Assembly: GCA_964592155.1 (NCBI GenBank)
Contig: CAZQDA010000001.1
Span: forward strand, 17,149-81,148
Origin: an uncultured Christensenella sp.
GTDB lineage: Bacteria > Bacillota > Clostridia > Christensenellales > Christensenellaceae
DNA: 64,000 nucleotides
Direction: 5' to 3'
Translations under genes and position numbers: made by a program
Notes under the pieces: model-generated
What the model was told of the DNA's origin: nothing
Databases searched by the model: none
Seen by the model: the letters and a program-made list of their open reading frames with translations, nothing else
In this document: positions 1 through 64,000 of the stretch, one piece after another
How the letters are laid out: the number at the start of each line of letters is the position of its first letter
Numbering within the stretch: the first letter of the stretch is position 1

Positions 1-101
1 CCAATAAATACCTTTATATTCTCTCCGCTAATATTTATTATTGGGTCTAATATATTTACTATTAGATCATTTAATCTTTTTAAATGAACTTTAGTAGGCA
101 T
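1..101 (-). CDS. Partial hypothetical protein running off the window edge (MPTKVHLKRLNDLIVNILDPIINISGENIKVFI...)
   Basis: Manual translation from ATG at 101 stays open to position 1; AT-rich leader upstream. Confidence 0.35.
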   Translation of the reverse strand, partial: MPTKVHLKRLNDLIVNILDPIINISGENIKVFI

Positions 102-245
102 ATTATTTACACCATATTTTTTAGATAATTTATGATTATATAACTTATCTATATTAAAACTTAAACCGTATTCTTCCATAACTTTGTTAATTTTAAACAA
201 AATTACTTAAAAAATACGGTTTTAATTTATGTATATATTAATACT

Positions 246-674
246 CTATTTGTTTTTTCGTGGAGGACGTCTATTTGGGCAGTCAAAAATATCGCATCTG
301 CTTTTCTCGTATTTATAGTTTGTATCTTTTAATTCATCAACTATCATTTTCTGCCATTCTGCCGCCTCTTTTCTTTCTACCTCTCTCTCTCTGTCCCTAT
401 CCTCTAGTTTTTGTTTCACCTCTTTCAGCTCCTTGCTTACCTCGTTATACAATTCTGCATATTTATCTATTAATTTAAGGTCGCTTTCAACCTCAATACT
501 CTCGGCCTCTGCATTTACCTTTCGTGCCTCCGCGTGTGCTTTTATCGCATCTCCATCCGCTTTTTTTTGTGTTGCCTTAATCGTTTTAATTTGTACGTAG
601 AAATAAGCAAGTCCACCTCCGAACGCCAAAGTAAAAATACCCAATATTAATTCAATCCATTTGTCCATATCCAT
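246..674 (-). CDS. Membrane-anchored coiled-coil protein, holin-like
   Basis: One N-terminal hydrophobic helix (WIELILGIFTLAFGGGLAYFYV) followed by a charged coiled coil; directly downstream of portal. Confidence 0.5.
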   Translation of the reverse strand: MDMDKWIELILGIFTLAFGGGLAYFYVQIKTIKATQKKADGDAIKAHAEARKVNAEAESIEVESDLKLIDKYAELYNEVSKELKEVKQKLEDRDREREVERKEAAEWQKMIVDELKDTNYKYEKSRCDIFDCPNRRPPRKNK

Positions 675-678
675 AGTC

Positions 679-2178
679 CTACTCCGTTACTTGTATTTGT
701 TCTGTTACTACCTTGCCTATTTCAGCTTGTTTTCTCTCTAATTCCATTTGTTCTTCTACCTCTTTTCTATGCCTTGCCATTTCGTCTGGTGCTGCATCTG
801 GAGCTTTTTCCAATAGAGTTTGCATAGATACACCTAGATTTTTTTGATTTGTAAGGTCTAAAATCTTAGAACTCTTAGCCTCGGGAGTCCAAACTAACAT
901 ATTTGCCTTAATCTTAATCTGCGAGAAATAAGATAATTCTAATGATTTATCTATGTATACTCTCTCTAAATCAAAACCAACTTGCGATAAGAAAACAAAC
1001 TCGTCATTGAATGATGCCCAATCTGTTGCTGTTTGTGTAGCCAGTGCAATGTCATTTTTCATTGTTAACATTATGGCTGTGCCACTTGGATCACCCCCCA
1101 TTTTAATCATGTCAGGGTCAATGAATGTAACAGAACAAGACCGCTGAATGTCTTTTAGAATATCGTTCTTATAATTAAGTAGTCCTTTAGGATCAGGGAA
1201 CTCAATTGATTTCATATCCCCATTACTTTCAGGATCGGGGTCTTGAAATATCATTATTTCTCCACTACTTTGCAATGCCTCTTCATCAATATTACCTTTT
1301 ATCCATAACGCAAACTGACCAAAACGCTTTTGCACTACAGCGATGATATTATCTATCAATTCATACATTTCGATACTTGATTGACCAAACTCCCATGCGA
1401 CATAGCCACGTTGATATTGAAGTGGTATATAAGGAAACTTATGTTCAATAGGTGGCTGTTTTTGCCACTCATTATTACTTGTATCTGTAATAACTAAATT
1501 TCGAGTATGCCTATATCTATATTTATTATCATAAGTGTCTATTGTTTCTATATTATCATTTTTATAATACACACTTCGAGCAATAACGTCATTATCCTCA
1601 TCTCTATTCTCAATTACGATATATCCATCATCATAAGATAGTATCTTAACCTTATATTTCCCATTTTTAAAATAGTGTAATACACCAACATCTCCTACTT
1701 TTTTCTGCTTCGAAACAGCTTTGTTTCTATAAGAGTCCATATTTCTATATACATACTCTTTCTTATATTCTTCAAATATAGCAGATGTCGTATCGTCTGA
1801 CTTGCCACATAATGTAAATTGCATAGGATTTGCGGTCAAATGTAGCACATGCAGGTGGTGTATATTTTTCTGCAATGGAGAGGTCTTAACAATTCTTTCA
1901 ATAGGTTCTATTCTATTTCCAATCTTAACAGCAATGGTTGGTATACTTTGATTAAATAGAATGTCGTGCATAGACGGATCGTATTCCATAAGATATACAT
2001 CTTGTGAAATAGTCTTTGCTTCATTTGTAGGTAGTTGTGCTAAAACTGTCTGATTAATATCTACAATTTGTTTACTTGTGTCTTTTAATCTTCGTTCTGT
2101 ACAACCACGAGTAAAAGGTATTTTTTGTAATAATCGAGTAGGATCATTTAAATACCAGTTGATATCTTTTTTTACCAT
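679..2178 (-). CDS. Portal protein (SPP1 gp6-like)
   Basis: 499 aa, coupled to terminase; portal-like features (HKFPYIPL..., GDPSGTAIML, C-terminal helical region). Confidence 0.85.
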   Translation of the reverse strand: MVKKDINWYLNDPTRLLQKIPFTRGCTERRLKDTSKQIVDINQTVLAQLPTNEAKTISQDVYLMEYDPSMHDILFNQSIPTIAVKIGNRIEPIERIVKTSPLQKNIHHLHVLHLTANPMQFTLCGKSDDTTSAIFEEYKKEYVYRNMDSYRNKAVSKQKKVGDVGVLHYFKNGKYKVKILSYDDGYIVIENRDEDNDVIARSVYYKNDNIETIDTYDNKYRYRHTRNLVITDTSNNEWQKQPPIEHKFPYIPLQYQRGYVAWEFGQSSIEMYELIDNIIAVVQKRFGQFALWIKGNIDEEALQSSGEIMIFQDPDPESNGDMKSIEFPDPKGLLNYKNDILKDIQRSCSVTFIDPDMIKMGGDPSGTAIMLTMKNDIALATQTATDWASFNDEFVFLSQVGFDLERVYIDKSLELSYFSQIKIKANMLVWTPEAKSSKILDLTNQKNLGVSMQTLLEKAPDAAPDEMARHRKEVEEQMELERKQAEIGKVVTEQIQVTE

Positions 2179-3920
2179 CGTCCTGAAAATTTATTAGATA
2201 AAATTGATGCTATGTTTCGTATCGGTTTTTTTTCTCTCATTACTTCATCTCTTTGATTATATTGTATGTTATTATTTAAATATTGTCCTATATTTATTTT
2301 ATCTAAATTGACACCTGCTAATTCGTCATAACACTCTCTTAATGTAGACCCACATAGCATTAATAAAAGGTCTGTTAAGTCTGCGCTTCGTCCGCTCAAT
2401 ATGAATGCTTGGTCTGATTTATTTAATAGTTTATGTTTGTTAGTTACAGGCATTGTTCTAAACGTATAACATTTAGCTTCTTCACAAAAAGCATCTATTA
2501 GTCTTTTATCTTTAGCTTTCTGATGCGAATAAATCATATTAGCAAGTCTGCTGTCAAAAGTTAGGCGGCCAAATTGTATCATTTTGCACATAATATATCC
2601 CGCCTCATCTCTTAATCGGTGAAAAGTTTTTCCTTTCGCAGATGTTTGGTGTGTGCCTAAATACATATATGCGTGTCTAAATTTTGAGCGTAAAAATATA
2701 GACTCTTTACCGCCGTCAATAATCAAATCGCTTTCTCGCGCATTATGTTTTAGCATAAAGTTGCGAATAGAGCCTGCTAATTCATCGGGCGTGTTAATTC
2801 TATAATATACAAGGTCTATACAATGGTAGCCCAAGAATGCGGCCATTGTGAAGTTATCTATTCCCTCAAACGCTGGGTCTACAACTATTTTGATTCTATT
2901 CCCTATATTTGGTGGATTATTAAACATATTTAGTACCATTTGTGATGTTAGTTCTAATCCTAATTCAGCAACATCATTTTCATCTTTTTTGTCGTGTTTA
3001 CTATAATTCCAATTAGCCTCAAACATAGACTTAGAACCAGTACTCATTGCGAGGGAGCCTAGATAATCGGGGTTATTTTTCAGCACATCTTTATTGTCGG
3101 TAGTTTTCATGTGAAAAAATACACAAGAAAAAATAAAGCTCTTATAACTAACACCATCTACCCCATCTGCCTCATATAGGAGTTTGTCTATACGACCTCT
3201 GCATTTATCATATACCTCTTCTTTTGTCTTACCCCATACAGCAGTATTTATATCTCCATTATCTATACTAAAAAATCTAACAGTGCCATTTCTCTCTCTT
3301 ATGGGTACGCCATCATCTCCTATCCATCCGCCACCAAATTCACCACTTCCACAAAATTGTCTTACCCAACATTCACGCTCAGGATTTTGAACTACTACAA
3401 TCTGTCTTTTACCTGAACCCTCACCTCTCAATCGTGTCAAAGAATAAAGAACGGTATGTGCATCAAACATATCTGCCTCATCAAATATAAATCTATGAAC
3501 CTGCAAGCCTTTGAATGAATCCACTATCTTGTCTTTATTTTGGTCAGCTACGTGCTTGAATAATAATTGAGCTCCATTATCAAAATACACCCCCATATTT
3601 TGAGATGTCTTCATTGTGCCGATAGTTTGTCTATTTGAGTTTTGTGTTTTTTCTTTTCTAAGTGGATATATCTTATTAAGTGTTTCAGCGATACTACCCG
3701 GCTTAAAAAAATCCTCTATATTCTGTCTTAGATATATTGCCGAAAAATTTGGATTATTTAAAATATCATAAGAATTAAGCATACAAGCACCATAAGTCTT
3801 TGAACTTCCTGCACTTCCAGTTGCAATAACGAAATCACAGTTACTCTTAATAAAGTTTCTTTGATTATCATTATTAGCCGATATTCTTATTTGTTGATTT
3901 TCTTCTTTCTTTTTAGCCAT
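2172..3920 (-). CDS. terL: Terminase large subunit
   Basis: Walker A-like GSAGSSKT, Walker B FIFDEAD, C-terminal RNase H-like nuclease (VVDPAFEGIDN ... DLTD); likely start MAKKK at 3920. Confidence 0.9.
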   Translation of the reverse strand: MAKKKEENQQIRISANNDNQRNFIKSNCDFVIATGSAGSSKTYGACMLNSYDILNNPNFSAIYLRQNIEDFFKPGSIAETLNKIYPLRKEKTQNSNRQTIGTMKTSQNMGVYFDNGAQLLFKHVADQNKDKIVDSFKGLQVHRFIFDEADMFDAHTVLYSLTRLRGEGSGKRQIVVVQNPERECWVRQFCGSGEFGGGWIGDDGVPIRERNGTVRFFSIDNGDINTAVWGKTKEEVYDKCRGRIDKLLYEADGVDGVSYKSFIFSCVFFHMKTTDNKDVLKNNPDYLGSLAMSTGSKSMFEANWNYSKHDKKDENDVAELGLELTSQMVLNMFNNPPNIGNRIKIVVDPAFEGIDNFTMAAFLGYHCIDLVYYRINTPDELAGSIRNFMLKHNARESDLIIDGGKESIFLRSKFRHAYMYLGTHQTSAKGKTFHRLRDEAGYIMCKMIQFGRLTFDSRLANMIYSHQKAKDKRLIDAFCEEAKCYTFRTMPVTNKHKLLNKSDQAFILSGRSADLTDLLLMLCGSTLRECYDELAGVNLDKINIGQYLNNNIQYNQRDEVMREKKPIRNIASILSNKFSGRW

Positions 3921-3942
3921 AAATAAGTATATAACACGCACG

Positions 3943-4052
3943 CAAAAATACTATAAATTATACTTATAAATAAAATATTTAATTATAACTACATTTTTAA
4001 ATATATTTATAATATATCAAAATATCAATTGATAAAAATTAAATTATTTTTG
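3943..4052. promoter_or_regulatory. Divergent Bacteroidota-type promoters (terminase/portal leftward, head operon rightward)
   Basis: TATTTTTG on - strand at 3943-3950 and on + strand at 4045-4052, within a very AT-rich spacer. Confidence 0.55.
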
Positions 4053-4079
4053 TAAAAAATTTAACAAATAAATTTTAAT

Positions 4080-4763
4080 ATGGAAATTACTAAGGAACAA
4101 ATCCTAACAAAAATCAATGAAATTTGCGAACAACGCAAGTGGAGCTTAACCAATAAGTTCAAAGAAAAGTTTGCTGAAAAAATTTTGCCTAATTTTAATA
4201 TTGATGGCGAGGAAATTAATTTAGATGAAAAGATTACAGATTTTGAATTTACTCTCGAAACTGCATATCATTCATCTAATAGCGCACTTGCTGAAAAGGC
4301 AGAAAAAGATAAGCAGACACCCACACCACAGCCACCTATTAAGCCACAACCTAAACATATTGAAACTACACCTCAAAATGGAGTGGCAGAGCAAAAAGTT
4401 GTAGCTGAAATTCCCGAAGAGTATAAGCAAATGTTGGAGACTTTTAAGATAGAGCAAGAACAAAAGGCTTATGCCGCTAAAAGAGAGGAGATACTTAAAT
4501 CTGTAACAGGTCTTAATGAGATTCAGAAAACCGCTTTTAAAGACTTTTTGAACGAGTTTAGTCCCAATGTTGATGCCGATGTAAACGAATTGGCAAATCA
4601 ATATAAGGCAAGTTTTACTAAGATTTACGGTGGCATAATCCCCGAAAGTACGGGTGTTGGTGGAGCAAGTGGTGGAAATAAAGACGAACTCGAAAAGGCT
4701 AAAGTAGAAATGTACAATCAAATTGGCAAAGACTTAGCTATAAATGGAGTTAGAGGATATTAA
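4080..4763 (+). CDS. Putative capsid scaffolding protein
   Basis: Helical, charged protein with Pro-rich linker; first gene of the head operon. Confidence 0.55.
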   Translation: MEITKEQILTKINEICEQRKWSLTNKFKEKFAEKILPNFNIDGEEINLDEKITDFEFTLETAYHSSNSALAEKAEKDKQTPTPQPPIKPQPKHIETTPQNGVAEQKVVAEIPEEYKQMLETFKIEQEQKAYAAKREEILKSVTGLNEIQKTAFKDFLNEFSPNVDADVNELANQYKASFTKIYGGIIPESTGVGGASGGNKDELEKAKVEMYNQIGKDLAINGVRGY

Positions 4764-4795
4764 TAAACAAAAAAACATTTTAATAATTAAATTAA

Positions 4796-5479
4796 ATGGC
4801 AACATCAGGAAGAACACAAATTAGGACTTTCGGCAATGTTGGTGGTAGTCGTAGAGTATTCTACACTCCCGCTGAACATAATGCCGTAGCTATTACAAAT
4901 GGTGTGAAACTTGACCCTGCTTGTGCTCCGTCGGTTGGTGATAAAGTCTTCGCAGGAGACTTTGGGTACTATGACTATGCAACAGGGCTGGCATCGCACG
5001 TTAAAACATTTAAACTCGCAAAGGCACTACTTGCAGGCGATACAGAGGTATTGTTTGTAGGTGATGAGTTTGCGCATAACCCCAATGGCGTAGTTGTAGT
5101 AAAAGCTCCTACAGCCGCTAATGGAACTGGATCGGCCGCCCTTGTGGTCGCAGTGCCCGATATTTATGACAACAAACCCGTATATAAGGGTACTATTACG
5201 GCAGGGTCTATTGGTACGGGTGCAGTAGGCGATATTTTCGTAGAGGCTGAAAGTGCGGGTGCAGGTAAAACTGTAAAAGTACCAAAGGTTAATATGATTT
5301 TTGGTAGCGATATTGATATTAAATATCCTATCTCAACGGTCGATTTTGAATACAATAAGGCTGTATATACCATTAATGGATATTACCATCAAACAGTATG
5401 GGTTGATGCTGTAAATATCCCTGCTTATGTAGCATCGCTAAATAAGCTCACTAACGTTGATAATTTATTTGAACTGTAA
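4796..5479 (+). CDS. Head decoration / minor capsid protein
   Basis: Ala/Gly/Val-rich beta-type protein between scaffold and major capsid genes. Confidence 0.55.
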   Translation: MATSGRTQIRTFGNVGGSRRVFYTPAEHNAVAITNGVKLDPACAPSVGDKVFAGDFGYYDYATGLASHVKTFKLAKALLAGDTEVLFVGDEFAHNPNGVVVVKAPTAANGTGSAALVVAVPDIYDNKPVYKGTITAGSIGTGAVGDIFVEAESAGAGKTVKVPKVNMIFGSDIDIKYPISTVDFEYNKAVYTINGYYHQTVWVDAVNIPAYVASLNKLTNVDNLFEL

Positions 5480-5484
5480 GATAT

Positions 5485-6630
5485 ATGAGTACAATGAAAT
5501 TTGGTTCGCTGAAAGGTTTTGATGATTACTTTTTGGCAAATGGCAAGGAAACTCAGATTCTTGCAAATTCGGCTCTCGCTGTTCCTTTTGAGAACATGTG
5601 GTGGAAGAAATACTTTGTGAAGGCTACTGCACCTACACCTATTAATGCTGATGGTATTGGTGTTTATACTGCAAAGGAATTTAAGATGGGTGACAGTGGC
5701 TACCTTGAGCCGAGATCGCCTTTCTCGCCTCCGGCAGAGGGTGAAAGCAAAGGCTTTGACTACTATACTGATTCTTTGGGTGACTTTGGATTCTCCAAGA
5801 AAACTACTGCTCAACAGCGTTTGTATATGGAGAAAATGCTTCAGCAATTCAATGGCGATAAAGAGGTAGTCCGTATGTTTATCGAGGAACAATTTAACCT
5901 TGTTCGTAGGGCACATAAGACAATTACTTATTTAGGTGCTGGACTTCTTTCTAATGGACAGGTTAAATTCCAATCGCAAACAGGATTTGATTTTCAAGCT
6001 ATCGCTAAAGTACCTACCGCCGCTCGTAAAAATGCTATCGGGAAGGCATGGACTGACAGAACTGCACTTATAATTGCTGATATGCAAGAGGAAGAGAAGT
6101 GGTTGCGCGACGCTACTGGATACGAGGGTGCTTTGTCTTGGAAAATGGATAGAGAGACTTTTGCTCTTATTCAAAATAATGAGGATGCGCAGAAACAGGT
6201 AGGATCGTATGTTCGTATCGCTGATGGTCAGTTGCAGACTGGTTCTAAATATGTAAGTCTTGAAACATTCAATGCTTGGGTTAGCGACTTTGGTTCATCT
6301 ATTTCTCGTATTGAGATTGTAGAAGAAGTTCAGAGTGCAGGTGATAATGTCATTAATCGCGCAGCTATTGATGGTTGGGTTAAGGGACGTGCTGTTCTTT
6401 CTCCTATCGGAATACAGGGTACTATTGAGTATGCGCCTGTTCAGGAATTAGCTGTGCTGTCTGATGCTTCTGATCGTCAGATTGCATATCTTGAGGGCGG
6501 TCTGTTTGGGATTATGAACTGGGTTACTGGCGACCGTACTCCTATTTATATCCAAGAGTTGCTCGCTACATTCGCACCTACTTTGGGCGTATTTAACCAC
6601 ATGGTAATCAAGAATACTTTGTCTGTATAA
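5485..6630 (+). CDS. Major capsid protein (HK97 fold, lambda E-like)
   Basis: 381 aa, expected position, biased codon usage typical of a highly expressed gene, capsid E-like sequence pattern. Confidence 0.85.
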   Translation: MSTMKFGSLKGFDDYFLANGKETQILANSALAVPFENMWWKKYFVKATAPTPINADGIGVYTAKEFKMGDSGYLEPRSPFSPPAEGESKGFDYYTDSLGDFGFSKKTTAQQRLYMEKMLQQFNGDKEVVRMFIEEQFNLVRRAHKTITYLGAGLLSNGQVKFQSQTGFDFQAIAKVPTAARKNAIGKAWTDRTALIIADMQEEEKWLRDATGYEGALSWKMDRETFALIQNNEDAQKQVGSYVRIADGQLQTGSKYVSLETFNAWVSDFGSSISRIEIVEEVQSAGDNVINRAAIDGWVKGRAVLSPIGIQGTIEYAPVQELAVLSDASDRQIAYLEGGLFGIMNWVTGDRTPIYIQELLATFAPTLGVFNHMVIKNTLSV

Positions 6631-6632
6631 TT

Positions 6633-7007
6633 ATGGCAATAACCGCAATAGAGTGGCTTAAATCAAAGAGTTTATATCCTTTTGAGGAGGTCACATATAA
6701 GGTAATATTAGATGATAGGGGGGTAGAGGATTACTCTACCCCACATCTCGACCTAACCGTTAAGCAAAAAAACTTAATGGAAGCTGACCTAATATTCGTT
6801 GCGGTAATGATGTCTCCGTCCTCTATTGGTGCTTATTCGGTATCTCACGCAGGTTTTAATAAAAGTGTTGGTGGTGCTCAAACTACATACGTTAAGGATA
6901 AGATTAATTTCGCCTTAAAGATATATGCTATGTATGACGACCCAAAATACGAACTGCTGAAACCTAACAACGTAATCAAGGTTCTAAACGTAAAAGATAA
7001 GGTATGA
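6633..7007 (+). CDS. Head-tail adaptor protein
   Basis: 124 aa gene directly after the capsid gene; synteny. Confidence 0.55.
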   Translation: MAITAIEWLKSKSLYPFEEVTYKVILDDRGVEDYSTPHLDLTVKQKNLMEADLIFVAVMMSPSSIGAYSVSHAGFNKSVGGAQTTYVKDKINFALKIYAMYDDPKYELLKPNNVIKVLNVKDKV

Positions 7008-7357
7008 TAGAGATAGACGAATTTCCTTTCACGTGTGAGTTTTACCAAATGCGAATAGCGGATAAAGATAATCCTTTATCTAAACCCGAAAAAGTAGTTA
7101 CTTATAACGGTAGTTGCGATATACAAATCACAACAAAAGAGATAGGTATGCTTGCGGTTGAATCTGAATATGCTGTTTTTATACCTATAATACCTACTGT
7201 TTTAACAGATGCAAAGGGTGTAGAATATATGCAGATAGATAAGGGTTACAATTTTGAGGGTTTACAGTATGGTCGAAAGATTAAAGGCAGTGTAGTAAAC
7301 GTGCAACCGTCTCAATTAGGCAAGAGTGTAGTATATATAAATAGCGTAAAATCGTAA
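7004..7357 (+). CDS. Head closure / head-tail joining protein
   Basis: Beta-rich 117 aa (CDIQ...EYAVFIP); synteny. Confidence 0.5.
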   Translation: MIEIDEFPFTCEFYQMRIADKDNPLSKPEKVVTYNGSCDIQITTKEIGMLAVESEYAVFIPIIPTVLTDAKGVEYMQIDKGYNFEGLQYGRKIKGSVVNVQPSQLGKSVVYINSVKS

Positions 7358-7851
7358 TGCCACGTAAGATTAAGACTAAGAACGTAACTTTTGATTTAAG
7401 TGCGATAGATGATTTCAAAAAGAAGTTGAGAGTAGAGCTTGTTGAACAAACTACCCAACAACTTATCGAATACGCTAAAAACACTTTGGCAAAGGCGTTT
7501 GTGGAGAGTGAATATGCTAATATAACGTTGAACTTGAAAGACAGTTACGTTTGGGGTGTTTACTTTGACGGTAAGAGAGTTGATTACGGTTTTTTAGGTG
7601 CAAAAGAGGCAACTACTTATGCTATTGAGGATGGGCAACAGATATATGGACGAGAAGAGGCTCAAAAGTTTATAGACAGTTATCAATCACGAGTATCACG
7701 AGGTTGGGAATTAGTTTTTGCGGTAACAACTATCTATGGTGCGTACTTGGAGACAGGTACTAATAGAACTAAATATGTTGTTATATCGTCTATTTTTGAT
7801 GATCTACAACGCGACTTCGGAACCTTAAAACGCATAGAAACTATTATTTAA
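7357..7851 (+). CDS. HK97 gp10-like neck protein
   Basis: Motifs NITLNLKDSY and YGAYLETGT; synteny. Confidence 0.55.
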   Translation: MPRKIKTKNVTFDLSAIDDFKKKLRVELVEQTTQQLIEYAKNTLAKAFVESEYANITLNLKDSYVWGVYFDGKRVDYGFLGAKEATTYAIEDGQQIYGREEAQKFIDSYQSRVSRGWELVFAVTTIYGAYLETGTNRTKYVVISSIFDDLQRDFGTLKRIETII

Positions 7852-7852
7852 T

Positions 7853-8296
7853 ATGGCTATTAACCCCAACTACAACCCAATAAATATACAATTATATCTT
7901 TTTAAGCTATTTGACAATAAGGTTAGTAATCAGACTTATCTTACGAATGTACCTAAATTTTTGACAGAGGCAGAAAAAGACGAGGATTTTATGGTTATTA
8001 GTCTACCTGCTCCATTGCTTAATCGTAATGCTTTTGGTACGATGTCGGTAGTGATTGAGGTATTTGTACAATCACAAGTAAATGCACGTCAAGATAGCGA
8101 GGTGTTAATGAATATGTATGATAAACTTATGAAAGTTGTAGACGAGGAAAATGATAGAAAAGAGGTAGACGAAGAAAACAAAAGAGTATATAAGAAATAC
8201 ATATTACGACACAACCCCGAATCAGCTTGGTTAGAATATGACGAAAAAATGGGGTATCAAAAATTAATAACAGTATTTACAATTTTAATAAAATAA
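7853..8296 (+). CDS. Tail terminator / completion protein
   Basis: 147 aa gene immediately before the tail tube gene. Confidence 0.5.
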   Translation: MAINPNYNPINIQLYLFKLFDNKVSNQTYLTNVPKFLTEAEKDEDFMVISLPAPLLNRNAFGTMSVVIEVFVQSQVNARQDSEVLMNMYDKLMKVVDEENDRKEVDEENKRVYKKYILRHNPESAWLEYDEKMGYQKLITVFTILIK

Positions 8297-8315
8297 TAAA
8301 TAATAATAAAAATTT

Positions 8316-8882
8316 ATGGCAATTACATCAACAACAGAATTGATGGCATATCTCACAGGTGGTGGTGTGCTGTCTGGTATTCAGTCTATTGAGTTTTACG
8401 ACATAGACGATACTACTGGTGCTTCTAAAGTAGAGGTACAGGGTGATACTCTCGCTGATACATTCTCGCTCACACAGGATGATCCTGAAATTAATGAGAT
8501 TAAGGCAGAGGACAACTCAATTATAGATGAGGTAGTTAATATGCAGGCATATAAGGGTACTTTGACGCTTGCAAAATGGAATGACAATATTCTTGACTTC
8601 TTCAACATCAAGCGTGTAGCTCGTACACAGAACGGTAAAGACGAGGTGGGCGCGGCTTTCGTAAATATGCCTCTTAACATTTGGCGTAAATTGATTGTGC
8701 GGTTTACAGACGAGCCTGTTTACTTGGAGCTTCCTAAAGTTAAGTTGCGTTCAAAGGTACAGGGTGAGAATCTTCGCACACAAACTCTTAATGCTATTGT
8801 TTCATTCACGGCTTATGATGTGGATGCGGCAGATACTAAAGCACCACTGTTTATGTGGGAAGAGGAAGTAGTAGTTCCTTAA
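8316..8882 (+). CDS. Major tail (tube) protein
   Basis: 188 aa beta-rich protein followed by a terminator, chaperone genes and tape measure gene; no sheath gene, so siphovirus-type. Confidence 0.7.
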   Translation: MAITSTTELMAYLTGGGVLSGIQSIEFYDIDDTTGASKVEVQGDTLADTFSLTQDDPEINEIKAEDNSIIDEVVNMQAYKGTLTLAKWNDNILDFFNIKRVARTQNGKDEVGAAFVNMPLNIWRKLIVRFTDEPVYLELPKVKLRSKVQGENLRTQTLNAIVSFTAYDVDAADTKAPLFMWEEEVVVP

Positions 8883-8907
8883 TACATATAAATACCAAAT
8901 AATGCTT

Positions 8908-8940
8908 GGGCATAGGCGATAATTTGCCTGTGCCCTTTTT
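8908..8940 (+). terminator. Intrinsic terminator
   Basis: GGGCATAGGCG/TGCCTGTGCCC stem followed by T5. Confidence 0.8.
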
Positions 8941-8958
8941 AAATTTAATACAAAATAT

Positions 8959-9450
8959 ATGGAACAATACATAGAGGTATCACAATCTACGAGTAAACGC
9001 CTTATAGATATAATGGCAGATAATCCCACATTAGTAAAAATAAAAGATAAGGAGTATGAAATAAGAGGATTAAGGACTTATTCACGAATAAAGATAGCAG
9101 AGGTATATAATAAGATAGTTGAAACAGAAAAGAGTGTTGAGAACATCATATTAAAGTCTGCTACTAATTTAAGATATAGTGCAGAGATTATAGCAATTAT
9201 ATTGCTTAATCATACTTTTACGGCTGATAATAAGGATAATGAAGTACGAATAGAGCAAATGACCTCTCGTGTAATGCTTGAAACAGAGGATGAAAATGAG
9301 TGGTCGCCAATAATTATACAAGCGGTTAATAGTTTGAATATAGAGGCGGTTTTTATGATTACTGCATCGGCAAAGGTGATTTCGACCTCCCTGCTGATGA
9401 GGAAGAAAAGGATGGAGGAACAATCACAATATATTCCCGCACAGAAATAG
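8959..9450 (+). CDS. Tail assembly chaperone (G-like)
   Basis: Lies between tail tube and tape measure genes; contains slippery site G GTT TTT at 9348-9354. Confidence 0.7.
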   Translation: MEQYIEVSQSTSKRLIDIMADNPTLVKIKDKEYEIRGLRTYSRIKIAEVYNKIVETEKSVENIILKSATNLRYSAEIIAIILLNHTFTADNKDNEVRIEQMTSRVMLETEDENEWSPIIIQAVNSLNIEAVFMITASAKVISTSLLMRKKRMEEQSQYIPAQK

Positions 9451-9644
9451 GGCGTATGGTCGATTTCTTAAAGGCTAATCCTTTTGTTAGTATGAATGAC
9501 TATATGTACAATTTGAGTATTGCAAAGATACAATTAATGTCAAATGATTTTACGCATACTAAATATTTGAGTGAAAAACAAAAGGTGGCTAATAAAGAAT
9601 TATCGCGACCTGTTAGAAAATTAACTGATTTTATAAAGAGATAA
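9348..9644 (+). CDS. Tail chaperone frameshift extension (GT-like), reached by -1 frameshift
   Basis: The -1 frame is open from 9333 (after TAG at 9330) through the 9456-9644 ORF. Confidence 0.7.
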   Translation, partial: GFYDYCIGKGDFDLPADEEEKDGGTITIYSRTEIGRMVDFLKANPFVSMNDYMYNLSIAKIQLMSNDFTHTKYLSEKQKVANKELSRPVRKLTDFIKR

Positions 9645-9647
9645 TAT

Positions 9648-12600
9648 ATGGCAAAAGAGGGAATGATAGGTGGGTCGGTAACGTTAGATGCAAAAGACGT
9701 TGAACGGTCTATAAAAGAAATAGTTGAAAGCATAGAGGGGGCTACGTTAAAGATAGCTACTTCTATGGATGTTATGGTTAGTAAAATCGAAAAAGGTTTT
9801 ACGGGAACAGCTAATGCTGCTAAAAAAGCCGTCAAGGAAATAAAGGAAACAGCAGAGGAAGTTGGCGAGGTAGAGGATAGTTACGATAGTGTAATGAAAA
9901 GCCTTAAAGATTTCAAGAAAGAATTAGGTGCATCTCCTATTGAAACGGCATTTGATACATATACGGAAGACGTTAAGCAGTTAAATGAAGAGTTAAATAA
10001 AGTGCTTCCTATTGCTGGTGCATTGGGTGCTAAATTAAAATCAGCAGGTCAATTACAACCTACTGATATTTCTAAACTTTCTACGGGCGGTAAGGCTCAA
10101 ATTGAATCTGTTGGCATAGAACAATTAAATATACCTGCATTACAGCAGTATATGTCTATATTGCAAAATAGAGTTTCTTTGGGACAAGATTCTTTGAAAA
10201 TTGAGAATCAATTAGTAAATGCCATAGATAAAGCCAAAGAAAAATTAGCAGAAAGGCAAAAAACTGACAGACAAATTCAGGCTGAAAAAGAAAAGGCTGA
10301 CGATAAAGAATTAGCACGTCTAATTAAATTAGAGGCTGAAAATAATCGAAAATATGAAAAAGAATTTGCAGAGTTAGTTAAGTTAGAGGCTGAAAAAGAA
10401 AAGGCTATACAAAAGGAGATTGCATTACAGGAAAAACTAAAACAAGAACGTGCAGTATCAGCATTAGGGCAATATGATGTAAACATATCGCAAGGTACTA
10501 ACATCCAGCTTATGCAAATGAAAGAGTTTTATTCTCGATTAGAACAAGAGAGTAAAAACTACCAAATGACTCTTTATGAAATAAATGCCTTAGAAGAGGA
10601 TTCTGTTGAGAATGTACAAAAAAAGGTTCAAGCATTACAACAATTTCAAACGAAACAAAAAGTAGATATAACAGACCCCGAAAGTATTGCAGAAAATGAA
10701 AAACTCTTAAAGCAGATAGATGAATTACAGGCTAAATTAAAAAAGCTACAAACAATATCTGAAAAGCCAATAACTCCTAAAATGGCATTAGATATGCCGA
10801 GCAAGACTATTGAGGAAAGAACGGCTAAAACTAAAGCATTACAGCAAGCACGTTCTCAATTAGATACTACCGATGAAAAAAATACACAAACACTAAAGCA
10901 ATTAAACAGAGAGCTATTCAGACTTGATGAGGCAAACAAAAAAGCACTTACAAGCGGTGTAAATTTAGAGAATCAAACTAAGAAAATGAGTCTTACAGCA
11001 GAGGCGTTGACTCGAAGATTAGCATACTATTTCTCTATTACAGCGGCGGTAAATTTCGCTAAACAGTTAGTAAATATTCGTGGTGAATTTGAGTTGCAAC
11101 AAAAAGCATTAGCATCTATCATACAGAATAAAGATGAGGCTGATAAACTCTTTGCACGTATCACTCAATTGGCGGTACAATCTCCATTTCAGTTAAAAGA
11201 CCTTGTTGGTTATACCAAACAGTTAGCCGCATATAGAATTGAAACAGAAAGATTGTTTGATACAACTAAAATGCTTGCGGACGTTTCTGCTGGTCTTGGT
11301 GTTGATATGGGTCGTCTTATTTTGGCTTATGGTCAGGTACGTGCGGCATCTGTATTACGCGGTCAGGAGCTTCGACAATTCACAGAGGCAGGTATTCCTA
11401 TTATTGACGAACTCGCAAAGAAATTTACGGTATTAGAGGGTCGTGCGGTATCAGCAGGTGAGGTCTTTGAAAAAGTATCTAACCGTATGGTATCTTTCAA
11501 AATGGTGGATGAGATATTCCAAGATATGACCAAGAGCGGTGGTATTTTCTATCGTATGCAGGAGATACAAGCCGAAACTTTGAAGGGTAAGGTGTCTAAC
11601 CTTGTTGATGCTTATCAGTTGATGTTGAATGAGATTGGTAAGGGTACGGAAGGTACGCTAAAAGGAGGAGTTGATTTAGTTAGGTCTTTGCTTGAAAACT
11701 ATGAAAAATTAATTGCTGTATTATCGACCCTACTTGCTACTTATGGAACATATAAAATTGCATTATTTATAACTAATCAGTTAAAAAAAGATGCAATTAA
11801 ATGGACTATTGCTGAAACGATAGCTTTGATAAAGCAGACGCGTGCTACCGATGGAGTTGTTGCTGCCACTAAATTAGCCAATAGTCAGGTAGGAATATTT
11901 AGAAAACTAATCCTGACTATGGTGGCAAATCCCTATATTGCTATTGCAACAGCTATAATAGGAGTAGCAACCGCAATTGGCATAGCATTATATCAGTCAG
12001 GTAAATTAAACAGAGAATTAAATAAAATAACAGAAACATCTCTTAAAAATGCAGATCAACAATCAAGAGGATTTGATAGACTTGCTGATAGATTAAGGAA
12101 TGCAACAAAAGGGTCAGACGCTTTTAATGAGGCATTAAAAGAGATGAATAGAACTTATGGTGAATACTTGCCTAATCTTTTAACTGAAAATAATTATCTT
12201 ACAGAACTTGACAAAAACTACAATAAAGTAGTAGATAGTATATATAATAAGGCCAAGGCAAGTGCATTAGAAAAAGGATTTGCTGAAATAGAGCAGACTT
12301 ATGGACAAAAACAAATAAAAGCAATTAGTCAGATAAGAAAAGAACTTGAAAAGGTAGGTATACCAAGCGAAGAGGCGCAAGATATATTGAAAATTTATCA
12401 AGATAGAATAGATAAGATTGCAGATAGTGGTGAGGATGCTGCTGATAGATATATAAAAGCATTTAATTCATTGACATCAGTAGTATCAGAATATTATGCT
12501 AAAGATTCTGAAATGAAGAGTAAAGTATCATATATACCTATGTACAATACTCTTTTGGGTGAAGGAGTTAGTGATTTAGTAACAAATTTAAATAAACAGA

Positions 12601-15600
12601 AAAAAGCAGAAAAAGAGTTAATAGATATTAATGATGTTAGATTCAAGAAAGCAACATACAACAATTTAGAGGAAAAGAAATTAGTACAACCAATACTCGA
12701 TAAGTACGATAAGTTAAATAAAAATACAGCAAATACTATTGCTATGTATGAAGAATTAGCAGTAGCCTATAGAAATGCTGGAAATGAATTTAAGGCAGTA
12801 GATTATGAGAAAAAGGTTGCTGAATTAACTAAAGAAACAGCTAATTGGCTTGGTATAGTTGAAAAAATAACCGACACAAATGCCGCAGCTGCCTTCGTGC
12901 CAACAGAAGAGGAACAGAGTAGTATTTATAAATATATAGATAGAATAAGGAGTGAATATTCTACTCTTAAAAAACAACAAGATGATATTTCGCGTGGACT
13001 AAAAGCAGATAAAAGTACTATTGATGCAAACAAAGAACAGTTAAGTATTATTAATAAAATATCTAAAGCATTAAATTTCCAATTAGATTTATCAAAAGAA
13101 AAAGGTAAAAATAAAGAATTAGAGGCACTTGAAAAACAGTTTAAATTAGTAGATGATATTACTAAAAAATTTAAAGAATTAGTAAAAGAGACAGGTAGTG
13201 TTTCTATGTCTGCTGAAAAAACTAAAGAGGCATATCAAAAATTCTTTGATGATATAATGCCTAAAGGTTTTGATATTGGGCGTTTATTGACATTTAATCC
13301 ACAAGATATTATTAGGTTTGTACAAGATTTGTCTAATAAACTTAAAACTGAACAGGCAAAATTAGCAGGGACACAAAAATTAGCTGAATTAACTATTGCT
13401 TATGACATACAAGTTAATAAAGCAAGTGTTAATGAGGCCGATAAAACTTTAAATAATCTTTTTAGTGGGTATGAGTTGTCATTAGATATTGAGAGCACAG
13501 GTGAATTTGGAGGTATTTTAGTTGATTTATTTAAGTTTAAGCCTATTGATATTAATCAATTAGAAAATGAGGTTGCTAAAGTATTGACTGATTTGAGTAA
13601 TCAAATTTCAGATTATCAACAAAAAAAGGAGGATATAAGTATAATATTATCTGACCCTACTTTATTGAAAAAAGATAGAGATGAGTTGACTGCTACATTA
13701 AATGAAATTATTTCCGCCGAAAGTGATGCTTATAAAAAAATAGAAGATACTCAAAAGAAACTTGACAATACAAGACAAGATTATTATCGAAAAGTTGCAT
13801 CTTCTTTTGATGATTTATATAGAGCACACGCAGAATATCAGTATAGAATACTTGATATTGATAAACGAGTTGCTAAAGAGCAGTTAGATATACAAAAATC
13901 TTTTGACGAGAAGAGAATAAGTGAGGCACAAGCTACCCAATTAAAAATTGCATCTACTAAAAGGGGTGAGCAAGAGAAGGCTAAAGTAGAATTTGAGAAA
14001 TTCAAAGATACTGACGAATGGATTATGGCTTTCGAGGATATGGATAGATTATCATCGAGGGCTATAAATAGTATCTTAGAAAAACTAACAAAGTTTAAAG
14101 ATGAGCAAAAAGATTTGTCTCCTACTGAAATAAGAGAGGTTACAAATGCTTTCAAGAAATTACGTGAAGCTGCCGAGAAAAAAGATATTTTAGGTACTAT
14201 AACAAGTGGTTTTAAAGAATTTATAGCGGCATCTAAAGATGTTAAAAAATATAATGAAGAAGTTGCTGTAAATACTGAAAAACTTAAATTAGCTACTGAA
14301 AATGCAAATAATGCTGAAAAGGACTTTTTAGATACAAATAAAAATGCTATTCAAACAGGACGCGCTTATACTAAGGCATTAAAAGAACGTAATAAAGCTC
14401 AATCAGATTTAGATGAATCTAATAAAAAGTTATCAAATGCTGAATTAAAACAAGCAAATGCTCGCACCAAAACAGTTAATGGACTGAATGCTTATGCCTC
14501 TGCCCTAAATGGTGTTTCGAGTATGATGAGTCAGCTTGTAGAATTATTTGGTATAGCCGAGGACAGTGAATTAGGTGTATTTATGCAGGATTTAAGTAAG
14601 GCACTTGGGCTTGTGGCTACTGCATTAGGTGTAGCGGCGGCCGCTATGATTGCTTTTGAGGCGGCGGCATTGCCTATATTGGCAATCGGTGCGGCGGTTG
14701 CTGCTGTTATTGCTTCTATTTTATTTTTTACTGGTAAAAAACAAAGACGTATTGAAAAGGAACTTGAAAAGTCTGAATTAGCGGTAAAGAAATTAGAATC
14801 AGCATACGAGGATTTAGGACGCGCTATTGATAAAGCATATAGTCGAGAGGGTGACTTGGCGGCGAAGAATGTTTTAAAGAATTTAGAGAAGCAGAGGGAT
14901 GAACTTGCCAAGCAGATAAAGTATTACGAAAAGCTACCTAAATTTTTCAAGATTATGAGTAGTCAAAAATTAGGTAATCTTCGTAAGCAATATGCCGACG
15001 TAACTGACGCGCTAAAGATGTATTCTGAAACTGGCGAGTATAATGCTATTGTTTTAGAGCGATTAAAAATTGCGAATATAGAATTACAAAAAGCAGAGAT
15101 ACAAAGACAGATTCAACTTGAAAAGAGCAAGAAAAAGGTTGATAAAAAGGCTGTTGCTGATTTAGAAAATCAATTAAAAGATTTAGACTATCAGACTGCT
15201 GAAGTAATGGATAATATTGTCAATACTCTTATGGGTACTGATGTGTTATCTGCGGCGAATGATTTTGCTGATTCTTGGATTACTGCATGGAAAGAAGGTG
15301 CTGATACTATGGAGTTGCTTGAGGGTAAGTTTGATGATATGATTCAGAATATGATCGTAAAATCTCTTGCAAGCAAAATTGTTGCTTTGCGTTTAAGGAA
15401 AATGTGGGATATGGTAGACGAGTTTGCTAAAGATAACGTTCTAACTCCCGAAGAAATTAAGGCTATTGGCGCAGAGGGCAAGGCGGCATCTATAGATATT
15501 AATAAACAAATGATTGATCTTATGGGTGAGCTTGGTATTCTTTTTGGCGAGGCGGCGCAAGGCGGATTAAGTGGCTTACAAAAAGGAATACAAGGAATTA

Positions 15601-15845
15601 CGGAAGAAACCGCTTTAGCTTTGGAAAGCGTATTTAATAGTGTTCTATATCAGTCATATATACAATCTGAACATTTGAGTAATATACTTTCTGAATTACA
15701 AATTAGCAATAGCGGTAATTCTCAAATGTTGCTTATTGCGAGAGAAAGTTATCAAATACTTGTAGCGATGCGGCAATGGCAAGAAAGTATTACCAAGGCT
15801 GGGCATCCTGATGGAGGCAATGGAATCAAGGCGTTTATAAATTAA
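9648..15845 (+). CDS. Tape measure protein
   Basis: 2065 aa, helical, with tape-measure domain (QSPFQLKDL...RGQELRQFTEAGIP) and a hydrophobic segment near the C-terminus. Confidence 0.9.
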   Translation: MAKEGMIGGSVTLDAKDVERSIKEIVESIEGATLKIATSMDVMVSKIEKGFTGTANAAKKAVKEIKETAEEVGEVEDSYDSVMKSLKDFKKELGASPIETAFDTYTEDVKQLNEELNKVLPIAGALGAKLKSAGQLQPTDISKLSTGGKAQIESVGIEQLNIPALQQYMSILQNRVSLGQDSLKIENQLVNAIDKAKEKLAERQKTDRQIQAEKEKADDKELARLIKLEAENNRKYEKEFAELVKLEAEKEKAIQKEIALQEKLKQERAVSALGQYDVNISQGTNIQLMQMKEFYSRLEQESKNYQMTLYEINALEEDSVENVQKKVQALQQFQTKQKVDITDPESIAENEKLLKQIDELQAKLKKLQTISEKPITPKMALDMPSKTIEERTAKTKALQQARSQLDTTDEKNTQTLKQLNRELFRLDEANKKALTSGVNLENQTKKMSLTAEALTRRLAYYFSITAAVNFAKQLVNIRGEFELQQKALASIIQNKDEADKLFARITQLAVQSPFQLKDLVGYTKQLAAYRIETERLFDTTKMLADVSAGLGVDMGRLILAYGQVRAASVLRGQELRQFTEAGIPIIDELAKKFTVLEGRAVSAGEVFEKVSNRMVSFKMVDEIFQDMTKSGGIFYRMQEIQAETLKGKVSNLVDAYQLMLNEIGKGTEGTLKGGVDLVRSLLENYEKLIAVLSTLLATYGTYKIALFITNQLKKDAIKWTIAETIALIKQTRATDGVVAATKLANSQVGIFRKLILTMVANPYIAIATAIIGVATAIGIALYQSGKLNRELNKITETSLKNADQQSRGFDRLADRLRNATKGSDAFNEALKEMNRTYGEYLPNLLTENNYLTELDKNYNKVVDSIYNKAKASALEKGFAEIEQTYGQKQIKAISQIRKELEKVGIPSEEAQDILKIYQDRIDKIADSGEDAADRYIKAFNSLTSVVSEYYAKDSEMKSKVSYIPMYNTLLGEGVSDLVTNLNKQKKAEKELIDINDVRFKKATYNNLEEKKLVQPILDKYDKLNKNTANTIAMYEELAVAYRNAGNEFKAVDYEKKVAELTKETANWLGIVEKITDTNAAAAFVPTEEEQSSIYKYIDRIRSEYSTLKKQQDDISRGLKADKSTIDANKEQLSIINKISKALNFQLDLSKEKGKNKELEALEKQFKLVDDITKKFKELVKETGSVSMSAEKTKEAYQKFFDDIMPKGFDIGRLLTFNPQDIIRFVQDLSNKLKTEQAKLAGTQKLAELTIAYDIQVNKASVNEADKTLNNLFSGYELSLDIESTGEFGGILVDLFKFKPIDINQLENEVAKVLTDLSNQISDYQQKKEDISIILSDPTLLKKDRDELTATLNEIISAESDAYKKIEDTQKKLDNTRQDYYRKVASSFDDLYRAHAEYQYRILDIDKRVAKEQLDIQKSFDEKRISEAQATQLKIASTKRGEQEKAKVEFEKFKDTDEWIMAFEDMDRLSSRAINSILEKLTKFKDEQKDLSPTEIREVTNAFKKLREAAEKKDILGTITSGFKEFIAASKDVKKYNEEVAVNTEKLKLATENANNAEKDFLDTNKNAIQTGRAYTKALKERNKAQSDLDESNKKLSNAELKQANARTKTVNGLNAYASALNGVSSMMSQLVELFGIAEDSELGVFMQDLSKALGLVATALGVAAAAMIAFEAAALPILAIGAAVAAVIASILFFTGKKQRRIEKELEKSELAVKKLESAYEDLGRAIDKAYSREGDLAAKNVLKNLEKQRDELAKQIKYYEKLPKFFKIMSSQKLGNLRKQYADVTDALKMYSETGEYNAIVLERLKIANIELQKAEIQRQIQLEKSKKKVDKKAVADLENQLKDLDYQTAEVMDNIVNTLMGTDVLSAANDFADSWITAWKEGADTMELLEGKFDDMIQNMIVKSLASKIVALRLRKMWDMVDEFAKDNVLTPEEIKAIGAEGKAASIDINKQMIDLMGELGILFGEAAQGGLSGLQKGIQGITEETALALESVFNSVLYQSYIQSEHLSNILSELQISNSGNSQMLLIARESYQILVAMRQWQESITKAGHPDGGNGIKAFIN

Positions 15846-15855
15846 TTTAAAAACA

Positions 15856-15888
15856 AGGGGATTAATCGTGTGGTTAGTCCCCTATTTT
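15856..15888 (+). terminator. Intrinsic terminator
   Basis: AGGGGATTAATC/GGTTAGTCCCCT stem followed by ATTTT. Confidence 0.7.
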
Positions 15889-15937
15889 ACCTAATAGATT
15901 TTTAATATGCAAAAAATTTAATAAAGTGTTTATATAA

Positions 15938-15945
15938 TATCTTTG
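15938..15945 (+). promoter_or_regulatory. Bacteroidota -7 promoter element
   Basis: TATCTTTG just upstream of 15950. Confidence 0.5.
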
Positions 15946-15949
15946 TATT

Positions 15950-16549
15950 ATGAAAGAAATGGATATTTTTAAGCGTAATGCTGTGGATAGGAATTTGTGT
16001 GTAGGACATGCGCAAATGTGGGCTAATTGCAAAGATAATGAATCGCTTGTTAAACTATCTTTGCGTCCAAGTTCGATACCTTATATGGCGTATTCTATAC
16101 GTGATGGATGGGGGTTGTCTATGGATCATATATACGATAACTTCCATGAATACATAAATGGTGAACAAGTATTTTTAAGCGAGGATGATATGTGTATTAC
16201 GTCGGAGTTGTATTGTAAATTTAATGGTGATGTAGATTGTTTTTCAGACTTATATCATTTTATAGGTTGTAATTGCAATATATATGTTCCTACCACCAAA
16301 AGCAGTACGATACATATAAGCAATAATAGCAATGTGAGTATAGAGACGCGTGGATTGAATCATTTGATTATAAATATTTATGATGAGAGTAATGTTAATA
16401 TTAAAAATACAAGTGATGAACGTGTGAGTGTTGTTGTGAACAAATACAGTGATGATATAAAAATTTCTTATGAAAATATAGAAATAATAAGATTTAAAAA
16501 TAGAGATATTAAAATAGATGCTTATGGATATGGTATTTATAATGAATAA
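15950..16549 (+). CDS. Hypothetical protein (tail region)
   Basis: ORF track; no motif recognised with confidence. Confidence 0.5.
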   Translation: MKEMDIFKRNAVDRNLCVGHAQMWANCKDNESLVKLSLRPSSIPYMAYSIRDGWGLSMDHIYDNFHEYINGEQVFLSEDDMCITSELYCKFNGDVDCFSDLYHFIGCNCNIYVPTTKSSTIHISNNSNVSIETRGLNHLIINIYDESNVNIKNTSDERVSVVVNKYSDDIKISYENIEIIRFKNRDIKIDAYGYGIYNE

Positions 16550-16561
16550 AAAATATTATCA

Positions 16562-17014
16562 ATGAAAAATAGATATTTAATGCAAAAACCATACGATAAT
16601 GATATTATCGACATAGAGGATTTTTTTAATGGTTTACTAATAACATCAATTACAGGATTCGCTCAAAAAGGAAGTGCTAAAAATATATATGTTTCTGATT
16701 GGATAGATTCGAATATTAAAGATATATATATTCCTAATAATATATGTTATAATGCTATGGATGTTACTATTACATATATAGTAACTGACGCAAATGCAGA
16801 TATTAATGTATCAGATGTAAACGATAGATTTTTAGAATATATTTCTGGTGAAACAATATTTTATGATATGTATAGAAATAAAAAAAATACATTAATATTC
16901 AATGGTGGGGATGATATTTCTATGTGTTTACTTCAAAGAATAAAAGGGCAGAATAGAATAATGAATACAATAAAATTAATTAAAAAGTATAGTATAGATG
17001 AACGCGTGGGTTAA
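16562..17014 (+). CDS. Putative distal tail (Dit-like) protein
   Basis: 150 aa beta-rich protein near the tape measure gene; pattern typical of Bacteroidota siphophage tail-tip proteins (from recall). Confidence 0.4.
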   Translation: MKNRYLMQKPYDNDIIDIEDFFNGLLITSITGFAQKGSAKNIYVSDWIDSNIKDIYIPNNICYNAMDVTITYIVTDANADINVSDVNDRFLEYISGETIFYDMYRNKKNTLIFNGGDDISMCLLQRIKGQNRIMNTIKLIKKYSIDERVG

Positions 17015-17504
17015 GTCATTACCTTATTTGCTTATTTTAGCCTTAATTTTGGCATTTAGTGTGTCGGTTAATACATGCACTCGTATAAAGCAAGAAAAGC
17101 AGTATATTGAGGCTGAAAAACGCATTGACACCATAACAATAGTCGTGCGAGATACTGTATTTATTAAAGAACCAAAATATATAACAAAAAGAATTGTAGA
17201 CACAGTTGTAATTAAAGTCTCCGATACAATAAATAATATTGTTTATATTCCTATTGAGCAGAAAGAATATCGGAGTGATGATTATCAAGCGTGGGTAAGT
17301 GGATATGAACCTAAATTAGATAGTATAAATATATTCAAGAAAAACGAGATAAAATATATTACGCAGACGATACGTGATACAGGAGTTATAAAGAAGAAAC
17401 GACCTTTTGGTATTGGAATACAAATCGGATATGGATTAAATAAAAATGCAGAACTTACACCATATATAGGTGTGGGTATGTCGTATAATATAATAACATT
17501 TTAG
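16998..17504 (+). CDS. Membrane-anchored protein, possibly lysis-associated (spanin-like)
   Basis: N-terminal TM helix, DTV/DTI repeats, C-terminal GIGIQIGYG beta segment. Confidence 0.45.
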   Translation: MNAWVKSLPYLLILALILAFSVSVNTCTRIKQEKQYIEAEKRIDTITIVVRDTVFIKEPKYITKRIVDTVVIKVSDTINNIVYIPIEQKEYRSDDYQAWVSGYEPKLDSINIFKKNEIKYITQTIRDTGVIKKKRPFGIGIQIGYGLNKNAELTPYIGVGMSYNIITF

Positions 17505-17507
17505 GAT

Positions 17508-19095
17508 ATGGAGATATATTTTTTTGGTGGTGTGCTGTTAGGATATGTAATGGCAGTTATAGTATGTTATTTTGAATACAGAAATCGTGTTGATGATTTT
17601 ATATTTGAAATAGAAAAATACAAAGATACAATAAGCGAATTAAAACAAAAATATACTCCACAAAGAGATATTTTAACTGGTAAATTTAAAAGTAAAAAAT
17701 AGATGTATAAGGAAAATTGTTTGGCGTATGCGGAGATTCGCACTCTGCCTAAAATATGGGACGGAGAAACTCCGTTTCATAGAGGTATAGCCTTATGTGA
17801 AATGCGGACTGGGAGATTAGATTATATTATATGCGGATATAGGGATGGCAGTTTATTTGTTGCTAAAACATTCGACACAGGGTTAGTTCACAATTTCAAG
17901 GAAGTATATCCTTATGATATGGGTATTTTGCATGACGCGCCTAAAGTTATAGAGGTAAAATACGATGATATAATTACGACAAAAGAGGATAGTTTTTACG
18001 GAGTTACGGGTATAAATACGGTAGAACAAGCGCAATCGTGGTTGAGAGCAAATGGGATAAATAAGGGTATATTATCCGACAAACCCGAAAAACTTAAAGC
18101 AAGAATAGCAGAAATACTTGAAAATAAAACAATAGAATAATAATTTATGGCACAGAGAAAAGAGAACAGAGAAACATTGAATAAAGGTGATTTAAGAGCA
18201 AAGGTAGAATCTTTGCAGAATAAGATTGACACGGCAGTAGTTTTTGTGCCACGAACAAAAGATATGGGTAGCGTCTATTCAAATGGCGTAACGGTATATA
18301 TCGACAAAGATTATGCTATTGTAAGCAGAATGTATGTTCGGACTGTATATACAAGAGAAACGGCTACTTATAACCTACTCAATACTATATATCAACTGCA
18401 AATTAAAAAGCAGTCGAAAGAAGTTATGACCGAAGAAGAAGATAATGCGCTTTCAAATGGCCTTATATTCATTCAATCTTTGGTTATCACAGATATTTTC
18501 GCAACAGATTTGGAGTATGCTTTTAATAGCATAAATGATTATTTGGTGCGTATGGAGCAAAAATTAAAAGAGATTGATGATGCTAATTTGCCTATTGATG
18601 ATCCTTCTATATTGCCTGAAATGGCGCAAGAGGCGCAAATGATAGATAGTCTTAAAAAGGAATAGATATGTACACAGACAGCAAAATAATAAACGGTGGT
18701 AAGATAACTACGGCACAGACATTTAAACTAAAGGATAGTCAATTTTATATCTTCCTTGTACCTAAAAATGACACCGTGCCGACAATTATCACGCCTAATA
18801 TGAAACTGACGAGAAGTGATAGCCTTATATCGTTTCCGTTGCAAGTGGGTGTGTGGAATCCTGTTGTATTAGATACCTTGGTAGTAACATCGGGTATGAT
18901 AACAGACTACGACATTTATTATGGCAATGAATAATGAACGGTTTTTCTTTAGGAGTTAGAATAGGCGTTGATGTTTATGCTCCACGAAAAATAGAGATAC
19001 GACCCGAAGAAAAGAAAGAGGAACAATTTTTAGACAGTGAATCAATGACTTTCAAGACGGTTGATTTAGAGAACTTTAAAGTACAAGAGGAATAA
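17508..19095 (+). other. Run of five hypothetical genes: 17508-17702 (TM), 17703-18140, 18147-18665, 18668-18934, 18934-19095
   Basis: Tightly coupled ORFs; the last (53 aa, MNGFSLGVRIG...) found by manual translation. Confidence 0.6.
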
Positions 19096-21254
19096 TGGCG
19101 GACTACATAAGTAAATATAAAGGCAGTGAGATAGATGCTGGTATAGAGAAAGTAAAGGATATAGATATAGCCTCAACGGAGTATGTAAATACTGCGATAG
19201 GGGCTATTGCCGTTCCTACTAAGACGAGTGAATTAGAAAATGATAGTGATTTTGTTGTCGATGCTGAATATGTACATACGGACAATAATTATGCGAATGA
19301 GGAAAAGGATAAAGTTGCCATAATTGTTAATGATGGAGATGGTACTAAATATCTATCTGATGATGGAACATATAAAGAGGTTGATGGTGGTATAACGCAA
19401 GAGGAATTAGATGCTTTAAATTTATCTATAAATGATAGAATAGTATCTGCATCAACAAGTACATATTCTGCATCGATAGCATATATTGATAAGCAGATAA
19501 AAGAATTTGAAACGCTTGAATTGTTTATTAATAATGATGGTATTTCAACAAGTCAGCCTACAAGTTTAGGAACGTCTATACCTTTAAACTTAACAACTAC
19601 TCAACAACTTTGGTTTAGTAGGAATTATACTGTTGAAGCGCAGTCTTTAGTAGACAAGAATGTTTATAGTCTTATGTTGCCATTTTCATCTATTTCAACA
19701 TCGAGGGTTACCATTTGTCGTGCTATATGGAAGATATTTAATGATGGTATAACAAAAGTAATTTTTGATAAGGAATTTATATTGCCTCAAAATGCCACAG
19801 GTGATGTTGATTATCAAGGTGATTTTATTAGAGAATATCCTAATGACTTCACCGCGAATGTAGGTGATGTAGTTACTTTTGAATTGTATGGTAGAGTAAA
19901 TAATGGGACTGATACTGCTTATGTACTTTTGGGTGATAAAGATAGAACTGCTGTTTTGATAAGACAACAGCCTATTGCTAATTTGTCATCTAATAAGGTT
20001 ATTGACGATAATGGTACTGACATTAAGACTGTAAGAGAACGTCTTGAAGAAAAAGTAAGCTCTGAAAGTGTAGACCATATAGTTTCATTAACTAAAGCTG
20101 AATATGATGCTTTGGCGACTAAAGACGCTAATACTATATACAATATTACAGACGATTTTACCAATGATAATATTGCAATGTCACAAGTAAATGGGCTTGT
20201 TGATGCTTTGGATTTAAAGCAGAATAAAACAGACAACACTCTAAATACTACGAATAAAACTATTGTAGGTTCAATTAATGAGATTAATAGTATTAAACCC
20301 ACACAAACTAATGAGGCGATAACAAAGACGATAGATATTGCTAATTTGCAAGTAGAGATTGATTCTTTGCCTAAACTGTTGAATCATAATATTATATTTA
20401 ACGTTAATGGCGGTACAGAAAATGAGGCGATAACTATTTCTAACTTTTATGGCGCAGGAACATTACAAATAATCGGTGCATCTGTTAAGAATACGCTCAC
20501 TCATAATGTAAATAACTTTATAATTTCAGGTAACTCAAATAGGAGTATATCTATTCAAGGTTTTACAGCAACAAATACAACGGGTCTATCATTTTCTTTA
20601 AATGGCAATTCGGCAAATTTAAGTTTTACATATTGCAATACGGTTGCAGGGTCGGGAGTAACGAGTGGTCTTACGGGATTCCAAGTTCAATCTACAATTA
20701 ATTGTAGGTTAATTAGCACTACTATTTCAAATAAAAACATTGCTGTTGATTCTGCATCGGGGTCGAATGTTATATTATTTACAAGTTTAGATGGTGTTGG
20801 AAACAATAGATTATTTGCTACGAATGTTGGGGGATATGTAGAGGTAGATTGTCCGATAAATACTATTCAATATACTACGTTCCAAACAGGCAAGGGCAAT
20901 ATTAATTATTATGATGAGAATAAATATTTACTTACCGAAACATTTACAGGCAAATATTGGACTAATGGTAAGGCCATATACAAGAAGGTAATTGATTTTG
21001 GCGCATTGCCTAATACTTCTGAAAAGTTTGTTAATACAGATGTTTTAGGAATAGAAAATGTAATAAAAATAGAGGGTTATGGTACTGATGTTTCAGGTAC
21101 AACAATTCCCTTGCCTTATACACATACATTTATTGAAGGTAATATAGGGCTTTTGTATACAAAAACAAGCAATCAAGTTCGGGTTGCGACTGGAAGTGAT
21201 AGGTCGGGAATATTTGGTTATATTACAATATATTACACTTGCACAGATAGATAA
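19095..21254 (+). CDS. Tail fibre / receptor-binding protein 1
   Basis: Modular: PTKTSELENDSDF motif, KQNKTD...INEI coiled coil, beta-helix-like Asn/Thr/Gly-rich core, C-terminal ETFTGKYWTNGKAIYKK domain. Confidence 0.7.
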   Translation: MADYISKYKGSEIDAGIEKVKDIDIASTEYVNTAIGAIAVPTKTSELENDSDFVVDAEYVHTDNNYANEEKDKVAIIVNDGDGTKYLSDDGTYKEVDGGITQEELDALNLSINDRIVSASTSTYSASIAYIDKQIKEFETLELFINNDGISTSQPTSLGTSIPLNLTTTQQLWFSRNYTVEAQSLVDKNVYSLMLPFSSISTSRVTICRAIWKIFNDGITKVIFDKEFILPQNATGDVDYQGDFIREYPNDFTANVGDVVTFELYGRVNNGTDTAYVLLGDKDRTAVLIRQQPIANLSSNKVIDDNGTDIKTVRERLEEKVSSESVDHIVSLTKAEYDALATKDANTIYNITDDFTNDNIAMSQVNGLVDALDLKQNKTDNTLNTTNKTIVGSINEINSIKPTQTNEAITKTIDIANLQVEIDSLPKLLNHNIIFNVNGGTENEAITISNFYGAGTLQIIGASVKNTLTHNVNNFIISGNSNRSISIQGFTATNTTGLSFSLNGNSANLSFTYCNTVAGSGVTSGLTGFQVQSTINCRLISTTISNKNIAVDSASGSNVILFTSLDGVGNNRLFATNVGGYVEVDCPINTIQYTTFQTGKGNINYYDENKYLLTETFTGKYWTNGKAIYKKVIDFGALPNTSEKFVNTDVLGIENVIKIEGYGTDVSGTTIPLPYTHTFIEGNIGLLYTKTSNQVRVATGSDRSGIFGYITIYYTCTDR

Positions 21255-21267
21255 AATATAGAAAATT

Positions 21268-23361
21268 ATGTCAATATATTTAGGAGAAAATAAAATAGCG
21301 GGTGCAAGGACAGCACCTACTAAAACGAGCGATCTTGAAAATGATAGTAATTTCGTTTCGAGTAATCATGTCTATACAAAAGACGAAACATACAATATAG
21401 AGCAGGTTGATGATTTGATTGGTAATCTAAATAGAATTACAACTAAAATTGTCACTGAATTACCTACTGAAAATATAAGCACAACTATTATCTATCTTAT
21501 CCGCATTGATGCCACTACTAATTATACTCAATGGATGTATATTAGTAATGAATGGGCTAATTTAGGCTCTACACAAGTTAATTTAGAGGATTATTATAAT
21601 AAGACACAGACATATAGTAAGACAGAGGTAGATAGTGCAGTTACGGCAGTTGGCGCAGATATAGCCTTAAAGCAAGATAAAACTGACAGCATACTTACTA
21701 CAACAGATAAGACCGTTGTAGGCGCAATAAATGAAATAGACGGAAAATTCCCGAAACAGAATTTGAATTTCTATGTTTCTCCGACAGGAAGTGATGAAAC
21801 AGGCGATGGAACGATAGATAACCCTTATGCTACGGCTCAAAAGGCTATTAATGTGTTAAGTCCAATTTCGGGTGCATATCAAAGAAATATCCGTCTTATG
21901 GCAGGTGAGCATAGAGGATATTTGAGTGTCAATGCAAGTTGTAATATCTCATTTGAGGCGGGGGCTAAATTATATGGAGGCATTAACGCTACTACACCTT
22001 ATGGGCACGATGCTATACGAGTAGTATTAATAGGCACTGTTAATGTAGAAAAGAGTGCAGAGACTAATGGTGCGGCTATTATTTATGCGCAACGAGGTAC
22101 GTTTTTACAATTTGAAACAGTAGCGACACATATCATAAACGGAGTAGATAAAAGCAAAATTGGTATTAGTGCTTTGTCGGGTGCTTTAATAACCGTTGCA
22201 GGTAATAATGTAAATTTACAGATTGATAACTGCTCTACGGCTATAAATTGCAGTTATAGTAACGCACATTTTTATAATATTAGCGGTACAAATAACAACA
22301 CGGTATTTAGTTGTAGTGGCGGTAAAATATCGTATGGAACATCTACGGTAGGAGCAAATACATTCAAAAGCGTATCTTTAGGTGGTATGGTAGTAAATGC
22401 AAATGCTACATTCTCGGACTATACTTTGGTAAACAGGGATATGGCTAACGGTGCTAACCTATATAACCTTACAGCAGGAATATACAATATTTCGGGTGGT
22501 GCTATACCTGCAAGTTTGCTGAATCAAGGTGCGAATAGTCCAATTATGGCAGGCACACTTCAAGTTGATTGTATAAATGGATATACTTCGACACCTACTA
22601 ATTCCAATTTTTGCTATCAACAGCATACATTAAGGACTATCACAGGAGAGGTATATTCACGTGCTATTTATTCACAGGGTACAGCGGGTACGGTTATTGA
22701 TAACGGTTGGACGTGTTTATCATCTTATAAGTTAATCTCTACAACAAATACTGATTTTAATTCTATTGTTGGCAACGGAAAATATTATTTATTTGGTGCT
22801 CCATCAACTTTCACTAACGCACCTACTTTACAAGGAACATCGGGTACGGGGTACATATTAGAGGTTACGAGTAGTAGTGCATCGAGAATATTGCAAGAAT
22901 GTACTATCCTATATTCGCCAAATGGAAATGATAGGTCGCAAAAGTTCGTTAGACAACTTTTAGATGGTGTTTGGTATCCTTGGAAGCCTCTAACTAATGA
23001 TTTAATAAGTACATCGTTATCAAGTGTAATAACTTTTGCGGGGGATTTTTACCTCGGTATTAATGGGCTAAATACTATATCAAGCATAGGAAAATTAATT
23101 ACAATACAATCTACTTTTACTCGTACTTCAAATGGGGTTTTAACAGCAAACACAGACCATACAATAGGCACTTTGTCGGCTCAATTTAGACCGTCAGCCC
23201 GTGTGTTTGGTGCGTGCACTATAACTGATATGAGTGGACTTAATTGTGCATCTTGTACTGCATATATCAAATCAAATGGGCAATTAGGTATATTTACTCC
23301 TGCGACTATGCCAGCTGGAACTAATTTAGTACATTATGCTATAACTTATCCTATACCGTAA
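21268..23361 (+). CDS. Tail fibre / receptor-binding protein 2
   Basis: FYVSPTGSDETGDGT..NPY beta-helix entry motif, two pyocin-knob-like repeats, fibre-tip C-terminus. Confidence 0.75.
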   Translation: MSIYLGENKIAGARTAPTKTSDLENDSNFVSSNHVYTKDETYNIEQVDDLIGNLNRITTKIVTELPTENISTTIIYLIRIDATTNYTQWMYISNEWANLGSTQVNLEDYYNKTQTYSKTEVDSAVTAVGADIALKQDKTDSILTTTDKTVVGAINEIDGKFPKQNLNFYVSPTGSDETGDGTIDNPYATAQKAINVLSPISGAYQRNIRLMAGEHRGYLSVNASCNISFEAGAKLYGGINATTPYGHDAIRVVLIGTVNVEKSAETNGAAIIYAQRGTFLQFETVATHIINGVDKSKIGISALSGALITVAGNNVNLQIDNCSTAINCSYSNAHFYNISGTNNNTVFSCSGGKISYGTSTVGANTFKSVSLGGMVVNANATFSDYTLVNRDMANGANLYNLTAGIYNISGGAIPASLLNQGANSPIMAGTLQVDCINGYTSTPTNSNFCYQQHTLRTITGEVYSRAIYSQGTAGTVIDNGWTCLSSYKLISTTNTDFNSIVGNGKYYLFGAPSTFTNAPTLQGTSGTGYILEVTSSSASRILQECTILYSPNGNDRSQKFVRQLLDGVWYPWKPLTNDLISTSLSSVITFAGDFYLGINGLNTISSIGKLITIQSTFTRTSNGVLTANTDHTIGTLSAQFRPSARVFGACTITDMSGLNCASCTAYIKSNGQLGIFTPATMPAGTNLVHYAITYPIP

Positions 23362-23418
23362 TGGTGACAAAACGCCAAACAAAATAAAATAATATTTGTA
23401 TATATAATAATTTTTTTG

Positions 23419-23426
23419 TATATTTG
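23419..23426 (+). promoter_or_regulatory. Bacteroidota -7 promoter element
   Basis: TATATTTG upstream of a structured leader and the HNH gene. Confidence 0.6.
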
Positions 23427-23524
23427 CATAGATAAAGGGATAGGTAGCGTAATTAACTATCGAAAAGCATTTCCATATTTAGCTTCCCTTTGTTTTAACT
23501 AAATATGGGTAAATAATACAAAAT

Positions 23525-24379
23525 ATGGAAAATAAGAGGGCTTTTAATTTTAAAGATTTATCAGGAAAAGTTTTTAGTAATTTAACAGTGATTGAATTAG
23601 ATTGCATATCAAATGGGCAAGCTAAATGGAAATGTAAATGTACTTGTGGTGTAATTTGTAGTAAATTAGGTTCACATTTAAGAAGTGGCTCAATAAAGAC
23701 TTGTGGTAAATGTAATAAAATAGAGGATTTGACAGGGAGAAAGTTCGGGAAATTAACTGCTTTAGAGTATGTAAAGAGAGACAAAAATAATTTACCCATT
23801 TGGCTTTGTGAATGTGAGTGTGGAAATATAAAGGAGATACAATCATATACATTAACTTCAAGAGGTCAAATAAGTTGTGGGTGTATGGCTGGAATAAGAC
23901 ATAATATGTATAATAAAAAAATATATAAATTATGGGACAATATAAAAAAGAGATGTAGAGGAACTAATAAGCAATATAAAAAAGATTATTACGATAGAGG
24001 AATAACTGTTTGCGAAGAATGGGTTAATGATATAAATTCATTTGTAGAATGGGCTTATAATAATGGATATAGTGAAGAAAAAACAGAATCAGGGAGAGTG
24101 AAATATACGATAGATAGAATTGATAATAATAAAGGGTATAGTCCTGATAATTGTCGTTTTGTTATTAATGATGTACAACAGAGAAATAGACGAAACAATA
24201 AATATGCTGAATATATTGATGGGTATATATATTGTTTTGTTGATATTGCTAAATTAATTGGTATTAATCCAAGAAGAATAAGTGAGTGTATTCGTAAAAA
24301 TAATTTTCCATACAAAATATTTACATATAGTGAATTAATAGAAAATAATATTTTAGATAAAGTAAAAATGATTATTTAA
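23525..24379 (+). CDS. Free-standing HNH homing-type endonuclease
   Basis: Duplicated DL(S/T)G..F..LT..W.C.C.CG modules and C-terminal TIDRIDNNKGYSPDNCRF HNH motif. Confidence 0.85.
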   Translation: MENKRAFNFKDLSGKVFSNLTVIELDCISNGQAKWKCKCTCGVICSKLGSHLRSGSIKTCGKCNKIEDLTGRKFGKLTALEYVKRDKNNLPIWLCECECGNIKEIQSYTLTSRGQISCGCMAGIRHNMYNKKIYKLWDNIKKRCRGTNKQYKKDYYDRGITVCEEWVNDINSFVEWAYNNGYSEEKTESGRVKYTIDRIDNNKGYSPDNCRFVINDVQQRNRRNNKYAEYIDGYIYCFVDIAKLIGINPRRISECIRKNNFPYKIFTYSELIENNILDKVKMII

Positions 24380-24413
24380 ATATTTCAGAACGATAAAACT
24401 AAACAAATATACG

Positions 24414-24491
24414 ATGGCGGTAATAGGTAAAAAGAAAAAAGGCGATAAGACTGCTATACAAGCAATACTTAAAAAACGAAAAAATAAATAA
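24414..24491 (+). CDS. Lys-rich micro-ORF (MAVIGKKKKGDKTAIQAILKKRKNK)
   Basis: Manual translation; AT-rich leader; stop 3 nt before the next start. Confidence 0.45.
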   Translation: MAVIGKKKKGDKTAIQAILKKRKNK

Positions 24492-24494
24492 ACT

Positions 24495-24767
24495 ATGAAA
24501 AAAATTATTAATATTATATCATTTGCTATAGCACAATTAAATAAGATAGGCAAAGATAGATATATGCACCTATCAATAGGAGCAATATTATCAAGTATTC
24601 TTGCATTATTTACACCCATTTGGATTGCCATGATTATATGCACAATAATATTTATCGCAAAAGAATTTTATGATAAAAAGATAGGTGGTAAGTTTGATTA
24701 TATAGATATAATATATGATTATATTGGCGCAATAGCTGTTTGGATTCCTCTATTTTTACATAATTAA
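24495..24767 (+). CDS. Small membrane protein
   Basis: Three hydrophobic segments, with KDRYMH...KEFYD...D..D pattern. Confidence 0.6.
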   Translation: MKKIINIISFAIAQLNKIGKDRYMHLSIGAILSSILALFTPIWIAMIICTIIFIAKEFYDKKIGGKFDYIDIIYDYIGAIAVWIPLFLHN

Positions 24768-24780
24768 AAAAATATTATAT

Positions 24781-25961
24781 ATGATCTATACAGAAGAAGA
24801 TATTTTATTAAATGGTGCTTTATTTGAAGATGAAGATCAAACAATACCATTAACATTAGAAGATAAGCAACTATCCATTATATTTATTAAAACTGCTGAT
24901 AATAGTACGGCTTTTACAATTACTGATGATATGATTGAAAAGCAAGATAATACATTTGCATATATAATGAATAGAGAACATACTATTGATTTAGCAGGTA
25001 TGTATAAGTTGCAGGTTAATATTGTGCAAAATAATTCAGTAGTAAAATCATTTGCAAATAAAACAATAACAATTAATAAATCAAAGAATGTACCTTAATA
25101 TTGATATAACTAATAAAAATATGAATGTCAATTTTGACGAATCATATTCACTATCATTTAATTTTTATAAAATAATTAAAGGCGAAAAAGGCGATAAAGG
25201 TGATGATGGACTAACAACATCAATAAAATTAAATGGCCAAATATACGAACAAGAAAGTGGACAAATAGATTTAGGCGAATTAGGTGTTAATAGAACAGTT
25301 AAAATATCAGATATGCCTGATCTTATTATAAATGGAACTATGATTGATTTCATTACAAGTATTAGAGATAATCAGTATATAAAAACAGGAATGCAATTAA
25401 TAGGTAATGTTTTATTTTCTGATGAGCCATATGAAGGAATGATTGAATCTTTTATCGTTTGCAATATACAATTAAAAACAGATGAAAATATGGCAGGTAA
25501 TATAACAATGACATCATCCGATGTTCCACCTTATATTTTGATGTTTTCATTTTTGGCTTAAAAATTAATTTTATACAATATAATTTTATAAAAATTAAAA
25601 TAATGTCAATTAAAATAATATATAAATTTAATAAATAACAAACATGGAAACATACTACAAAGGAGACGATATACCGATATATGTTTTGGGAGACGATACA
25701 ATAGATTTAGAAAATAAAGATTTTAATGTATATATTTATAAAAATTTAGATTATAATAAAGATATAAAAATTACTAAATCATTATTTACTAAAACAGACA
25801 TAAATTCTTATTTAGGATATTTATCAACATCAACTATTAGTAATGAAAATTTAGGCATATATACAATAGAGATAGAGGCTAAAACAAGCTCTAATAAGAA
25901 TATTATTTTGCAATATGCAAATGCTTTTAATTTAATTGGATCAGCGTCTTATAATATTTAA
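24781..25961 (+). other. Three small beta-rich genes (24781-25098, 25088-25561, 25644-25961), BppU N-terminal/Ig-like baseplate-type
   Basis: Patterns such as YYKGDDIPI and G.Y..E/QV; 25088 carries a short collagen-like KGEKGDKGDDG. Confidence 0.45.
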
Positions 25962-25970
25962 TTTAAGAAA

Positions 25971-27017
25971 ATGGAAATAATTTTAGAACAAAAAAATGGA
26001 ATAACACTTGGACTTGGTTCGAAGCCAATAAGTGTTGGGGTAGCAGTAGCAGAAGCACCTAATGATGGTAATGTATATGCTCGTAAAAATAAAAAGTGGC
26101 TTGGCATTAATAATACACTTAATGTTACGATAACACAAACATCATCTGTAAATAAAGCATATATTTTTACAAAAGTTAATTTTGATGCTGTATCAGCCAA
26201 TGCCATTGTTGGGCTTCCTATTAGTGTTAAAATAACAGATAATAGATCGGCAACATTTAAGACGATTAATCTATCAGGCATATATCCTGCAAAATGGAAT
26301 AGCACGTTGTCGCAGATCGAGATTCCCGATCCTAATATAGCGCGTGGGTTTTATATAAATGGAACCACACCTGCAAATAGAGGTTGTGTTACATTTAATA
26401 CATCAAGATATTTAAGTCTTTCGTCATTATTTTCATTTGACCAAACAACTGGATATTATAAATATGAAGAACTTGCAAATATCTCTGAAACCACGATGGA
26501 ATCAATATATAAAGATAGCACTTCGATCTTTAATGTGCAGTATATGGATGAATTATACGCCTACAGCACCAATCCTGTTATATTTATAAAAAGAAATATA
26601 GGTGGCGGTGTAACAAGTAACATAAGTGCAAATGCAATGTTCTATCTATGTAATGCAACGTATATAACATTTAGTAGATTATATGCTTTAAGTTACTTTT
26701 CAACATTTAGAAACTGTGCTAATTTACGAAAAATATCAGGCGATATCAGAATACTGGGCGCATCAAAAGATAGTGTAGCTAATATGTTTACCGGCTGCCC
26801 CAATCTCGAAAGCGTATCTGTTTTTAATTTGGCGGCATCAATATCTTTTGCGGATTGTCCTAAATTGCATAGAGATAGTATTTTATATATGATTAACAAT
26901 TCGAGCAATGGCGCAACTGTAATAACAATTACACTACACGCAACAGCGGCCGAAAGATTAACTGCTGAAGATTATACACTGGCATCATCGCGAAACATAA
27001 CAATAGCAATAGCATAA
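25971..27017 (+). CDS. Putative adhesin / receptor-binding protein with C-terminal BspA-like leucine-rich repeats
   Basis: EAPNDGNVYARKNKKW fibre motif; C-terminal FRNCANL, MFTGCPNL, FADCPKL repeats. Confidence 0.6.
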   Translation: MEIILEQKNGITLGLGSKPISVGVAVAEAPNDGNVYARKNKKWLGINNTLNVTITQTSSVNKAYIFTKVNFDAVSANAIVGLPISVKITDNRSATFKTINLSGIYPAKWNSTLSQIEIPDPNIARGFYINGTTPANRGCVTFNTSRYLSLSSLFSFDQTTGYYKYEELANISETTMESIYKDSTSIFNVQYMDELYAYSTNPVIFIKRNIGGGVTSNISANAMFYLCNATYITFSRLYALSYFSTFRNCANLRKISGDIRILGASKDSVANMFTGCPNLESVSVFNLAASISFADCPKLHRDSILYMINNSSNGATVITITLHATAAERLTAEDYTLASSRNITIAIA

Positions 27018-27021
27018 AAAT

Positions 27022-27243
27022 ATGGTAAATAAATTAATAGCCCCGGAAGGCAAATATTACACACAAAAAGAGTTGAAGGATGGCGAAGCACCAATTTTTG
27101 CTCGCAGTATATTTCTTGGTCATAATGACAACGAATATAATTGGCGGTTAGCATCCCAAGATGAAAAAGACAATTTTGAAGAAGATAACTTTCAAGAAGA
27201 TAACTTTGAAGAATATAACTTTGAAGAAGATAATATTATTTAA
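27022..27243 (+). CDS. Small acidic protein, probably partner of the upstream fibre-like protein
   Basis: Coupled to 25971; C-terminal DNFEE repeats. Confidence 0.55.
   Translation: MVNKLIAPEGKYYTQKELKDGEAPIFARSIFLGHNDNEYNWRLASQDEKDNFEEDNFQEDNFEEYNFEEDNII
27169..27234 (+). repeat. In-frame 15-bp tandem repeat, about 4.4 copies (consensus GATAACTTTGAAGAA)
   Basis: Units at 27169, 27184, 27199, 27214 and a partial at 27229. Confidence 0.9.
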
Positions 27244-27252
27244 TAACAAATT

Positions 27253-27309
27253 ATGGCAAGCAAAAAGACAATTAAGAAAAGCGCTAAAGGTAGTGGATGC
27301 AAAAAATAA
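27253..27309 (+). CDS. Lys-rich micro-ORF (MASKKTIKKSAKGSGCKK)
   Basis: Manual translation; AT-rich leader (AACAAATT ATG). Confidence 0.5.
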   Translation: MASKKTIKKSAKGSGCKK

Positions 27310-27315
27310 AAAATA

Positions 27316-27856
27316 TGAAAATTAAAACATTCAATGAGTTAGTTTTTGATAATTGCGATTATCACGAGTTGCAGGATATACGCGACCAATATGCTTATAA
27401 AATATTTAAATGCGCAATGATTGGAGCAAAATGGTATTCGTATCCAATAAGACCTATTTTAAACTACATGATATTCAACTTCATGTGTAAATTAGAATAT
27501 ATTGATTATAAGATTATATGCAAAGCTAAAGATCGAAATGATGATGTTAAGAAATAAATAATAAAATGTTTTGTTTTTTCAAAAAATAAAATTAACTTTG
27601 CACTGTGAAAAATAATAAAAAAATGGATAAAGACTTTTCAAAATATTACAAAGACGCATTAAATTTTGAGTTATCAGAATTAAAATACTCTATAGTTGTA
27701 GAGATTAATAGGTATATAAAACTTTTAAAAAGAAAGCACAATAAATGGCTGTTTTTCCTCTATTTTTGGCACTCTAAATTGGTTAATGATAGTTACGATA
27801 GATTAAAGGATTTACGCGCTCAAATGGTAGCTATTGAGGCTAAATTAAAGGAGTAA
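27316..27856 (+). other. Two hypothetical genes (about 27316-27557 and 27623-27856), with a -7 promoter element at 27593-27600
   Basis: ORF track; TAACTTTG. Confidence 0.5.
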
Positions 27857-27860
27857 CGGC

Positions 27861-27941
27861 ATGGCGAAGAAAGTAAGAATAACCAGCGACCGAGATTCTA
27901 TAATTCCGGTTATAAAGATTAAAATAAAACCAAAGAAATGA
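27861..27941 (+). CDS. Basic micro-ORF (MAKKVRITSDRDSIIPVIKIKIKPKK)
   Basis: Manual translation; ATGA overlap with the next gene. Confidence 0.55.
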   Translation: MAKKVRITSDRDSIIPVIKIKIKPKK

Positions 27942-28384
27942 GTAGAATAAGGTTTATAATGATTCAATCTATTAAGTTTGCGCCGTACATAACTATGTTG
28001 TGTATCGCGCTATCTTATATTGAATTGTTGTATGCCTATACTTTTGATTTAACAATTGAGTGTGGCGACTATTATGAATATTATACGCCTCTAAAAGAGA
28101 ATGTTTTTTCAATATGTAATTACGATTGGTACTCCGTTTTAATATTATTTTGCGCCTCAAGGGTTATGGACTTCTGTATGTACCATGTAATCCCGATAGG
28201 ATTCATGGCTATAAACTTGATATTCAAAACATATCTTAACAACGTAATAATTGACGATTACTTCGTACCATACATTATATCAATAAACATATTCACAATA
28301 GCCGTAATAGCAGTATTAGTAACATTACACGTAAAACAATTACGCCGTGACAGACGAACAAATAAGACAACAAGCGATAAATGA
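27938..28384 (+). CDS. Four-TM membrane protein
   Basis: Four hydrophobic segments. Confidence 0.7.
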   Translation: MSRIRFIMIQSIKFAPYITMLCIALSYIELLYAYTFDLTIECGDYYEYYTPLKENVFSICNYDWYSVLILFCASRVMDFCMYHVIPIGFMAINLIFKTYLNNVIIDDYFVPYIISINIFTIAVIAVLVTLHVKQLRRDRRTNKTTSDK

Positions 28385-28691
28385 CATAGGTGTCGACGTG
28401 CTCGAAACATTGTCTAAAAACATAAATAAAATAACAGATAATGTAAAACATGGACATTCAAATTTAGCATATTCCGATATAGACATGATCGTACAGAACC
28501 TCGCATCACCAAATGATAGAGTGTCGCTGAATGAAGCATGCAAAATGAATAGATGCTCAAAATACGAGATTTTAAAATTAGTTAAAAACGGAATTATACA
28601 TAAGCTAAAACCTATAAAAAATGTATTTTCTAAACGCGATCTGCAAATAGCAATAAGAGAAAAGGAACTAAAAAAGAAGACTGCTAAATAA
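28347..28691 (+). CDS. Helix-turn-helix DNA-binding protein (excisionase/MerR-like C-terminus)
   Basis: VSLNEACKMNRCSKYEILKLVKNGII motif. Confidence 0.6.
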   Translation: MTDEQIRQQAINDIGVDVLETLSKNINKITDNVKHGHSNLAYSDIDMIVQNLASPNDRVSLNEACKMNRCSKYEILKLVKNGIIHKLKPIKNVFSKRDLQIAIREKELKKKTAK

Positions 28692-28707
28692 AATTAGCAG
28701 TTTTTTT
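28680..28707 (+). terminator. Intrinsic terminator
   Basis: ACTGCTAA/TTAGCAGT stem followed by T6. Confidence 0.75.
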
Positions 28708-28739
28708 ATGTTTTATTTGCAGGATTAAAAAATTTGTAT

Positions 28740-28747
28740 TACCTTTG
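28740..28747 (+). promoter_or_regulatory. Bacteroidota promoter
   Basis: TACCTTTG with TTTG about 24 nt upstream. Confidence 0.7.
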
Positions 28748-28782
28748 CAACGTCAATACGACACAAAAAAAACAATAAGACC

Positions 28783-29082
28783 ATGAACGAAAAAAATCCG
28801 CTCGAAAATATTAAGAGCGAAAAAGTTAAAACAAAGATTATCGAATATTGTCCACATCCAATTACGGATGACAAAGAAATATTTGAAATGCTATTAGAGA
28901 TTGCAACGATCGCGCAACAAGAACACGACGCTAATATCGAAACAGTAAAGTTTAATACACACAGAGAGGAACGATGCAAATGTCAAACGGCATTCCTTAA
29001 CGCAATTGACAATCATTCCAAAAACGGCGCAATAGTAGATTCTAAAATTTATGAAATATTTTTAAAAGAAATTAATAATTAA
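28783..29082 (+). CDS. Hypothetical protein
   Basis: ORF track; directly after the promoter. Confidence 0.6.
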   Translation: MNEKNPLENIKSEKVKTKIIEYCPHPITDDKEIFEMLLEIATIAQQEHDANIETVKFNTHREERCKCQTAFLNAIDNHSKNGAIVDSKIYEIFLKEINN

Positions 29083-29103
29083 CTAAATAAAATTAAAAAC
29101 AAA

Positions 29104-29499
29104 ATGAAAAAAATTATTACATTTATTTTTGCATCAATGGTTATGACCTCATGTTTCAACACAAAACAGACGGTGCAAATTGAAAACATTCTCAATGTGG
29201 AGGGTGTAGATATCGAAGGCGTGGATGGGACGTTATACAATGCCGCAGCACTATTCTTTAATGACGGCGACGAATTGGTTGGGTCGGTAGGATTTAATGA
29301 CATCAAACCTTTCACAACGTCGAAAAAAGTAGACGCGCCAAATAGAGCCTCTTATTTTATTGTCAAATGGCGAGCAACACCCGAAACAAATGCTATTCTA
29401 TACGAATTGGAATTCTATACCGCAGAGAAACGTTATCTGTCTGAAAGTGGCAATACAAAGATGACGATTAGCAGAACCACGCAAACAAAAACTAAATAA
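29104..29499 (+). CDS. Lipoprotein
   Basis: Signal peptide MKKIITFIFASMVMTS-C with lipobox cysteine. Confidence 0.75.
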   Translation: MKKIITFIFASMVMTSCFNTKQTVQIENILNVEGVDIEGVDGTLYNAAALFFNDGDELVGSVGFNDIKPFTTSKKVDAPNRASYFIVKWRATPETNAILYELEFYTAEKRYLSESGNTKMTISRTTQTKTK

Positions 29500-29545
29500 A
29501 ATAAAAAAAAATACGCAAAGACTTGCATAATTGAAAAATTTGTTT

Positions 29546-29553
29546 TATCTTTG
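29546..29553 (+). promoter_or_regulatory. Bacteroidota promoter of tRNA cluster 1
   Basis: TATCTTTG with TTGCA upstream. Confidence 0.75.
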
Positions 29554-29594
29554 CACCATGCTTTTTAATTATTCTAATAATTTCCATTTTTCGA

Positions 29595-29654
29595 ATACGT
29601 CAGTTGTGAAAACTCATGTATCGACGAGGTGGCCTCTCGATAAAAAGGCTAAAT
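29595..29654 (+). ncRNA. Structured tRNA-operon leader (hairpin plus H-type pseudoknot), copy 1
   Basis: Homologous to 37878-37934 with compensatory substitutions. Confidence 0.6.
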
Positions 29655-29739
29655 GCTCCAATGGTGAAATGGTAGACACGAAGGACTTAAAATCCTTTGA
29701 ACTGAAAAGTTCGTGCAGATTCGACTTCTGCTTGGAGTA
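29655..29739 (+). tRNA. tRNA-Leu(TAA)
   Basis: Acceptor GCTCCAA/TTGGAGT, anticodon arm AAGGA-CTTAAAA-TCCTT, long variable arm, T-loop TTCGACT; no encoded CCA. Confidence 0.92.
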
Positions 29740-29744
29740 CAAAT

Positions 29745-29816
29745 TTCGTCATAGCTCAATGGATAGAGCATCGGATTTCTAATCCGAGTATCAAAGTTCG
29801 ATTCTTTGTGACGAAA
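29745..29816 (+). tRNA. tRNA-Arg(TCT)
   Basis: Acceptor TTCGTCA/TGACGAA, anticodon arm TCGGA-TTTCTAA-TCCGA, T-loop TTCGATT. Confidence 0.9.
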
Positions 29817-29843
29817 CAATTTGGAAAAATGAAAATAAAGTAT

Positions 29844-29994
29844 TATATTTGAAGTGTTATTAAAAGTGCCTTTAGCTCAGTTGGTTAGAGCAACTGACTC
29901 ATAATCAGTAGGTCGTCGGATCATACCCGGCAAGGCACACTAATAGATTTATAACGTAACAAAAAGCGCTATTTAAAAATTAATGCTATATTTG
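29844..29994 (+). promoter_or_regulatory. Internal -7 promoter elements (29844-29851 and 29987-29994) ahead of individual tRNAs
   Basis: TATATTTG twice. Confidence 0.5.
29866..29939 (+). tRNA. tRNA(CAT), probably Ile2 (lysidine type), otherwise elongator Met
   Basis: Acceptor GTGCCTT/AAGGCAC with C4-G69 and C5-G68; anticodon arm ACTGA-CTCATAA-TCAGT; atypical T-loop ATCATAC. Confidence 0.8.
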
Positions 29995-30079
29995 CATATT
30001 GTTTATAGTGAATATAGGTTTTTAATTTTTTAATTGTTTTAATTTTGAGTTTTACAGTTCTCGTAAAAAACTGTAATTT

Positions 30080-30152
30080 GGCGAAGTGGGTGAGTGTTTT
30101 AGCCAAATGCCTGCAAAGCATTGTTACACCTGTTAGAATCAGGTCTTCGCCT
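30080..30152 (+). tRNA. tRNA-Cys(GCA)
   Basis: Acceptor GGCGAAG/CTTCGCC, discriminator T, anticodon arm AATGC-CTGCAAA-GCATT; T-loop TTAGAAT. Confidence 0.85.
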
Positions 30153-30185
30153 CTAACCGTAATTCAGCGGTTGCTTAAAATTTTG

Positions 30186-30280
30186 ATCTATGAAAAGAAT
30201 GTTTTCTTTGACGAAGATTGCCAAACGACGGCAGCAGTGGAGAGGCTTATAAGCCCCCACTTAAATCAAAGAAAGTAGAT
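30186..30280 (+). ncRNA. Candidate three-way-junction RNA between tRNA-Cys and tRNA-fMet
   Basis: Stems ATCTA/TAGAT, TTTCTTTGA/TCAAAGAAA, TGCC/GGCA, AGTGG/CCACT and GGCT/AGCC. Confidence 0.45.
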
Positions 30281-30299
30281 TGAAGTTAGGCAAAAAGAA

Positions 30300-30372
30300 T
30301 GCGAGATGGAGCAGTTGGTAGCTCGTTAGGCTCATAACCTAAAGGTGGCAGGTTCGATCCCTGCTCTCGCTA
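30300..30372 (+). tRNA. Initiator-type tRNA-fMet(CAT)
   Basis: 1:72 mismatch (T:T), D arm GAGCAGTTGGTAGCTC, anticodon arm TTAGG-CTCATAA-CCTAA, T-loop TTCGATC. Confidence 0.85.
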
Positions 30373-30442
30373 CAAATTTGGGTGACATGACACTCAAAAG
30401 TAGAACATACATTCTATGAAGATTTATTAGCATTGCTAAAAT

Positions 30443-30484
30443 AGCCTTTGAGAAGTGTATGATTCTTAAAGGCTTTTTTATTTT
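30443..30484 (+). terminator. Intrinsic terminator of tRNA cluster 1
   Basis: AGCCTTTGAGAA/TTCTTAAAGGCT stem followed by a T-tract. Confidence 0.8.
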
Positions 30485-30491
30485 ATACAAA

Positions 30492-30696
30492 GCCCTGAAA
30501 AATACATAGCAGTTGACACATCCCATACTGCACAGGCACATGCGCTAAATTACATGTAAAATGGGATTAAGTATTTTTAGATGCTCATTAAAAATCTCGC
30601 TCTGTATATCCCTACAACGAGTACCTGACAAGAAAAATGAGTAATGCCAAAATGGTAAGTAGTGAGGATTCCATCTGCGAAATGCAGTTCAGGGGC
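30492..30696 (+). ncRNA. Candidate multibranch non-coding RNA of about 205 nt
   Basis: Closing stem CCCTGAA/TTCAGGG plus at least six internal stems; no ORF. Confidence 0.5.
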
Positions 30697-30752
30697 AAAG
30701 TGCTAAAAGTGCTAAAAAAAATTTAATTGTAGCGAATTAAATCAAAAACTCT

Positions 30753-31002
30753 TACTTTTGCTCTACTTTTATCGGCTGGTAGAGATAAGTCAGGGATAGG
30801 GGAAGTTGTGTTTTGTCATTAAAAATAAATAAATTTTAAGCCCCATATTGCACAATAAAAAAACTTTTTATATCTTTGCACCACAAAGAGGATAGGATAA
30901 TCCGACAAGGCAGTTTCTCATCGTTCTGCCTTCCTCTTTTAACTTTTTTTTTAATAAAATGATGAAAAAATTTAGAGATTAAAAATATTTGACTTAACTT
31001 TG
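30753..31002 (+). promoter_or_regulatory. Three tandem -7 promoter elements (30753-30760, 30871-30878, 30995-31002)
   Basis: TACTTTTG, TATCTTTG, TAACTTTG. Confidence 0.6.
30885..30939 (+). ncRNA. Promoter-proximal three-way-junction RNA, homologous to 23434-23491
   Basis: AAAGAGGA/TCCTCTTT outer stem, GGA/TCC, AAGGCAG/CTGCCTT. Confidence 0.5.
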
Positions 31003-31006
31003 CACC

Positions 31007-31663
31007 ATGATTAATAACATAGTTTACAACACAGATTGTTTTGAGTACATGAAAACTATTCCAGATAAGTTCTTTGATGTTTGCATTGCCGATCCGCCTT
31101 ATGGAATTTGTGAGGATGGGACTAATAATAATAGCCGTAGTAAAATAACTAAAAGCAAGAATTATAAAGGCTTTGATGGTGGAGATATTACAAGTCCAAA
31201 TAAAGAAGTATTTGACGAAATGATTAGAATAAGTAAGAATCAAATAATATTTGGTGCGAATCATTTTATAAGTAAATTACCTTATGATAGCAGTTGCTGG
31301 ATAGTTTGGGATAAAGATAATGGAGAAACCGACTTTGCGGATTGTGAATTAGCGTGGACTTCATTTGATACATCAGTTAGGAAATTTAAATATAAATGGC
31401 AGGGTATGTTGCAGGAAAAAATGAAAAATAAAGAGGTAAGGATTCATCCTACTCAAAAGCCTGTTGATCTATATAAGTGGATTTTGGATAAATACACAAA
31501 AGAAAACGATAAAATATTTGATCCTTTTATAGGTAGTGGCAGTATAAGGATAGCGTGTGATGAACTGGGGCGTAGTTTAGTTGGATGTGAAACAAGCGAG
31601 TATTATTTTAATGAGCAAGAAAAAAGATTCAACAATTATAAATTACAATTAAAACTTTTTTAA
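31007..31663 (+). CDS. Orphan DNA methyltransferase (N6-A/N4-C, beta class)
   Basis: DPPY, HPTQKP and DPFIGSGS motifs. Confidence 0.92.
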   Translation: MINNIVYNTDCFEYMKTIPDKFFDVCIADPPYGICEDGTNNNSRSKITKSKNYKGFDGGDITSPNKEVFDEMIRISKNQIIFGANHFISKLPYDSSCWIVWDKDNGETDFADCELAWTSFDTSVRKFKYKWQGMLQEKMKNKEVRIHPTQKPVDLYKWILDKYTKENDKIFDPFIGSGSIRIACDELGRSLVGCETSEYYFNEQEKRFNNYKLQLKLF

Positions 31664-31684
31664 AAACTATTAAAAACAAAAACG

Positions 31685-32539
31685 ATGAAACAACAACAAT
31701 TGGATTACAGAGAGGAATTGATTACTCCCGAAATGGCCAAGACTTATCTTGGTGCAAACAAAGTTAATCGCAACGTCAAGGAGAGCAAGGTAGCTTTTTA
31801 TGCTCGTCAAATGAAAGATGGTAAATGGCGCATGAATGGAGAGGCTATATGCTTTTTGAAGGGTGGTGCACTTGGTAATGGTCAACATAGACTATTAGCA
31901 GTTATTGCATCTAATACTCCTACTAAATTTCTTGTAGTAAGAGGATGTGATGAGGATAGTTTTCTTGTTTATGACAGTGGAGCGAATAGAACTGCAAAAG
32001 ATGTATTTCAGATTGAGGACACTCCCAATGCGGCAAATATTTCGGCTATAGTAGCACGTTATTTTGCCCTACAAAAAGAATCAGTTGGTGTATTCTCAAC
32101 TGGAGTAGGTAAAATGTCTGCACTCAGTGTATCTGCTGTGACTGGAAAGACAAAAGAGGATTTGCTTGATGAATATAACTCAACTCCTAATTTATATCAG
32201 GATGCTTGTCAGATTGCGCTTCAATGTTATCGCAAAACAAAGATTCTGAAGATAACTGAAATTGGAGCTCTATATGTATTCCTTATTAAATATAAGAAAT
32301 ACGCTCCTGAACTTGTAGAAAGTTTTTTTAAACAGTTGTTTAATATTGAAAAGTGCAATAATACAACTATTAATGCACTTCAAAGTAAATTGATTAACGA
32401 TAAATTAAACACACAGAAATTGACTTCTGCATATCGTTATAATCTTATTGTTAAGACATGGAATTACTATGTTCAAGGTAAGAATGTTCAGCAACTTGTG
32501 TGGAATGAATCTAAAGAGGGAAAACTTCGATTTATGTAA
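31685..32539 (+). CDS. ParB/Srx-like N-terminal domain protein
   Basis: ITPEMAK...NRN...W..NGE...NGQHRLLA motif. Confidence 0.7.
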   Translation: MKQQQLDYREELITPEMAKTYLGANKVNRNVKESKVAFYARQMKDGKWRMNGEAICFLKGGALGNGQHRLLAVIASNTPTKFLVVRGCDEDSFLVYDSGANRTAKDVFQIEDTPNAANISAIVARYFALQKESVGVFSTGVGKMSALSVSAVTGKTKEDLLDEYNSTPNLYQDACQIALQCYRKTKILKITEIGALYVFLIKYKKYAPELVESFFKQLFNIEKCNNTTINALQSKLINDKLNTQKLTSAYRYNLIVKTWNYYVQGKNVQQLVWNESKEGKLRFM

Positions 32540-32614
32540 TAAAATATATGCCGTAATACTATCCTCTAAAATATAGGGGATAGTATTGCGTTTGCATAAT
32601 TAAAAATAATTTAC

Positions 32615-32622
32615 TATATTTG
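32615..32622 (+). promoter_or_regulatory. Bacteroidota promoter, preceded by a 14-bp hairpin (32555-32587)
   Basis: TATATTTG with TTTG upstream. Confidence 0.65.
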
Positions 32623-32642
32623 CAGAAACAAATTTAACCACT

Positions 32643-33442
32643 ATGATTACAACACTTGAAAGAGCCCAAGAGCTTGCAGAAAAATGGAATGCACTAACCG
32701 ACGATATGGATAGGCTACAATTTCTAAAAGATCATAATACAGAAATGATGGCTGTATTAGATTATGATTGTACAATGGTAGATTTTATATTTGATGATAA
32801 TATTGATTATGAATCGAGAGAATGTATATTTAATATTAATCTTAATGAATTTCATGATTATCATTATTTTTCTACTGGATGCCTTAAACTTTTTGAATTT
32901 GCAGGAATTAAAGCTACTTCACGTTAAAAATTTAATAAAATGAATAAATTTAAAAGTCTCGCTCGAACTAATTTAAAATGCCCTATATGCGGGAGTAGGA
33001 TGTCTATGTTAGGTATTACACCACAAGAGGGAACTTATACCAGCAAGGGCGAAACAAAACCAAAGGATATGCTATTTGCGGCTCGATGTCAAGTTTGTGC
33101 CACAAATATATATACTCCACTTAACGAAGGAAAATCTGTAAAAGATGTTGATGGACGTTGCATTTTAACATGGAAGAAATAACAGGCAATAATAAGATCA
33201 TTTACGACTGTATTTATAGGCACATATCTCACGTTATTTCGATTAATTTTGGAAAGCCTATATTCTACTATATTTGGCTATCAAAATGGATTAAAATGGA
33301 CGATAATTACATTAAATTAAGTTGTAGATGGCTTGTGGATAATGGGTATTTAATTTCCGATATAGTTGGTGAGTATTTGATATTTATGTTGCCTGAAAGT
33401 GAATTTGAGAAAATTAAAAACAAACAAAATAAAAAATTATGA
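32643..33442 (+). other. Three small genes: 32643-32927, 32940-33182 (Zn-ribbon, CPICG...CQVC), about 33158-33442
   Basis: ORF track. Confidence 0.55.
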
Positions 33443-33867
33443 CACTTGAGGATGCTATTATAATTGCATGTATGGCTCACGAAGGACAGAAAGACAAGGC
33501 GGATAATCCGTATATTTTTCATTGTATTCATGTAATGCAGAACGTTATAGGTGGATTGGATTATCAGATTACAGCAGTGCTCCATGATGTTTTGGAGGAT
33601 TCAGACATATCTATTTACGAACTTAAACTTATGGGTCTAAATGAAAAATGCTGTGATGCTCTTATATGCCTCACAAGAGGTAAAAAAGAGGATTATTCCG
33701 AATATATTGATCGTATTAAGACGAATGATATTGCACGCGAGGTAAAGCGTGCTGATTTGATTCATAATATGGATTTAGAACGTCTGCACAAGATCACAAG
33801 TAAGGACATTCAACGAAGAGAAAAATACATGCGAGCGTATGATATTTTAAACAATTTTAATAAATAA
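33439..33867 (+). CDS. HD-domain hydrolase, small alarmone hydrolase (RelA/SpoT hydrolase, Mesh1)-like
   Basis: AHEGQKDK...PYIFH, AVLHDVLED, VKRADLIHN motifs. Confidence 0.8.
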   Translation: MTLEDAIIIACMAHEGQKDKADNPYIFHCIHVMQNVIGGLDYQITAVLHDVLEDSDISIYELKLMGLNEKCCDALICLTRGKKEDYSEYIDRIKTNDIAREVKRADLIHNMDLERLHKITSKDIQRREKYMRAYDILNNFNK

Positions 33868-33871
33868 TAAT

Positions 33872-34342
33872 ATGAAAAACATTGAAAAAGTAGCGTTTGA
33901 GTACGCAAAGGAAACAGTACAGGATTGGCAAAATCATTTGGACGCGGTAAATTGTGTTAAGGATGATTTTATGGCCGGATATCAATATGCGCATGATGAG
34001 GTTGACGCGATGGAAAATGAGTTGCCGTATGATGTAGAGAAGTCTATTAATTATGTTATTGACAATTTTGATTTCGAGAAGGTGCATAAGGTTATGACTG
34101 CTCTAAATTGGGAATGGGATGGTGTTGGTATTCCATCTGTTGATGAATTGAAATTTGTAGCAAAAGATAGGCTCGAATCTTCATATAATGGACTTATTAC
34201 TTTTGAATTAGACGAATTTAATTCCGTAGGAGGTGGTTTTATTGCGACGTGTTGTTATGGCGCTGACGATATTGATCGTCATTATTTTGAGCTTTCATTC
34301 GTAATAGAATCATCTGATAATTTTGATGGCGATGAGTGTTAA
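33872..34342 (+). CDS. Hypothetical protein
   Basis: ORF track; FDFEKVHKVMTALNWEW conserved-looking segment. Confidence 0.6.
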   Translation: MKNIEKVAFEYAKETVQDWQNHLDAVNCVKDDFMAGYQYAHDEVDAMENELPYDVEKSINYVIDNFDFEKVHKVMTALNWEWDGVGIPSVDELKFVAKDRLESSYNGLITFELDEFNSVGGGFIATCCYGADDIDRHYFELSFVIESSDNFDGDEC

Positions 34343-34686
34343 TGAAAGAACCGATAAAAATACAGATTAAACCATTATCCGTAAATCAAGCATGGCAGGG
34401 GAAGCGCTTTAAAACGGTAGCGTATAAGGCATACGAAAAACAATTATTATTACTGCTACCCAATATTGAGTTTCCTCCCCCTCCATACAAAGTCTACTAT
34501 GAATGGGGTTTTTCTAATATGGCAAGTGACTATGATAATCCTACAAAGTTAGTTCAAGATATAGCGAGTAAAAAATATGGTTTTAATGACAACGCAATTA
34601 GGGAGGCAACGATAAAAAAAGTCAAAGTACCAAAAGGCGATGAATATATACAATTTAGATTTGAGCATTATGGAGATAAAACCTAA
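34336..34686 (+). CDS. rusA: RusA-like Holliday junction resolvase
   Basis: KPLSVN...W, DYDNPTKLVQD and DN motifs. Confidence 0.75.
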   Translation: MLMKEPIKIQIKPLSVNQAWQGKRFKTVAYKAYEKQLLLLLPNIEFPPPPYKVYYEWGFSNMASDYDNPTKLVQDIASKKYGFNDNAIREATIKKVKVPKGDEYIQFRFEHYGDKT

Positions 34687-35956
34687 AAAAGACGATAACA
34701 TCAAAATGGAAGATGTTAAGGTATTATTAACCCAAGAAGATAAGATTGACCACCTAATTAAAGAGCTTGAGGAAAATACTGTGGTTACTAAAAAGCTCCA
34801 TAAGATGCTTGAAAGGAATAATGAATGTACTGAATATTTATATACAGAGAAAAAGGTTGAATTATCTGATTGGCAACAATTCAAGAATTTTATGATAGCA
34901 GTTCTCGCTAATATTATTGGAAATATAATTGATTTCAAATCTATATTTGGTCTTGGTACAAGTAATGAAAAAAGCATGCAACAACAACTAAACAACTACA
35001 AAAATGGACGATATTAATATTTCGGAAATAATTGATATACAAACAGAAGGTCGTAATGATGATCTTATTTTTATTTATTGGGAATAATGGCTAAAAAGAA
35101 AATACAACAAAATAGCAAGACATGTAAAGATTGTAAGTACGCTATAGTAGACATTGTTAACTTGTCATCAGATTTAAATATTCCTATATTTTGTACTTGT
35201 AAGTTTCAGAAATATAAGAGACTACTTAATCATCATTGGTGTGTAAATTTTCAAAATAAATAATATGGGAAGGATAAATTTAAGTAGAAAACAAATGTCT
35301 ATGTATAAATCTGAATTGTCAATAATTAATGATATATATTTAGATAATAACAATAATAAAAATAACTATAATAAATTTGAATATATTACTGATTGTAAAA
35401 CAGGTAAAAAAGTATATTTAACACCACAAGATGCGATTGACGCTAAAAATAAATCAGGATTAAGAGGACGAGATAAAAGACATTACAAGTGTAATGAATG
35501 CGGATATTGGCATTTATCAACAATATTTAATAAAACAAAACGAATTGAAAACTGCAAGAGATAATGGCTGAAATATATGAATTTGACCCACAGATTTATC
35601 CACGTAAGGTATGGATAATGACCACCAAGAATCTAAAATATATTCAAGAGCATTTTTGTGAAAGAAATTTTAATGAGATAGACCCTGTTGATTATAATTT
35701 TGTGGCGTGTGTAATTCCTTGCAGAAGAAAGTCTGATAGATTGCTTGGTTTTTTGTTATGGATATACGACTATAAAGATTTAGACATAAAAGTAGCAGCG
35801 CACGAAGCGTATCACTTGGCAGACGGTATAGTGCAAGATACAGGAATGTGCTATGTAAATTCAACAGGCAATGAGCACGTGGCATATTTAGTTGGATATT
35901 ATACTGATTGCATTTGTAAAGTTAAGAACAAAAAAGCGACACCTATTGCATATTAA
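34640..35956 (+). other. Small genes: about 34664-35017, 35087-35263 (Cys-rich), 35265-35564 (YKCNECGYWHL Zn-ribbon), 35564-35956 (HEAYH metallopeptidase-like motif)
   Basis: ORF track and motifs. Confidence 0.55.
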
Positions 35957-35968
35957 ATAAATTTTACT

Positions 35969-35976
35969 TATCTTTG
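35969..35976 (+). promoter_or_regulatory. Bacteroidota promoter
   Basis: TATCTTTG with TTGCA upstream. Confidence 0.7.
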
Positions 35977-35997
35977 CAGAAATTAAAAACATATTGA

Positions 35998-37152
35998 ATG
36001 AAAAAATTAATTTGTAATAACGGTAAAGAGTATAGCTCTGTAATGGAATTTTGTAGGGAATATGAGATCCCTAAAAGTACCGTTCATGAGAATTTACAAA
36101 AAAAAGGTCGATTTGATAGGGGTGATGTTTCGGTTTGGTGGGAAGATATGGTAGTGCAAGATGTAATTGAGGCACATAAAAAACAGAAAGAAACATTATC
36201 TGACAAACAAATTATCAAACAGCTGACCGAGGAAACAATTAGGCTCAAAAAGCAAGTTGAGATTAAGGATGCGCTAAAATCTGTAAAACCGTCTCCTATT
36301 GTTGCTAAATATCAGAGCAGTGATACCGAGAGTACGGCGGTTTGTTTGTTTAGTGATTTGCACCTCGAAAAAGATATTGACCCCGAAACGGTAGGTTTTT
36401 TGAATGAATACAATATTGACATTGCAATAAAGCGTGCTGAAAAATTCTTTATTAAAGTAGCTAAAATATTGGAGGCAGAATCACATAATACTCGAATTGA
36501 GCATTTGGTTTTAGGAGTGTTGGGGGATTTGATTGAAGGTGAGCTGAGGCTTGAGGCATCTCAGACAAATAACGCATCTCCCTTAGAGGCAATTATGATT
36601 GCTAAAGATATTTTAATTAGAGGATTGGAGTACTTGGATAACAATACTACTGTCAATAAGATAACAGTAATTACCTGCATTGCGAACCACAGCCGAAATA
36701 CGCAAAAGATACATCACACTAATCAGGCAGAGGTGAATCTTGAATATATGATATACAAGGATATACAGAGAGTATTTGCAAATAAACCGAATACTAAAAT
36801 TGAGGTTATAGCATCTAAATCTGCATTGACCACTATTGATATTTATGGCAAAAATATTTCGTTTACACACGGGCATCATACTCGCTATCTCGGTGGGTGC
36901 GGAGGGATTATGATACCATTGAATAAATATTTTGCAAGCCTTAATAATAGACAACGAACTGACCTTTTGTGTATTGGTCATTATCACGATTTGCTATTTA
37001 ATAGAAATATTATTGTTAATGGGTCAATTTGCGGGACAGATAGCTTTGCCTATAATCTTAATTTGCCACATCAAGAACCACAACAAGCATTTTTCTTAAT
37101 TAATCAAAAGTACGGTATAAGTAAGATGATGCCTATATTTTGTAAAGAATAA
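35998..37152 (+). CDS. Calcineurin-like metallophosphoesterase with N-terminal HTH and coiled coil
   Basis: SDLH, GDLIEG, ANHSR, THGH, IGHYH and NGS motifs. Confidence 0.85.
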   Translation: MKKLICNNGKEYSSVMEFCREYEIPKSTVHENLQKKGRFDRGDVSVWWEDMVVQDVIEAHKKQKETLSDKQIIKQLTEETIRLKKQVEIKDALKSVKPSPIVAKYQSSDTESTAVCLFSDLHLEKDIDPETVGFLNEYNIDIAIKRAEKFFIKVAKILEAESHNTRIEHLVLGVLGDLIEGELRLEASQTNNASPLEAIMIAKDILIRGLEYLDNNTTVNKITVITCIANHSRNTQKIHHTNQAEVNLEYMIYKDIQRVFANKPNTKIEVIASKSALTTIDIYGKNISFTHGHHTRYLGGCGGIMIPLNKYFASLNNRQRTDLLCIGHYHDLLFNRNIIVNGSICGTDSFAYNLNLPHQEPQQAFFLINQKYGISKMMPIFCKE

Positions 37153-37159
37153 AAACATT

Positions 37160-37656
37160 ATGGAAGCTAAACTAAAATTCAACTTAGACGAACCCGATGA
37201 CACATTAGCTTACAAACGATGCACACACGCAACTGATATGGCTATGGTCTTATGGGAGATAGAATACAACCTGAAACGCAAGGTAGAGGATAGAATAGAT
37301 GCAGGAATGTTAAAAACTCCACAAGAAACTATTGACTGTGTGATGCAGTTGTTTCGAGATGAGATGTATGATAGCGGGATAATTATTTCAGATTTGATAC
37401 GATGAAAATAGTTAAATACAACGGCTGTTACGACAGTACTTTGACAATAGATGGCAAATATGCCGATGAATATATAGATGATTGCTCGACAGAAGAATTG
37501 CGAGATATATTTCATAAGGTAATAACCCAAATGCACGACAAAAGCATAATGATAGACTTGCTTAATGATGCGGTTGGATTATTTGGCGAATGCACACTTC
37601 ATCATCATTGCGAACAATGCGGAGATACTAATATGGAATTTACTATTGAGATATGA
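37160..37656 (+). other. Two small hypothetical genes (37160-37405, 37402-37656)
   Basis: ORF track; ATGA overlap. Confidence 0.6.
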
Positions 37657-37833
37657 AAATAGAAAACGGCAAAATAATAGAGGCAACAGAGCAAGAACTA
37701 TGGCAATATTGGTGCAATAGAGAGCTATATGATGCAGTTGATTGGCATAGTTATTTTGCACAGATGAAAAGTGCAGGTGTAAAAATATTAAAAGAAAATT
37801 AACGAATGTATTGCATATATCAAAAAAAATGTT

Positions 37834-37841
37834 TACCTTTG
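37834..37841 (+). promoter_or_regulatory. Bacteroidota promoter of tRNA cluster 2
   Basis: TACCTTTG with TTGCA upstream; flanks resemble the cluster 1 promoter. Confidence 0.75.
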
Positions 37842-37877
37842 CACTATGTTTTTCAATCATGACTTAGAATCATTTTG

Positions 37878-37934
37878 ATAACTCCGTTGTGAAACTCGGT
37901 TATTGACGTGATGGCTCACGTTAAAAAGCCAAAT
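37878..37934 (+). ncRNA. Structured tRNA-operon leader (hairpin plus H-type pseudoknot), copy 2
   Basis: ATAA/TTAT + CCG/CGG + GTT-GTGA-AAC hairpin; CGTG/CACG stem with loop TGGCT pairing AGCCA. Confidence 0.6.
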
Positions 37935-38006
37935 GCTCGGTTCGTCTATCGGTTAGGACACAAGATTTTCATTCTTGAAAGGCGATTTCGACTATCGCAC
38001 CGAGTA
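37935..38006 (+). tRNA. tRNA-Glu(TTC)
   Basis: Acceptor GCTCGGT/ACCGAGT, anticodon arm CAAGA-TTTTCAT-TCTTG, T arm GCGAT-TTCGACT-ATCGC. Confidence 0.88.
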
Positions 38007-38011
38007 CTAAT

Positions 38012-38208
38012 CTAAATGTGGCGGAAGACAGACGCTAATATTTACGGTAGAGAGTAGTTCATAGGCTTGCTGCATTAGAACAAGTTGCGTAAATAAAAGT
38101 AAATACAGATGTACTTAAAATTGGTGAAAATCATAACGTATATCCTACAATTGTAGTGGCAACTAACACCAATAAAACTCGTGCAGGTATTAAATCCTGC
38201 CATTTAGC
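38012..38208 (+). ncRNA. tRNA-like RNA with about 145 nt replacing the anticodon/variable region
   Basis: Acceptor CTAAATG/CATTTAG, D-like TGGCGGAAGACAGACGC, T-like GCAGG-TATTAAAT-CCTGC. Confidence 0.65.
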
Positions 38209-38217
38209 TTAAATTAT

Positions 38218-38351
38218 AACCACTGAGGCGATATTAAGTTAGCACACTTCGGTATAATCTGAAAGCGCGTGAGTAAGATTAGGGTGTAAGAGGCACTACG
38301 GTAATCTCTATTTTCTTCATGCTTTTAGGATTGAGGTGTCTCTCGGTTGGT
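38218..38351 (+). ncRNA. Candidate multibranch RNA
   Basis: ACCA-CTGAG/CTCGG-TTGGT, ACAC/GTGT, AATCT/AGATT, GAGGCAC/GTGTCTC stems. Confidence 0.4.
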
Positions 38352-38386
38352 ATGGGGAATGACTGATAGGAATAGACTATCAATTT

Positions 38387-38458
38387 TGCTCTATGGTGTA
38401 ATTGGCAACACACAAACTTTTGGCGTTTGGATTTTAGATTCGAGTTCTGATGGAGCAA
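38387..38458 (+). tRNA. tRNA-Gln(TTG)
   Basis: Acceptor TGCTCTA/TGGAGCA, anticodon arm CAAAC-TTTTGGC-GTTTG, T arm TTAGA-TTCGAGT-TCTGA. Confidence 0.88.
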
Positions 38459-38495
38459 CAATGGCAATAAAGCCATTATATAAATACACAAATAT

Positions 38496-38768
38496 ATGTA
38501 CACATTAAGAAAAATTACAAACGAAAATGTAGAAATGAACATTGGATTAGGCAGTGAATACACTTTAATCCGAAAAGAAACATGCGAAAAAGAGTTTAAT
38601 TTCTTTTGTCAGCGATTTGATTACACAGATGAAGATGTTGAAAGAGATGGTATTTATGCTATTATTTCGAGTTATGATGGCAGTAAGTTAATTCCTTTAT
38701 ATAAATGTCAGTTGAACTTCATTATGACTGAAAACGGTAAAACTTTTTCAAATGTTACATTTAAGTAA
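38496..38768 (+). CDS. Hypothetical protein within tRNA cluster 2
   Basis: ORF track. Confidence 0.65.
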   Translation: MYTLRKITNENVEMNIGLGSEYTLIRKETCEKEFNFFCQRFDYTDEDVERDGIYAIISSYDGSKLIPLYKCQLNFIMTENGKTFSNVTFK

Positions 38769-38770
38769 CG

Positions 38771-38929
38771 CTTGCCCAAATGGTAAGTTGTATGGCGAGA
38801 GCTGAAAATGCTCCCGATCGCATTGCCTAAAGTTGCGCTCTTATCTTCGGGATAAGTTTAATATTCCCATTTGTCCCTGACTACAAACTTATGGGTGTAG
38901 ACGTGTAGTGTTCACGGTTATCAAAACAC
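38771..38929 (+). ncRNA. Candidate structured RNA ending in an H-type pseudoknot
   Basis: Series of hairpins; CGTG/CACG stem with loop GTGTT pairing AACAC. Confidence 0.45.
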
Positions 38930-38932
38930 ATT

Positions 38933-38962
38933 GAGCCTATCATTAACTTGGTAGGCTCTTTT
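38933..38962 (+). terminator. Intrinsic terminator ending the rightward arm
   Basis: GAGCCTATCA/TGGTAGGCTC stem followed by T4. Confidence 0.8.
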
Positions 38963-39260
38963 CAATTTACAAATCGCAAATATCGCTATCTTTATGTTTG
39001 AGTAACATTATGTTTGCATTGCATATATTAGCCAAAATTTAGCATAAAGTAAGTTATATCCTACATTATTTGTCATTTTAAGACTTAATGAATGATATAG
39101 CATACATTATTTGCTATGAAAAAATGGAAATATTCACACTTTTTAGTACATAAAAATGTAACTGCTCAAATAGTATCATTTAGGTTCAAATAAGGGCTTA
39201 ATTGCCACTATGTTATCACTTATTTTGCATTATTATCATAGGTTATGAAAATGATGCAAT

Positions 39261-39285
39261 AAAAAAGCCACCCCTAAGAGTGTCT
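39261..39285 (-). terminator. Probable terminator ending the leftward arm
   Basis: On - strand: AGACAC/GTGGCT imperfect stem followed by T6. Confidence 0.5.
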
Positions 39286-39290
39286 AAATT

Positions 39291-41307
39291 CTAACTTACT
39301 ATTCCAATACATTCCCTATTTTTATCATCTTCATTTTTCATAAAGGAAATAAAAGCACCTATTGACATTGTCCCTATTGCATCGTTTAATTGCTCTATTT
39401 GATATTCGCTTTTATCAATATTATCAATTACCGACTGCAACCTAACCATTTCGTCATCTGTTATTCGTTTATTAAACATCTGCATAAATAACATATCAAT
39501 CATTTCTCTGGGCATATCCTTCTCAACAGTTAAGTTTAATTTAATATTTATTTTATCCATAATTTCACACGATTACCGCCATCGTGAGGTTTTAGTTATT
39601 AATATTATTTTAAGCATCTATTTCTGAATACAATTCTTTGCTGCACTTGCAACATTCAACTTCATAATCAACATAAGCATAATCTTGTATATATCCGCAT
39701 TCATCACCTGCATCATAGTCAATCGAATCACTAAATTCTCTGTTTGAATTTATTTCACTCAATCTATTTTCAATACATTTTTTGCAATAGAAGTTATTAT
39801 CCTCTTCGTAATATATCCAATTTGCTAATTCCTTGTCCATAATTTTATTTTAATTAATCTTTCTGCAAAGGTAGTGAAAATTATTGAATATCCAAAATGT
39901 CTATTGAAGATTAATCCGCATAAGCACTCAAAATTGTTTCAATAGCAGTATTTATTTTTTTGTGAATACTAAGTTTTAATTTAGTATTCACCTTATTATC
40001 TGTTATATCTCTAATCATATTATTTACTGCTCTAAGTTCCGATAACATTAGCTCATTATTGAATAGAATTGAATCAAACTTTTTGAAATGCTCATTATAT
40101 CCTTTTTGAATTATGCTCTCTATTTGTTCCTTATCCGCATTGTAGCAAGAAGTAAGATAATCTAATTTACCACGAGTTTTGCCACTATATTCAGATTTAA
40201 AAGGATATGTATTAAAAGCTGTAACATACTTTATCCCACTATGGGTTGAGTTGCCCCATATTTTATTATTCTTTGTCTGTTCATAGCCAACATTCCCCTT
40301 AAATTCCATACCAAGCTCTTTGAACTTATTAGCAACTATATCTAAACACGCTACCTCTCTATTATAAATAAACATAATAGGGTCATTGCCACCATTTATA
40401 TATTCCGAGCTTATATATTTGTTTCCCGTATCAATAACTGACTCTACTATTTCCACAAGATAAGGCTCGCCTTTCAGTGTAATCTCTTTATGTATTGCAG
40501 AGTGAATTTCTTTAAACTTTCTATATTCAAATTCATCTTCAAGCGATTGCCATTTGTATGTTGGCTCATCATCTCTATAATTACTTTCTACTTGAATCCT
40601 TTTGCTTAAAAGTTTATTCTCTGCTTCCACATAAGATTCAACAGAAACTTCTTCCGTCCCATTTTTAAGATAATAAGCGATTACTTTATTTACAAACATT
40701 GAGCAGATGTTATGAACATCTAATACTTGAATTTTTGCCGAATATTGGTCTATATCAACGAGCTTGTCGTCTACTACATATTTACCCCTATAAAGTTCTA
40801 CGGAATAATAATCGGACTCTTTGAATTTAATTGCTTTCATTTTAATTAATTTTAATTGATTATGCCACAAAGGTAATAAAAAAATCCGAAGTACCAAAGT
40901 AATTCGGAATTATTTTTCATAATGTATCATATTATATACAAAACTGCCTATTTTTGTTCATTATTAGATAAGTTATGTTCATTTTCACTGAACTCGATTA
41001 AATATTGAACATATCTGTCTTTTGCTTTATCGTATTCTTTATCCCAATACCATTTATTATACCATTTAGCATTGTCTTGTTTTACCGAGCAATAAAGGTA
41101 TCTGCCATAGATAAATTCATACATAAATATGATAGACAGATTATTAAATACTATTCTCGCCTTATCGCTATCTTTAATTAGCTTTTGAGTAGCCTTTACA
41201 AGTTTTTTGGTTTCTTTTCTGTATGCTCTAATAACTATATACTTAAATCTAAAAGCATAGTATTTAACCTTGAGTATAAAGATTATTGCCTTGATATATT
41301 TTATCAT
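39291..41307 (-). other. Hypothetical genes 39291-39560, 39610-39840 (Cys-pair Zn-binding), 39911-40897, 40948-41307; -7 promoter elements at 39866-39873 and 40868-40875
   Basis: ORF track; CAAAGGTA on + strand (TACCTTTG on -) twice. Confidence 0.6.
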
Positions 41308-41999
41308 AGTTTATTTATTTTAAACTCCCCATTTTCAATAACAAGATAACTGCCATCTCCGTGTTCTAAACAGTCAGTAAAAGCAATATTATCCTCTATC
41401 GTAACTGTTCTTTTCGGAGTATGCCCTACAACTTGGCGGAACCCATCAATTTTATCCTCTTTCAGCGAATAAGGTCTAATCCACAACGGACTTTGGAATA
41501 CATCATCACCATAAGGCGAGGTTCTAAACGACCTACTTTGAAAAATAAACGGCTTATAATTGCGCAAAAATAACTCATTAATTTGAGTGTCGATAGTGTC
41601 ATCTATATCTATGCCGTTATCATCGCACCACGTTTTAGTAACCCCTGCGTGTGTGTATATCACATCATCCTCTTTGTGGCAAACTTTCATCTCACCGTTT
41701 TTGACAAGCTCGTCTAAGATATGGCTCATACAGACTTTTGTTTCGGGTCTATAACCACTACATTTTTGCCCGTGAGATAAATAATTTAGCTCGTGATTGC
41801 CGAGCAAAAGCACAACCTTGTCGGGCTGACTTCTTTTAAACTCAACAATATCCATAAAATTTGCGTGAATATCATCGCTTTTAATATCGAAAGAATCGAA
41901 CATATCTCCAAGTATAATCACCTTGTCATAAGTTTCATTTTCGACTATTTGTTTCCATTTAGAAAGTCCGTGTAAATCGCCAAGTGCTATAATTTTCAT
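41304..41999 (-). CDS. Calcineurin-like metallophosphoesterase
   Basis: GDLHG, GDMFD, GNHE, HAG and VGHT motifs. Confidence 0.9.
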   Translation of the reverse strand: MKIIALGDLHGLSKWKQIVENETYDKVIILGDMFDSFDIKSDDIHANFMDIVEFKRSQPDKVVLLLGNHELNYLSHGQKCSGYRPETKVCMSHILDELVKNGEMKVCHKEDDVIYTHAGVTKTWCDDNGIDIDDTIDTQINELFLRNYKPFIFQSRSFRTSPYGDDVFQSPLWIRPYSLKEDKIDGFRQVVGHTPKRTVTIEDNIAFTDCLEHGDGSYLVIENGEFKINKL

Positions 42000-42150
42000 T
42001 TTTATTGTTTTTTAATAAAATGTGGTTTATCTTCTCTTGCATAGCAATAAAAACTATTTGGACAATCCATAGTATGTTTCTTTATGCAGTTTGAACATTT
42101 TATCGGTTATTTGTTTTTAAATTTATTTAACAATTTCAATATATATTTTT

Positions 42151-45100
42151 TCATTTCCTCATCAATTTTTCATTATCACCAAACCAAAATTTACCGTCTT
42201 TATTAAAGCACCAAACGTCTGAAATTTCTCTTAATCGGACAAATTTAGTTACATCTTTCATTATTTTTCTGAATCTTTTATTGGCAGTCCGTTTATCTTT
42301 TTTATCACTACCACCTGTTACTCCGCAGATTGGAGTTTTTCGTTTACTTCGGGTCATCTTTCACAAATTCTTTATGCGGTGTAGTTAAATATTTATGATA
42401 TTTAGTTTTAAGTATATCATAATAATAGTTAGTCTTAACCTCTCCGTTTCTTATCCAAACGCAAGGATATTGCTCAATAAGCTCTTTTATTCTTTCAGTT
42501 CTACTACCTTTTGTCCGTTTAGAATAATACAGCCACGCCTCCCAAAATTGCATTTCAAACTCATTATCTTTTGTAGTCAGCCAAACCGCTATTTGTTTGC
42601 CGAAAAACACAAATGATAAAATAGGATTCCATTCGTGCCTAAACTCGTCATATTTAGTTTTCCAACCGAGAGTAACGAAGTCGAATCCGAATTTGCGGGG
42701 GACTCCTTTTAACCAACCGGTTTTCTCTTTATTTTTAATCCATTTACGCGGCAAGAAGTACGGAGTGCCTATCCTTATATCCCCAAAATAAAATCGCAAT
42801 TTAGGTTTCTTTAGCGGTGAAAAATATACGCCTAAAAACTCGAAATTGTATTTTAGTGAGTTGTATTTTCGTTTAATATATTTTTTCATATTGAGATATT
42901 TTTTCTGTATATCTTTTAAGTGCGACATCAAAAAACTCATCGCAAAAATCCATTAATGGAGTTATTGATGCAGGATATTTCTTACTGTATTCTCGCTTAA
43001 ATAAAACATATTCCTCTATTGTTGTGTGGTCTAAAACAAAGAGTACAAATTTAGACTTATGTTCATTTGGTTTATTTCTATAAGAATCTATATTTTTTTG
43101 AGTTATCTTTATTTCCGCTGATATAGTATCTATATTTTTAGCTTGTTTTTTCATATCGTCCTCTCCAAATGTTCTAAAAGTTCTTGTTTTGTGGCAAAAA
43201 TATCTGATTCATCCACCCATTTTTTAGATGAAGTTAGATAATATTCTTTAATATCCTTATTAAAGTACATAATGTTGTTTTCCTCGTCAAGTTCAAAATC
43301 GCCAGCCAATAATCTAAAACCACCTATTGTTTCAAATTTTAAAAAAGATTTACTTATAATTTTTTGTCCGACATCAAATTTACTTTTTATTTTCATATTA
43401 ATCAATTATTAGTTTTTCTCCGTTTTCTAAAGTTATTTGTATTGTGCAAGAAGCCCTATTTTGTATCTCTTTTATCCACTCCATATATCTTCGTATATGC
43501 CCTAAACAATATTGTTTTTCATTAGCATCAGCCTTTGCATATTTGTTATTCCAAAATTTTATTTCGTCATTAATTAACTCAATAGCTTTTTTAGTATTTC
43601 CGTTATATAGTTTTTCTATTTTCATAACTATTCTTTATTATACGTTTTAACATTGTGTTTTAATTCTCGTGGCACTGAAATTATAATCGGGTATGGAATA
43701 TGGTCAGATATACTTTCAGTTATAAAACTTTTCTTTTTGTAATCCCAATTATTGTAAGGAATAAAAGGGATAATGATGACATTAATTTCATACCCTCTAT
43801 CTCTAATTTCATCTACTGCCCTTTGAATATCACGAATAAAACTATTCTCGCTTATCTCAAACTCGAACAACTGAAACATATCTTTTTTAACTGAGATATA
43901 GATATGGTAGCTGTCGTTTACTATATCTTCATTTAATAGGACTTTTTTCATATCAATAATCAGTTGAAAGTGCCATTTTAATAGTTTCTTCGCCTAAAAT
44001 TTCTATTGCTTGTTGGGCTAATTGTTCGGTTTTGAATCTAACTACTTCAAATTTAGCCGTACCCGCACTATAAGAATATACGTTATCTCCAGCAATAGCA
44101 ATGGCGTAACTTTTTTCAAGGTTTATTTTATCATAAATAGGCGTAAAACTATTATCATTATTTAAGTATTTAGCAACTACTAACAACTTATTTATGGCGC
44201 AAAGCTTTCTTAATTGGTCTTTAGTTACAAAATTAAAATCAGCCGCTTCAGTATATCCCACTCTGTTTTCTATATGAAGAGCCACTTGGCTAACTTCGGG
44301 CATAAATGGTGGGTAATAACGTTCTTTAATTATCGTTTCATAACTAATCTTATTTATTTTCTTAAACACAACCTCATCAAAAGTGCTTTTCTCTTTGTCG
44401 ATTTCGTAGCCGTCTGGTGGCGTGATTTTTAGTGATTTTTCCATAATTATTTTTTATTTTTAGATTCCTTACTACTCAATATACAAGCTATCCCATATCC
44501 AATTATAGTTGGAAAGGCTATTACATAAAACCGCCAATCATTAATTTTAATATCGGCAACTATATTTAGGATAGTACCCAAATAAGCGGCAGTTAAATTA
44601 CCTATCAATGAACTTCCTCTCATCTTATTTCAAATTTAAACTTTCTTTCAATTTATCTGCTAACTCATCGGCAGATGTAACTATTTTTTCAGCAATCAAA
44701 TCAATGAACTGTTGCCCCATATCTTTTTTGATTTTGAATTTAAAACTTTCTTGGTCGCCATTTTCAAATTCAATATAACCATCGTATCTGTCATCTGCTC
44801 TTTCATCTGTGTAGCACGACCAACCTTTCTTAAAGCCGAAGTTGATTGATTTTAATTTCCAATCGTTTTTAATTTTATTCATAGTTTATTTGTTTAGTTC
44901 GGTGAGAAAATTTTGTACATAGTAACAGCATATTTCATCACATATATGTGTTGTGTTAATCTGGCATATTCCTTTATCGCTACGACATGTACACGCTTTC
45001 TTAAATGATTTATACGCCTTATATTTCAGCTCCTGCAACTCTTTGGCGTGGAGTTCTGTGAGTTCGGAAATTTGCTTATTGATATGTATATTAATATCTT

Positions 45101-45224
45101 TTTCAGCTGTTATTAATACGGCCAATAGCCATTTTTTAAAATAGGACTTATCTATAAACTCTCCAGTGTCTTCGCATATTTTATTTATTAAAAGGCTCGC
45201 TACTCGGCTCTTAATTTCGCTCAT
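42151..45224 (-). other. Array of small hypothetical genes (42151-42357, 42344-42940, 42873-43154, 43151-43405, 43398-43625, 43628-43951, 43953-44444, 44625-44882, 44886-45224)
   Basis: Tightly packed co-oriented ORFs. Confidence 0.6.
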
Positions 45225-46213
45225 ATCATTTGTTTTTTAAAGTGGTCGATTAGTTCGGATGGAGTGGATTTAACCCAATTTTTACTCATATTTGACGTGC
45301 AAGTCTCCCAATCTCCAAATTTAATATCTCCTTTATTTGCAGTAATACAATCACAGCCGTCAATATATGACCGAACGCACGTGTAGTAATGGTATCTATC
45401 ATTCTCATCGTTGATAGCGGCTATGGCTTTATAGCAGTCTTTTGATATTTTAATCCAATTATAACCTCCTGCTTTGCCATTCCTAAACATAGCCGCAGCA
45501 ATATGCTTTATTCCCGTTCTTTCTGTCGCCTCCGAAATCGATATAAATACATTTACTACATTGCCATCAATATCTATTTGGGCGACTGGAGTTCCATTAT
45601 TTCGCTGTGATTTTGTCATATTTATTTTTTGTAATTCAGTCCTAATAGCTCCCGTATGTGAATTGGATATTTTTTCATTTCGTGTACCATAGTTATTATT
45701 ATATAAATGATTACACCATTCTAAATTATCAGCATTGTTATTGTGTTTATTTTCATCTTTATGATTGATGCAATCAAAATTATTCGGATTATCTATAAAT
45801 GCACTCGCAACTATTCGGTGTACAAGAATGGTTTTATTTCTCCCATTATTAGATAATATTGCTGTCATATATCCATTATGATTTTGCCTTTGCGAAAGCT
45901 TTTTGGTTGGCAAATACACATTATTACCATTAACAATAAATGACCTCTCTAATGATATGATTTCGCCATCAATAGACACCTTATATATTCCTTCATATCC
46001 AATAACATCACGCCATTCATTGGTTAGGTCATAACTACAATTATGCTTTCCATAACATCTTTTGCAACACATATTATATCCTCTTTTTGTGCTATTTCGC
46101 TTTGAGAACATATATGTTGGTAGCCATTCACGACATTCAGCACAAAGCATTTTACCCTCTTTGATTATAAAATGTTCCGCTATATATTTCCCGTTATTTT
46201 TTACTTTTTTCAT
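45221..46213 (-). CDS. NUMOD4-HNH-NUMOD1 homing endonuclease with N-terminal Zn finger and foreign C-terminal tail
   Basis: EWRDVIGYEGIYKVS (NUMOD4), VHRIVASAF...NHKDENKHNNNADNLEWC (HNH). Confidence 0.88.
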   Translation of the reverse strand: MKKVKNNGKYIAEHFIIKEGKMLCAECREWLPTYMFSKRNSTKRGYNMCCKRCYGKHNCSYDLTNEWRDVIGYEGIYKVSIDGEIISLERSFIVNGNNVYLPTKKLSQRQNHNGYMTAILSNNGRNKTILVHRIVASAFIDNPNNFDCINHKDENKHNNNADNLEWCNHLYNNNYGTRNEKISNSHTGAIRTELQKINMTKSQRNNGTPVAQIDIDGNVVNVFISISEATERTGIKHIAAAMFRNGKAGGYNWIKISKDCYKAIAAINDENDRYHYYTCVRSYIDGCDCITANKGDIKFGDWETCTSNMSKNWVKSTPSELIDHFKKQMI

Positions 46214-46284
46214 AATTCAATCAGTTCTTTTCTCTGTTGCGCATCGCCTACTCGGACAAAGCACGGGTGTTTAAAGTTTGGCAT
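46210..46284 (-). pseudogene. 24-codon 5' fragment (MPNFKHPCFVRVGDAQQRKELIEL) of a gene interrupted by the HNH insertion
   Basis: Manual translation; its stop overlaps the HNH start. Confidence 0.5.
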
Positions 46285-46290
46285 ATTGGT

Positions 46291-46886
46291 TTATTTTATT
46301 AGTTCTTTTATTGTGTTTGCGATTATTACGTTCATTGATGCAAGCACTTCAAGATAATCGCTTTCTGTGGCAGCGTGTACATAGTGGCAATGTTCATTAC
46401 AGAACTCTTCGATTGCCTTCCTTACATCACTTTTTACTGCCTCGGCTCGATAAAAACTCATATCCCAATCACGATATTTGAATACAAGCCTGCCTCCGAT
46501 TTCTTGAAAGTGTATCATCTTTACAAAATCACCTCTCAATTTAGCACATAGGGTTGCGTCTGAAAACCCGATAAGCTGGCAGTCGAATATATCCTCAATC
46601 TCTATCGTATGACTTGTATGCGCCGGACGTGTGTATCTTATTGTTTCTTTATTCATATTCGTTTATTTTTCGGTTAAACTTCATACGGATTTTTCGGGAG
46701 GGAGTTGGCATCTATGGCTTCGCCTTTACGATAACATAAAGGATGTAATTCAATAGGTTGAATTTCGAGTAAACCTTGTGCAAGTTGAACTTCTTCAAGC
46801 CTGTCAATAATTTGCATTAATTTTTCTTTCTGTTTTTCTGTCGGTGTCATTGGTTGGTGGTTTTAATTAAATATAGTGCAAAGATA
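46291..46886 (-). other. Genes 46291-46656 and 46674-46850 (58 aa), with leftward promoter element at 46879-46886
   Basis: ORF track and manual translation; TATCTTTG on - strand. Confidence 0.55.
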
Positions 46887-47010
46887 ATAATAATTTTTCA
46901 ATAAAACAAATAAAAACTAAAATAAATTTTCGGATAGTGAAAAAAATGTATTGAAACACACGCACTTAAACTCAAAAACAATTTTCAGAAACTTATCGAA
47001 AAACGCTTTA

Positions 47011-47018
47011 TATCTTTG
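47011..47018 (+). promoter_or_regulatory. Promoter of the Cys/Gln-rich island
   Basis: TATCTTTG about 50 nt upstream of 47071. Confidence 0.7.
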
Positions 47019-47070
47019 TCCTTGTAACGTTACAAAAAAAATAATAATTTAAAAATCTAAAAGTAAATTT

Positions 47071-47754
47071 ATGGAATCTGTTGAAAGAGAAATTGACATG
47101 CTCGAAAGAGATATGGACAAAGCGGAACGTAAAGCCCGTGTAGGTCAAGGTTGGGGTATCGCTGGCGCAGTTGCTGGTGGTCTTGCTCTGTTGAATCAGT
47201 GGAATTGCGGTCGCGGTGGCATTCTTAATCTTGGTGGAAATTGTGGTCGCGGATGTGGTTGCGACAATGATGTTTATGTTGCAGGTCAACCTTCGGTTTA
47301 TACCGTGCAGGCTAAAGAGTGTGAGGATGCACTTGCATTAACTCGCTCGATCTATGATAATCGTATCGTAGATATAACCGAGAAAAATGAGTTAGAGCGT
47401 TATCTGTCTAACAAGATTGCTGCTAACGAGGCTAAAGACAATCAAACTGCTTTTGACCTTTACAAGTCTCAAAGAGATGGTTTTGATATTCTTAATAATG
47501 AAATTTCAAAAATTAAGTGTCAGCTTGCAGTAACAGACGCTGTTGCTCCTTGGCGTTATAACTCGCTCAAAGAGATGATTAACATCGAGGCTCAGAAGCG
47601 TTGCTGTGCAGATAATTCTATCGTAACCTATGCTAATGCTACTTTCTATCCGAAAGAAATCGCGAGCATTGTTACTGGAACTACTGTAACTCCTCAGCCT
47701 ACATACAATCCTCTGCCTTGCTGCGGAGATTGCTGTTGCGGCAATATGTTCTAA
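47071..47754 (+). CDS. Cys/Gly-rich protein of unknown function (13 Cys, one hydrophobic segment, coiled coil)
   Basis: GWGIAGAVAGGLALL, NCGRGCGC, RCC and CCGDCCCG; biased codon usage suggests high expression. Confidence 0.8.
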   Translation: MESVEREIDMLERDMDKAERKARVGQGWGIAGAVAGGLALLNQWNCGRGGILNLGGNCGRGCGCDNDVYVAGQPSVYTVQAKECEDALALTRSIYDNRIVDITEKNELERYLSNKIAANEAKDNQTAFDLYKSQRDGFDILNNEISKIKCQLAVTDAVAPWRYNSLKEMINIEAQKRCCADNSIVTYANATFYPKEIASIVTGTTVTPQPTYNPLPCCGDCCCGNMF

Positions 47755-47762
47755 ACAAAATT

Positions 47763-47792
47763 GGGAGGGGAAGAAATATCTCCTCCCTTTTT
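47763..47792 (+). terminator. Internal terminator/attenuator after the first island gene
   Basis: GGGAGGGGA/TCTCCTCCC stem followed by T5. Confidence 0.75.
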
Positions 47793-47813
47793 AACTTTTA
47801 ATAATAAATTATT

Positions 47814-48263
47814 ATGGCGATAAATATTTTTGGAGAAAATACAAGTGCTATACTTGACCCTCAAATGGCTAAATTGCAGGCAGAATATCAAAGACAACTG
47901 CAAGAATTGCACGCACAGAAAATGGGACATCCAATTCAACAACAACCGCAACAACAAGCATTGTGGGTTAAAGTTGATAACGAATTAAGCAATATGCCTG
48001 ATGAATATAAGAAAAAACTTATGGAATCACCAGAGTATATTGAGTTATCTGATAGATTAGGCTATTTAGTACAATCTAAATTAATGCATATGGTTATGCC
48101 TCAAATAGAGAATATGCCTGAAGGTAAGGAGATATTAGACAAACAATATAGTCTTATCAACCTAAGAAAATCATCAATAAAGAAAGAGGTTGATGCCGAA
48201 ATGGAAGAGTTTAGAAAATGGAAACAAGCATCAAATAATAACACTAACAATAACACGAAATAA
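47814..48263 (+). CDS. Gln-rich coiled-coil protein
   Basis: QQQPQQQ tract; helical C-terminus. Confidence 0.75.
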   Translation: MAINIFGENTSAILDPQMAKLQAEYQRQLQELHAQKMGHPIQQQPQQQALWVKVDNELSNMPDEYKKKLMESPEYIELSDRLGYLVQSKLMHMVMPQIENMPEGKEILDKQYSLINLRKSSIKKEVDAEMEEFRKWKQASNNNTNNNTK

Positions 48264-48264
48264 T

Positions 48265-48462
48265 ATGCCAAATACAGAATTAGCAACCATACATAGTCTG
48301 ATTAAAACTATTGACAATGCAATAGGTAATCTAAATGAGAGAGTTAAAAAACTCGAATCTAAAGAGCAGACAGCAGAACCGAAAGTAGCAAAAGCAAAAG
48401 AGGTAGGTGTAGTTGAAACTACCAATACCACACCTGCAAAAACTAATAAAACAGTGAACTAA
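48265..48462 (+). CDS. Small coiled-coil protein
   Basis: ATG at 48265, coupled to the next gene. Confidence 0.6.
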   Translation: MPNTELATIHSLIKTIDNAIGNLNERVKKLESKEQTAEPKVAKAKEVGVVETTNTTPAKTNKTVN

Positions 48463-48881
48463 TGACAGCAAAAGAACAAATATTATCGACCGTAAGTGAA
48501 TGGGCAGATAAGCAGATTAATAGTCTTGTAGCATCTAATCCTCGAATGAGTATGTTTGCTCCACGATTAAAGCAAGGTTTAGAGAATTACATTGATAAGA
48601 ACGAAAGTAAGATAGATAATATGCTTCTCTTTGTAACAGATAAAGATGGCAAATTAGATATTACCGACATGTTTGACGAAGGTATGCGTATGTTTCAAGA
48701 AATGCCTGTTCAAACTCACAAATTAATGGGTCTTAATACTCATGTAGGTCAAGGTGCAATAGAGATTAAAATGCCTGATAATTTCTTGGTATCTATGTTT
48801 ATGGGTAATACTGGGTCTATTAAGATAACAACTGCCGATATAATGGAATTAAAACAAATGTTAATGGCTAAGGCTATTTAA
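48462..48881 (+). CDS. Hypothetical protein (island)
   Basis: ORF track. Confidence 0.75.
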   Translation: MTAKEQILSTVSEWADKQINSLVASNPRMSMFAPRLKQGLENYIDKNESKIDNMLLFVTDKDGKLDITDMFDEGMRMFQEMPVQTHKLMGLNTHVGQGAIEIKMPDNFLVSMFMGNTGSIKITTADIMELKQMLMAKAI

Positions 48882-48883
48882 TT

Positions 48884-49111
48884 ATGACAAATTACACTTG
48901 CTCAAATAAGCCGTTGTGCTGTATTTGTCAGACTACACAGGATATATATAAACTTGTTAAGAATTTAAAGTGTGAATATAATATCGACCCAATAATGTCA
49001 ATATTAGAACAAATGCAGTCGGATATTAACGAGCTTAAATTGCAGTTTGAGTGTGCGTGTGAGTGCGATGATAATGGGCAAGGTAATGATGAAAATACTG
49101 AACAATTATAA
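48884..49111 (+). CDS. Small Cys-rich protein (8 Cys in 75 aa)
   Basis: CCIC and CACEC motifs flanking a coiled coil. Confidence 0.7.
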   Translation: MTNYTCSNKPLCCICQTTQDIYKLVKNLKCEYNIDPIMSILEQMQSDINELKLQFECACECDDNGQGNDENTEQL

Positions 49112-49122
49112 AAAATAAGAAT

Positions 49123-49656
49123 ATGAAAAAAGGACTAAGAGAAATAATAGAAGACTATAAGAAACGTGGCATTGGGAATGAATCTCATATGTGGAAAATG
49201 GTTGATATGATAGATGATGAATTAATGAAGCCCCTAAAGGAGCATCACCCTAATATATATTGGGATTTTATGCGTGATATTCACGAGATTTATGAGGGCG
49301 AACATTTCAATCAAGAATTTGCAGAGTGGGAGGTATCTCAAATGCACCACAAAGGAACTGACGGAACACTATATAAAGGTCAAAAATGGGGATTAGAGCA
49401 AACTACTCCTATATTTATAAAGATTAAATCTCAACTCACAAAGCCATATAATGAGTTTGACTTCTATGTAATATTGCATTCAATTTGGCACGATTGCTGT
49501 GTTTTGTATCACAAATGGAAACCCGAATATACTGAAGAGCAAATGACCCAAATGTATATAGACGCTACCATAAATTGGCTAAACGATGAAGATTACGGCT
49601 CTAAAGATACAGGCAAGGCGTGGAGGTATTTTGAGGATATGCACGATATAGACTAA
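49123..49656 (+). CDS. Aromatic/acidic helical protein (island)
   Basis: YWDFMRDIHE...HFN..FA...VSQM...YNEFDFYV...WLNDED...KAWRYF. Confidence 0.75.
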   Translation: MKKGLREIIEDYKKRGIGNESHMWKMVDMIDDELMKPLKEHHPNIYWDFMRDIHEIYEGEHFNQEFAEWEVSQMHHKGTDGTLYKGQKWGLEQTTPIFIKIKSQLTKPYNEFDFYVILHSIWHDCCVLYHKWKPEYTEEQMTQMYIDATINWLNDEDYGSKDTGKAWRYFEDMHDID

Positions 49657-49730
49657 AAAAATTAAATTTTTCATTTATATCTCAACTATTTTTCGTATCT
49701 TTGCATATTAATAACTTAAAAATAAATAGT

Positions 49731-50540
49731 ATGCAAGAAGAAATTTGGAAAGACATTATTGGTTATGAGGGATTGTATCAGATTAGTAATTTAGGTAGGG
49801 TTAAATCATTACCTAAAAAATTAAAATGCAGGAATGGATTTTTTAGGATTAAAACAGAGAAAATAATACCAAATAGAATTAACAATAAGGGATATTTTAC
49901 TATCACGTTATGGAATAATTATAAATGTAAAACATTCCTTACTCATAGATTGATAGCAATTCATTTTATTCCTAATATAGAAAATAAACCATGTATAGAC
50001 CACATAGATACAGATAGGCTGAATAATAGCATTGATAATTTACGATGGTGTACTCATAAAGAAAACATGAATAATCCAATTTCTCTTATAAATAATAGTA
50101 CATCTAAGAAAGCATGCTCTTCAAGAACTAATAAAACAAAGAAAGAAAGAGGTCGTAAAACTGCTCCAAAAGATGTGTGCAGGTATGATTTACACGGGAA
50201 ATATATAGATACATTTTATAGTGCTACTGATGCGGAAAACAAAATAGGTATATCACAATCTGATATATCAGCATGCTGTCTAAAGAAAAAACCAAGTGCT
50301 GGTGGATATTTGTGGGCTTTCAGCGGGGATATTCCAAATGAATATAGACCATATCAATCTAAATGTAAAAAAGTAATACAATATGATTTACATGGTAGCT
50401 TAATTAAGGAATGGGATTCATTTAAAGAAGCCACTGAAATAACTGGGGTTAAAAATATATATAAATGCTGTGTTGGATTAAGAGCCAAAGCAGGTGGATA
50501 TAAATGGAAATATAAAGGAGAAGAAAATGCCGAAACGTAA
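49731..50540 (+). CDS. NUMOD4-HNH homing endonuclease with own promoter (TATCTTTG at 49696-49703)
   Basis: EEIWKDIIGYEGLYQISNLGRVKS; THRLIA...DHIDTDRLNNSIDNLRWC; two NUMOD1-like repeats. Confidence 0.9.
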   Translation: MQEEIWKDIIGYEGLYQISNLGRVKSLPKKLKCRNGFFRIKTEKIIPNRINNKGYFTITLWNNYKCKTFLTHRLIAIHFIPNIENKPCIDHIDTDRLNNSIDNLRWCTHKENMNNPISLINNSTSKKACSSRTNKTKKERGRKTAPKDVCRYDLHGKYIDTFYSATDAENKIGISQSDISACCLKKKPSAGGYLWAFSGDIPNEYRPYQSKCKKVIQYDLHGSLIKEWDSFKEATEITGVKNIYKCCVGLRAKAGGYKWKYKGEENAET

Positions 50541-50697
50541 ACCAACAAAGAAACAAAAGGCTAAAGTAGCGAAAGTGATGTCTGAATATGGGAGCGGCAA
50601 GCTAAAATCGAGTAGCGGACGAAAAATAACCTCTCAACGGCAGGCAATCGCGGTAGCACTCAGTGAGGCAAATTTAGCCCGTAAAAAGAAAAAATAA
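50527..50697 (+). CDS. Small basic protein (resembles the DUF6496 family, from recall)
   Basis: KVAKVMSEY..GKLKSSSGRKITS.RQAIAVALSEA. Confidence 0.65.
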   Translation: MPKRKPTKKQKAKVAKVMSEYGSGKLKSSSGRKITSQRQAIAVALSEANLARKKKK

Positions 50698-50698
50698 T

Positions 50699-50923
50699 AT
50701 GTGTCAAAATTGCACTTGCGCTCATAAGGTAGAGCCTAAAACAGTTAGAGAATTGTTGAAAGAATTGAATAGCGATATGGCTTATGCAGAATTTGAAAGC
50801 GTAAAAGAGAAATTAGCCATTGCTATTGAAAAAGAAAAGAGTGTCGAATTTAGTAAGTTGCACGATAAAAATAACGAGATACTAACTAAAATTAAAGAAC
50901 TTACTTATCTTATTGTTAAATAG
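50699..50923 (+). CDS. Hypothetical protein with N-terminal CxxCxC
   Basis: ORF track. Confidence 0.6.
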   Translation: MCQNCTCAHKVEPKTVRELLKELNSDMAYAEFESVKEKLAIAIEKEKSVEFSKLHDKNNEILTKIKELTYLIVK

Positions 50924-50960
50924 AAAATGCCCCTTTCTTTCGATTGGGGCATTGCTTTTT
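50924..50960. terminator. Bidirectional terminator between convergent units
   Basis: AATGCCCC/GGGGCATT stem with A-run and T-run flanks. Confidence 0.65.
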
Positions 50961-51536
50961 TACCGCTTCTTTTTCTTTTTAGGCTTTGTTTCTACACATG
51001 TAACCATCGTTTCTGTAACAGCTGTTTCGCTATACGAGCAGTCGCTACATCCTGTTTTAGGCTCTTTGAGCAATGCTATCTCCGCGTTAGCGTCATTAAG
51101 TTCGTCTTGAACATTAGACATTTTTACTTGTAATGCCTTGTATTCCTTTTCGAGTTTCATGCACTTCTCGATAGCCTCTCCACAATCTTTTTCTGATACC
51201 TTTAGGTTTTTAATAGTTTTAGAAAGCTCCTTTTCGAGGCTTGAAACTTTCAATTCAGCATCTGTCTTGTCCGTAACCAACTTGTTGTACGTACTTGTTT
51301 TAATAATTTTCATAGTTAATTTTTAATTAAAGTTATTTTTTATTTGTAATACTTGATTTAAACAATAGTCCCGATAGCAGTCCTAATCCCAGTGCCTGCC
51401 AAAAGTTAATTTTTATTAGTCCGAAAATTAGTGGCATAAGCCAATTCCATAGCCACATAATAGGTAGAGCAAGTAGTAGTGCCCCGATAGCGATAGTTAC
51501 AATAGCAATAAGCGTCAATCCAAAAATCTCTTTCAT
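50960..51536 (-). other. Coiled-coil protein (50960-51313) and small two-TM membrane protein (51333-51536)
   Basis: ORF track. Confidence 0.6.
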
Positions 51537-51537
51537 T

Positions 51538-52104
51538 TTATTTAATTGTTATAAGTTGTTCCGAAAAAGGTAGTCCTTCAATAAACTTACAAAATTGTCG
51601 CCATTGAGGTAATCTATGGTCTTTACGTTGAAAATAAATTCTACGCAAAGTCTGATAGCTAAACATTTGAATGCGTTTCTGCATAGTACCCTCGGTAAGA
51701 TTAGACTTCATTTCTACAAGTTCATCTTCCGACATTCCTTGACCTTGGATGTGCATAGTGCTCTCACTACTCAATCTATCTGTTCCGATTCTATATGGGT
51801 CAATTTCTTGCCAAATGTAGCGCGGTGCATTTATTTCAAGATATACATTAATACCCCTAATAACTTTTGCGTGCTCGTCGCCTCTTTTGATGAGAGTAGA
51901 CATTAATGTGAGATCTTTTTCGTCAATGTCTATATCGCCACTAATTTCAATATGATTATTGTTACTATACCATTGATCGAAATTAACATATCCCCTGCTT
52001 CGACACTCTCTACCAAATGGCAATCTCAATGCTTTAAGCGCAGACACAAATCCACTAATCTCAATCAACTCTATCTGAATCTCTTTGTTCATTTTTAAAT
52101 TCAT
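51538..52104 (-). CDS. Divergent ThyX-like (flavin-dependent thymidylate synthase fold) protein
   Basis: H.KV.R...V...I.APRYIWQEID.YR....SSESTMH pattern; canonical RHRx7S motif absent. Confidence 0.5.
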   Translation of the reverse strand: MNLKMNKEIQIELIEISGFVSALKALRLPFGRECRSRGYVNFDQWYSNNNHIEISGDIDIDEKDLTLMSTLIKRGDEHAKVIRGINVYLEINAPRYIWQEIDPYRIGTDRLSSESTMHIQGQGMSEDELVEMKSNLTEGTMQKRIQMFSYQTLRRIYFQRKDHRLPQWRQFCKFIEGLPFSEQLITIK

Positions 52105-52540
52105 TAAATTTTTTCATCACTCTATTGTAATACCATTGACCTTTTTTAGGGTCTTTTTTATGCGCCCAAACACCTCTCGAATGTTGCTTTGATCCTATCT
52201 CAAAACACTTCGTAGGATTGTATTTATTCTGCATGTAGTCAAACATCAATCTGCATCTATCCAAATTATGTCTATCAGAAAGGGTAAAAACATGATCACT
52301 CTGAATCTTATTTACTTGTGCGACATATCTTTCGTCCGATTGGATATATCCTACACATTCCCCATTAACAGCATAAGCATTAAACTGACTCTCAACAGCG
52401 ACTATTGAGTAGAAAAAGTAATTCCAATTTATTTCCTCGTTAAGTATATGCTCAAAACTTGATTGCTTTAACATATACATATTTAGAGTGTTCTTGCATG
52501 ACGTTCCAATTAAGATACACATAATAAGGAATAGGCGCAT
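52061..52540 (-). CDS. Lytic transglycosylase / lysozyme-like protein with signal sequence
   Basis: IVAVESQFNAYA...VGYIQ SLT-like catalytic motif. Confidence 0.65.
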   Translation of the reverse strand: MRLFLIMCILIGTSCKNTLNMYMLKQSSFEHILNEEINWNYFFYSIVAVESQFNAYAVNGECVGYIQSDERYVAQVNKIQSDHVFTLSDRHNLDRCRLMFDYMQNKYNPTKCFEIGSKQHSRGVWAHKKDPKKGQWYYNRVMKKFNEFKNEQRDSDRVD

Positions 52541-52546
52541 AGTATT

Positions 52547-53026
52547 TTATTTTTCAGATAGACGATTCATTTCATAGCGAGTGACATCCCTGATAATATC
52601 ATCAATATATTGCTTATCATCTTTGTCGTAAGTCTTTGCAAAATAATAAACATCAATATCCATTAATTCTTTATTTTTTGCAGATAACTTACCATCAAAA
52701 CCATCCTTCTCGATAAATTCAACTATTGAAATATAATCATCATCTTCATATGTACCAAAGTAATCTGCACCCCAAAGATACTTATACTTTCTCTTAACTT
52801 TATTTTCAATAGTATCTTTTAGCGTCATACGATTTGTTACATCTGGATTAAACTGCTTGATAACATCGCAAATATTAAATTTAACAACGCCATCGTCCAC
52901 GATACTATGTATCTTATCTGATTTAGCCCAAATGCACAAAGGTGTAATGTCGTAGTTGTGTTTATGCTTTACATAGCCTATGCACTGACTGATGCACTGA
53001 TATTCACTATTTGTAGCCATATTCAA
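52547..53026 (-). CDS. Hypothetical protein
   Basis: ORF track. Confidence 0.55.
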   Translation of the reverse strand: MNMATNSEYQCISQCIGYVKHKHNYDITPLCIWAKSDKIHSIVDDGVVKFNICDVIKQFNPDVTNRMTLKDTIENKVKRKYKYLWGADYFGTYEDDDYISIVEFIEKDGFDGKLSAKNKELMDIDVYYFAKTYDKDDKQYIDDIIRDVTRYEMNRLSEK

Positions 53027-53387
53027 CGATCTCCATTAATACCTTATAACGTTCGCGTGCCGCAGAATCTGTCTTTAACAATTCGCCAAATTTATGAATG
53101 CCATAAGTAACTATTGAACTATCAAAATTAGTCAATCGCGCAATTCTATGTGGCTTCTCTTTCATAACATCTGAAATAGCGTACCAATACATATATCGAG
53201 CCTCGCTATTCTTATATATTCCATCAGCAACAGTCATAGCCTCACAATCGACACCATACAACCCCGCAGAACCAACCATAAGTTTATTATACATGTTCCA
53301 ATTAAACTTATTCATAAGCTCCCATACAGTCTTTCGATCCTCATCTGTGAGGTGGTTGGGCATATCTAAAATATTATCTTTATTCAT
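53007..53387 (-). CDS. DnaA C-terminal-like HTH protein
   Basis: ARYMYWY...IARLTNFDSSIVTYG..K pattern. Confidence 0.55.
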   Translation of the reverse strand: MNKDNILDMPNHLTDEDRKTVWELMNKFNWNMYNKLMVGSAGLYGVDCEAMTVADGIYKNSEARYMYWYAISDVMKEKPHRIARLTNFDSSIVTYGIHKFGELLKTDSAARERYKVLMEIVEYGYK

Positions 53388-53409
53388 AAATATTAAAAAA
53401 TTTTAATTA

Positions 53410-53715
53410 TTAAAATGGAAGATCTTCCGATGGTGCTACATTTGTTTTGGTGGTATCATGCGCAACCTGTTTTGTCGAAGAGTTGTTGTTGAATGTAAAA
53501 CTCTTTCCATTGCCTACATATACAATTTGAGCCTTTGAATCGCGCTCGTCTTTTGTCTGCATAACAGAAATACTGAAATCATTGCCAAATTTATCAGCCC
53601 CATTTTTGTTTGGTCGCGCAGTTAGATTAACATACATTTTCCCGTTCTTCTCGCTCTTTGTCATCTTCTCTTTTGGAATGTCACTAAGACATACGCTGAA
53701 ATTAATTAAATCCAT
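53410..53715 (-). CDS. ssb: Single-stranded DNA-binding protein (promoter element at 53759-53766)
   Basis: OB-fold-like KNGKMYVNL...YVGNGK and acidic C-terminal DLPF. Confidence 0.75.
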   Translation of the reverse strand: MDLINFSVCLSDIPKEKMTKSEKNGKMYVNLTARPNKNGADKFGNDFSISVMQTKDERDSKAQIVYVGNGKSFTFNNNSSTKQVAHDTTKTNVAPSEDLPF

Positions 53716-53893
53716 AATTTTTTATTAGTTAATAATTGTTTATTGTTATTTGATACTGCAAAGATAAACATAATTTTTGATATATGCAATAGGCAACATA
53801 AAAAAGTTTGTATTTTGTGCAAAATAAAAGATAGATGCCGATGCGAGCACGCACCACGCACGTACAACAACAGCACCTATCTATTATTTCAAA

Positions 53894-55813
53894 TTATGCC
53901 AATGAACAAACTCCACCAGCACACCCCACTGCGACGTAATCACTCGCATCATTAACACTCTTTTCGCTCATTATATCAATGAAATTAATATCATTTTTAT
54001 AAATATAATTTTCAATATCTATAAATTCTTTCTTTATTTCATCATTGTACAATCTCGTAAAAGGAGCTAATTCGTAAATCTCATCCCCCGCCTTTGGTAG
54101 TAATGATACTCCGGTCAGCAAGTGGGTATTCGTATGCAGAATTGCTGCAACCTCATTCCATTCATCGTCCTTAACCTCTATAGTACAACTTACATTGTGA
54201 TTAACAGTCTTTTCGGCACTTCCTTTATTGACCCAAAAGTGTTTCAGCATCTTAACATAATCTAAATGCTCCACGGCCGAAAGATCATCTTTAAATACAG
54301 CATTCGGATTATTCACAGTAATCGGGAAAGATATAACAGCATTGTCCCAATCAATAACTCGTATCATAGGGCTGTCTTTAAGTGCTTTGTATTCCGGGCT
54401 ACTTGTCTTAATTCTAATACGTCTCAAATACTGTTTCGAATGCGCCGGGTGACATCCGCTATGTGTTAATGCTAAAATAGCACTTGCATTGCCACTCGGC
54501 TTCTGACATGTAGTTGTACGTGAAGCGTTTATATTAAAAACTTCAGCCCACTCCTTATTTGAGTTTACAACAACTTTAGCACCTCGCATCAACAAATCTT
54601 TATCAAGTAATTTATTGCAAATAGAACCTGTAATAGATACGCCAATATTCCTATCTCTCTCTGCGATATCTTGGCTTGTTTTTGACAAATATTTAAAATT
54701 TGTATACAACGATTGAAGTGTTCCGATAAATGCCGCTACATCGCACGCTAAAATAAAATCCTCTGCACTTTTAATCATTTCGGCGTTAATCTCGCACAAG
54801 TTACAGAATGCCCATCCTGTTTTGTTATTAATAGTAGGTTTTAGTAGTATCTCCCCGCAAGGATTGACTACATATTTATAATTAGGAACATTAATAAAAC
54901 CGGGCTCTCCAAATTGTCTAATAACGCTCAACTTTGATTTCAAATCTGAATAACTGAATTTATCATCATAAGCCGTACAGATACTGTTATTTGCCATTGC
55001 ACGTTGAGGATTATCTTGCCACCATGTTCCAGACTTTGCCGTTAGCATGTCGTTATCATCTTTATCGAATAGACATATTGCTGCACTCCGCCTAACACCA
55101 CCCGAAACAACACTTTCCGCAATGTAGCAAATAATGTCGTGTATCTCGATACTCTTTAATTTCCTATCTGCAACTGTGGAAAAAACCTTTCTGATATTTT
55201 CATGCGCCTTGCGTAGCGGCCTACTCCCCGGAGCTTTAAACCTACCGTTAATTAAATAATCTTTAGGTCTGATTTTTGAATAGTCAAATTCTACATCTCG
55301 CCCATCAAAGAGCGCAAACATCAACTCTTTGATACTATCAGCCCATCCCTCAATAGAATCGTCAATAGCGTAGTTTGTAACAATATTTGTCTTATGTTTT
55401 ACAATAGGCAACTTATTGATATATTCTTTATGCATAGAATATCCGATGCCACATCCACACAATAACAAATACATTGCCTCGCTGAAAAATTCTACTCTAT
55501 CTACATATGACCCACAGCAGTTGTAAATTTTAGATTCTGACTTCAAAATTCCACTATCCCAATCAGGAAATGCAAATTGTCTGCCTCGCTGTGAAGATAG
55601 CAATATCTTTTTATTCTCCAAATACTCTGCTTTAGATAAATAATTTTCAACATCATTATTAAGTAGTCCCAAACTCTCTAACTTAAGCCTATGTGTTTGG
55701 TATATTCTATTATTTACATCATCCCATGTCTCTAAATCGCCATTGTCCTTTTTTTGAGCGTACTTGGATACAAATACATACTCGGCCATTAAATTTAATC
55801 CTTTGTCATTCAT
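53894..55813 (-). CDS. nrdJ: Class II (adenosylcobalamin-dependent) ribonucleotide reductase
   Basis: YNC, GGVRRSA, NPCGEI, CNLCEIN and TTCQKPSGN motifs; C-terminal CAGGVC; no small subunit gene nearby. Confidence 0.92.
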   Translation of the reverse strand: MNDKGLNLMAEYVFVSKYAQKKDNGDLETWDDVNNRIYQTHRLKLESLGLLNNDVENYLSKAEYLENKKILLSSQRGRQFAFPDWDSGILKSESKIYNCCGSYVDRVEFFSEAMYLLLCGCGIGYSMHKEYINKLPIVKHKTNIVTNYAIDDSIEGWADSIKELMFALFDGRDVEFDYSKIRPKDYLINGRFKAPGSRPLRKAHENIRKVFSTVADRKLKSIEIHDIICYIAESVVSGGVRRSAAICLFDKDDNDMLTAKSGTWWQDNPQRAMANNSICTAYDDKFSYSDLKSKLSVIRQFGEPGFINVPNYKYVVNPCGEILLKPTINNKTGWAFCNLCEINAEMIKSAEDFILACDVAAFIGTLQSLYTNFKYLSKTSQDIAERDRNIGVSITGSICNKLLDKDLLMRGAKVVVNSNKEWAEVFNINASRTTTCQKPSGNASAILALTHSGCHPAHSKQYLRRIRIKTSSPEYKALKDSPMIRVIDWDNAVISFPITVNNPNAVFKDDLSAVEHLDYVKMLKHFWVNKGSAEKTVNHNVSCTIEVKDDEWNEVAAILHTNTHLLTGVSLLPKAGDEIYELAPFTRLYNDEIKKEFIDIENYIYKNDINFIDIMSEKSVNDASDYVAVGCAGGVCSLA

Positions 55814-55826
55814 CTGTTATTTAAAA

Positions 55827-56210
55827 TTAATAAGTAAGTTCTTTTTCGCATTCATCATTAACCTTTTCATATATGCTATGTGATATATTGAAGAACATAT
55901 CTATTTCTTTGTCATTCATAGCTCCTAAATCGCGACCAAAACGCTCTGCTGATATTCGAGTACTATTCATATCTCTTATGAGCTTATTTAGCCTGTATTT
56001 AGTGTTTATGTTTAAATCACTACCGTACTTCTGCATCTCCGCGCAAGAATCAAATATCAACTGGTAGAATACGTCTGATAAAATAAATATCTTATATACT
56101 TCTTTGTTGATCCGCTTTTCATCATCTGCATATTCCGGTTCTAATATAGGCAATTCACGATTCTTCTTGGCCTTTGAAATAGCCATGCTGTTTTTAATTT
56201 GTTTGTTCAT
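55827..56210 (-). CDS. Hypothetical protein
   Basis: ORF track. Confidence 0.55.
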   Translation of the reverse strand: MNKQIKNSMAISKAKKNRELPILEPEYADDEKRINKEVYKIFILSDVFYQLIFDSCAEMQKYGSDLNINTKYRLNKLIRDMNSTRISAERFGRDLGAMNDKEIDMFFNISHSIYEKVNDECEKELTY

Positions 56211-56213
56211 AGT

Positions 56214-58301
56214 TTAAAAAGGTACTTCGTCATCATCATAATTCATGTTATCAAAATCGTAGTTAGGTTCAAAGTTATTAATTGAATTTGTGAAATCTAA
56301 ATTTTGTTCCGAGCATGTTTCTTGCCAACCGTAGATTGGGTTTTCGTAAGGCTCATTAAGAAATCTACCACTTTCTTTCTCATAATACAGCCCAAACAAA
56401 GACCCCATCAATGACCCTTTACTTCTTAATTTAGCCACCTCAATGACATTTGAGAACATTGAGAATTTGGCAAAAGTACCGTGCCCGAAAAAATCATCTA
56501 CATCTCTCTCAAAATCTCTATTATACTCATTTTCATTCATTTTTACACGATGAAAAATTAATACATTTTGAGCCAAGTTAGTGATATTACCTGATCCACT
56601 AACGTGATTAAGTCTTAATAGACCAGAGCTTTTATTTGGATGGCAAACAAGTATTATATGAATATTATATTTTTTTGCTAATTGTGTTAATATTAATAAT
56701 ACTTGCTTATTCTTTTCATTTGAATCGCCATTAAGTTCAGAGTCATCAATAGTAAGAAGATTATCCAATACTACTAAATCAAGTTTATCTTCTTTGATTT
56801 TATCCTCAATAGCTTTCTCGATTTGCTTTACCGCATTACTATAAGCATTATTATATAAAGAAACATAATTATCAATCCAACTATCAATCTTTTGCTCTAT
56901 ATGTGTTGGCGTATAATAATACTCGGTATTACCTTTTTTCTTATTATATTGCCTGCCGCTTGCCATAAGATATAACCATTGCCTAAACTCTCCGCTATCT
57001 AATTCGCCAGAAAATACACCTGTTTTATATCCAATATTTGAAGCGTTAAGAATAATCATATCAAGTATGCTTGTCTTGCCACAACCACGTAAGCCTGTAA
57101 CAATAGTAACGTGTTTTTTCATTAACCCAATAGCTCGTTTATCAAACTCCTTAAATCCTGTCGGAATAAAATCTGCCTCGTTTAATTGTGGTGTCTTTAC
57201 GGAGCTTAATTTAAGCCAAATATCTCCTTTCTCATCGTCTTGTTCTTGTGGCTTAAATTCCTTTACATTACGATTAAATTGCGGAGGTTTATAGTCATAT
57301 TTATCCCTTTTATCATAAGCGTTAGGCTCATATAGCATTCTTACGTCCTGCCACGTCTTATCAGAATCAGATGCGTGAAAACACTTGAATCCTATCGCAC
57401 CATTATTCATTAAAAATATCGCAGCATCCTTTTGTCTATGATTAGAATTAAACGGACAATGGTCTAATATGTATTTAGTTCCACCACTAAATGATATTCT
57501 TTCTTTTACGCCAATTCCATATTTAGATAAAAAGTTATCTAAATTAAACTCATCTCTACCATAATTATTTTTATATGTAGGTTTTTCTTTTTCAGGTATA
57601 AGAGATGCAACTTTCTCGATAAGCTCTTTTGGCGTTGGCTTAATCTCTTGCGGAACTCGAATTATCTTACTTAAACGCTGTGGTCTATCGGCATTACTTT
57701 TAGTCCCCTTTCTGCTATATGTCCCCGCTACCTTGACGATTCTTGACCCGTTGAATACCGACAAATCTACTTTAATTAAATCGGTAGAAAACATCATATC
57801 AATAGCGTGAAGAAACTTTTTAATTAACTCATCATTTTCTTTACTCTGAATAATGTTTATAGGAATCAAAATATGGTGTCCGTTACCCGAAAATGTGCAA
57901 ATACTCTCCGAAAACCCCATACGCCTAATATAGTCATAAACGTTATTTGCCACCTTTCCGCACTCAGCTATCTCATTATCAGTGCTGTTAGTGTCACTTG
58001 GACGGTGCGGGTCAAAATCTAAGAGAATATATGATTTAATTGTAATGTCGTTATCACTTGTGGTTGCTTTTGGATATTGAGTTATTTTATTGCACTGTTC
58101 CCTTGAAAAACACGCCTCGTTTATTCTGTTTAACGTAACGTATATTGCACAATTCTCGTATTGCTTTGTGGCATTATAGGCGGTTTCTGAATCCTTAAAA
58201 TAGCCAGAATATGTTTTTTTGCCGTCTAATATCCTTATCTCAAAAAGTTCGCCATTTGGTTTTAATACGTCTAAATATTTTCTGAACTCTATTTCATTCA
58301 T
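56214..58301 (-). CDS. AEP-type primase fused to a DnaB/SF4 helicase (promoter element at 58332-58339)
   Basis: LLDFD, SGNGHH and D.SVFN.SRI primase motifs; CPF..H Zn region; GLRGCGKT, LDNL and HPNK helicase motifs. Confidence 0.88.
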   Translation of the reverse strand: MNEIEFRKYLDVLKPNGELFEIRILDGKKTYSGYFKDSETAYNATKQYENCAIYVTLNRINEACFSREQCNKITQYPKATTSDNDITIKSYILLDFDPHRPSDTNSTDNEIAECGKVANNVYDYIRRMGFSESICTFSGNGHHILIPINIIQSKENDELIKKFLHAIDMMFSTDLIKVDLSVFNGSRIVKVAGTYSRKGTKSNADRPQRLSKIIRVPQEIKPTPKELIEKVASLIPEKEKPTYKNNYGRDEFNLDNFLSKYGIGVKERISFSGGTKYILDHCPFNSNHRQKDAAIFLMNNGAIGFKCFHASDSDKTWQDVRMLYEPNAYDKRDKYDYKPPQFNRNVKEFKPQEQDDEKGDIWLKLSSVKTPQLNEADFIPTGFKEFDKRAIGLMKKHVTIVTGLRGCGKTSILDMIILNASNIGYKTGVFSGELDSGEFRQWLYLMASGRQYNKKKGNTEYYYTPTHIEQKIDSWIDNYVSLYNNAYSNAVKQIEKAIEDKIKEDKLDLVVLDNLLTIDDSELNGDSNEKNKQVLLILTQLAKKYNIHIILVCHPNKSSGLLRLNHVSGSGNITNLAQNVLIFHRVKMNENEYNRDFERDVDDFFGHGTFAKFSMFSNVIEVAKLRSKGSLMGSLFGLYYEKESGRFLNEPYENPIYGWQETCSEQNLDFTNSINNFEPNYDFDNMNYDDDEVPF

Positions 58302-58358
58302 ATATTACATTTCAGTTTTTAATTTGGGACACAAAGATAATAAAAATTACCTTATATT

Positions 58359-58820
58359 CTACCTATCAACCCAATTATTTGCAATAAAAATTTTCTTACC
58401 GTCTGCACTTATTTGACCGTCAATAGGTTTATCATTTTGAGTTTGTTTCTTATTAGCCAAAATCTTATTCCATACTTGTGGTGTCGGGTCGTGAAAGCCT
58501 TTGTACTCCTTACTGATAAGATAATCGACTAAAACATCTGCCGTATTGGGGTCGTTTTTAGAGTACTCAACCATTTCATTATACGCAGTTTCGATACCTC
58601 TTTGTGTCTTATACATACCGCCATTATCTCGTTTGTATGTGCACCATTTTCTAAAAGCATCTTTGAAATTATCTTGAATGAATGAATAATCTATCTCTTT
58701 TTTAGGCTTACGTTTTTTCTTCTCTACGCCCTTACACTCCAATTCGTGCTTAATCATAAATTCTTTGTCGGAGGAGATTAGATTACAAGAATCACAAATG
58801 TATATAGTATGCTTTTTCAT
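58359..58820 (-). CDS. Replication initiator / helicase-loader-like protein with N-terminal Zn finger
   Basis: CDSC...H...C; F..W..YK...YKGF C-terminal domain typical of phage replisome organisers. Confidence 0.5.
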   Translation of the reverse strand: MKKHTIYICDSCNLISSDKEFMIKHELECKGVEKKKRKPKKEIDYSFIQDNFKDAFRKWCTYKRDNGGMYKTQRGIETAYNEMVEYSKNDPNTADVLVDYLISKEYKGFHDPTPQVWNKILANKKQTQNDKPIDGQISADGKKIFIANNWVDR

Positions 58821-60512
58821 TGTATAACTTCATTGAAAATATAAACAAAATCAGACAACATCTTACTTGCATTTATTTCGCCATTGACAACCTTTTTATA
58901 AACAGAATCGTTTAATCTAATAGATAAAAAACCTAAGTTATCTATATTAATCCACGATATAATATATCCAACTAAATCAAGTCGCTCTGTTAATCGAGAA
59001 AAAGGAAATATATCATCATATTTATCCGTTATCTTTTCAACATAAATATATCCATTAAGATAAACTGCATCGAATCTTTTTATTTTTGGTATTTTCATCT
59101 CTAAAACAATTTAGGTTCAAAACTCTCTTTAACTTTCTTTGAAAATAATCTATTCGGTGTTGTTTTCATCTTTCACCTCCTCAAATTCAACATAATTAAA
59201 CTCCTTAAATAACTTATACTTATCTTTTATCGGTTCAAATAATTCCTCGCTAAAATAAGTAAACGTGCCTTTGAATCTTTGTAGCATAATATCATCTGCT
59301 ATCTCTTTTGATTGAGCGGATATATGCACGTAATGAGTTGGCATCTGGTTTAATGTATAATAAAAGTTAGGCATTTTTATTAATTTTTTATATTCTCTTT
59401 AGGTAAATAAATCTCTCTATGCGGACTTTCAATATACTCTTTCAGTGGATAAATTCTATCATTTGCCTCAAAAACTATACATTCAGTTCCGTCAATCAGC
59501 TTAACGGTATAATGACTACTTAAATCCATTGCTGACATAAATTTTAGCCATATAGGTCTGTCTATACTTGGACTACCAAATGCACTATCACCCCATTGGT
59601 CTAATTCGCGTTTTAAGTCATTACTAATAAACTGTTTCCGCTCATCACACAACCTATCCCAATAGGCGTTAATAATATCAGCAGGCAAAGTAGCAGACGC
59701 GATAGTCTGTCTATGACAAGCGTATCTTATCGACATCCAAAGTGTCGTCCACTCTATTTCGGTTAGCTTATTCGTTTTCATATTTTTCTTTCATCATCTC
59801 AATTTCACATTGTTTTCTGCCTATTGAAAGATATTTGTGTTCACGATGTTCATTATCGTGCGTATCTTTCAACTCAAAAAATAAGTCGGTTATTTCGTGT
59901 GTTAATCGAGTGTATTTTTCATTAATGATATTATCATCGCACTCTTTTGACAATTCTTTGTATTCCTGCTCTTCCTCTTCTGTGCGAGTGTTATTAAAAG
60001 GAACAGACTTCATTGTCAATTCTAATAGTCGCATCGTTCTCTCGGTAACAGACTTTATATTGCCGCTTAAACCACGACTATTTTTATTGTTTTTATACTC
60101 TTCGTAAGAGTAAAGTAATTTTAGTTTATTCATCTTTTCTATTTTTAATAATTTCACAACACTCTTTTATCGCAGCGTCTAAGGCTTGTTCGTAAGTCTT
60201 AAATTTAATTCTACTAAAAACAGCATTATCTATTGTGGCATTAAATTCATCGCATTGTGTATATCCTGCCCCTTTAAGACAATGTACGCCTGCAAACAAA
60301 CAATGCTTATCACGAAGCCATTTTTGAGCATCATATAAAGAATAAGCTAAGTAGTAATTATTACCCATATATTCTTCGGGGTACATATCGTATTCATCTG
60401 AAAAATTACGCCTAAAAATTCCATCGCAATCATAAAAATACCCACTATGTAAATCGCAATTTATCTCTTTCAGCATCTTAGCTGTTTCGAGTGAAACGTA
60501 GTATGTCTGCAT
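58817..60512 (-). other. Hypothetical genes (58817-59098, 59150-59374, 59380-59781, 59768-60157, 60126-60512)
   Basis: ORF track. Confidence 0.55.
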
Positions 60513-60658
60513 TTGTCAGTATTTTATTTGTTCAAAAAGTTCCTCAATGGTAATTCCAATTTCGTCAAATTCCTCAGTGGCTTCCCAATCTTCTTGAATT
60601 TGCTCTTTAGGTGTATTTTCAAAATACTCCTCTAATTTTTCAATTAAATTATTCATAA

Positions 60659-61057
60659 TTAAAATTTTAAACAATAATAACAATATTTATATCCTTTATT
60701 TACTCTGCGTTTTAGGCAACATTGACACCATTCGTCATTACCTTTTCGGCTTTCAAGTTCCTCTTGTGTAAGCACGACATTGTAATTTTGTTTGCGCTTT
60801 TTAATCTTATTCAATGGTGGGTTATATTTTCGGATTAACTTATACTCTAAATCCAACATCTCTGTTTGATTTTCGCATATTTTAATTACTGAAAACACTA
60901 AATCCTTACCGTTGTATTTATGCCACCTAAACCGCTCTGTCGGAATTTGAATTGTAGTGCCGATATATTTTAGTTTTCCGCTTTGAGATAAGCCTTTATA
61001 TACATAAAAGCCTTTGGTTGTAATCTCGGAATCTATTGAAATTAAGTCTTCATTCAT
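60659..61057 (-). CDS. GIY-YIG nuclease with C-terminal Cys cluster
   Basis: FYVY...KYIGTT...ERFRWH...E..LI...NPPLN. Confidence 0.8.
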   Translation of the reverse strand: MNEDLISIDSEITTKGFYVYKGLSQSGKLKYIGTTIQIPTERFRWHKYNGKDLVFSVIKICENQTEMLDLEYKLIRKYNPPLNKIKKRKQNYNVVLTQEELESRKGNDEWCQCCLKRRVNKGYKYCYYCLKF

Positions 61058-61059
61058 AA

Positions 61060-61306
61060 TTAGAAAATTACGTGCTTAATAACCTTTCTCGGAGACTTCT
61101 TAAAATTATCTTTGTCTGAATCTGCTAAAATAAGCATATCCTTACTGAATCCGATAATCTTAGCGAGAGAAAAACCCTCTTTGTTGTTGATGTAGATTAC
61201 ATTGTCGCCAATTTGTAGGTCGTTGTTTAGAAAGTCGTTCATAATTTTATTTGTTTTAAGTTAAATTTGCTATCGGCAGAAGAACCAACCTCTGCCGACA
61301 AAGGTA
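61060..61306 (-). other. Small SH3/KOW-like gene (61060-61242) with leader hairpin (61273-61298) and promoter element (61299-61306)
   Basis: LQIGDNVIY; TCGGCAGA/TCTGCCGA; TACCTTTG on - strand. Confidence 0.5.
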
Positions 61307-61329
61307 ATAATATTTTTTGAATTATGAAA

Positions 61330-62433
61330 TTAATTTATCATCATTGGCATCAACAACATTCTCGTACTCTCATCTCCCTCCGAAAGAATAATAATAGGTT
61401 TGCTCGCATCATTCATTTTCAGAACGACATTTTCAGTAGTAATGTTTGCTAAAATTTCAAGCATAAAGACAGATTTAAAGCCTATTTCAATACCTGAATT
61501 ACACTCACAATTTATCGTTTCAGATACATTTTTAGCGAAGTCTAAATCTTGACCTACAAGCGACAACTTGTTATCTTTAATAGACATTTTAGTCAATTTA
61601 GTAGCCATATTTGCACCCCAATTAGCCCTCTTAATTGCATCGACAAATTGGTCTTTGTTTATTTTGCATTCTATTGAGTGTGATTGAGGGATAACTGCCC
61701 TAAAATTGGGGTATTTACCTTCAATCAATCGGCAAATTAGAGTGCAACCGTCCATTATGTAAGTTACATTCTTTTCAGACAAAATCACATCTACACTCAA
61801 AGTACCGTTTATAATATCGTAAAGAATAGAGCTACCTTTTGCGTTGGCAATAAAATTGCAGTCAGTTTCTATTTCACTATCAATTTCTTTGTGATAGAGC
61901 CTATGACTATCTGTTGAGCAAACTCCATATTTCTTATTTTCGATGTAGAAGTAAATTCCATTCATCACAGGACGAAGAGAATCATCAGCGACAAATGCTT
62001 TTGCCATACCAATATTGCTATATAATTCTTGTGAATAGATAGTCAAATTTTGAGTATTTTCGTCAAGTGTAATTGTAGGATATGAATCAGCGTCCGCACA
62101 ACCCATCTCAAAACTACCATTGCCATAGTCAATAACCAAACTACCTTTTACCGAATCAGCTTTAATCTCAAATGAATCGCAAGTCAAAAGTGAGATAGCA
62201 TCTTTGAAATCATTTGCAGGTACGCAAAATGAATCAGACGTTTCGCATTCTACTACCATACTCCGAATAAGAGTATTTTCCAAATCGGTAGCGGTAACTT
62301 TTAGTGAGTTAATATCCGTTTCAAATTTGAACATTTCGATAATAGGCACTGTCGCCTTTGTAGGAATAAGTTTAAAACTTGAATTGATAAGTTTTAGAAA
62401 GTCTTTTCTGTTGTTTATTTTAATTGTTGTCAT
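61330..62433 (-). CDS. dnaN: DNA polymerase III beta sliding clamp
   Basis: ATDLE, RPVMNGIY, STDSHRL, RLIEGKYPNF, IGF...F and LLMPM motifs; 367 aa. Confidence 0.95.
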   Translation of the reverse strand: MTTIKINNRKDFLKLINSSFKLIPTKATVPIIEMFKFETDINSLKVTATDLENTLIRSMVVECETSDSFCVPANDFKDAISLLTCDSFEIKADSVKGSLVIDYGNGSFEMGCADADSYPTITLDENTQNLTIYSQELYSNIGMAKAFVADDSLRPVMNGIYFYIENKKYGVCSTDSHRLYHKEIDSEIETDCNFIANAKGSSILYDIINGTLSVDVILSEKNVTYIMDGCTLICRLIEGKYPNFRAVIPQSHSIECKINKDQFVDAIKRANWGANMATKLTKMSIKDNKLSLVGQDLDFAKNVSETINCECNSGIEIGFKSVFMLEILANITTENVVLKMNDASKPIIILSEGDESTRMLLMPMMIN

Positions 62434-62780
62434 TTGTTTTTTAGTTTAGCATATCCGTTATTAATTACATATTGTTTCCCACATTTTTTGCATTTGATTA
62501 TATCATTTTCCCACTCTGAATCCAAATCATCTTCGTCATATTCGTCATAACAAGTATCACTTTCCTCTATTTTGTGTCCGCAAAAACAAGTAAATGAAAT
62601 CTCATTATCATAACGAATATTTGTAGCCATAAAATCGCATTCGATACCTTGCGTTTCAGCTTTTTCAGCATCGCGTTCAGCCTTTTTTATAAGGTCAATC
62701 ATTTCGACATTGCCTATCTCCAAAGGGACTTCTTCTTTACCACGATAAAATTTACCGTTGATTAATTTTAGTTTTTCCAT
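62430..62780 (-). CDS. Hypothetical Zn-ribbon protein
   Basis: CFCG...CKKCG. Confidence 0.6.
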   Translation of the reverse strand: MEKLKLINGKFYRGKEEVPLEIGNVEMIDLIKKAERDAEKAETQGIECDFMATNIRYDNEISFTCFCGHKIEESDTCYDEYDEDDLDSEWENDIIKCKKCGKQYVINNGYAKLKNK

Positions 62781-62782
62781 AG

Positions 62783-63109
62783 CTATCTATTATCTCCGCT
62801 ACCACTAATAACATTTCGTTGTTGTCGTGAGCGCAATTTTTCGATATTCATTTTGGCAATTTCGTCAAGTGAATATCCTAAATCGTGTGCGAGTGTAGCG
62901 CAATACCATAGTACATCGCCCAGCTCTTTTGCAAGTTCGAGTTTCTTTTCGGCTGTAAATACACCGTTATTATCTCGTAATACTTTTTTAACTTTATCAC
63001 TTACCTCGCCTGCCTCTCCACAAAGTCCAAGTGTCGGATAAATAATTGCTTGATCTTTGGGATAAATTGCCGTTTCTAAAGCATCTTGTTGATAACTATT
63101 TAATTTCAT
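62783..63109 (-). CDS. mazG: MazG-like NTP pyrophosphohydrolase
   Basis: LGLCGEAGEVSDKVKK...ELGDVLWY...NIEKL. Confidence 0.92.
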   Translation of the reverse strand: MKLNSYQQDALETAIYPKDQAIIYPTLGLCGEAGEVSDKVKKVLRDNNGVFTAEKKLELAKELGDVLWYCATLAHDLGYSLDEIAKMNIEKLRSRQQRNVISGSGDNR

Positions 63110-63546
63110 CTCTTTTATCTTTTAATTCTTTATAAATATCATATATCATCGCCTTTTCGCCTTTATGGTACGTTATCATCTCGCCACCATACATAACATA
63201 CATTATTGTCGATGCAAGTACTCTAAAAAGAGTTAATGTAAATATAAGTGGGGAAGTTATTAAGCGAAAAACGAATAAAAGTGCGGTTCTGAATTTACTC
63301 TTTCTCATATTCTGAACTTTTTAACCAATAAATACCTTCCGAATCAAATTCATACTCATCTGTCTCAAGAATAGGTACTCCTGTATTTTCGCAGTAGCCG
63401 ATAATTTCTAAATAATTATCTTCATCATCGTCAATATATTCCGCCCTCATTTCGGGATATTTTTCGTGAAATAATCCTATCGCTCCATTAAAGCTATCTG
63501 ATTCAATTTCAGCATATCCTACAAATTTAATTTGAAATTTTTTCAT
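63096..63546 (-). other. Two small hypothetical genes (63096-63308, 63295-63546)
   Basis: ORF track. Confidence 0.55.
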
Positions 63547-63976
63547 TTTCTAACATTTTTATTTTATCATTAATATACCACACTGCTTTTTTCATATCCT
63601 CTATCTCTTTCTCTCTACTTGAATATCCTTGTTCATCTTTTAGTCCACAACGCCAAAGATATTTCATCGCATTGCCAATACAAAAGTCGTAATGTCGTGT
63701 AATTTCAATACATTCAATTCCGCTTGGGTGATTTGTATAGTGGCTCGGACTATTTACTTTATCCTTTTTTTTGTCGCTTTTATTGTCTTTTTTTGCGACA
63801 AATTGACCTTTCGAGTTGCGGTTAAGTATGCCCTCTTTTATGAAATGTTCTTTAAATTTATCCGTTCCTTCATACCACGAATGCGCTTCACATCCGACTT
63901 CATCGGTTATGCAATTATCTCTTTCTGATTTATATATTTTGTCTTTAAAGTACGCCTCATATCCATTGCCATTCAT
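63527..63976 (-). CDS. DUF3310-like protein
   Basis: VNSPSHY...IECIE...FCIGNAMKYLWR.G.K...D..KAVWY. Confidence 0.85.
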   Translation of the reverse strand: MNGNGYEAYFKDKIYKSERDNCITDEVGCEAHSWYEGTDKFKEHFIKEGILNRNSKGQFVAKKDNKSDKKKDKVNSPSHYTNHPSGIECIEITRHYDFCIGNAMKYLWRCGLKDEQGYSSREKEIEDMKKAVWYINDKIKMLENEKISN

Positions 63977-64000
63977 ATAAACAGTCTTTATACACCTAAA

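What the first reader, a model, noticed from the sequence alone, without database searches (positions are those of the whole stretch)
29558..29654. Repeated hairpin plus H-type pseudoknot leader fused to the first tRNA of both tRNA operons, with compensatory changes
Seen: both tRNA operons begin with promoter, then about 90-97 nt of leader, then AAAT, then tRNA. Leader 1 (29595-29654) and leader 2 (37878-37934) share a hairpin with a GTT-GTGA(A)-AAC tip, followed by a stem-loop whose loop pairs downstream of an A-run. The stem is CGAG/CTCG in one and CGTG/CACG in the other; the pseudoknot is TGGCC/GGCTA versus TGGCT/AGCCA. These are two independent compensatory substitutions, so structure is conserved while sequence drifts. 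A third element of the same topology (CGTG-TAGTGTT-CACG...AACAC, 38902-38929) sits just before the operon terminator. Inference: RNase P cleavage would release a small RNA with a protected pseudoknotted 3' end. Alternatives are an antitermination (nut-like) or processing signal, or a ligand-sensing fold; the topology resembles preQ1-I, but its conserved binding nucleotides are not evident.
Basis: partly seen in the sequence, partly recalled or inferred. Interest (0 to 1): 0.75.

Follow-up and report, generated by a model that had tools for sequence, protein, structure and literature searches.

The report
Structured leader before phage tRNA operons
A gut Bacteroides-type phage starts both of its tRNA operons with the same folded ~90-nt leader RNA; its first hairpin belongs to a so-far undescribed hairpin family that sits just upstream of tRNA genes in several Bacteroidota phages, while the proposed pseudoknot is possible but not proven.

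Summary
The repeat is real. Promoter plus leader of the two tRNA operons align over 170 nt (72% identity, E 3e-19), and 12 of 13 substitutions at paired positions keep the pairing.

Hairpin 1 is not private to this phage. It has a GUGA loop, a GUU/AAC tip, a Y·C mismatch and a variable outer stem. The same design lies 2-27 nt upstream of tRNAs in crAss-like phages (cr272/cr273, Bohxovirus) and other IMG/VR contigs. It also lies between promoter and terminator ahead of late genes in three phages. Covariation across 15 copies is strong, and Rfam 15 has no matching family.

The second domain is found only here. Its 4-bp stem is supported. The "compensatory" pair claimed for the pseudoknot stem is ambiguous, because the same column also covaries as the closing pair of a plain UGGC-capped hairpin. 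That hairpin is at least as stable as the pseudoknot by a rough energy estimate.

The third element is at chance level. preQ1-I membership fails.

Function is inferred only. I favour a promoter-proximal, factor-recognised leader that controls elongation of untranslated tRNA transcripts (nut/put-like). A tRNA-precursor processing or stability role is almost as likely. The leader would be removed by RNase P.

The parts
29523..29553 (+). Promoter of tRNA operon 1 (TTG ... TATCTTTG, Bacteroidetes -33/-7 type); inferred start near 29558
   Evidence: Regex scan. The same consensus occurs at about 12 other intergenic sites in the window. The start site is inferred from the known spacing of the -7 box.
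29559..29570 (+). U-rich 5' box UGCUUUUUAAUU, shared only by the two tRNA leaders; weak boxA resemblance
   Evidence: Alignments. Other promoters in the window are followed by A-rich starts. It matches 9 of the 10 specified positions of the gamma-proteobacterial boxA consensus GYTCTTTAANA, but C4, which is mutated in that paper's non-functional boxA mutant, is U here (PMC5725501).
29591..29624 (+). Hairpin 1 of leader 1: UCGA-a-UACGU-c-AGUU-[GUGAA]-AACU-c-AUGUA-UCGA
   Evidence: MFE fold and pair counts. It is homologous to leader 2. The family model R1 does not detect it, because it has a 5-nt loop and different flanks.
29625..29651 (+). Second domain of leader 1. S1 is CGAG 29625-28 / CUCG 29636-39. 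The loop carries UGGCC (29630-34), followed by the A-run 29640-46 and GGCUA 29647-51. It folds either as an H-type pseudoknot or as a longer register-shifted hairpin capped by UGG
29652..29740 (+). AAU linker and tRNA-Leu(UAA), first gene of operon 1
   Evidence: ARAGORN; Rfam.
37811..37841 (+). Promoter of tRNA operon 2 (TTG ... TACCTTTG); inferred start near 37846
37847..37858 (+). U-rich 5' box UGUUUUUCAAUC
37875..37906 (+). Hairpin 1 of leader 2: UUGAUAACU-cc-GUU-[GUGA]-AAC-uc-GGUUAUUGA; a member of the GUGA-hairpin family
   Evidence: R1 scores 41.6 bits, E 3e-9, but it was a seed sequence. Pair counts.
37907..37931 (+). Second domain of leader 2. S1 is CGUG 37907-10 / CACG 37917-20. UGGCU is 37912-16, the linker 37921-26 and AGCCA 37927-31. 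The alternative is a 9-bp hairpin UUGACGUGA-[UGGC]-UCACGUUAA at 37903-37924
37932..38007 (+). AAU linker and tRNA-Glu(UUC), first gene of operon 2
38902..38929 (+).
   Evidence: Sequence. It falls outside the shared geometry, and its frequency is at chance level.

Best explanation
Each tRNA operon is transcribed from a host-type promoter. It begins with a cis-acting, two-domain leader RNA that folds as it emerges from the polymerase.

Domain 1 is a long hairpin. Its GUGA(-like) loop, GUU/AAC tip and pyrimidine·C mismatch are conserved across distant Bacteroidota phages, while the outer stem only keeps complementarity. That is the signature of a recognition site for a protein, or for RNA polymerase itself. 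Domain 2 is a lineage-specific stem-loop. Its UGGC loop can either stay closed or pair with GCY downstream of an A-run, giving a pseudoknot.

I propose that this leader works like a nut/put site. It marks the elongation complex, or shields the nascent RNA, so that the long untranslated tRNA transcripts are completed rather than ended prematurely, for example by Rho. RNase P then removes it at the AAAU|G junction.

Shown: the repeat, hairpin 1 and S1 covariation, the wider hairpin family, and its contexts. Inferred: transcription start, RNase P cleavage, any factor binding, and any effect on elongation.
For: - There is one copy per operon, about 35 nt after the inferred start. Both copies sit on operons that are about 0.9-1.1 kb and almost wholly untranslated.
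- Structure is conserved between the paralogues: 43 of 44 cells pair, with 4 double compensations.
- The hairpin family shows 92% pairing. Nine of 12 pairs change on both sides, while the tip UUGUGAAA is invariant. The covariation score is 0.62, against 0.23 in shuffles and 0.09-0.22 in slid controls.
- In three unrelated IMG/VR phages (L030, L031, L041) the same hairpin lies between a Bacteroidetes promoter and an intrinsic terminator, directly upstream of portal or capsid genes. This is the classical layout of antitermination control.
- Leader 1 has a GUGAA pentaloop where leader 2 has a GUGA tetraloop. This parallels lambda boxB, whose pentaloop folds like a GNRA tetraloop with one base flipped out (established knowledge).
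- Two structurally similar, sequence-diverged, two-stem elements just after two promoters is also the layout of HK022 putL/putR (established knowledge).
- A U-rich box resembling boxA follows both starts, and only these two.
Against: - No factor was identified. None of the roughly 40 ORFs scanned hits an antiterminator family.
- No internal terminator that would need read-through is evident in either operon.
- In crAss-like phages the hairpin sits 2-27 nt before individual tRNAs, twice in one short operon. That fits a per-tRNA processing role better than a once-per-operon signal.
- About half of the family members are followed by a U-run and look like terminators themselves.
- The boxA match lacks C4, which is mutated in the non-functional E. 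coli boxA mutant, and the Bacteroidota consensus was not available.
- Most family members were retrieved with a pattern that forced AAC..GTTGTGAAAC..GTT, so conservation of those bases is partly built in.
- No RNA data exist for this phage.
Confidence: 0.35

Rival explanations
1. tRNA-precursor processing/stability module. The hairpin (plus the second stem-loop here) is a structural 5' cap on the precursor. It keeps leader or spacer RNA from mispairing with the tRNA body. It protects ends created by processing. It sets up a short single-stranded A/U-rich stretch for RNase P or RNase E/G-type cleavage. It may be recognised by a nuclease.
For: - The hairpin lies close to tRNA 5' ends in at least 5 further lineages. 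The spacers are 4 nt (L026), 2 nt (L038/L042/L045), 9 and 27 nt (cr273_1) and 2 nt (Bohxovirus).
- In the whole 97.9-kb cr273_1 genome the model finds 3 hits, 2 of them directly before tRNAs on the same strand.
- The closest cultured relative by TerL (Bacteroides phage C3_41T2LP, 38% identity) has neither tRNAs nor hairpins.
- In the window, unrelated hairpins also end 3-4 nt before tRNA-Cys and tRNA-Gln.
- The AAAU at -4..-1 fits the RNase P leader preference (established knowledge).
Against: - The same hairpin occurs without any tRNA in L030, L031, L041, L037, L040 and in an array of five in L057.
- A generic insulating hairpin would not need a conserved loop and a conserved destabilising mismatch.
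- A helix 2-4 nt from the cleavage site should hinder rather than help the RNase P protein, which binds single-stranded -4..-8 (established knowledge).
Confidence: 0.3
2. RNase P releases the ~90-nt leader as a stable small RNA, with a triphosphate 5' end and a pseudoknotted 3' end, which then acts in trans as a decoy or sponge for a host factor or RNA.
For: - The leader is compactly folded, with z-scores of -1.7 to -2.7.
- The 3' end can be buried in S2.
- L057 shows five such hairpins in one intergenic RNA-like region ending in a terminator, the design of protein-sponge sRNAs.
Against: - There are no expression data for this phage.
- The pseudoknot is unproven.
- No target complementarity was found.
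- In other phages the hairpin is a short spacer element rather than a discrete RNA.
Confidence: 0.1
3. Ligand-sensing pseudoknot (preQ1-I-like or another small H-type riboswitch) controlling tRNA output.
For: The topology matches: a short P1, a loop-to-tail P2 and an A-rich linker. The tail AUAAAAAGGCUAA loosely recalls the preQ1-I tail. Three self-complementary tetramers per leader allow mutually exclusive folds (noted from the sequence).
Against: - No Rfam riboswitch family hits even at E<=10.
- The stems abut with 0-1 nt between them, so there is no pocket and no conserved ligand-pairing C.
- No terminator or start codon follows as an expression platform.
- No queuosine or 7-deazaguanine genes appear among the ORFs scanned.
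- There are only two copies and no relatives.
Confidence: 0.03
4. Neutral remnant. One promoter-leader-tRNA cassette was duplicated within the phage, and the similarity is only shared ancestry. The hairpins are generic.
For: Only two paralogues exist. Domain 2 has no homologue anywhere searched. Runs holding the phage show no variants.
Against: - Of 13 substitutions at paired positions, 12 keep pairing, and 4 pairs changed on both sides.
- Indels fall in loops and bulges.
- The downstream tRNAs are different (Leu versus Glu), so the leader was kept while the cargo differs.
- Hairpin 1 recurs in distant phages.
- In a pig-gut variant of cr273_1, 9 differences flank the hairpin+U-run (1099-1126 and 1178-1193) and none fall inside it (1127-1177).
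Confidence: 0.07

Closest known systems
Lambda-type nut site (boxA + boxB hairpin bound by N)
   Same: Promoter-proximal RNA element with two copies per genome. It is a hairpin with a GNRA-type loop, where a tetraloop and a pentaloop version are interchangeable. A U-rich box lies nearby. In other phages the hairpin precedes a terminator and late genes.
   Different: The boxA match is imperfect, and the boxA-to-hairpin spacing is about 30 nt rather than about 8. The stem is much longer and has a conserved Y·C mismatch. No N-like protein was found. The host is Bacteroidota, where no such system is described to my knowledge.
HK022 putL/putR (factor-independent antiterminator RNA)
   Same: About 65 nt with two adjacent stem-loops just downstream of two promoters. 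The two copies differ in sequence but keep their structure.
   Different: There is no sequence or detailed structural similarity. put acts on enterobacterial RNAP beta-prime. Action without a protein cannot be tested here.
preQ1-I riboswitch (RF00522)
   Same: A small H-type pseudoknot topology with an A-rich third loop.
   Different: No covariance-model match, no ligand-pocket nucleotides, no expression platform, and the gene context is tRNAs rather than que genes.
Intrinsic terminator hairpins with GNRA loops, including terminators of Bacteroides sRNAs (Rfam BTnc060 consensus ...GCuuuGUGAaaaGC...UUUUU)
   Same: The same UU-GUGA-AA tip. About half of the family members found here carry a U-run.
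   Different: The window's two hairpins have no U-run, and they lie downstream of their promoter and upstream of the genes they serve.
rRNA look-alikes: cyanobacterial 5S rRNA (GAACUCAGUUGUGAAACGCUGUU).
   Same: An identical 10-22-nt string. The genome-wide pattern scan mostly retrieved 5S genes.
   Different: In 5S rRNA these bases are not a GNRA-capped hairpin; they pair with distant strands. I treat this as a coincidence of a short pattern and not as mimicry.

Membership tests
preQ1-I riboswitch | Match to the Rfam covariance model RF00522 (or preQ1-II/III) | tested here: not met
   No hit in either leader, even at E<=10 with permissive filters.
preQ1-I riboswitch | Ligand pocket between P1 and P2, with a conserved C in L2 and a U in L1 | tested here: not met
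   L1 is a single G/A and L2 is 0-1 nt (U or none), so S1 and S2 abut directly (sequence).
preQ1-I riboswitch | Expression platform and queuosine-related gene context | tested here: not met
   The pseudoknot is followed 3 nt later by a tRNA. No que, TGT or DpdA genes appear among the roughly 40 ORFs scanned.
Lambda-type nut site | boxA consensus (GYTCTTTAANA in gamma-proteobacteria) | tested here: inconclusive
   L1 GCTTTTTAATT matches at 9 of the 10 specified positions, with C4->T. L2 GTTTTTCAATC matches at 7 of 10. The Bacteroidota consensus was not available.
Lambda-type nut site | boxB: a hairpin with a GNRA-like loop just downstream of the promoter | tested here: met
   GUGA (L2) and GUGAA (L1) loops closed by U-A, 45-50 nt from the inferred starts.
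Lambda-type nut site | Cognate N-like arginine-rich antiterminator protein | tested here: not met
   No antiterminator family among the PHROG/Pfam hits. Many small ORFs remain unannotated, so absence is not shown.
Lambda-type nut site | Read-through of downstream terminators depends on the site | not testable with these tools
   Needs a reporter assay. In L030, L031 and L041 a terminator does follow the hairpin.
HK022 put RNA | Two adjacent stem-loops of about 65-70 nt after each of two promoters, with structure conserved between the copies | tested here: met
   This is a resemblance of layout only.
HK022 put RNA | Acts in cis on RNAP without protein factors | not testable with these tools
   Needs in vitro transcription.
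Intrinsic terminator | G+C-containing hairpin immediately followed by a U-run | tested here: not met
   The window hairpins are followed by GACG... and the second domain by an A-run. The terminator scan lists only 30443-30474 and 38933-38958 as the operon ends.
GUGA-tip hairpin family defined here (model R1) | Stem, Y·C mismatch, N-GUU-GUGA-AAC-N' tip and a covarying outer stem | tested here: met
   Leader 2 scores 41.6 bits but was a seed. Non-seed hits are cr273_1 36082-36123 (28.6 bits), 33263-33304 (26.5 bits) and Bohxovirus L021 1022-1063 (19.4 bits). Leader 1 is NOT detected by R1; it is tied to the family only through its homology to leader 2.
Any Rfam 15 family | Gathering-score match in the leader | tested here: not met
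   for the window and for other family members. The best is Ref55 at 20-25 bits against a gathering score of 43, which is only a generic hairpin resemblance.

The most novel reading that the evidence does not exclude
The GUGA-tip hairpin with its conserved Y·C mismatch is a new, factor-recognised RNA signal of Bacteroidota phages, crAss-like phages included. It governs expression or maturation of phage tRNAs and, in some phages, of late genes. In this phage it is fused to a second domain that can toggle between a closed UGGC hairpin and an H-type pseudoknot, using three self-complementary tetramers. That would make the leader a conformational switch set next to the RNase P site.
Probability: 0.3. 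Interest if true: 0.7.

Novelty: new variant of a known kind. Interest (0 to 1): 0.5.

Why it matters
Phage-encoded tRNAs are common in gut Bacteroidota phages, including Crassvirales, but how their expression and processing are controlled is essentially unstudied.

A conserved, sequence-specific hairpin sits immediately upstream of tRNAs in several unrelated phage lineages. It also sits in promoter-terminator leaders of late genes. This would give a concrete handle on a transcription or RNA-processing control system in a phylum that lacks the classical N/Q paradigms and Hfq/ProQ/CsrA. The handle consists of a binding site to fish with, mutants to make, and a covariance model to scan with.

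If the hairpin is only a structural spacer, the finding is a modest annotation of a new RNA motif.

Tried and rejected
**Homologues of the whole leader: none found**
- IMG/VR patterns GTTGTGAAAN{0,1}CTCN7GACG and GACGNGNTGGCN{5,10}AAAAAGNCNAAAT gave only chance hits in coding DNA and no tRNAs.
- The JGI metagenome pattern gave four chance hits.
- INPHARED blastn with the leader alone found nothing.
- Relatives found through the neighbouring exonuclease are at most 45% identical, on short or non-syntenic contigs.

**Strain variation**
- The four runs holding the phage carry identical sequence.

**More copies in the same phage**
- About 10 kb beyond the window start and 2.5 kb beyond its end hold no tRNA and no hairpin.

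**Host genomes**
- The GTDB scan with the hairpin pattern returned mainly cyanobacterial 5S rRNA genes and coding chance hits. I rejected these as mimicry.

**RNA evidence**
- Pig-gut metatranscriptomes hold cr273-like contigs, but contigs give no transcript ends.

**Ideas considered and dropped**
- A TGT-substrate or tRNA-His anticodon-loop mimic (UUGUGAA): the loop is a closed tetraloop and there is no queuosine context.
- An integron attC-like or dsDNA operator reading: outer stems covary instead of conserving sequence, and the loop is always co-oriented with the tRNA.
- A T-box-like UGGN:NCCA pairing: the discriminator bases do not fit.
- tmRNA in the 380-nt gap: no ARAGORN or Rfam support.
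- The GUGUAGA...UCAUUAAYUUGG unit shared with Cellulophaga phage phi4:1: no further non-coding copies.

**Literature**
- String and keyword searches found no description of the motif.

Full report
**What is there**

The window comes from a ~97-kb phage contig. Its terminase is most like that of Bacteroides phage C3_41T2LP, at 38% identity. It uses Bacteroidetes-type promoters throughout (TTG...TAnnTTTG). Four gut-metagenome runs carry it with no sequence variants.

ARAGORN and Rfam find seven tRNAs in two co-oriented clusters:
- Operon 1 holds Leu-Arg-Met-Cys-Met (29655-30373) and ends at a terminator at 30443-30474.
- Operon 2 holds Glu, a 380-nt non-coding stretch, Gln and a 90-codon ORF (37935-38768), and ends at a terminator at 38933-38958.

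Each operon starts with a consensus promoter. The leaders are about 97 and 89 nt long, counting from starts inferred from the -7 box spacing. Both leaders end in AAAU directly before the first tRNA.

**Is the repeat real?**

Yes. A sensitive blastn of the two regions against each other gives one outstanding match: 29493-29658 against 37780-37938, 72% identity over 170 columns, E 3e-19. Everything else scores E >= 0.007.

Part of the match is simply the shared promoter consensus. The transcribed part, however, is specific to these two promoters. All other promoters in the window are followed by A-rich starts, whereas these two begin AUGCUUUUUAAU and AUGUUUUUCAAU.

**Hairpin 1**

Leader 1 folds as UCGA-a-UACGU-c-AGUU-[GUGAA]-AACU-c-AUGUA-UCGA (29591-29624). 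Leader 2 folds as UUGAUAACU-cc-GUU-[GUGA]-AAC-uc-GGUUAUUGA (37875-37906).

I built a gap-free two-row alignment by removing four unpaired leader-1 bases (A4). On it, the whole proposed structure pairs in 43 of 44 cells. Four pairs changed on both sides and four changed G-C/A-U to G-U. Partners slid by 1-3 columns pair at 30-39% with 0-1 double changes. Fifteen columns differ in total. Thirteen of them are at paired positions, and 12 of those 13 keep the pair. With only two rows the shuffle test bottoms out at 25/500.

**Hairpin 1 is a member of a wider family**

A look upstream of the tRNA-Leu homologue in the crAss-like phage cr273_1 showed ACUAAC-uuc-GUU-GUGA-AAC-gcg-GUUAGU, 27 nt before tRNA-Met.

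The pattern AACNNNGTTGTGAAACNNNGTT found 26 IMG/VR loci. About half are chance hits inside genes. The other 13 are non-coding hairpins with extended, different, complementary outer stems:
- directly before tRNAs: L026 (4 nt), L038/L042/L045 (2 nt) and cr272/cr273;
- just after a tRNA, with a U-run (L024);
- between a Bacteroidetes promoter and an intrinsic terminator, immediately upstream of portal or capsid genes (L030, L031, L041);
- as terminator-like hairpins (L037, L040).

A GTDB scan mostly pulled out cyanobacterial 5S rRNA, which happens to contain the string; I regard this as coincidence. It also pulled out one gut MAG contig (L057) with five UUGUGAAA-tipped hairpins in a single 450-nt intergenic region. 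Four of those five were not forced by the pattern.

Fifteen copies aligned without gaps (A3) give these results:
- 92% of cells are paired.
- Nine of 12 pairs change on both sides.
- The covariation score is 0.62, against 0.23 in shuffles (0/500) and 0.09-0.22 for slid partners.
- The tip UUGUGAAA is invariant.
- Four base pairs below the loop there is usually a pyrimidine·C mismatch flanked by U·G or U-A.

A covariance model (R1) then found copies that no pattern had forced:
- a second hairpin 9 nt before tRNA-Leu of cr273_1;
- a GCGA-looped copy at 33263 in cr273_1;
- one copy 2 nt before an unannotated tRNA in a Bohxovirus.

Across the complete 97.9-kb cr273_1 genome there are only these three hits, and two sit directly before tRNAs on the same strand. 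So this is not that phage's generic terminator. The tRNA-less relative C3_41T2LP has none. No Rfam family covers these hairpins.

Three caveats apply. Most seeds were retrieved with a pattern that fixes 16 bases. I chose the non-coding ones by eye. R1 does not detect leader 1 at all; it has a pentaloop and different flanks, and its link to the family is its homology to leader 2.

**The second domain and the pseudoknot**

Both leaders have CGNG...CNCG (S1), with A-U in one and U-A in the other. Both have a loop carrying UGGC(C/U), and a tail (G/A)GC(U/C)A after an A-run. This allows a compact H-type pseudoknot (S1 4 bp, S2 5 bp, joining loops 1, 0-1 and 6-7 nt).

A descriptor for that geometry hits only these two sites in the window, against 0.85 expected. 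An earlier A-rich-linker version otherwise hit only A/T-only, low-complexity sites.

- The one S2 pair that changes on both sides (C-G against U-A) uses a loop column. That column equally covaries with the base 5' of the loop (G-C against A-U), extending S1 into a hairpin capped by UGGC.
- Plain hairpins are the minimum-free-energy folds of the isolated domain. They score -10.6 kcal/mol for leader 1 (register-shifted, UGG loop) and -9.5 for leader 2 (9 bp, UGGC loop).
- The stacking energies of S1 plus S2 are -16.2 and -17.6 kcal/mol. A pseudoknot initiation penalty of about 7-10 kcal/mol still has to be added. That figure is my assumption from published pseudoknot energy models. The pseudoknot is therefore no better than comparable.
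- Each leader contains three copies of a self-complementary tetramer: UCGA three times in leader 1, and UUGA, UUGA, UUAA in leader 2. The middle copy can close either hairpin 1 or hairpin 2. A C-G to U-A change supports the second option.

Two sequences cannot decide between these folds. No relative of domain 2 was found in IMG/VR, JGI metagenomes or INPHARED with the patterns used.

**The third element**

CGUG-UA-GUGUU-CACG-GUUAUCAA-AACAC (38902-38929) is present. It needs an 8-nt, non-A-rich linker and shares nothing else with the leaders. It is what chance would supply once the linker range is widened.

It lies in a stretch that resembles the region upstream of the tRNA array of Cellulophaga phage phi4:1. 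Both have GUGUAGA, then a hairpin with the loop UCAUUAAYUUGG and compensated stems. A pattern scan found no further non-coding copies.

**What it does (inferred)**

The covarying stem with an invariant loop and a retained mismatch argues for recognition by a protein or by RNA polymerase at the RNA level. A double-stranded DNA operator would conserve sequence, not complementarity, and the loop is always co-oriented with the downstream gene.

Two readings compete.

(a) *Elongation control of the nut/put kind.* The window has one promoter-proximal copy per untranslated operon. The loops are an interchangeable GNRA tetraloop and pentaloop, as in boxB. The layout is two stem-loops after two promoters, as in putL/putR. 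In three other phages the layout is promoter-hairpin-terminator-late genes. A boxA-like U-rich box is present, but it lacks C4, which is mutated in the non-functional E. coli boxA mutant.

(b) *A tRNA-precursor processing or stability module.* The 2-9-nt spacing to individual tRNAs in several phages favours this, as does the presence of other hairpins 3-4 nt before tRNA-Cys and tRNA-Gln in this window.

Neither reading explains everything. No cognate protein was identified, and no RNA data exist for this phage. I put (a) at about 0.35 and (b) at about 0.30. A trans-acting released leader gets 0.10, neutral duplication 0.07 and a riboswitch 0.03.

Removal of the leader by RNase P at AAAU|G follows from general knowledge of tRNA maturation and was not tested.

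**Novelty**

The kind of thing, a structured cis-acting leader or hairpin motif, is familiar. This particular hairpin family, its association with phage tRNA genes, and the two-domain leader appear undescribed. There is no Rfam 15 family and no literature hit. I rate it a new variant of a known kind, of moderate interest.

Noticed in passing
window 38008-38386: A 380-nt non-coding stretch between tRNA-Glu and tRNA-Gln has no Rfam or ARAGORN match. It contains an open frame GENHNVYPTIVVATNTNKTRAGIKSCHLA*. The crAss-like phage cr273_1 carries a permuted tmRNA next to its hairpin-tRNA units, but no relationship was shown.
   Followed up: partly
window 30052-30076 and 38364-38382: Unrelated hairpins end 3-4 nt before tRNA-Cys and tRNA-Gln. 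So four of the seven tRNAs in the window have a helix abutting a short A/U linker at their 5' end.
   Followed up: partly
window 30645-30663 and 38773-38791: A 19-nt repeat TGCCnAAATGGTAAGTnGT (17/19 identical, E 0.13) lies in the non-coding stretch near the end of each tRNA operon (after the terminator of operon 1, before that of operon 2). Each copy opens a tiny ORF starting MVS.
   Followed up: no
window 38933-38958; L014 about 876-899 (Cellulophaga phage phi4:1): The operon-2 terminator hairpin has the loop UCAUUAACUUGG. This is nearly identical to the loop of a hairpin just upstream of the 23-tRNA array of phi4:1. The stems carry compensatory differences, and GUGUAGA lies upstream in both. 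An IMG/VR pattern scan found no other non-coding copies.
   Followed up: partly
L057 580-994 (contig CAKQPS010000003.1, gut MAG labelled Alphaproteobacteria): Five UUGUGAAA-tipped hairpins lie in one 450-nt intergenic region, upstream of a 958-aa ORF. The last hairpin doubles as a terminator. The layout looks like a multi-site sponge or decoy RNA.
   Followed up: partly
L021 1060-1131 (Bohxovirus PV686213.1) and L019 1012-1080 (cr273_1): Rfam finds tRNAs that the records do not annotate: 42.7 bits in the Bohxovirus, and 53.6 bits inside the annotated tmRNA of cr273_1.
   Followed up: partly
window 29591/29621/29637 and 37875/37903/37921: Each leader carries three copies of a self-complementary tetramer (UCGA x3; UUGA, UUGA, UUAA). 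The middle copy can close either hairpin 1 or hairpin 2, which makes a mutually exclusive alternative fold possible.
   Followed up: partly
Genome-contig loci L049-L089 (cyanobacteria): The hairpin search string is identical to a segment of cyanobacterial 5S rRNA (GAACUCRGUUGUGAAACGCUGUU). Any pattern-based search for this motif will be swamped by 5S genes.
   Followed up: yes
window 33439-33867, 45221-46213 (-), 49701-50540 (+): An HD-domain phosphohydrolase (phrog_990) lies between the two tRNA operons. A NUMOD4/HNH/NUMOD1 homing-endonuclease-like gene (49701-50540) and a second ORF with only a NUMOD4 motif (45221-46213) lie downstream.
   Followed up: no

What the first reader, a model, noticed from the sequence alone, without database searches (positions are those of the whole stretch)
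47011..50923. Self-contained, oppositely oriented island of Cys-rich and Gln-rich proteins: candidate undescribed phage module
Seen: a rightward unit with its own TATCTTTG promoter sits inside an otherwise leftward 25-kb arm. It encodes a 227-aa protein (13 Cys, NCGRGCGC, C-terminal CCGDCCCG, one Gly/Ala hydrophobic stretch, coiled coil), then an internal terminator, a Gln-rich coiled-coil protein, a 65-aa coiled coil, a 139-aa protein, a 75-aa protein with 8 Cys, a 177-aa aromatic protein, an HNH insertion, a basic DUF6496-like peptide and a CxxCxC protein, ending at a bidirectional terminator. None has a recognisable enzyme motif. The terminator after gene 1 implies gene 1 is made in large excess, as for a structural subunit plus accessory factors. 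Inference: a self-assembling, disulfide- or metal-crosslinked structure (coat, inclusion or oxidative shield), loosely analogous to Cys-rich spore coat/exosporium proteins. From memory, similar gene strings recur in gut phages without a known function; this is unverified.
Basis: partly seen in the sequence, partly recalled or inferred. Interest (0 to 1): 0.78.

Follow-up and report, generated by a model that had tools for sequence, protein, structure and literature searches.

The report
Conserved gut-phage operon beside lysis genes
The island is real and holds a widespread but uncharacterised phage operon (a Cys-rich, glycine-zipper coiled-coil protein plus two or three partners) that in over 100 gut phages of Bacteroidota and Clostridia, including the prototype crAssphage, lies just after the cell-lysis genes, so a role at the cell envelope late in infection is more likely than a coat or oxidative shield.

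Summary
The nine genes are not one unit in evolutionary terms.

- **Core:** g1 (227 aa) and g4 (139 aa) co-occur in 148 of 151 related loci. A third gene follows them: DUF7841 (g6 here, 71 loci) or a ferritin-like protein (59 loci). g2 is added only in Bacteroidota phages.
- **Lineage-specific:** g3, g5, g8 and g9.
- **Insertion:** the HNH gene is a homing-endonuclease insertion, absent from the same site in a close relative.
- **Distribution:** the core equals gp61-gp58 of prototype crAssphage. It also occurs in Bacteroides phages BF1-TP2 and DAC16/23, and in prophages of Gemmiger and Bacteroidales.
- **Position:** wherever an endolysin was recognised, the core lies a median 0.9 kb downstream on the same strand.
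- **Hairpin:** a GC-rich hairpin follows the g1 stop in 84-89% of 122 distinct loci, which supports excess g1.
- **Dispensable:** five deletion variants exist in crAssphage-like genomes.
- **No known relatives:** g1 and g4 match no known family, and the confident g6 model matches no solved fold.

Best reading (about 0.4): a late, lysis-linked envelope accessory. The coat or oxidative-shield idea has no support.

The parts
47011..47018 (+). TATCTTTG box (Bacteroides-type -7 promoter element TAnnTTTG) for the rightward unit. A mirror copy at 46879-46886 (-) faces the leftward gene.
   Evidence: 18 copies in the window against 5.1 expected. That TAnnTTTG is the Bacteroides -7 consensus is my own knowledge. 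Promoter activity was not tested.
47071..47754 (+). g1: 227-aa Cys-rich protein with an N-terminal Gly-zipper hydrophobic segment (residues about 24-42), a helical hairpin (76-180) and a conserved Cys-rich tail (RCC...NATFYPK...YNPLP...CCGDCCCG). It is the core gene of the module and the homologue of crAssphage gp61.
   Evidence: (749 relatives).
47763..47787 (+). GC-rich hairpin plus T-run directly after the g1 stop, acting as an internal terminator or attenuator.
   Evidence: dG -16.9 kcal/mol. An equivalent hairpin is present in 84-89% of 122 distinct related loci.
47814..48263 (+). g2: 149-aa Gln-rich helical protein, homologue of crAssphage gp60. It is found only in the Bacteroidota-phage versions (30 of 151 loci).
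48265..48462 (+). g3: 65-aa small protein. Only positional equivalents exist in close relatives (L009, L013, BF1-TP2 gp38).
   Evidence: No significant sequence match.
48462..48881 (+). g4: 139-aa protein, the near-universal partner of g1 (148 of 151 loci) and homologue of crAssphage gp59. It has no Pfam family.
48884..49111 (+). g5: 75-aa protein with 8 Cys (CCIC...CxCxC), lineage-specific (L008, L009, L013).
49123..49656 (+). g6: 177-aa DUF7841 protein, homologue of crAssphage gp58. It is the third core gene in 71 loci and is replaced by a ferritin-like protein in 59 loci.
   Evidence: pLDDT 95.5. One search found no PDB fold match. One search found only other DUF7841 proteins..
49696..50540 (+). 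Free-standing homing endonuclease (NUMOD4 - HNH_3 - NUMOD1) with its own TATCTTTG box at 49696-49703. The ORF runs from 49701 and the likely ATG is at 49731. It is an insertion into the unit.
   Evidence: It is absent between g6 and g8 in L009.
50527..50697 (+). g8: basic 56-aa DUF6496 peptide. The ORF is open from GTG 50494.
   Evidence: 28.4 bits, cut-off 24. It is 71% identical to L009 8526-8696.
50699..50923 (+). g9: 74-aa protein starting MCQNCTC, lineage-specific (a weak match in L008).
50926..50953 (.). Bidirectional terminator hairpin shared with the converging leftward genes.
   Evidence: dG -16.1 and -15.6 kcal/mol, with T-runs on both strands.

Best explanation
**Shown.** The island carries a mobile accessory operon that is widespread in gut phages.
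- Its core is g1, g4 and a third gene, which is DUF7841 (g6 here) or a ferritin-like protein. g2 is added in Bacteroidota phages.
- The operon is normally the last part of the late transcription unit, directly after the lysis cassette.
- A conserved hairpin follows g1.
- The operon can be lost.

**Inferred.**
- g1 is made in excess over its partners, because the hairpin terminates or stabilises most transcripts.
- g1 inserts into the cytoplasmic membrane through its glycine-zipper segment, N-terminus inside, and oligomerises through that zipper and its helical hairpin.
- Its invariant Cys-rich tail then faces the cell wall side.
- g4 and g6 have no signal peptide and act from the cytoplasm at lower dose as regulators or chaperones.
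- Together they tune or complete envelope breakdown at the end of infection. This would be a holin/antiholin-like or lysis-timing device that works in hosts with one membrane or with two.

In this window the operon has been moved, inverted and given its own host-type promoter. It has also picked up an HNH endonuclease and four lineage-specific small genes.
For: **Conserved order.** g1, g2, g4 and g6 match crAssphage gp61, gp60, gp59 and gp58, BF1-TP2 gp40, gp39, gp37 and gp36, and cr11_1 gp55-57.

**Co-occurrence.** The Bacteroidota-type and Clostridia-type g4 profiles converge on the same 149 proteins. g1 and g4 are together in 148 of 151 loci.

**Lysis neighbours.**
- Endolysin and holin lie directly upstream in Clostridia-type phages.
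- In crAss-like loci a spanin-like lipoprotein, a crAss001 gp28-like protein and a gp30-like endolysin lie upstream.
- The same holds in a Bacteroidales prophage (L097) and an Oscillospiraceae contig (L157).
- An endolysin was recognised in 59 loci, and in 57 of them it lies within 3 kb of g1. In nearly all it lies upstream on the same strand, median 0.9 kb.
- The relatives L008 and L013 have a Glucosaminidase two or three genes away.

**Hairpin.** Median dG is -20.8 kcal/mol after g1, against -8.7 for shuffled sequence and -7.5 after g4. The stems differ in sequence between loci.

**Topology.** There are 2.1 Lys+Arg before the hydrophobic core and 0.8 after it, averaged over 117 family members.

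**Dispensable.** Five different internal deletions occur in crAssphage-like genomes.

**Host range.** Prophages in Gemmiger (one membrane) and in Bacteroidales (two membranes) carry it.
Against: - No function was tested, so the link to lysis rests on gene neighbourhood only.
- In the window itself no endolysin could be confirmed next to the island, and the unit has its own promoter.
- The phages that carry the module already have holin-like and spanin-like genes.
- The hydrophobic segment is weak for a membrane helix: Kyte-Doolittle 1.1 here, 1.0-2.0 in the family.
- Six to thirteen conserved Cys in an exported domain is unusual for Clostridia (my own knowledge of cysteine exclusion in exported proteins). 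This favours a cytoplasmic, metal-binding tail.
- The end of a prophage next to the integrase is also the classic place for genes expressed in the lysogen.
- The g1 tail is modelled with low confidence.
- RNA data gave no usable expression signal.
Confidence: 0.4

Rival explanations
1. The unit is a moron-type accessory acting on the host envelope for the phage's benefit outside lysis. Examples are superinfection exclusion, receptor masking or protection of the infected or lysogenic cell. g1 would be the membrane effector.
For: The window copy has its own promoter and terminators and is inverted relative to its neighbours. In temperate phages it lies between the lysis genes and the integrase. 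A small HTH or sigma-region-4-like gene precedes g1 in 59 loci. The module is dispensable.
Against: In virulent crAss-like phages the module lies inside the late operon, between the lysis and capsid genes. Exclusion proteins are usually lineage-specific, whereas the g1 tail is 60-70% identical between phages of two phyla. Codon-position GC is like the rest of the phage. There are no PADLOC hits.
Confidence: 0.2
2. A cytoplasmic, metal-binding complex that may sit on the inner face of the membrane. The Cys clusters of g1 would bind Zn or an Fe-S cluster. g4 and DUF7841 (or the ferritin-like protein) would be partners in a regulatory, metal or redox task late in infection.
For: None of the proteins has a signal peptide and the hydrophobic segment is weak. 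CxC and CC clusters are typical of metal-thiolate sites. The alternative third gene gives weak ferritin, rubrerythrin and MbfA-type hits with ExxH motifs. Earlier annotators labelled DUF7841 as 'sigma factor-like'.
Against: The ferritin and sigma similarities are all below the curated cut-offs. The charge bias fits a membrane protein with its N-terminus inside. This reading gives no reason for the constant position next to lysis genes.
Confidence: 0.12
3. One reading: g1 is the subunit of a self-assembling structure crosslinked by disulfides or metal (a coat, an inclusion or an oxidative shield), and the other genes are assembly factors.
For: The conserved hairpin implies excess g1, as for a major subunit followed by accessory genes. 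g1, g5 and g9 are Cys-rich. The g1 tail is invariant yet unstructured as a monomer, as expected of a segment that folds on assembly.
Against: No protein resembles coat or exosporium proteins. g5 and g9 are lineage-specific. The module is deleted in otherwise near-complete genomes. The hosts are strict anaerobes, where disulfide crosslinking is unlikely (my own knowledge). The genomic context is lysis genes, not morphogenesis genes.
Confidence: 0.08
4. A virion component, as in the GenBank label 'putative tail protein' for crAssphage gp61 and 'capsid protein' for the g4 homologue of cr11_1.
For: In crAssphage the genes lie between tail-fibre genes and tail-needle or capsid genes.
Against: The labels rest on no cited evidence, and no PHROG or Pfam structural family matches. 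In Clostridia-type long-tailed phages the genes come after the lysis cassette, far from the structural genes. The same genes occur in podovirus-like and long-tailed phages. They are deleted in near-complete genomes. crAss001, whose virion has been solved, showed no homologue in the first 50 kb of its genome, the only part searched, which includes its lysis and capsid region.
Confidence: 0.07
5. A product released at lysis that acts on other cells, like a bacteriocin. g1 would carry a Cys/Thr-rich C-terminal peptide and the downstream genes would give immunity or maturation.
For: A structural gene followed by an attenuator hairpin and then accessory genes is the layout of lantibiotic and colicin operons (my own knowledge). 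The tail is rich in Cys and Thr, with about six Cys in about 48 residues. A sigma-region-4-like gene lies upstream, as uviA does beside the holin-like uviB (and my own knowledge).
Against: No modifying enzyme, protease or exporter lies next to it in any locus. In this family the tail is the conserved part, whereas in modified-peptide precursors the core peptide usually varies.
Confidence: 0.05

Closest known systems
Carjivirus communis (prototype crAssphage) genes KP06_gp61-gp58, and Bacteroides phage BF1-TP2 gp40-gp36
   Same: They are true homologues in the same order: g1/gp61/gp40, g2/gp60/gp39, g4/gp59/gp37, g6/gp58/gp36 (BLASTP E 1e-8 to 1e-27). BF1-TP2 also has a hairpin after its g1 gene.
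   Different: In crAssphage the genes lie inside the late operon with no hairpin after gp61. g3 and g5, the g8 and g9 genes and the HNH gene are missing there. The tail of gp61 lacks the DNSIVTYANATFYPK stretch. No function has been tested for these genes. The label 'putative tail protein' has no evidence behind it.
Phage T4 holin T with its antiholins RI and RIII (lysis timing and lysis inhibition)
   Same: The resemblance is in architecture and logic only. T is about 218 aa, with its N-terminus inside, one membrane segment and a large outside domain containing essential Cys. It works with small soluble partners on either side of the membrane, and those partners are dispensable (my own knowledge). 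g1 is 227 aa with a charge bias for N-in, and the module is dispensable.
   Different: There is no sequence or Pfam relation. The T4 genes are scattered, not an operon. The phages here have other holin-like genes. Pore formation by g1 is untested.
Pinholin S21-68 of phage 21 and other glycine-zipper channel formers
   Same: g1 carries a (G/A)xxxGxxxG zipper in its only hydrophobic segment: G25, G29, A33, G37. The motif is conserved between the two host phyla. In S21-68 such a zipper lines the heptameric pore (my own knowledge).
   Different: The pinholin is a small protein with two membrane segments and no outside domain. The g1 segment is less hydrophobic.
i-spanins (lambda Rz, P2 LysB) and crAss001 gp27/gp28 'lysis regulatory proteins'
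   Same: These also have an N-terminal membrane anchor, a coiled-coil stalk and Cys residues, and lie in the lysis cassette. The cr53_1 record carries the labels 'LysB/FtsL-like' (gp68) and 'spike glycoprotein' (gp66, the g1-like protein) on genes flanking its DUF7841 gene.
   Different: The g1 family also occurs in prophages of Gemmiger and other Oscillospiraceae, which have no outer membrane. No outer-membrane lipoprotein partner is embedded in or next to g1. crAss-like loci carry a separate spanin-like lipoprotein. There is no homology to crAss001 gp27 or gp28.
Pfam DUF7841 (PF25223) and DUF6496 (PF20106)
   Same: g6 and g8 pass the curated cut-offs.
   Different: Both are families of unknown function. 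The g6 model (pLDDT 95.5) matches no solved structure (best E 0.8, TM-score below 0.3).

Membership tests
g1-g4-DUF7841 module (crAssphage gp61-gp58 type) | Homologues of g1, g2, g4 and g6 in that order on one strand | tested here: met
   BLASTP against crAssphage, BF1-TP2 and cr11_1. HMM survey of 151 loci.
g1-g4-DUF7841 module (crAssphage gp61-gp58 type) | Stable hairpin directly after the g1 stop codon | tested here: met
   Window hairpin dG -16.9 kcal/mol. 84-89% of 122 distinct loci have one.
Pfam DUF7841 | Score above the gathering cut-off (25.2 bits) | tested here: met
   g6 scores 74.8 bits, E 8.6e-21. The fold matches other DUF7841 models only.
HNH homing endonuclease (I-HmuI-like) | NUMOD4 + HNH_3 + NUMOD1 domains, and present or absent at the same site in relatives | tested here: met
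   Domains. PHROG 59, E 1.6e-42. L009 has g6 directly followed by g8.
Holins (any Pfam or PHROG holin family) | Sequence membership | tested here: not met
   g1 has no Pfam, PHROG or NCBIfam hit.
Holins (functional class) | At least one true membrane-spanning segment | tested here: inconclusive
   Best 19-residue Kyte-Doolittle mean is 1.12 here and 1.04-1.97 in the family. The charge bias fits N-in.
Holins (functional class) | Encoded next to the endolysin | tested here: inconclusive
   Met in relatives. No endolysin was confirmed beside the island in this window.
Holins (functional class) | Timed lethal permeabilisation of the membrane | not testable with these tools
   Needs expression and complementation assays.
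Spanins | Restricted to phages of hosts with an outer membrane, and paired with an outer-membrane lipoprotein | tested here: not met
   Prophages in Gemmiger (202-kb contig) and many Oscillospiraceae carry the family. No lipobox ORF lies in or after g1.
   No Pfam, NCBIfam or PDB-sequence hit for g1. No Pfam hit for g5 or g9.
Virion tail protein (GenBank label of gp61) | Similarity to a known structural family, or presence in virions | tested here: not met
   No structural PHROG or Pfam hit. No fold match. Presence in virions cannot be tested here.
Moron | Own promoter and terminator | tested here: met
   These are sequence signals only.
Moron | Base composition different from the surrounding genome | tested here: not met
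   Island GC is 0.340 against 0.330 for the window. Third-position GC is ordinary.
Known anti-phage defence systems (PADLOC) | HMM hit to a defence protein | tested here: not met
   Only a sub-threshold hit for g5, E 0.009.
Modified-peptide (lanthipeptide or ranthipeptide-like) precursor | Maturation enzyme encoded next to it | tested here: not met
   None is present in any inspected locus.

The most novel reading that the evidence does not exclude
g1-g4-DUF7841 is a previously unrecognised class of phage late function shared by phages of hosts with one or two membranes. g1 would be an abundant membrane-anchored oligomer whose invariant Cys-rich tip engages something common to both envelope types, such as peptidoglycan or its lipid-linked precursor. 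It would do so with or without a bound metal cluster. This would be a new step or control point in phage lysis, carried by the most abundant human gut phage.
Probability: 0.15. Interest if true: 0.85.

Novelty: new variant of a known kind. Interest (0 to 1): 0.62.

Why it matters
- The module is common. The g1 family has at least 749 protein clusters and more than 377 IMG/VR loci. It is present in prototype crAssphage and in many Clostridia prophages.
- None of its proteins has a known function or a known fold.
- Its fixed place after the lysis genes in two phyla, its conserved dosage hairpin and its recurrent loss point to a tunable late function. That function could set lysis timing or burst behaviour of dominant gut phages.
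- It can be tested now, because three cultured Bacteroides phages carry it: BF1-TP2, DAC16 and DAC23.
- The labels 'putative tail protein', 'capsid protein' and 'sigma factor/ubiquitin-like' on homologues in public records have no evidence behind them and should be treated as unknown.

Tried and rejected
- **Near-identical DNA in GenBank phages.** Only the HNH gene matched.
- **Exact-peptide scan of IMG/VR with g1 alone.** It found nothing. The alignment-based scan worked.
- **Family libraries for g1, g2, g4 and their crAssphage and Clostridia-type homologues.** Pfam, PHROGs, NCBIfam and PADLOC gave no family.
- **Profile search of PDB sequences with g1 and g6.** Only chance-level hits.
- **g1 structure model.** Mean pLDDT 64, with the tail unmodelled. 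Its fold search returned nothing.
- **g6 fold search against PDB.** Nothing below E 0.8.
- **HD-phosphohydrolase idea for g6.** I considered it because of an H...HD...D pattern. I rejected it because the His of the 'HD' pair is not conserved and no HD fold matched.
- **Direct profile-profile comparison of Bacteroidota-type and Clostridia-type g4.** Weak (probability 12%). Iterated HMM searches did merge the two types.
- **DUF7841 against the ferritin-like third gene.** No relation.
- **crAss001.** No homologue in its first 50 kb.
- **Calling this window a crAss-like phage.** I assumed this at first and rejected it. It has a 2065-aa tape measure protein and is a long-tailed phage.
- **Endolysin next to the island.** The 159-aa lipoprotein-like ORF at 52061-52540 has an ES...G..Q motif but only a sub-threshold NCBIfam hit, and it does not match the Glucosaminidase of L008. 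The match of 39291-39560 to a crAss001 gp28-like protein is coiled-coil noise, because that ORF has no membrane segment.
- **Expression.** No RNA run holds the window. 'RNA' runs holding a crAssphage-like locus gave flat contigs of tens of kb, which cannot be told apart from DNA carry-over.
- **Literature.** No paper mentions DUF7841 or BF1-TP2. Reviews mention crAss lysis genes only in general terms.

Full report
**1. Observation**

The nine + strand ORFs exist as described. From about 39.9 kb to the end of the window, every other ORF of at least 100 aa is on the - strand. GC skew flips sign across the island.

TATCTTTG lies at 47011-47018, 52 nt before the g1 start. A mirror copy at 46879-46886 on the - strand faces the leftward 58-aa gene, so this is a divergent promoter region. 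The 8-mer occurs 18 times in the window against 5.1 expected, and no shuffle reaches 18. Many copies lie 25-55 nt before ORF starts in the matching orientation. The motif fits the Bacteroides -7 consensus TAnnTTTG (my own knowledge). Activity was not tested.

The hairpin after g1 (47763-47787, dG -16.9 kcal/mol, then TTTTT) and the bidirectional hairpin (50926-50953, dG -16.1 and -15.6 kcal/mol) are both real. The composition claims hold:
- g1 has 13 Cys, 5.7% against 1.8% window-wide.
- g5 has 8 Cys in 75 aa.
- g2 is 10.7% Gln.
- g6 is 14.7% aromatic.
- g8 is 31% Lys+Arg.
- g9 starts MCQNCTC.

**2. What kind of phage this is**

The exact g1 protein lies on a 97,063-bp contig. The window encodes a 2065-aa tape measure protein and a large terminase, and a ribonucleotide reductase in the leftward arm. 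It is therefore a long-tailed phage and not a crAss-like podovirus. The promoter motif points to a Bacteroidota host. Only four gut DNA metagenomes of one study hold the sequence.

**3. The island is a conserved module plus additions**

*Family searches.* These gave only three results: DUF7841 for g6, DUF6496 for g8, and NUMOD4/HNH_3/NUMOD1 for the endonuclease.

*Family sizes.*
- g6 has 280 representative clusters at 50% identity.
- g4 has 158 word-indexed relatives, all unnamed.

*Order of homologues.* BLASTP shows the same order elsewhere:

| window | prototype crAssphage | Bacteroides phage BF1-TP2 | cr11_1 |
|---|---|---|---|
| g1 | gp61 | gp40 | gp55 |
| g2 | gp60 | gp39 | gp56 |
| g4 | gp59 | gp37 | gp57 |
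| g6 | gp58 | gp36 | (none) |

*Close relatives.* L009, L008 and L013 keep the inverted island among leftward genes.
- L009 has g1-g2-g3-g4-g5-g6-g8-g9 with no HNH between g6 and g8, so the HNH gene is an insertion. It also has its own TATCTTTG at 49696.
- g3, g5, g8 and g9 are found only in these close relatives.

*Survey of 151 loci.* I surveyed 80 IMG/VR loci and 72 genome loci; g1 lay on the + strand in 151 of them. Iterated HMMs merged the Bacteroidota-type and Clostridia-type g4 proteins into one set of 149.
- g1 and g4 are together in 148 of 151 loci.
- The third gene is DUF7841 in 71 loci and an unrelated, weakly ferritin- or rubrerythrin-like protein of about 100 aa in 59 loci. The two protein sets share no member, and one locus carries both.
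- g2 occurs in 30 loci.
- L084, L099 and L157 combine Clostridia-type g1 and g4 with DUF7841.

**4. Context**

*Clostridia-type temperate phages.* The order is endolysin, holin(s), a small HTH or sigma-region-4-like gene, then g1, g4 and the third gene, then the integrase. The endolysins are of several types: M15_3, GH25, and Amidase_2 with SLH.

*About 25 crAss-like loci.* The order is as follows:
1. a lipoprotein with a C-terminal membrane segment (u-spanin-like);
2. a crAss001 gp28-like protein;
3. a gp30-like L,D-carboxypeptidase;
4. a protein with four membrane segments;
5. a 99-aa HTH protein;
6. a zincin or an amidase;
7. g1, g2, g4, g6;
8. a gp31-like protein and the major capsid protein.

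*Integrated prophages.* A Bacteroidales prophage on a 207-kb contig (L097) has a holin-like gene, an M15-like endolysin, a u-spanin-like gene and then g1-g2-g4-g6 near the integrase. A Gemmiger prophage on a 202-kb contig (L099) has HTH-g1-g4-DUF7841.

*Distance to the endolysin.* With only ten endolysin seeds, which gives a lower bound, 59 loci had a recognisable endolysin. In 57 of them it lies within 3 kb of g1, and in nearly all it lies upstream on the same strand, at a median of 0.9 kb.

*Other relatives.*
- L008 and L013 have a Glucosaminidase two or three genes from the island on the other strand.
- cr53_1 has a holin, a LysB/FtsL-like gene, DUF7841 and then a 304-aa g1-like protein.
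- crAss001 showed no homologue in the first 50 kb of its genome. Its lysis genes gp27-gp30 directly precede gp31 and the capsid gene.

*This window.* I could not confirm an endolysin beside the island.

**5. Anatomy of g1 and its partners**

*g1.*
- It has a short charged N-terminus followed by a conserved motif, YASKG, and then a Gly/Ala zipper. The zipper is G25, G29, A33, G37 here.
- A Gly-rich linker and a helical hairpin follow. The hairpin is modelled with confidence for residues 76-180.
- The tail carries the near-invariant residues E173, R177, C178, C179, D181, N182, Y187, N189, F192, Y193, P194, K195, Y212, N213, P214, C218 and C222. It is 60-70% identical between phages of the two phyla.
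- The hydrophobic segment is borderline for a membrane helix.
- The charge bias, 2.1 Lys+Arg before the segment and 0.8 after it, fits an N-in, C-out orientation.

*Partners.* g2, g4 and g6 have no signal peptide. The g6 model is very confident (pLDDT 95.5, pTM 0.88). It is all-helical with a small hairpin. It matches no PDB fold and only other DUF7841 models in the viral library.

**6. A conserved hairpin after g1**

The gap after g1 has a median length of 49 nt. In 122 distinct loci the best 40-nt fold within 60 nt of the g1 stop compares as follows:

| region | median dG (kcal/mol) | share at or below -15 |
|---|---|---|
| after the g1 stop | -20.8 | 84% |
| same sequence shuffled | -8.7 | 5% |
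| inside the g1 coding region | -11.4 | 28% |
| after the g4 stop | -7.5 | 8% |
| after the third gene's stop (DUF7841 or ferritin-like; the end of the unit) | -13.4 | 46% |

The stems differ in sequence between loci, so the structure itself is under selection. Examples are GGGAGGGG.., GGGGCGGC.. and GAATGGCATTGC... Bacteroidota versions carry T-runs and Clostridia versions often do not. The hairpin may therefore terminate transcription, protect the 3' end of the g1 message, or both. Either way g1 should exceed its partners. This is inference.

**7. Mobility and dispensability**

- In L009 a group I intron splits g1 inside the codons of the Gly-zipper (Rfam RF00028, 93 bits).
- The window has homing endonuclease genes inside the island and just to its left, at 45221-46213.
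- In crAssphage-like genomes, five different deletions remove parts of the module:
  - L234 loses everything from mid-g1 through g6.
  - L242, L243 and L246 (94-95.5 kb contigs) fuse the g1 N-terminus to a DUF7841 remnant.
  - L244 fuses g1 to a g4 remnant.
- The protein clusters P0245 and P0268 are such fusions.
- The module is therefore not essential for propagation. These are metagenome assemblies, so this inference needs confirmation.

**8. Interpretation**

*Shown:* a conserved, mobile, dispensable operon. It spans two host phyla, is placed next to the lysis genes, and has a dosage hairpin.

*Inferred:* g1 is an abundant membrane protein that oligomerises through its glycine zipper and coiled coil, with its Cys-rich tip outside. 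g4 and g6 act from the cytoplasm. Together they modulate or complete envelope breakdown.

The nearest analogies, none of them a homology, are T4 holin T with RI and RIII, the glycine zipper of pinholin S21-68, and i-spanins. A spanin role proper is excluded by the Gemmiger and Oscillospiraceae hosts.

The main weaknesses are these:
- The evidence is from gene neighbourhood only.
- The membrane segment is weak.
- The conserved Cys would be unusual in an exported Clostridial protein.
- The prophage-end position is shared with lysogen-expressed accessory genes.
- No confirmed endolysin lies beside the island in this window.

I put the lysis-linked reading at about 0.4. The rest is unknown.

**9. 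Novelty and score**

The genes are already in databases as hypothetical proteins, as a DUF, or with labels that have no evidence behind them. I found no paper on them. As far as my searches show, the following have not been described:
- the module as a unit;
- its spread across two host phyla;
- its fixed position after the lysis genes;
- the conserved hairpin after g1;
- the intron in g1 of a relative;
- the recurrent deletions.

If the lysis-linked reading is right, this is a new variant of a known kind of system. If the tail engages a universal envelope target, it would be a new kind. Interest: 0.62.

Noticed in passing
L009 5699-5943 (relative of the window phage, SRR10912415 contig): A group I intron (Rfam RF00028, 93 bits, E 9e-25) interrupts the g1 homologue inside the codons of the conserved Gly-zipper segment. 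The window copy is uninterrupted.
   Followed up: partly
window 45221-46213 (-) and 49701-50540 (+): Two related NUMOD4/HNH_3 homing endonuclease genes lie close together, one just left of the island and one inside it. A 95-nt stretch of the inner one is 87% identical to endonuclease genes of the PhiCrAssBcn (Kehishuvirus) phages.
   Followed up: partly
L234, L242, L243, L244, L246 (IMG/VR crAssphage-like contigs); proteins P0245, P0268: Five different internal deletions of the gp61-gp58 module create g1::DUF7841 or g1::g4 fusion ORFs, some in contigs of 94-95.5 kb. P0268 instead joins a tail-fibre-like N-terminus to DUF7841.
   Followed up: partly
L003 7631-7867, L005 7717-7929, L010 5650-5886, L099 5584-5778 and 59 loci in all; 99-aa HTH (cluster c12) in crAss-like loci: A small HTH gene sits just upstream of g1 in many loci of both phylum types. 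It resembles sigma-70 region 4 weakly (TIGR02937 E 0.007; PHROG 'late transcriptional activator' E 0.005). It could be a dedicated regulator. The window has none.
   Followed up: partly
window 50960-52540 (-): The converging leftward genes are a 117-aa coiled-coil protein with a poly-Lys end, a 67-aa protein with two or three membrane segments (PHROG 705/2169), a 188-aa protein (PHROG 6721) and a 159-aa ORF. The 159-aa ORF has a lipoprotein-like N-terminus and an ES...G..Q motif. They occupy the same position as the membrane/coiled-coil protein and the Glucosaminidase of L008, but no lysis function could be confirmed.
   Followed up: partly
window 39610-39840 (-), 44886-45224 (-), 32940-33182 (+), 23525-24379 (+): Several other ORFs in the window are also Cys-rich (6-8% Cys), so high Cys content is not unique to the island in this phage.
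   Followed up: no
L006 (cr53_1, NC_055889) 4956-7691: This TAG-recoded crAss-like phage has in-frame TAG codons throughout its holin, LysB-like, g1-like and neighbouring genes. Its 304-aa gp66 ('spike protein/glycoprotein') has the g1 layout: a Gly-rich hydrophobic segment, a coiled coil and a GCGCGC end. BLAST finds no similarity to g1.
   Followed up: partly
L009 1-2732 (-): The close relative carries NAMPT/NAPRTase and a phosphoribosyl-pyrophosphate synthetase-like gene (NAD salvage) a few kb from the island.
   Followed up: no
L167 (Bacteroides phage DAC16, MT074137) 3839-5586: The 178-kb cultured B. thetaiotaomicron phages DAC16 and DAC23 carry a clear g1 homologue (DAC16_158, family HMM E 1e-28). 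A 160-aa gene follows it and resembles the L008/L013 variant of g4 by eye only. The region lies among tRNA genes, not next to recognisable lysis genes.
   Followed up: partly
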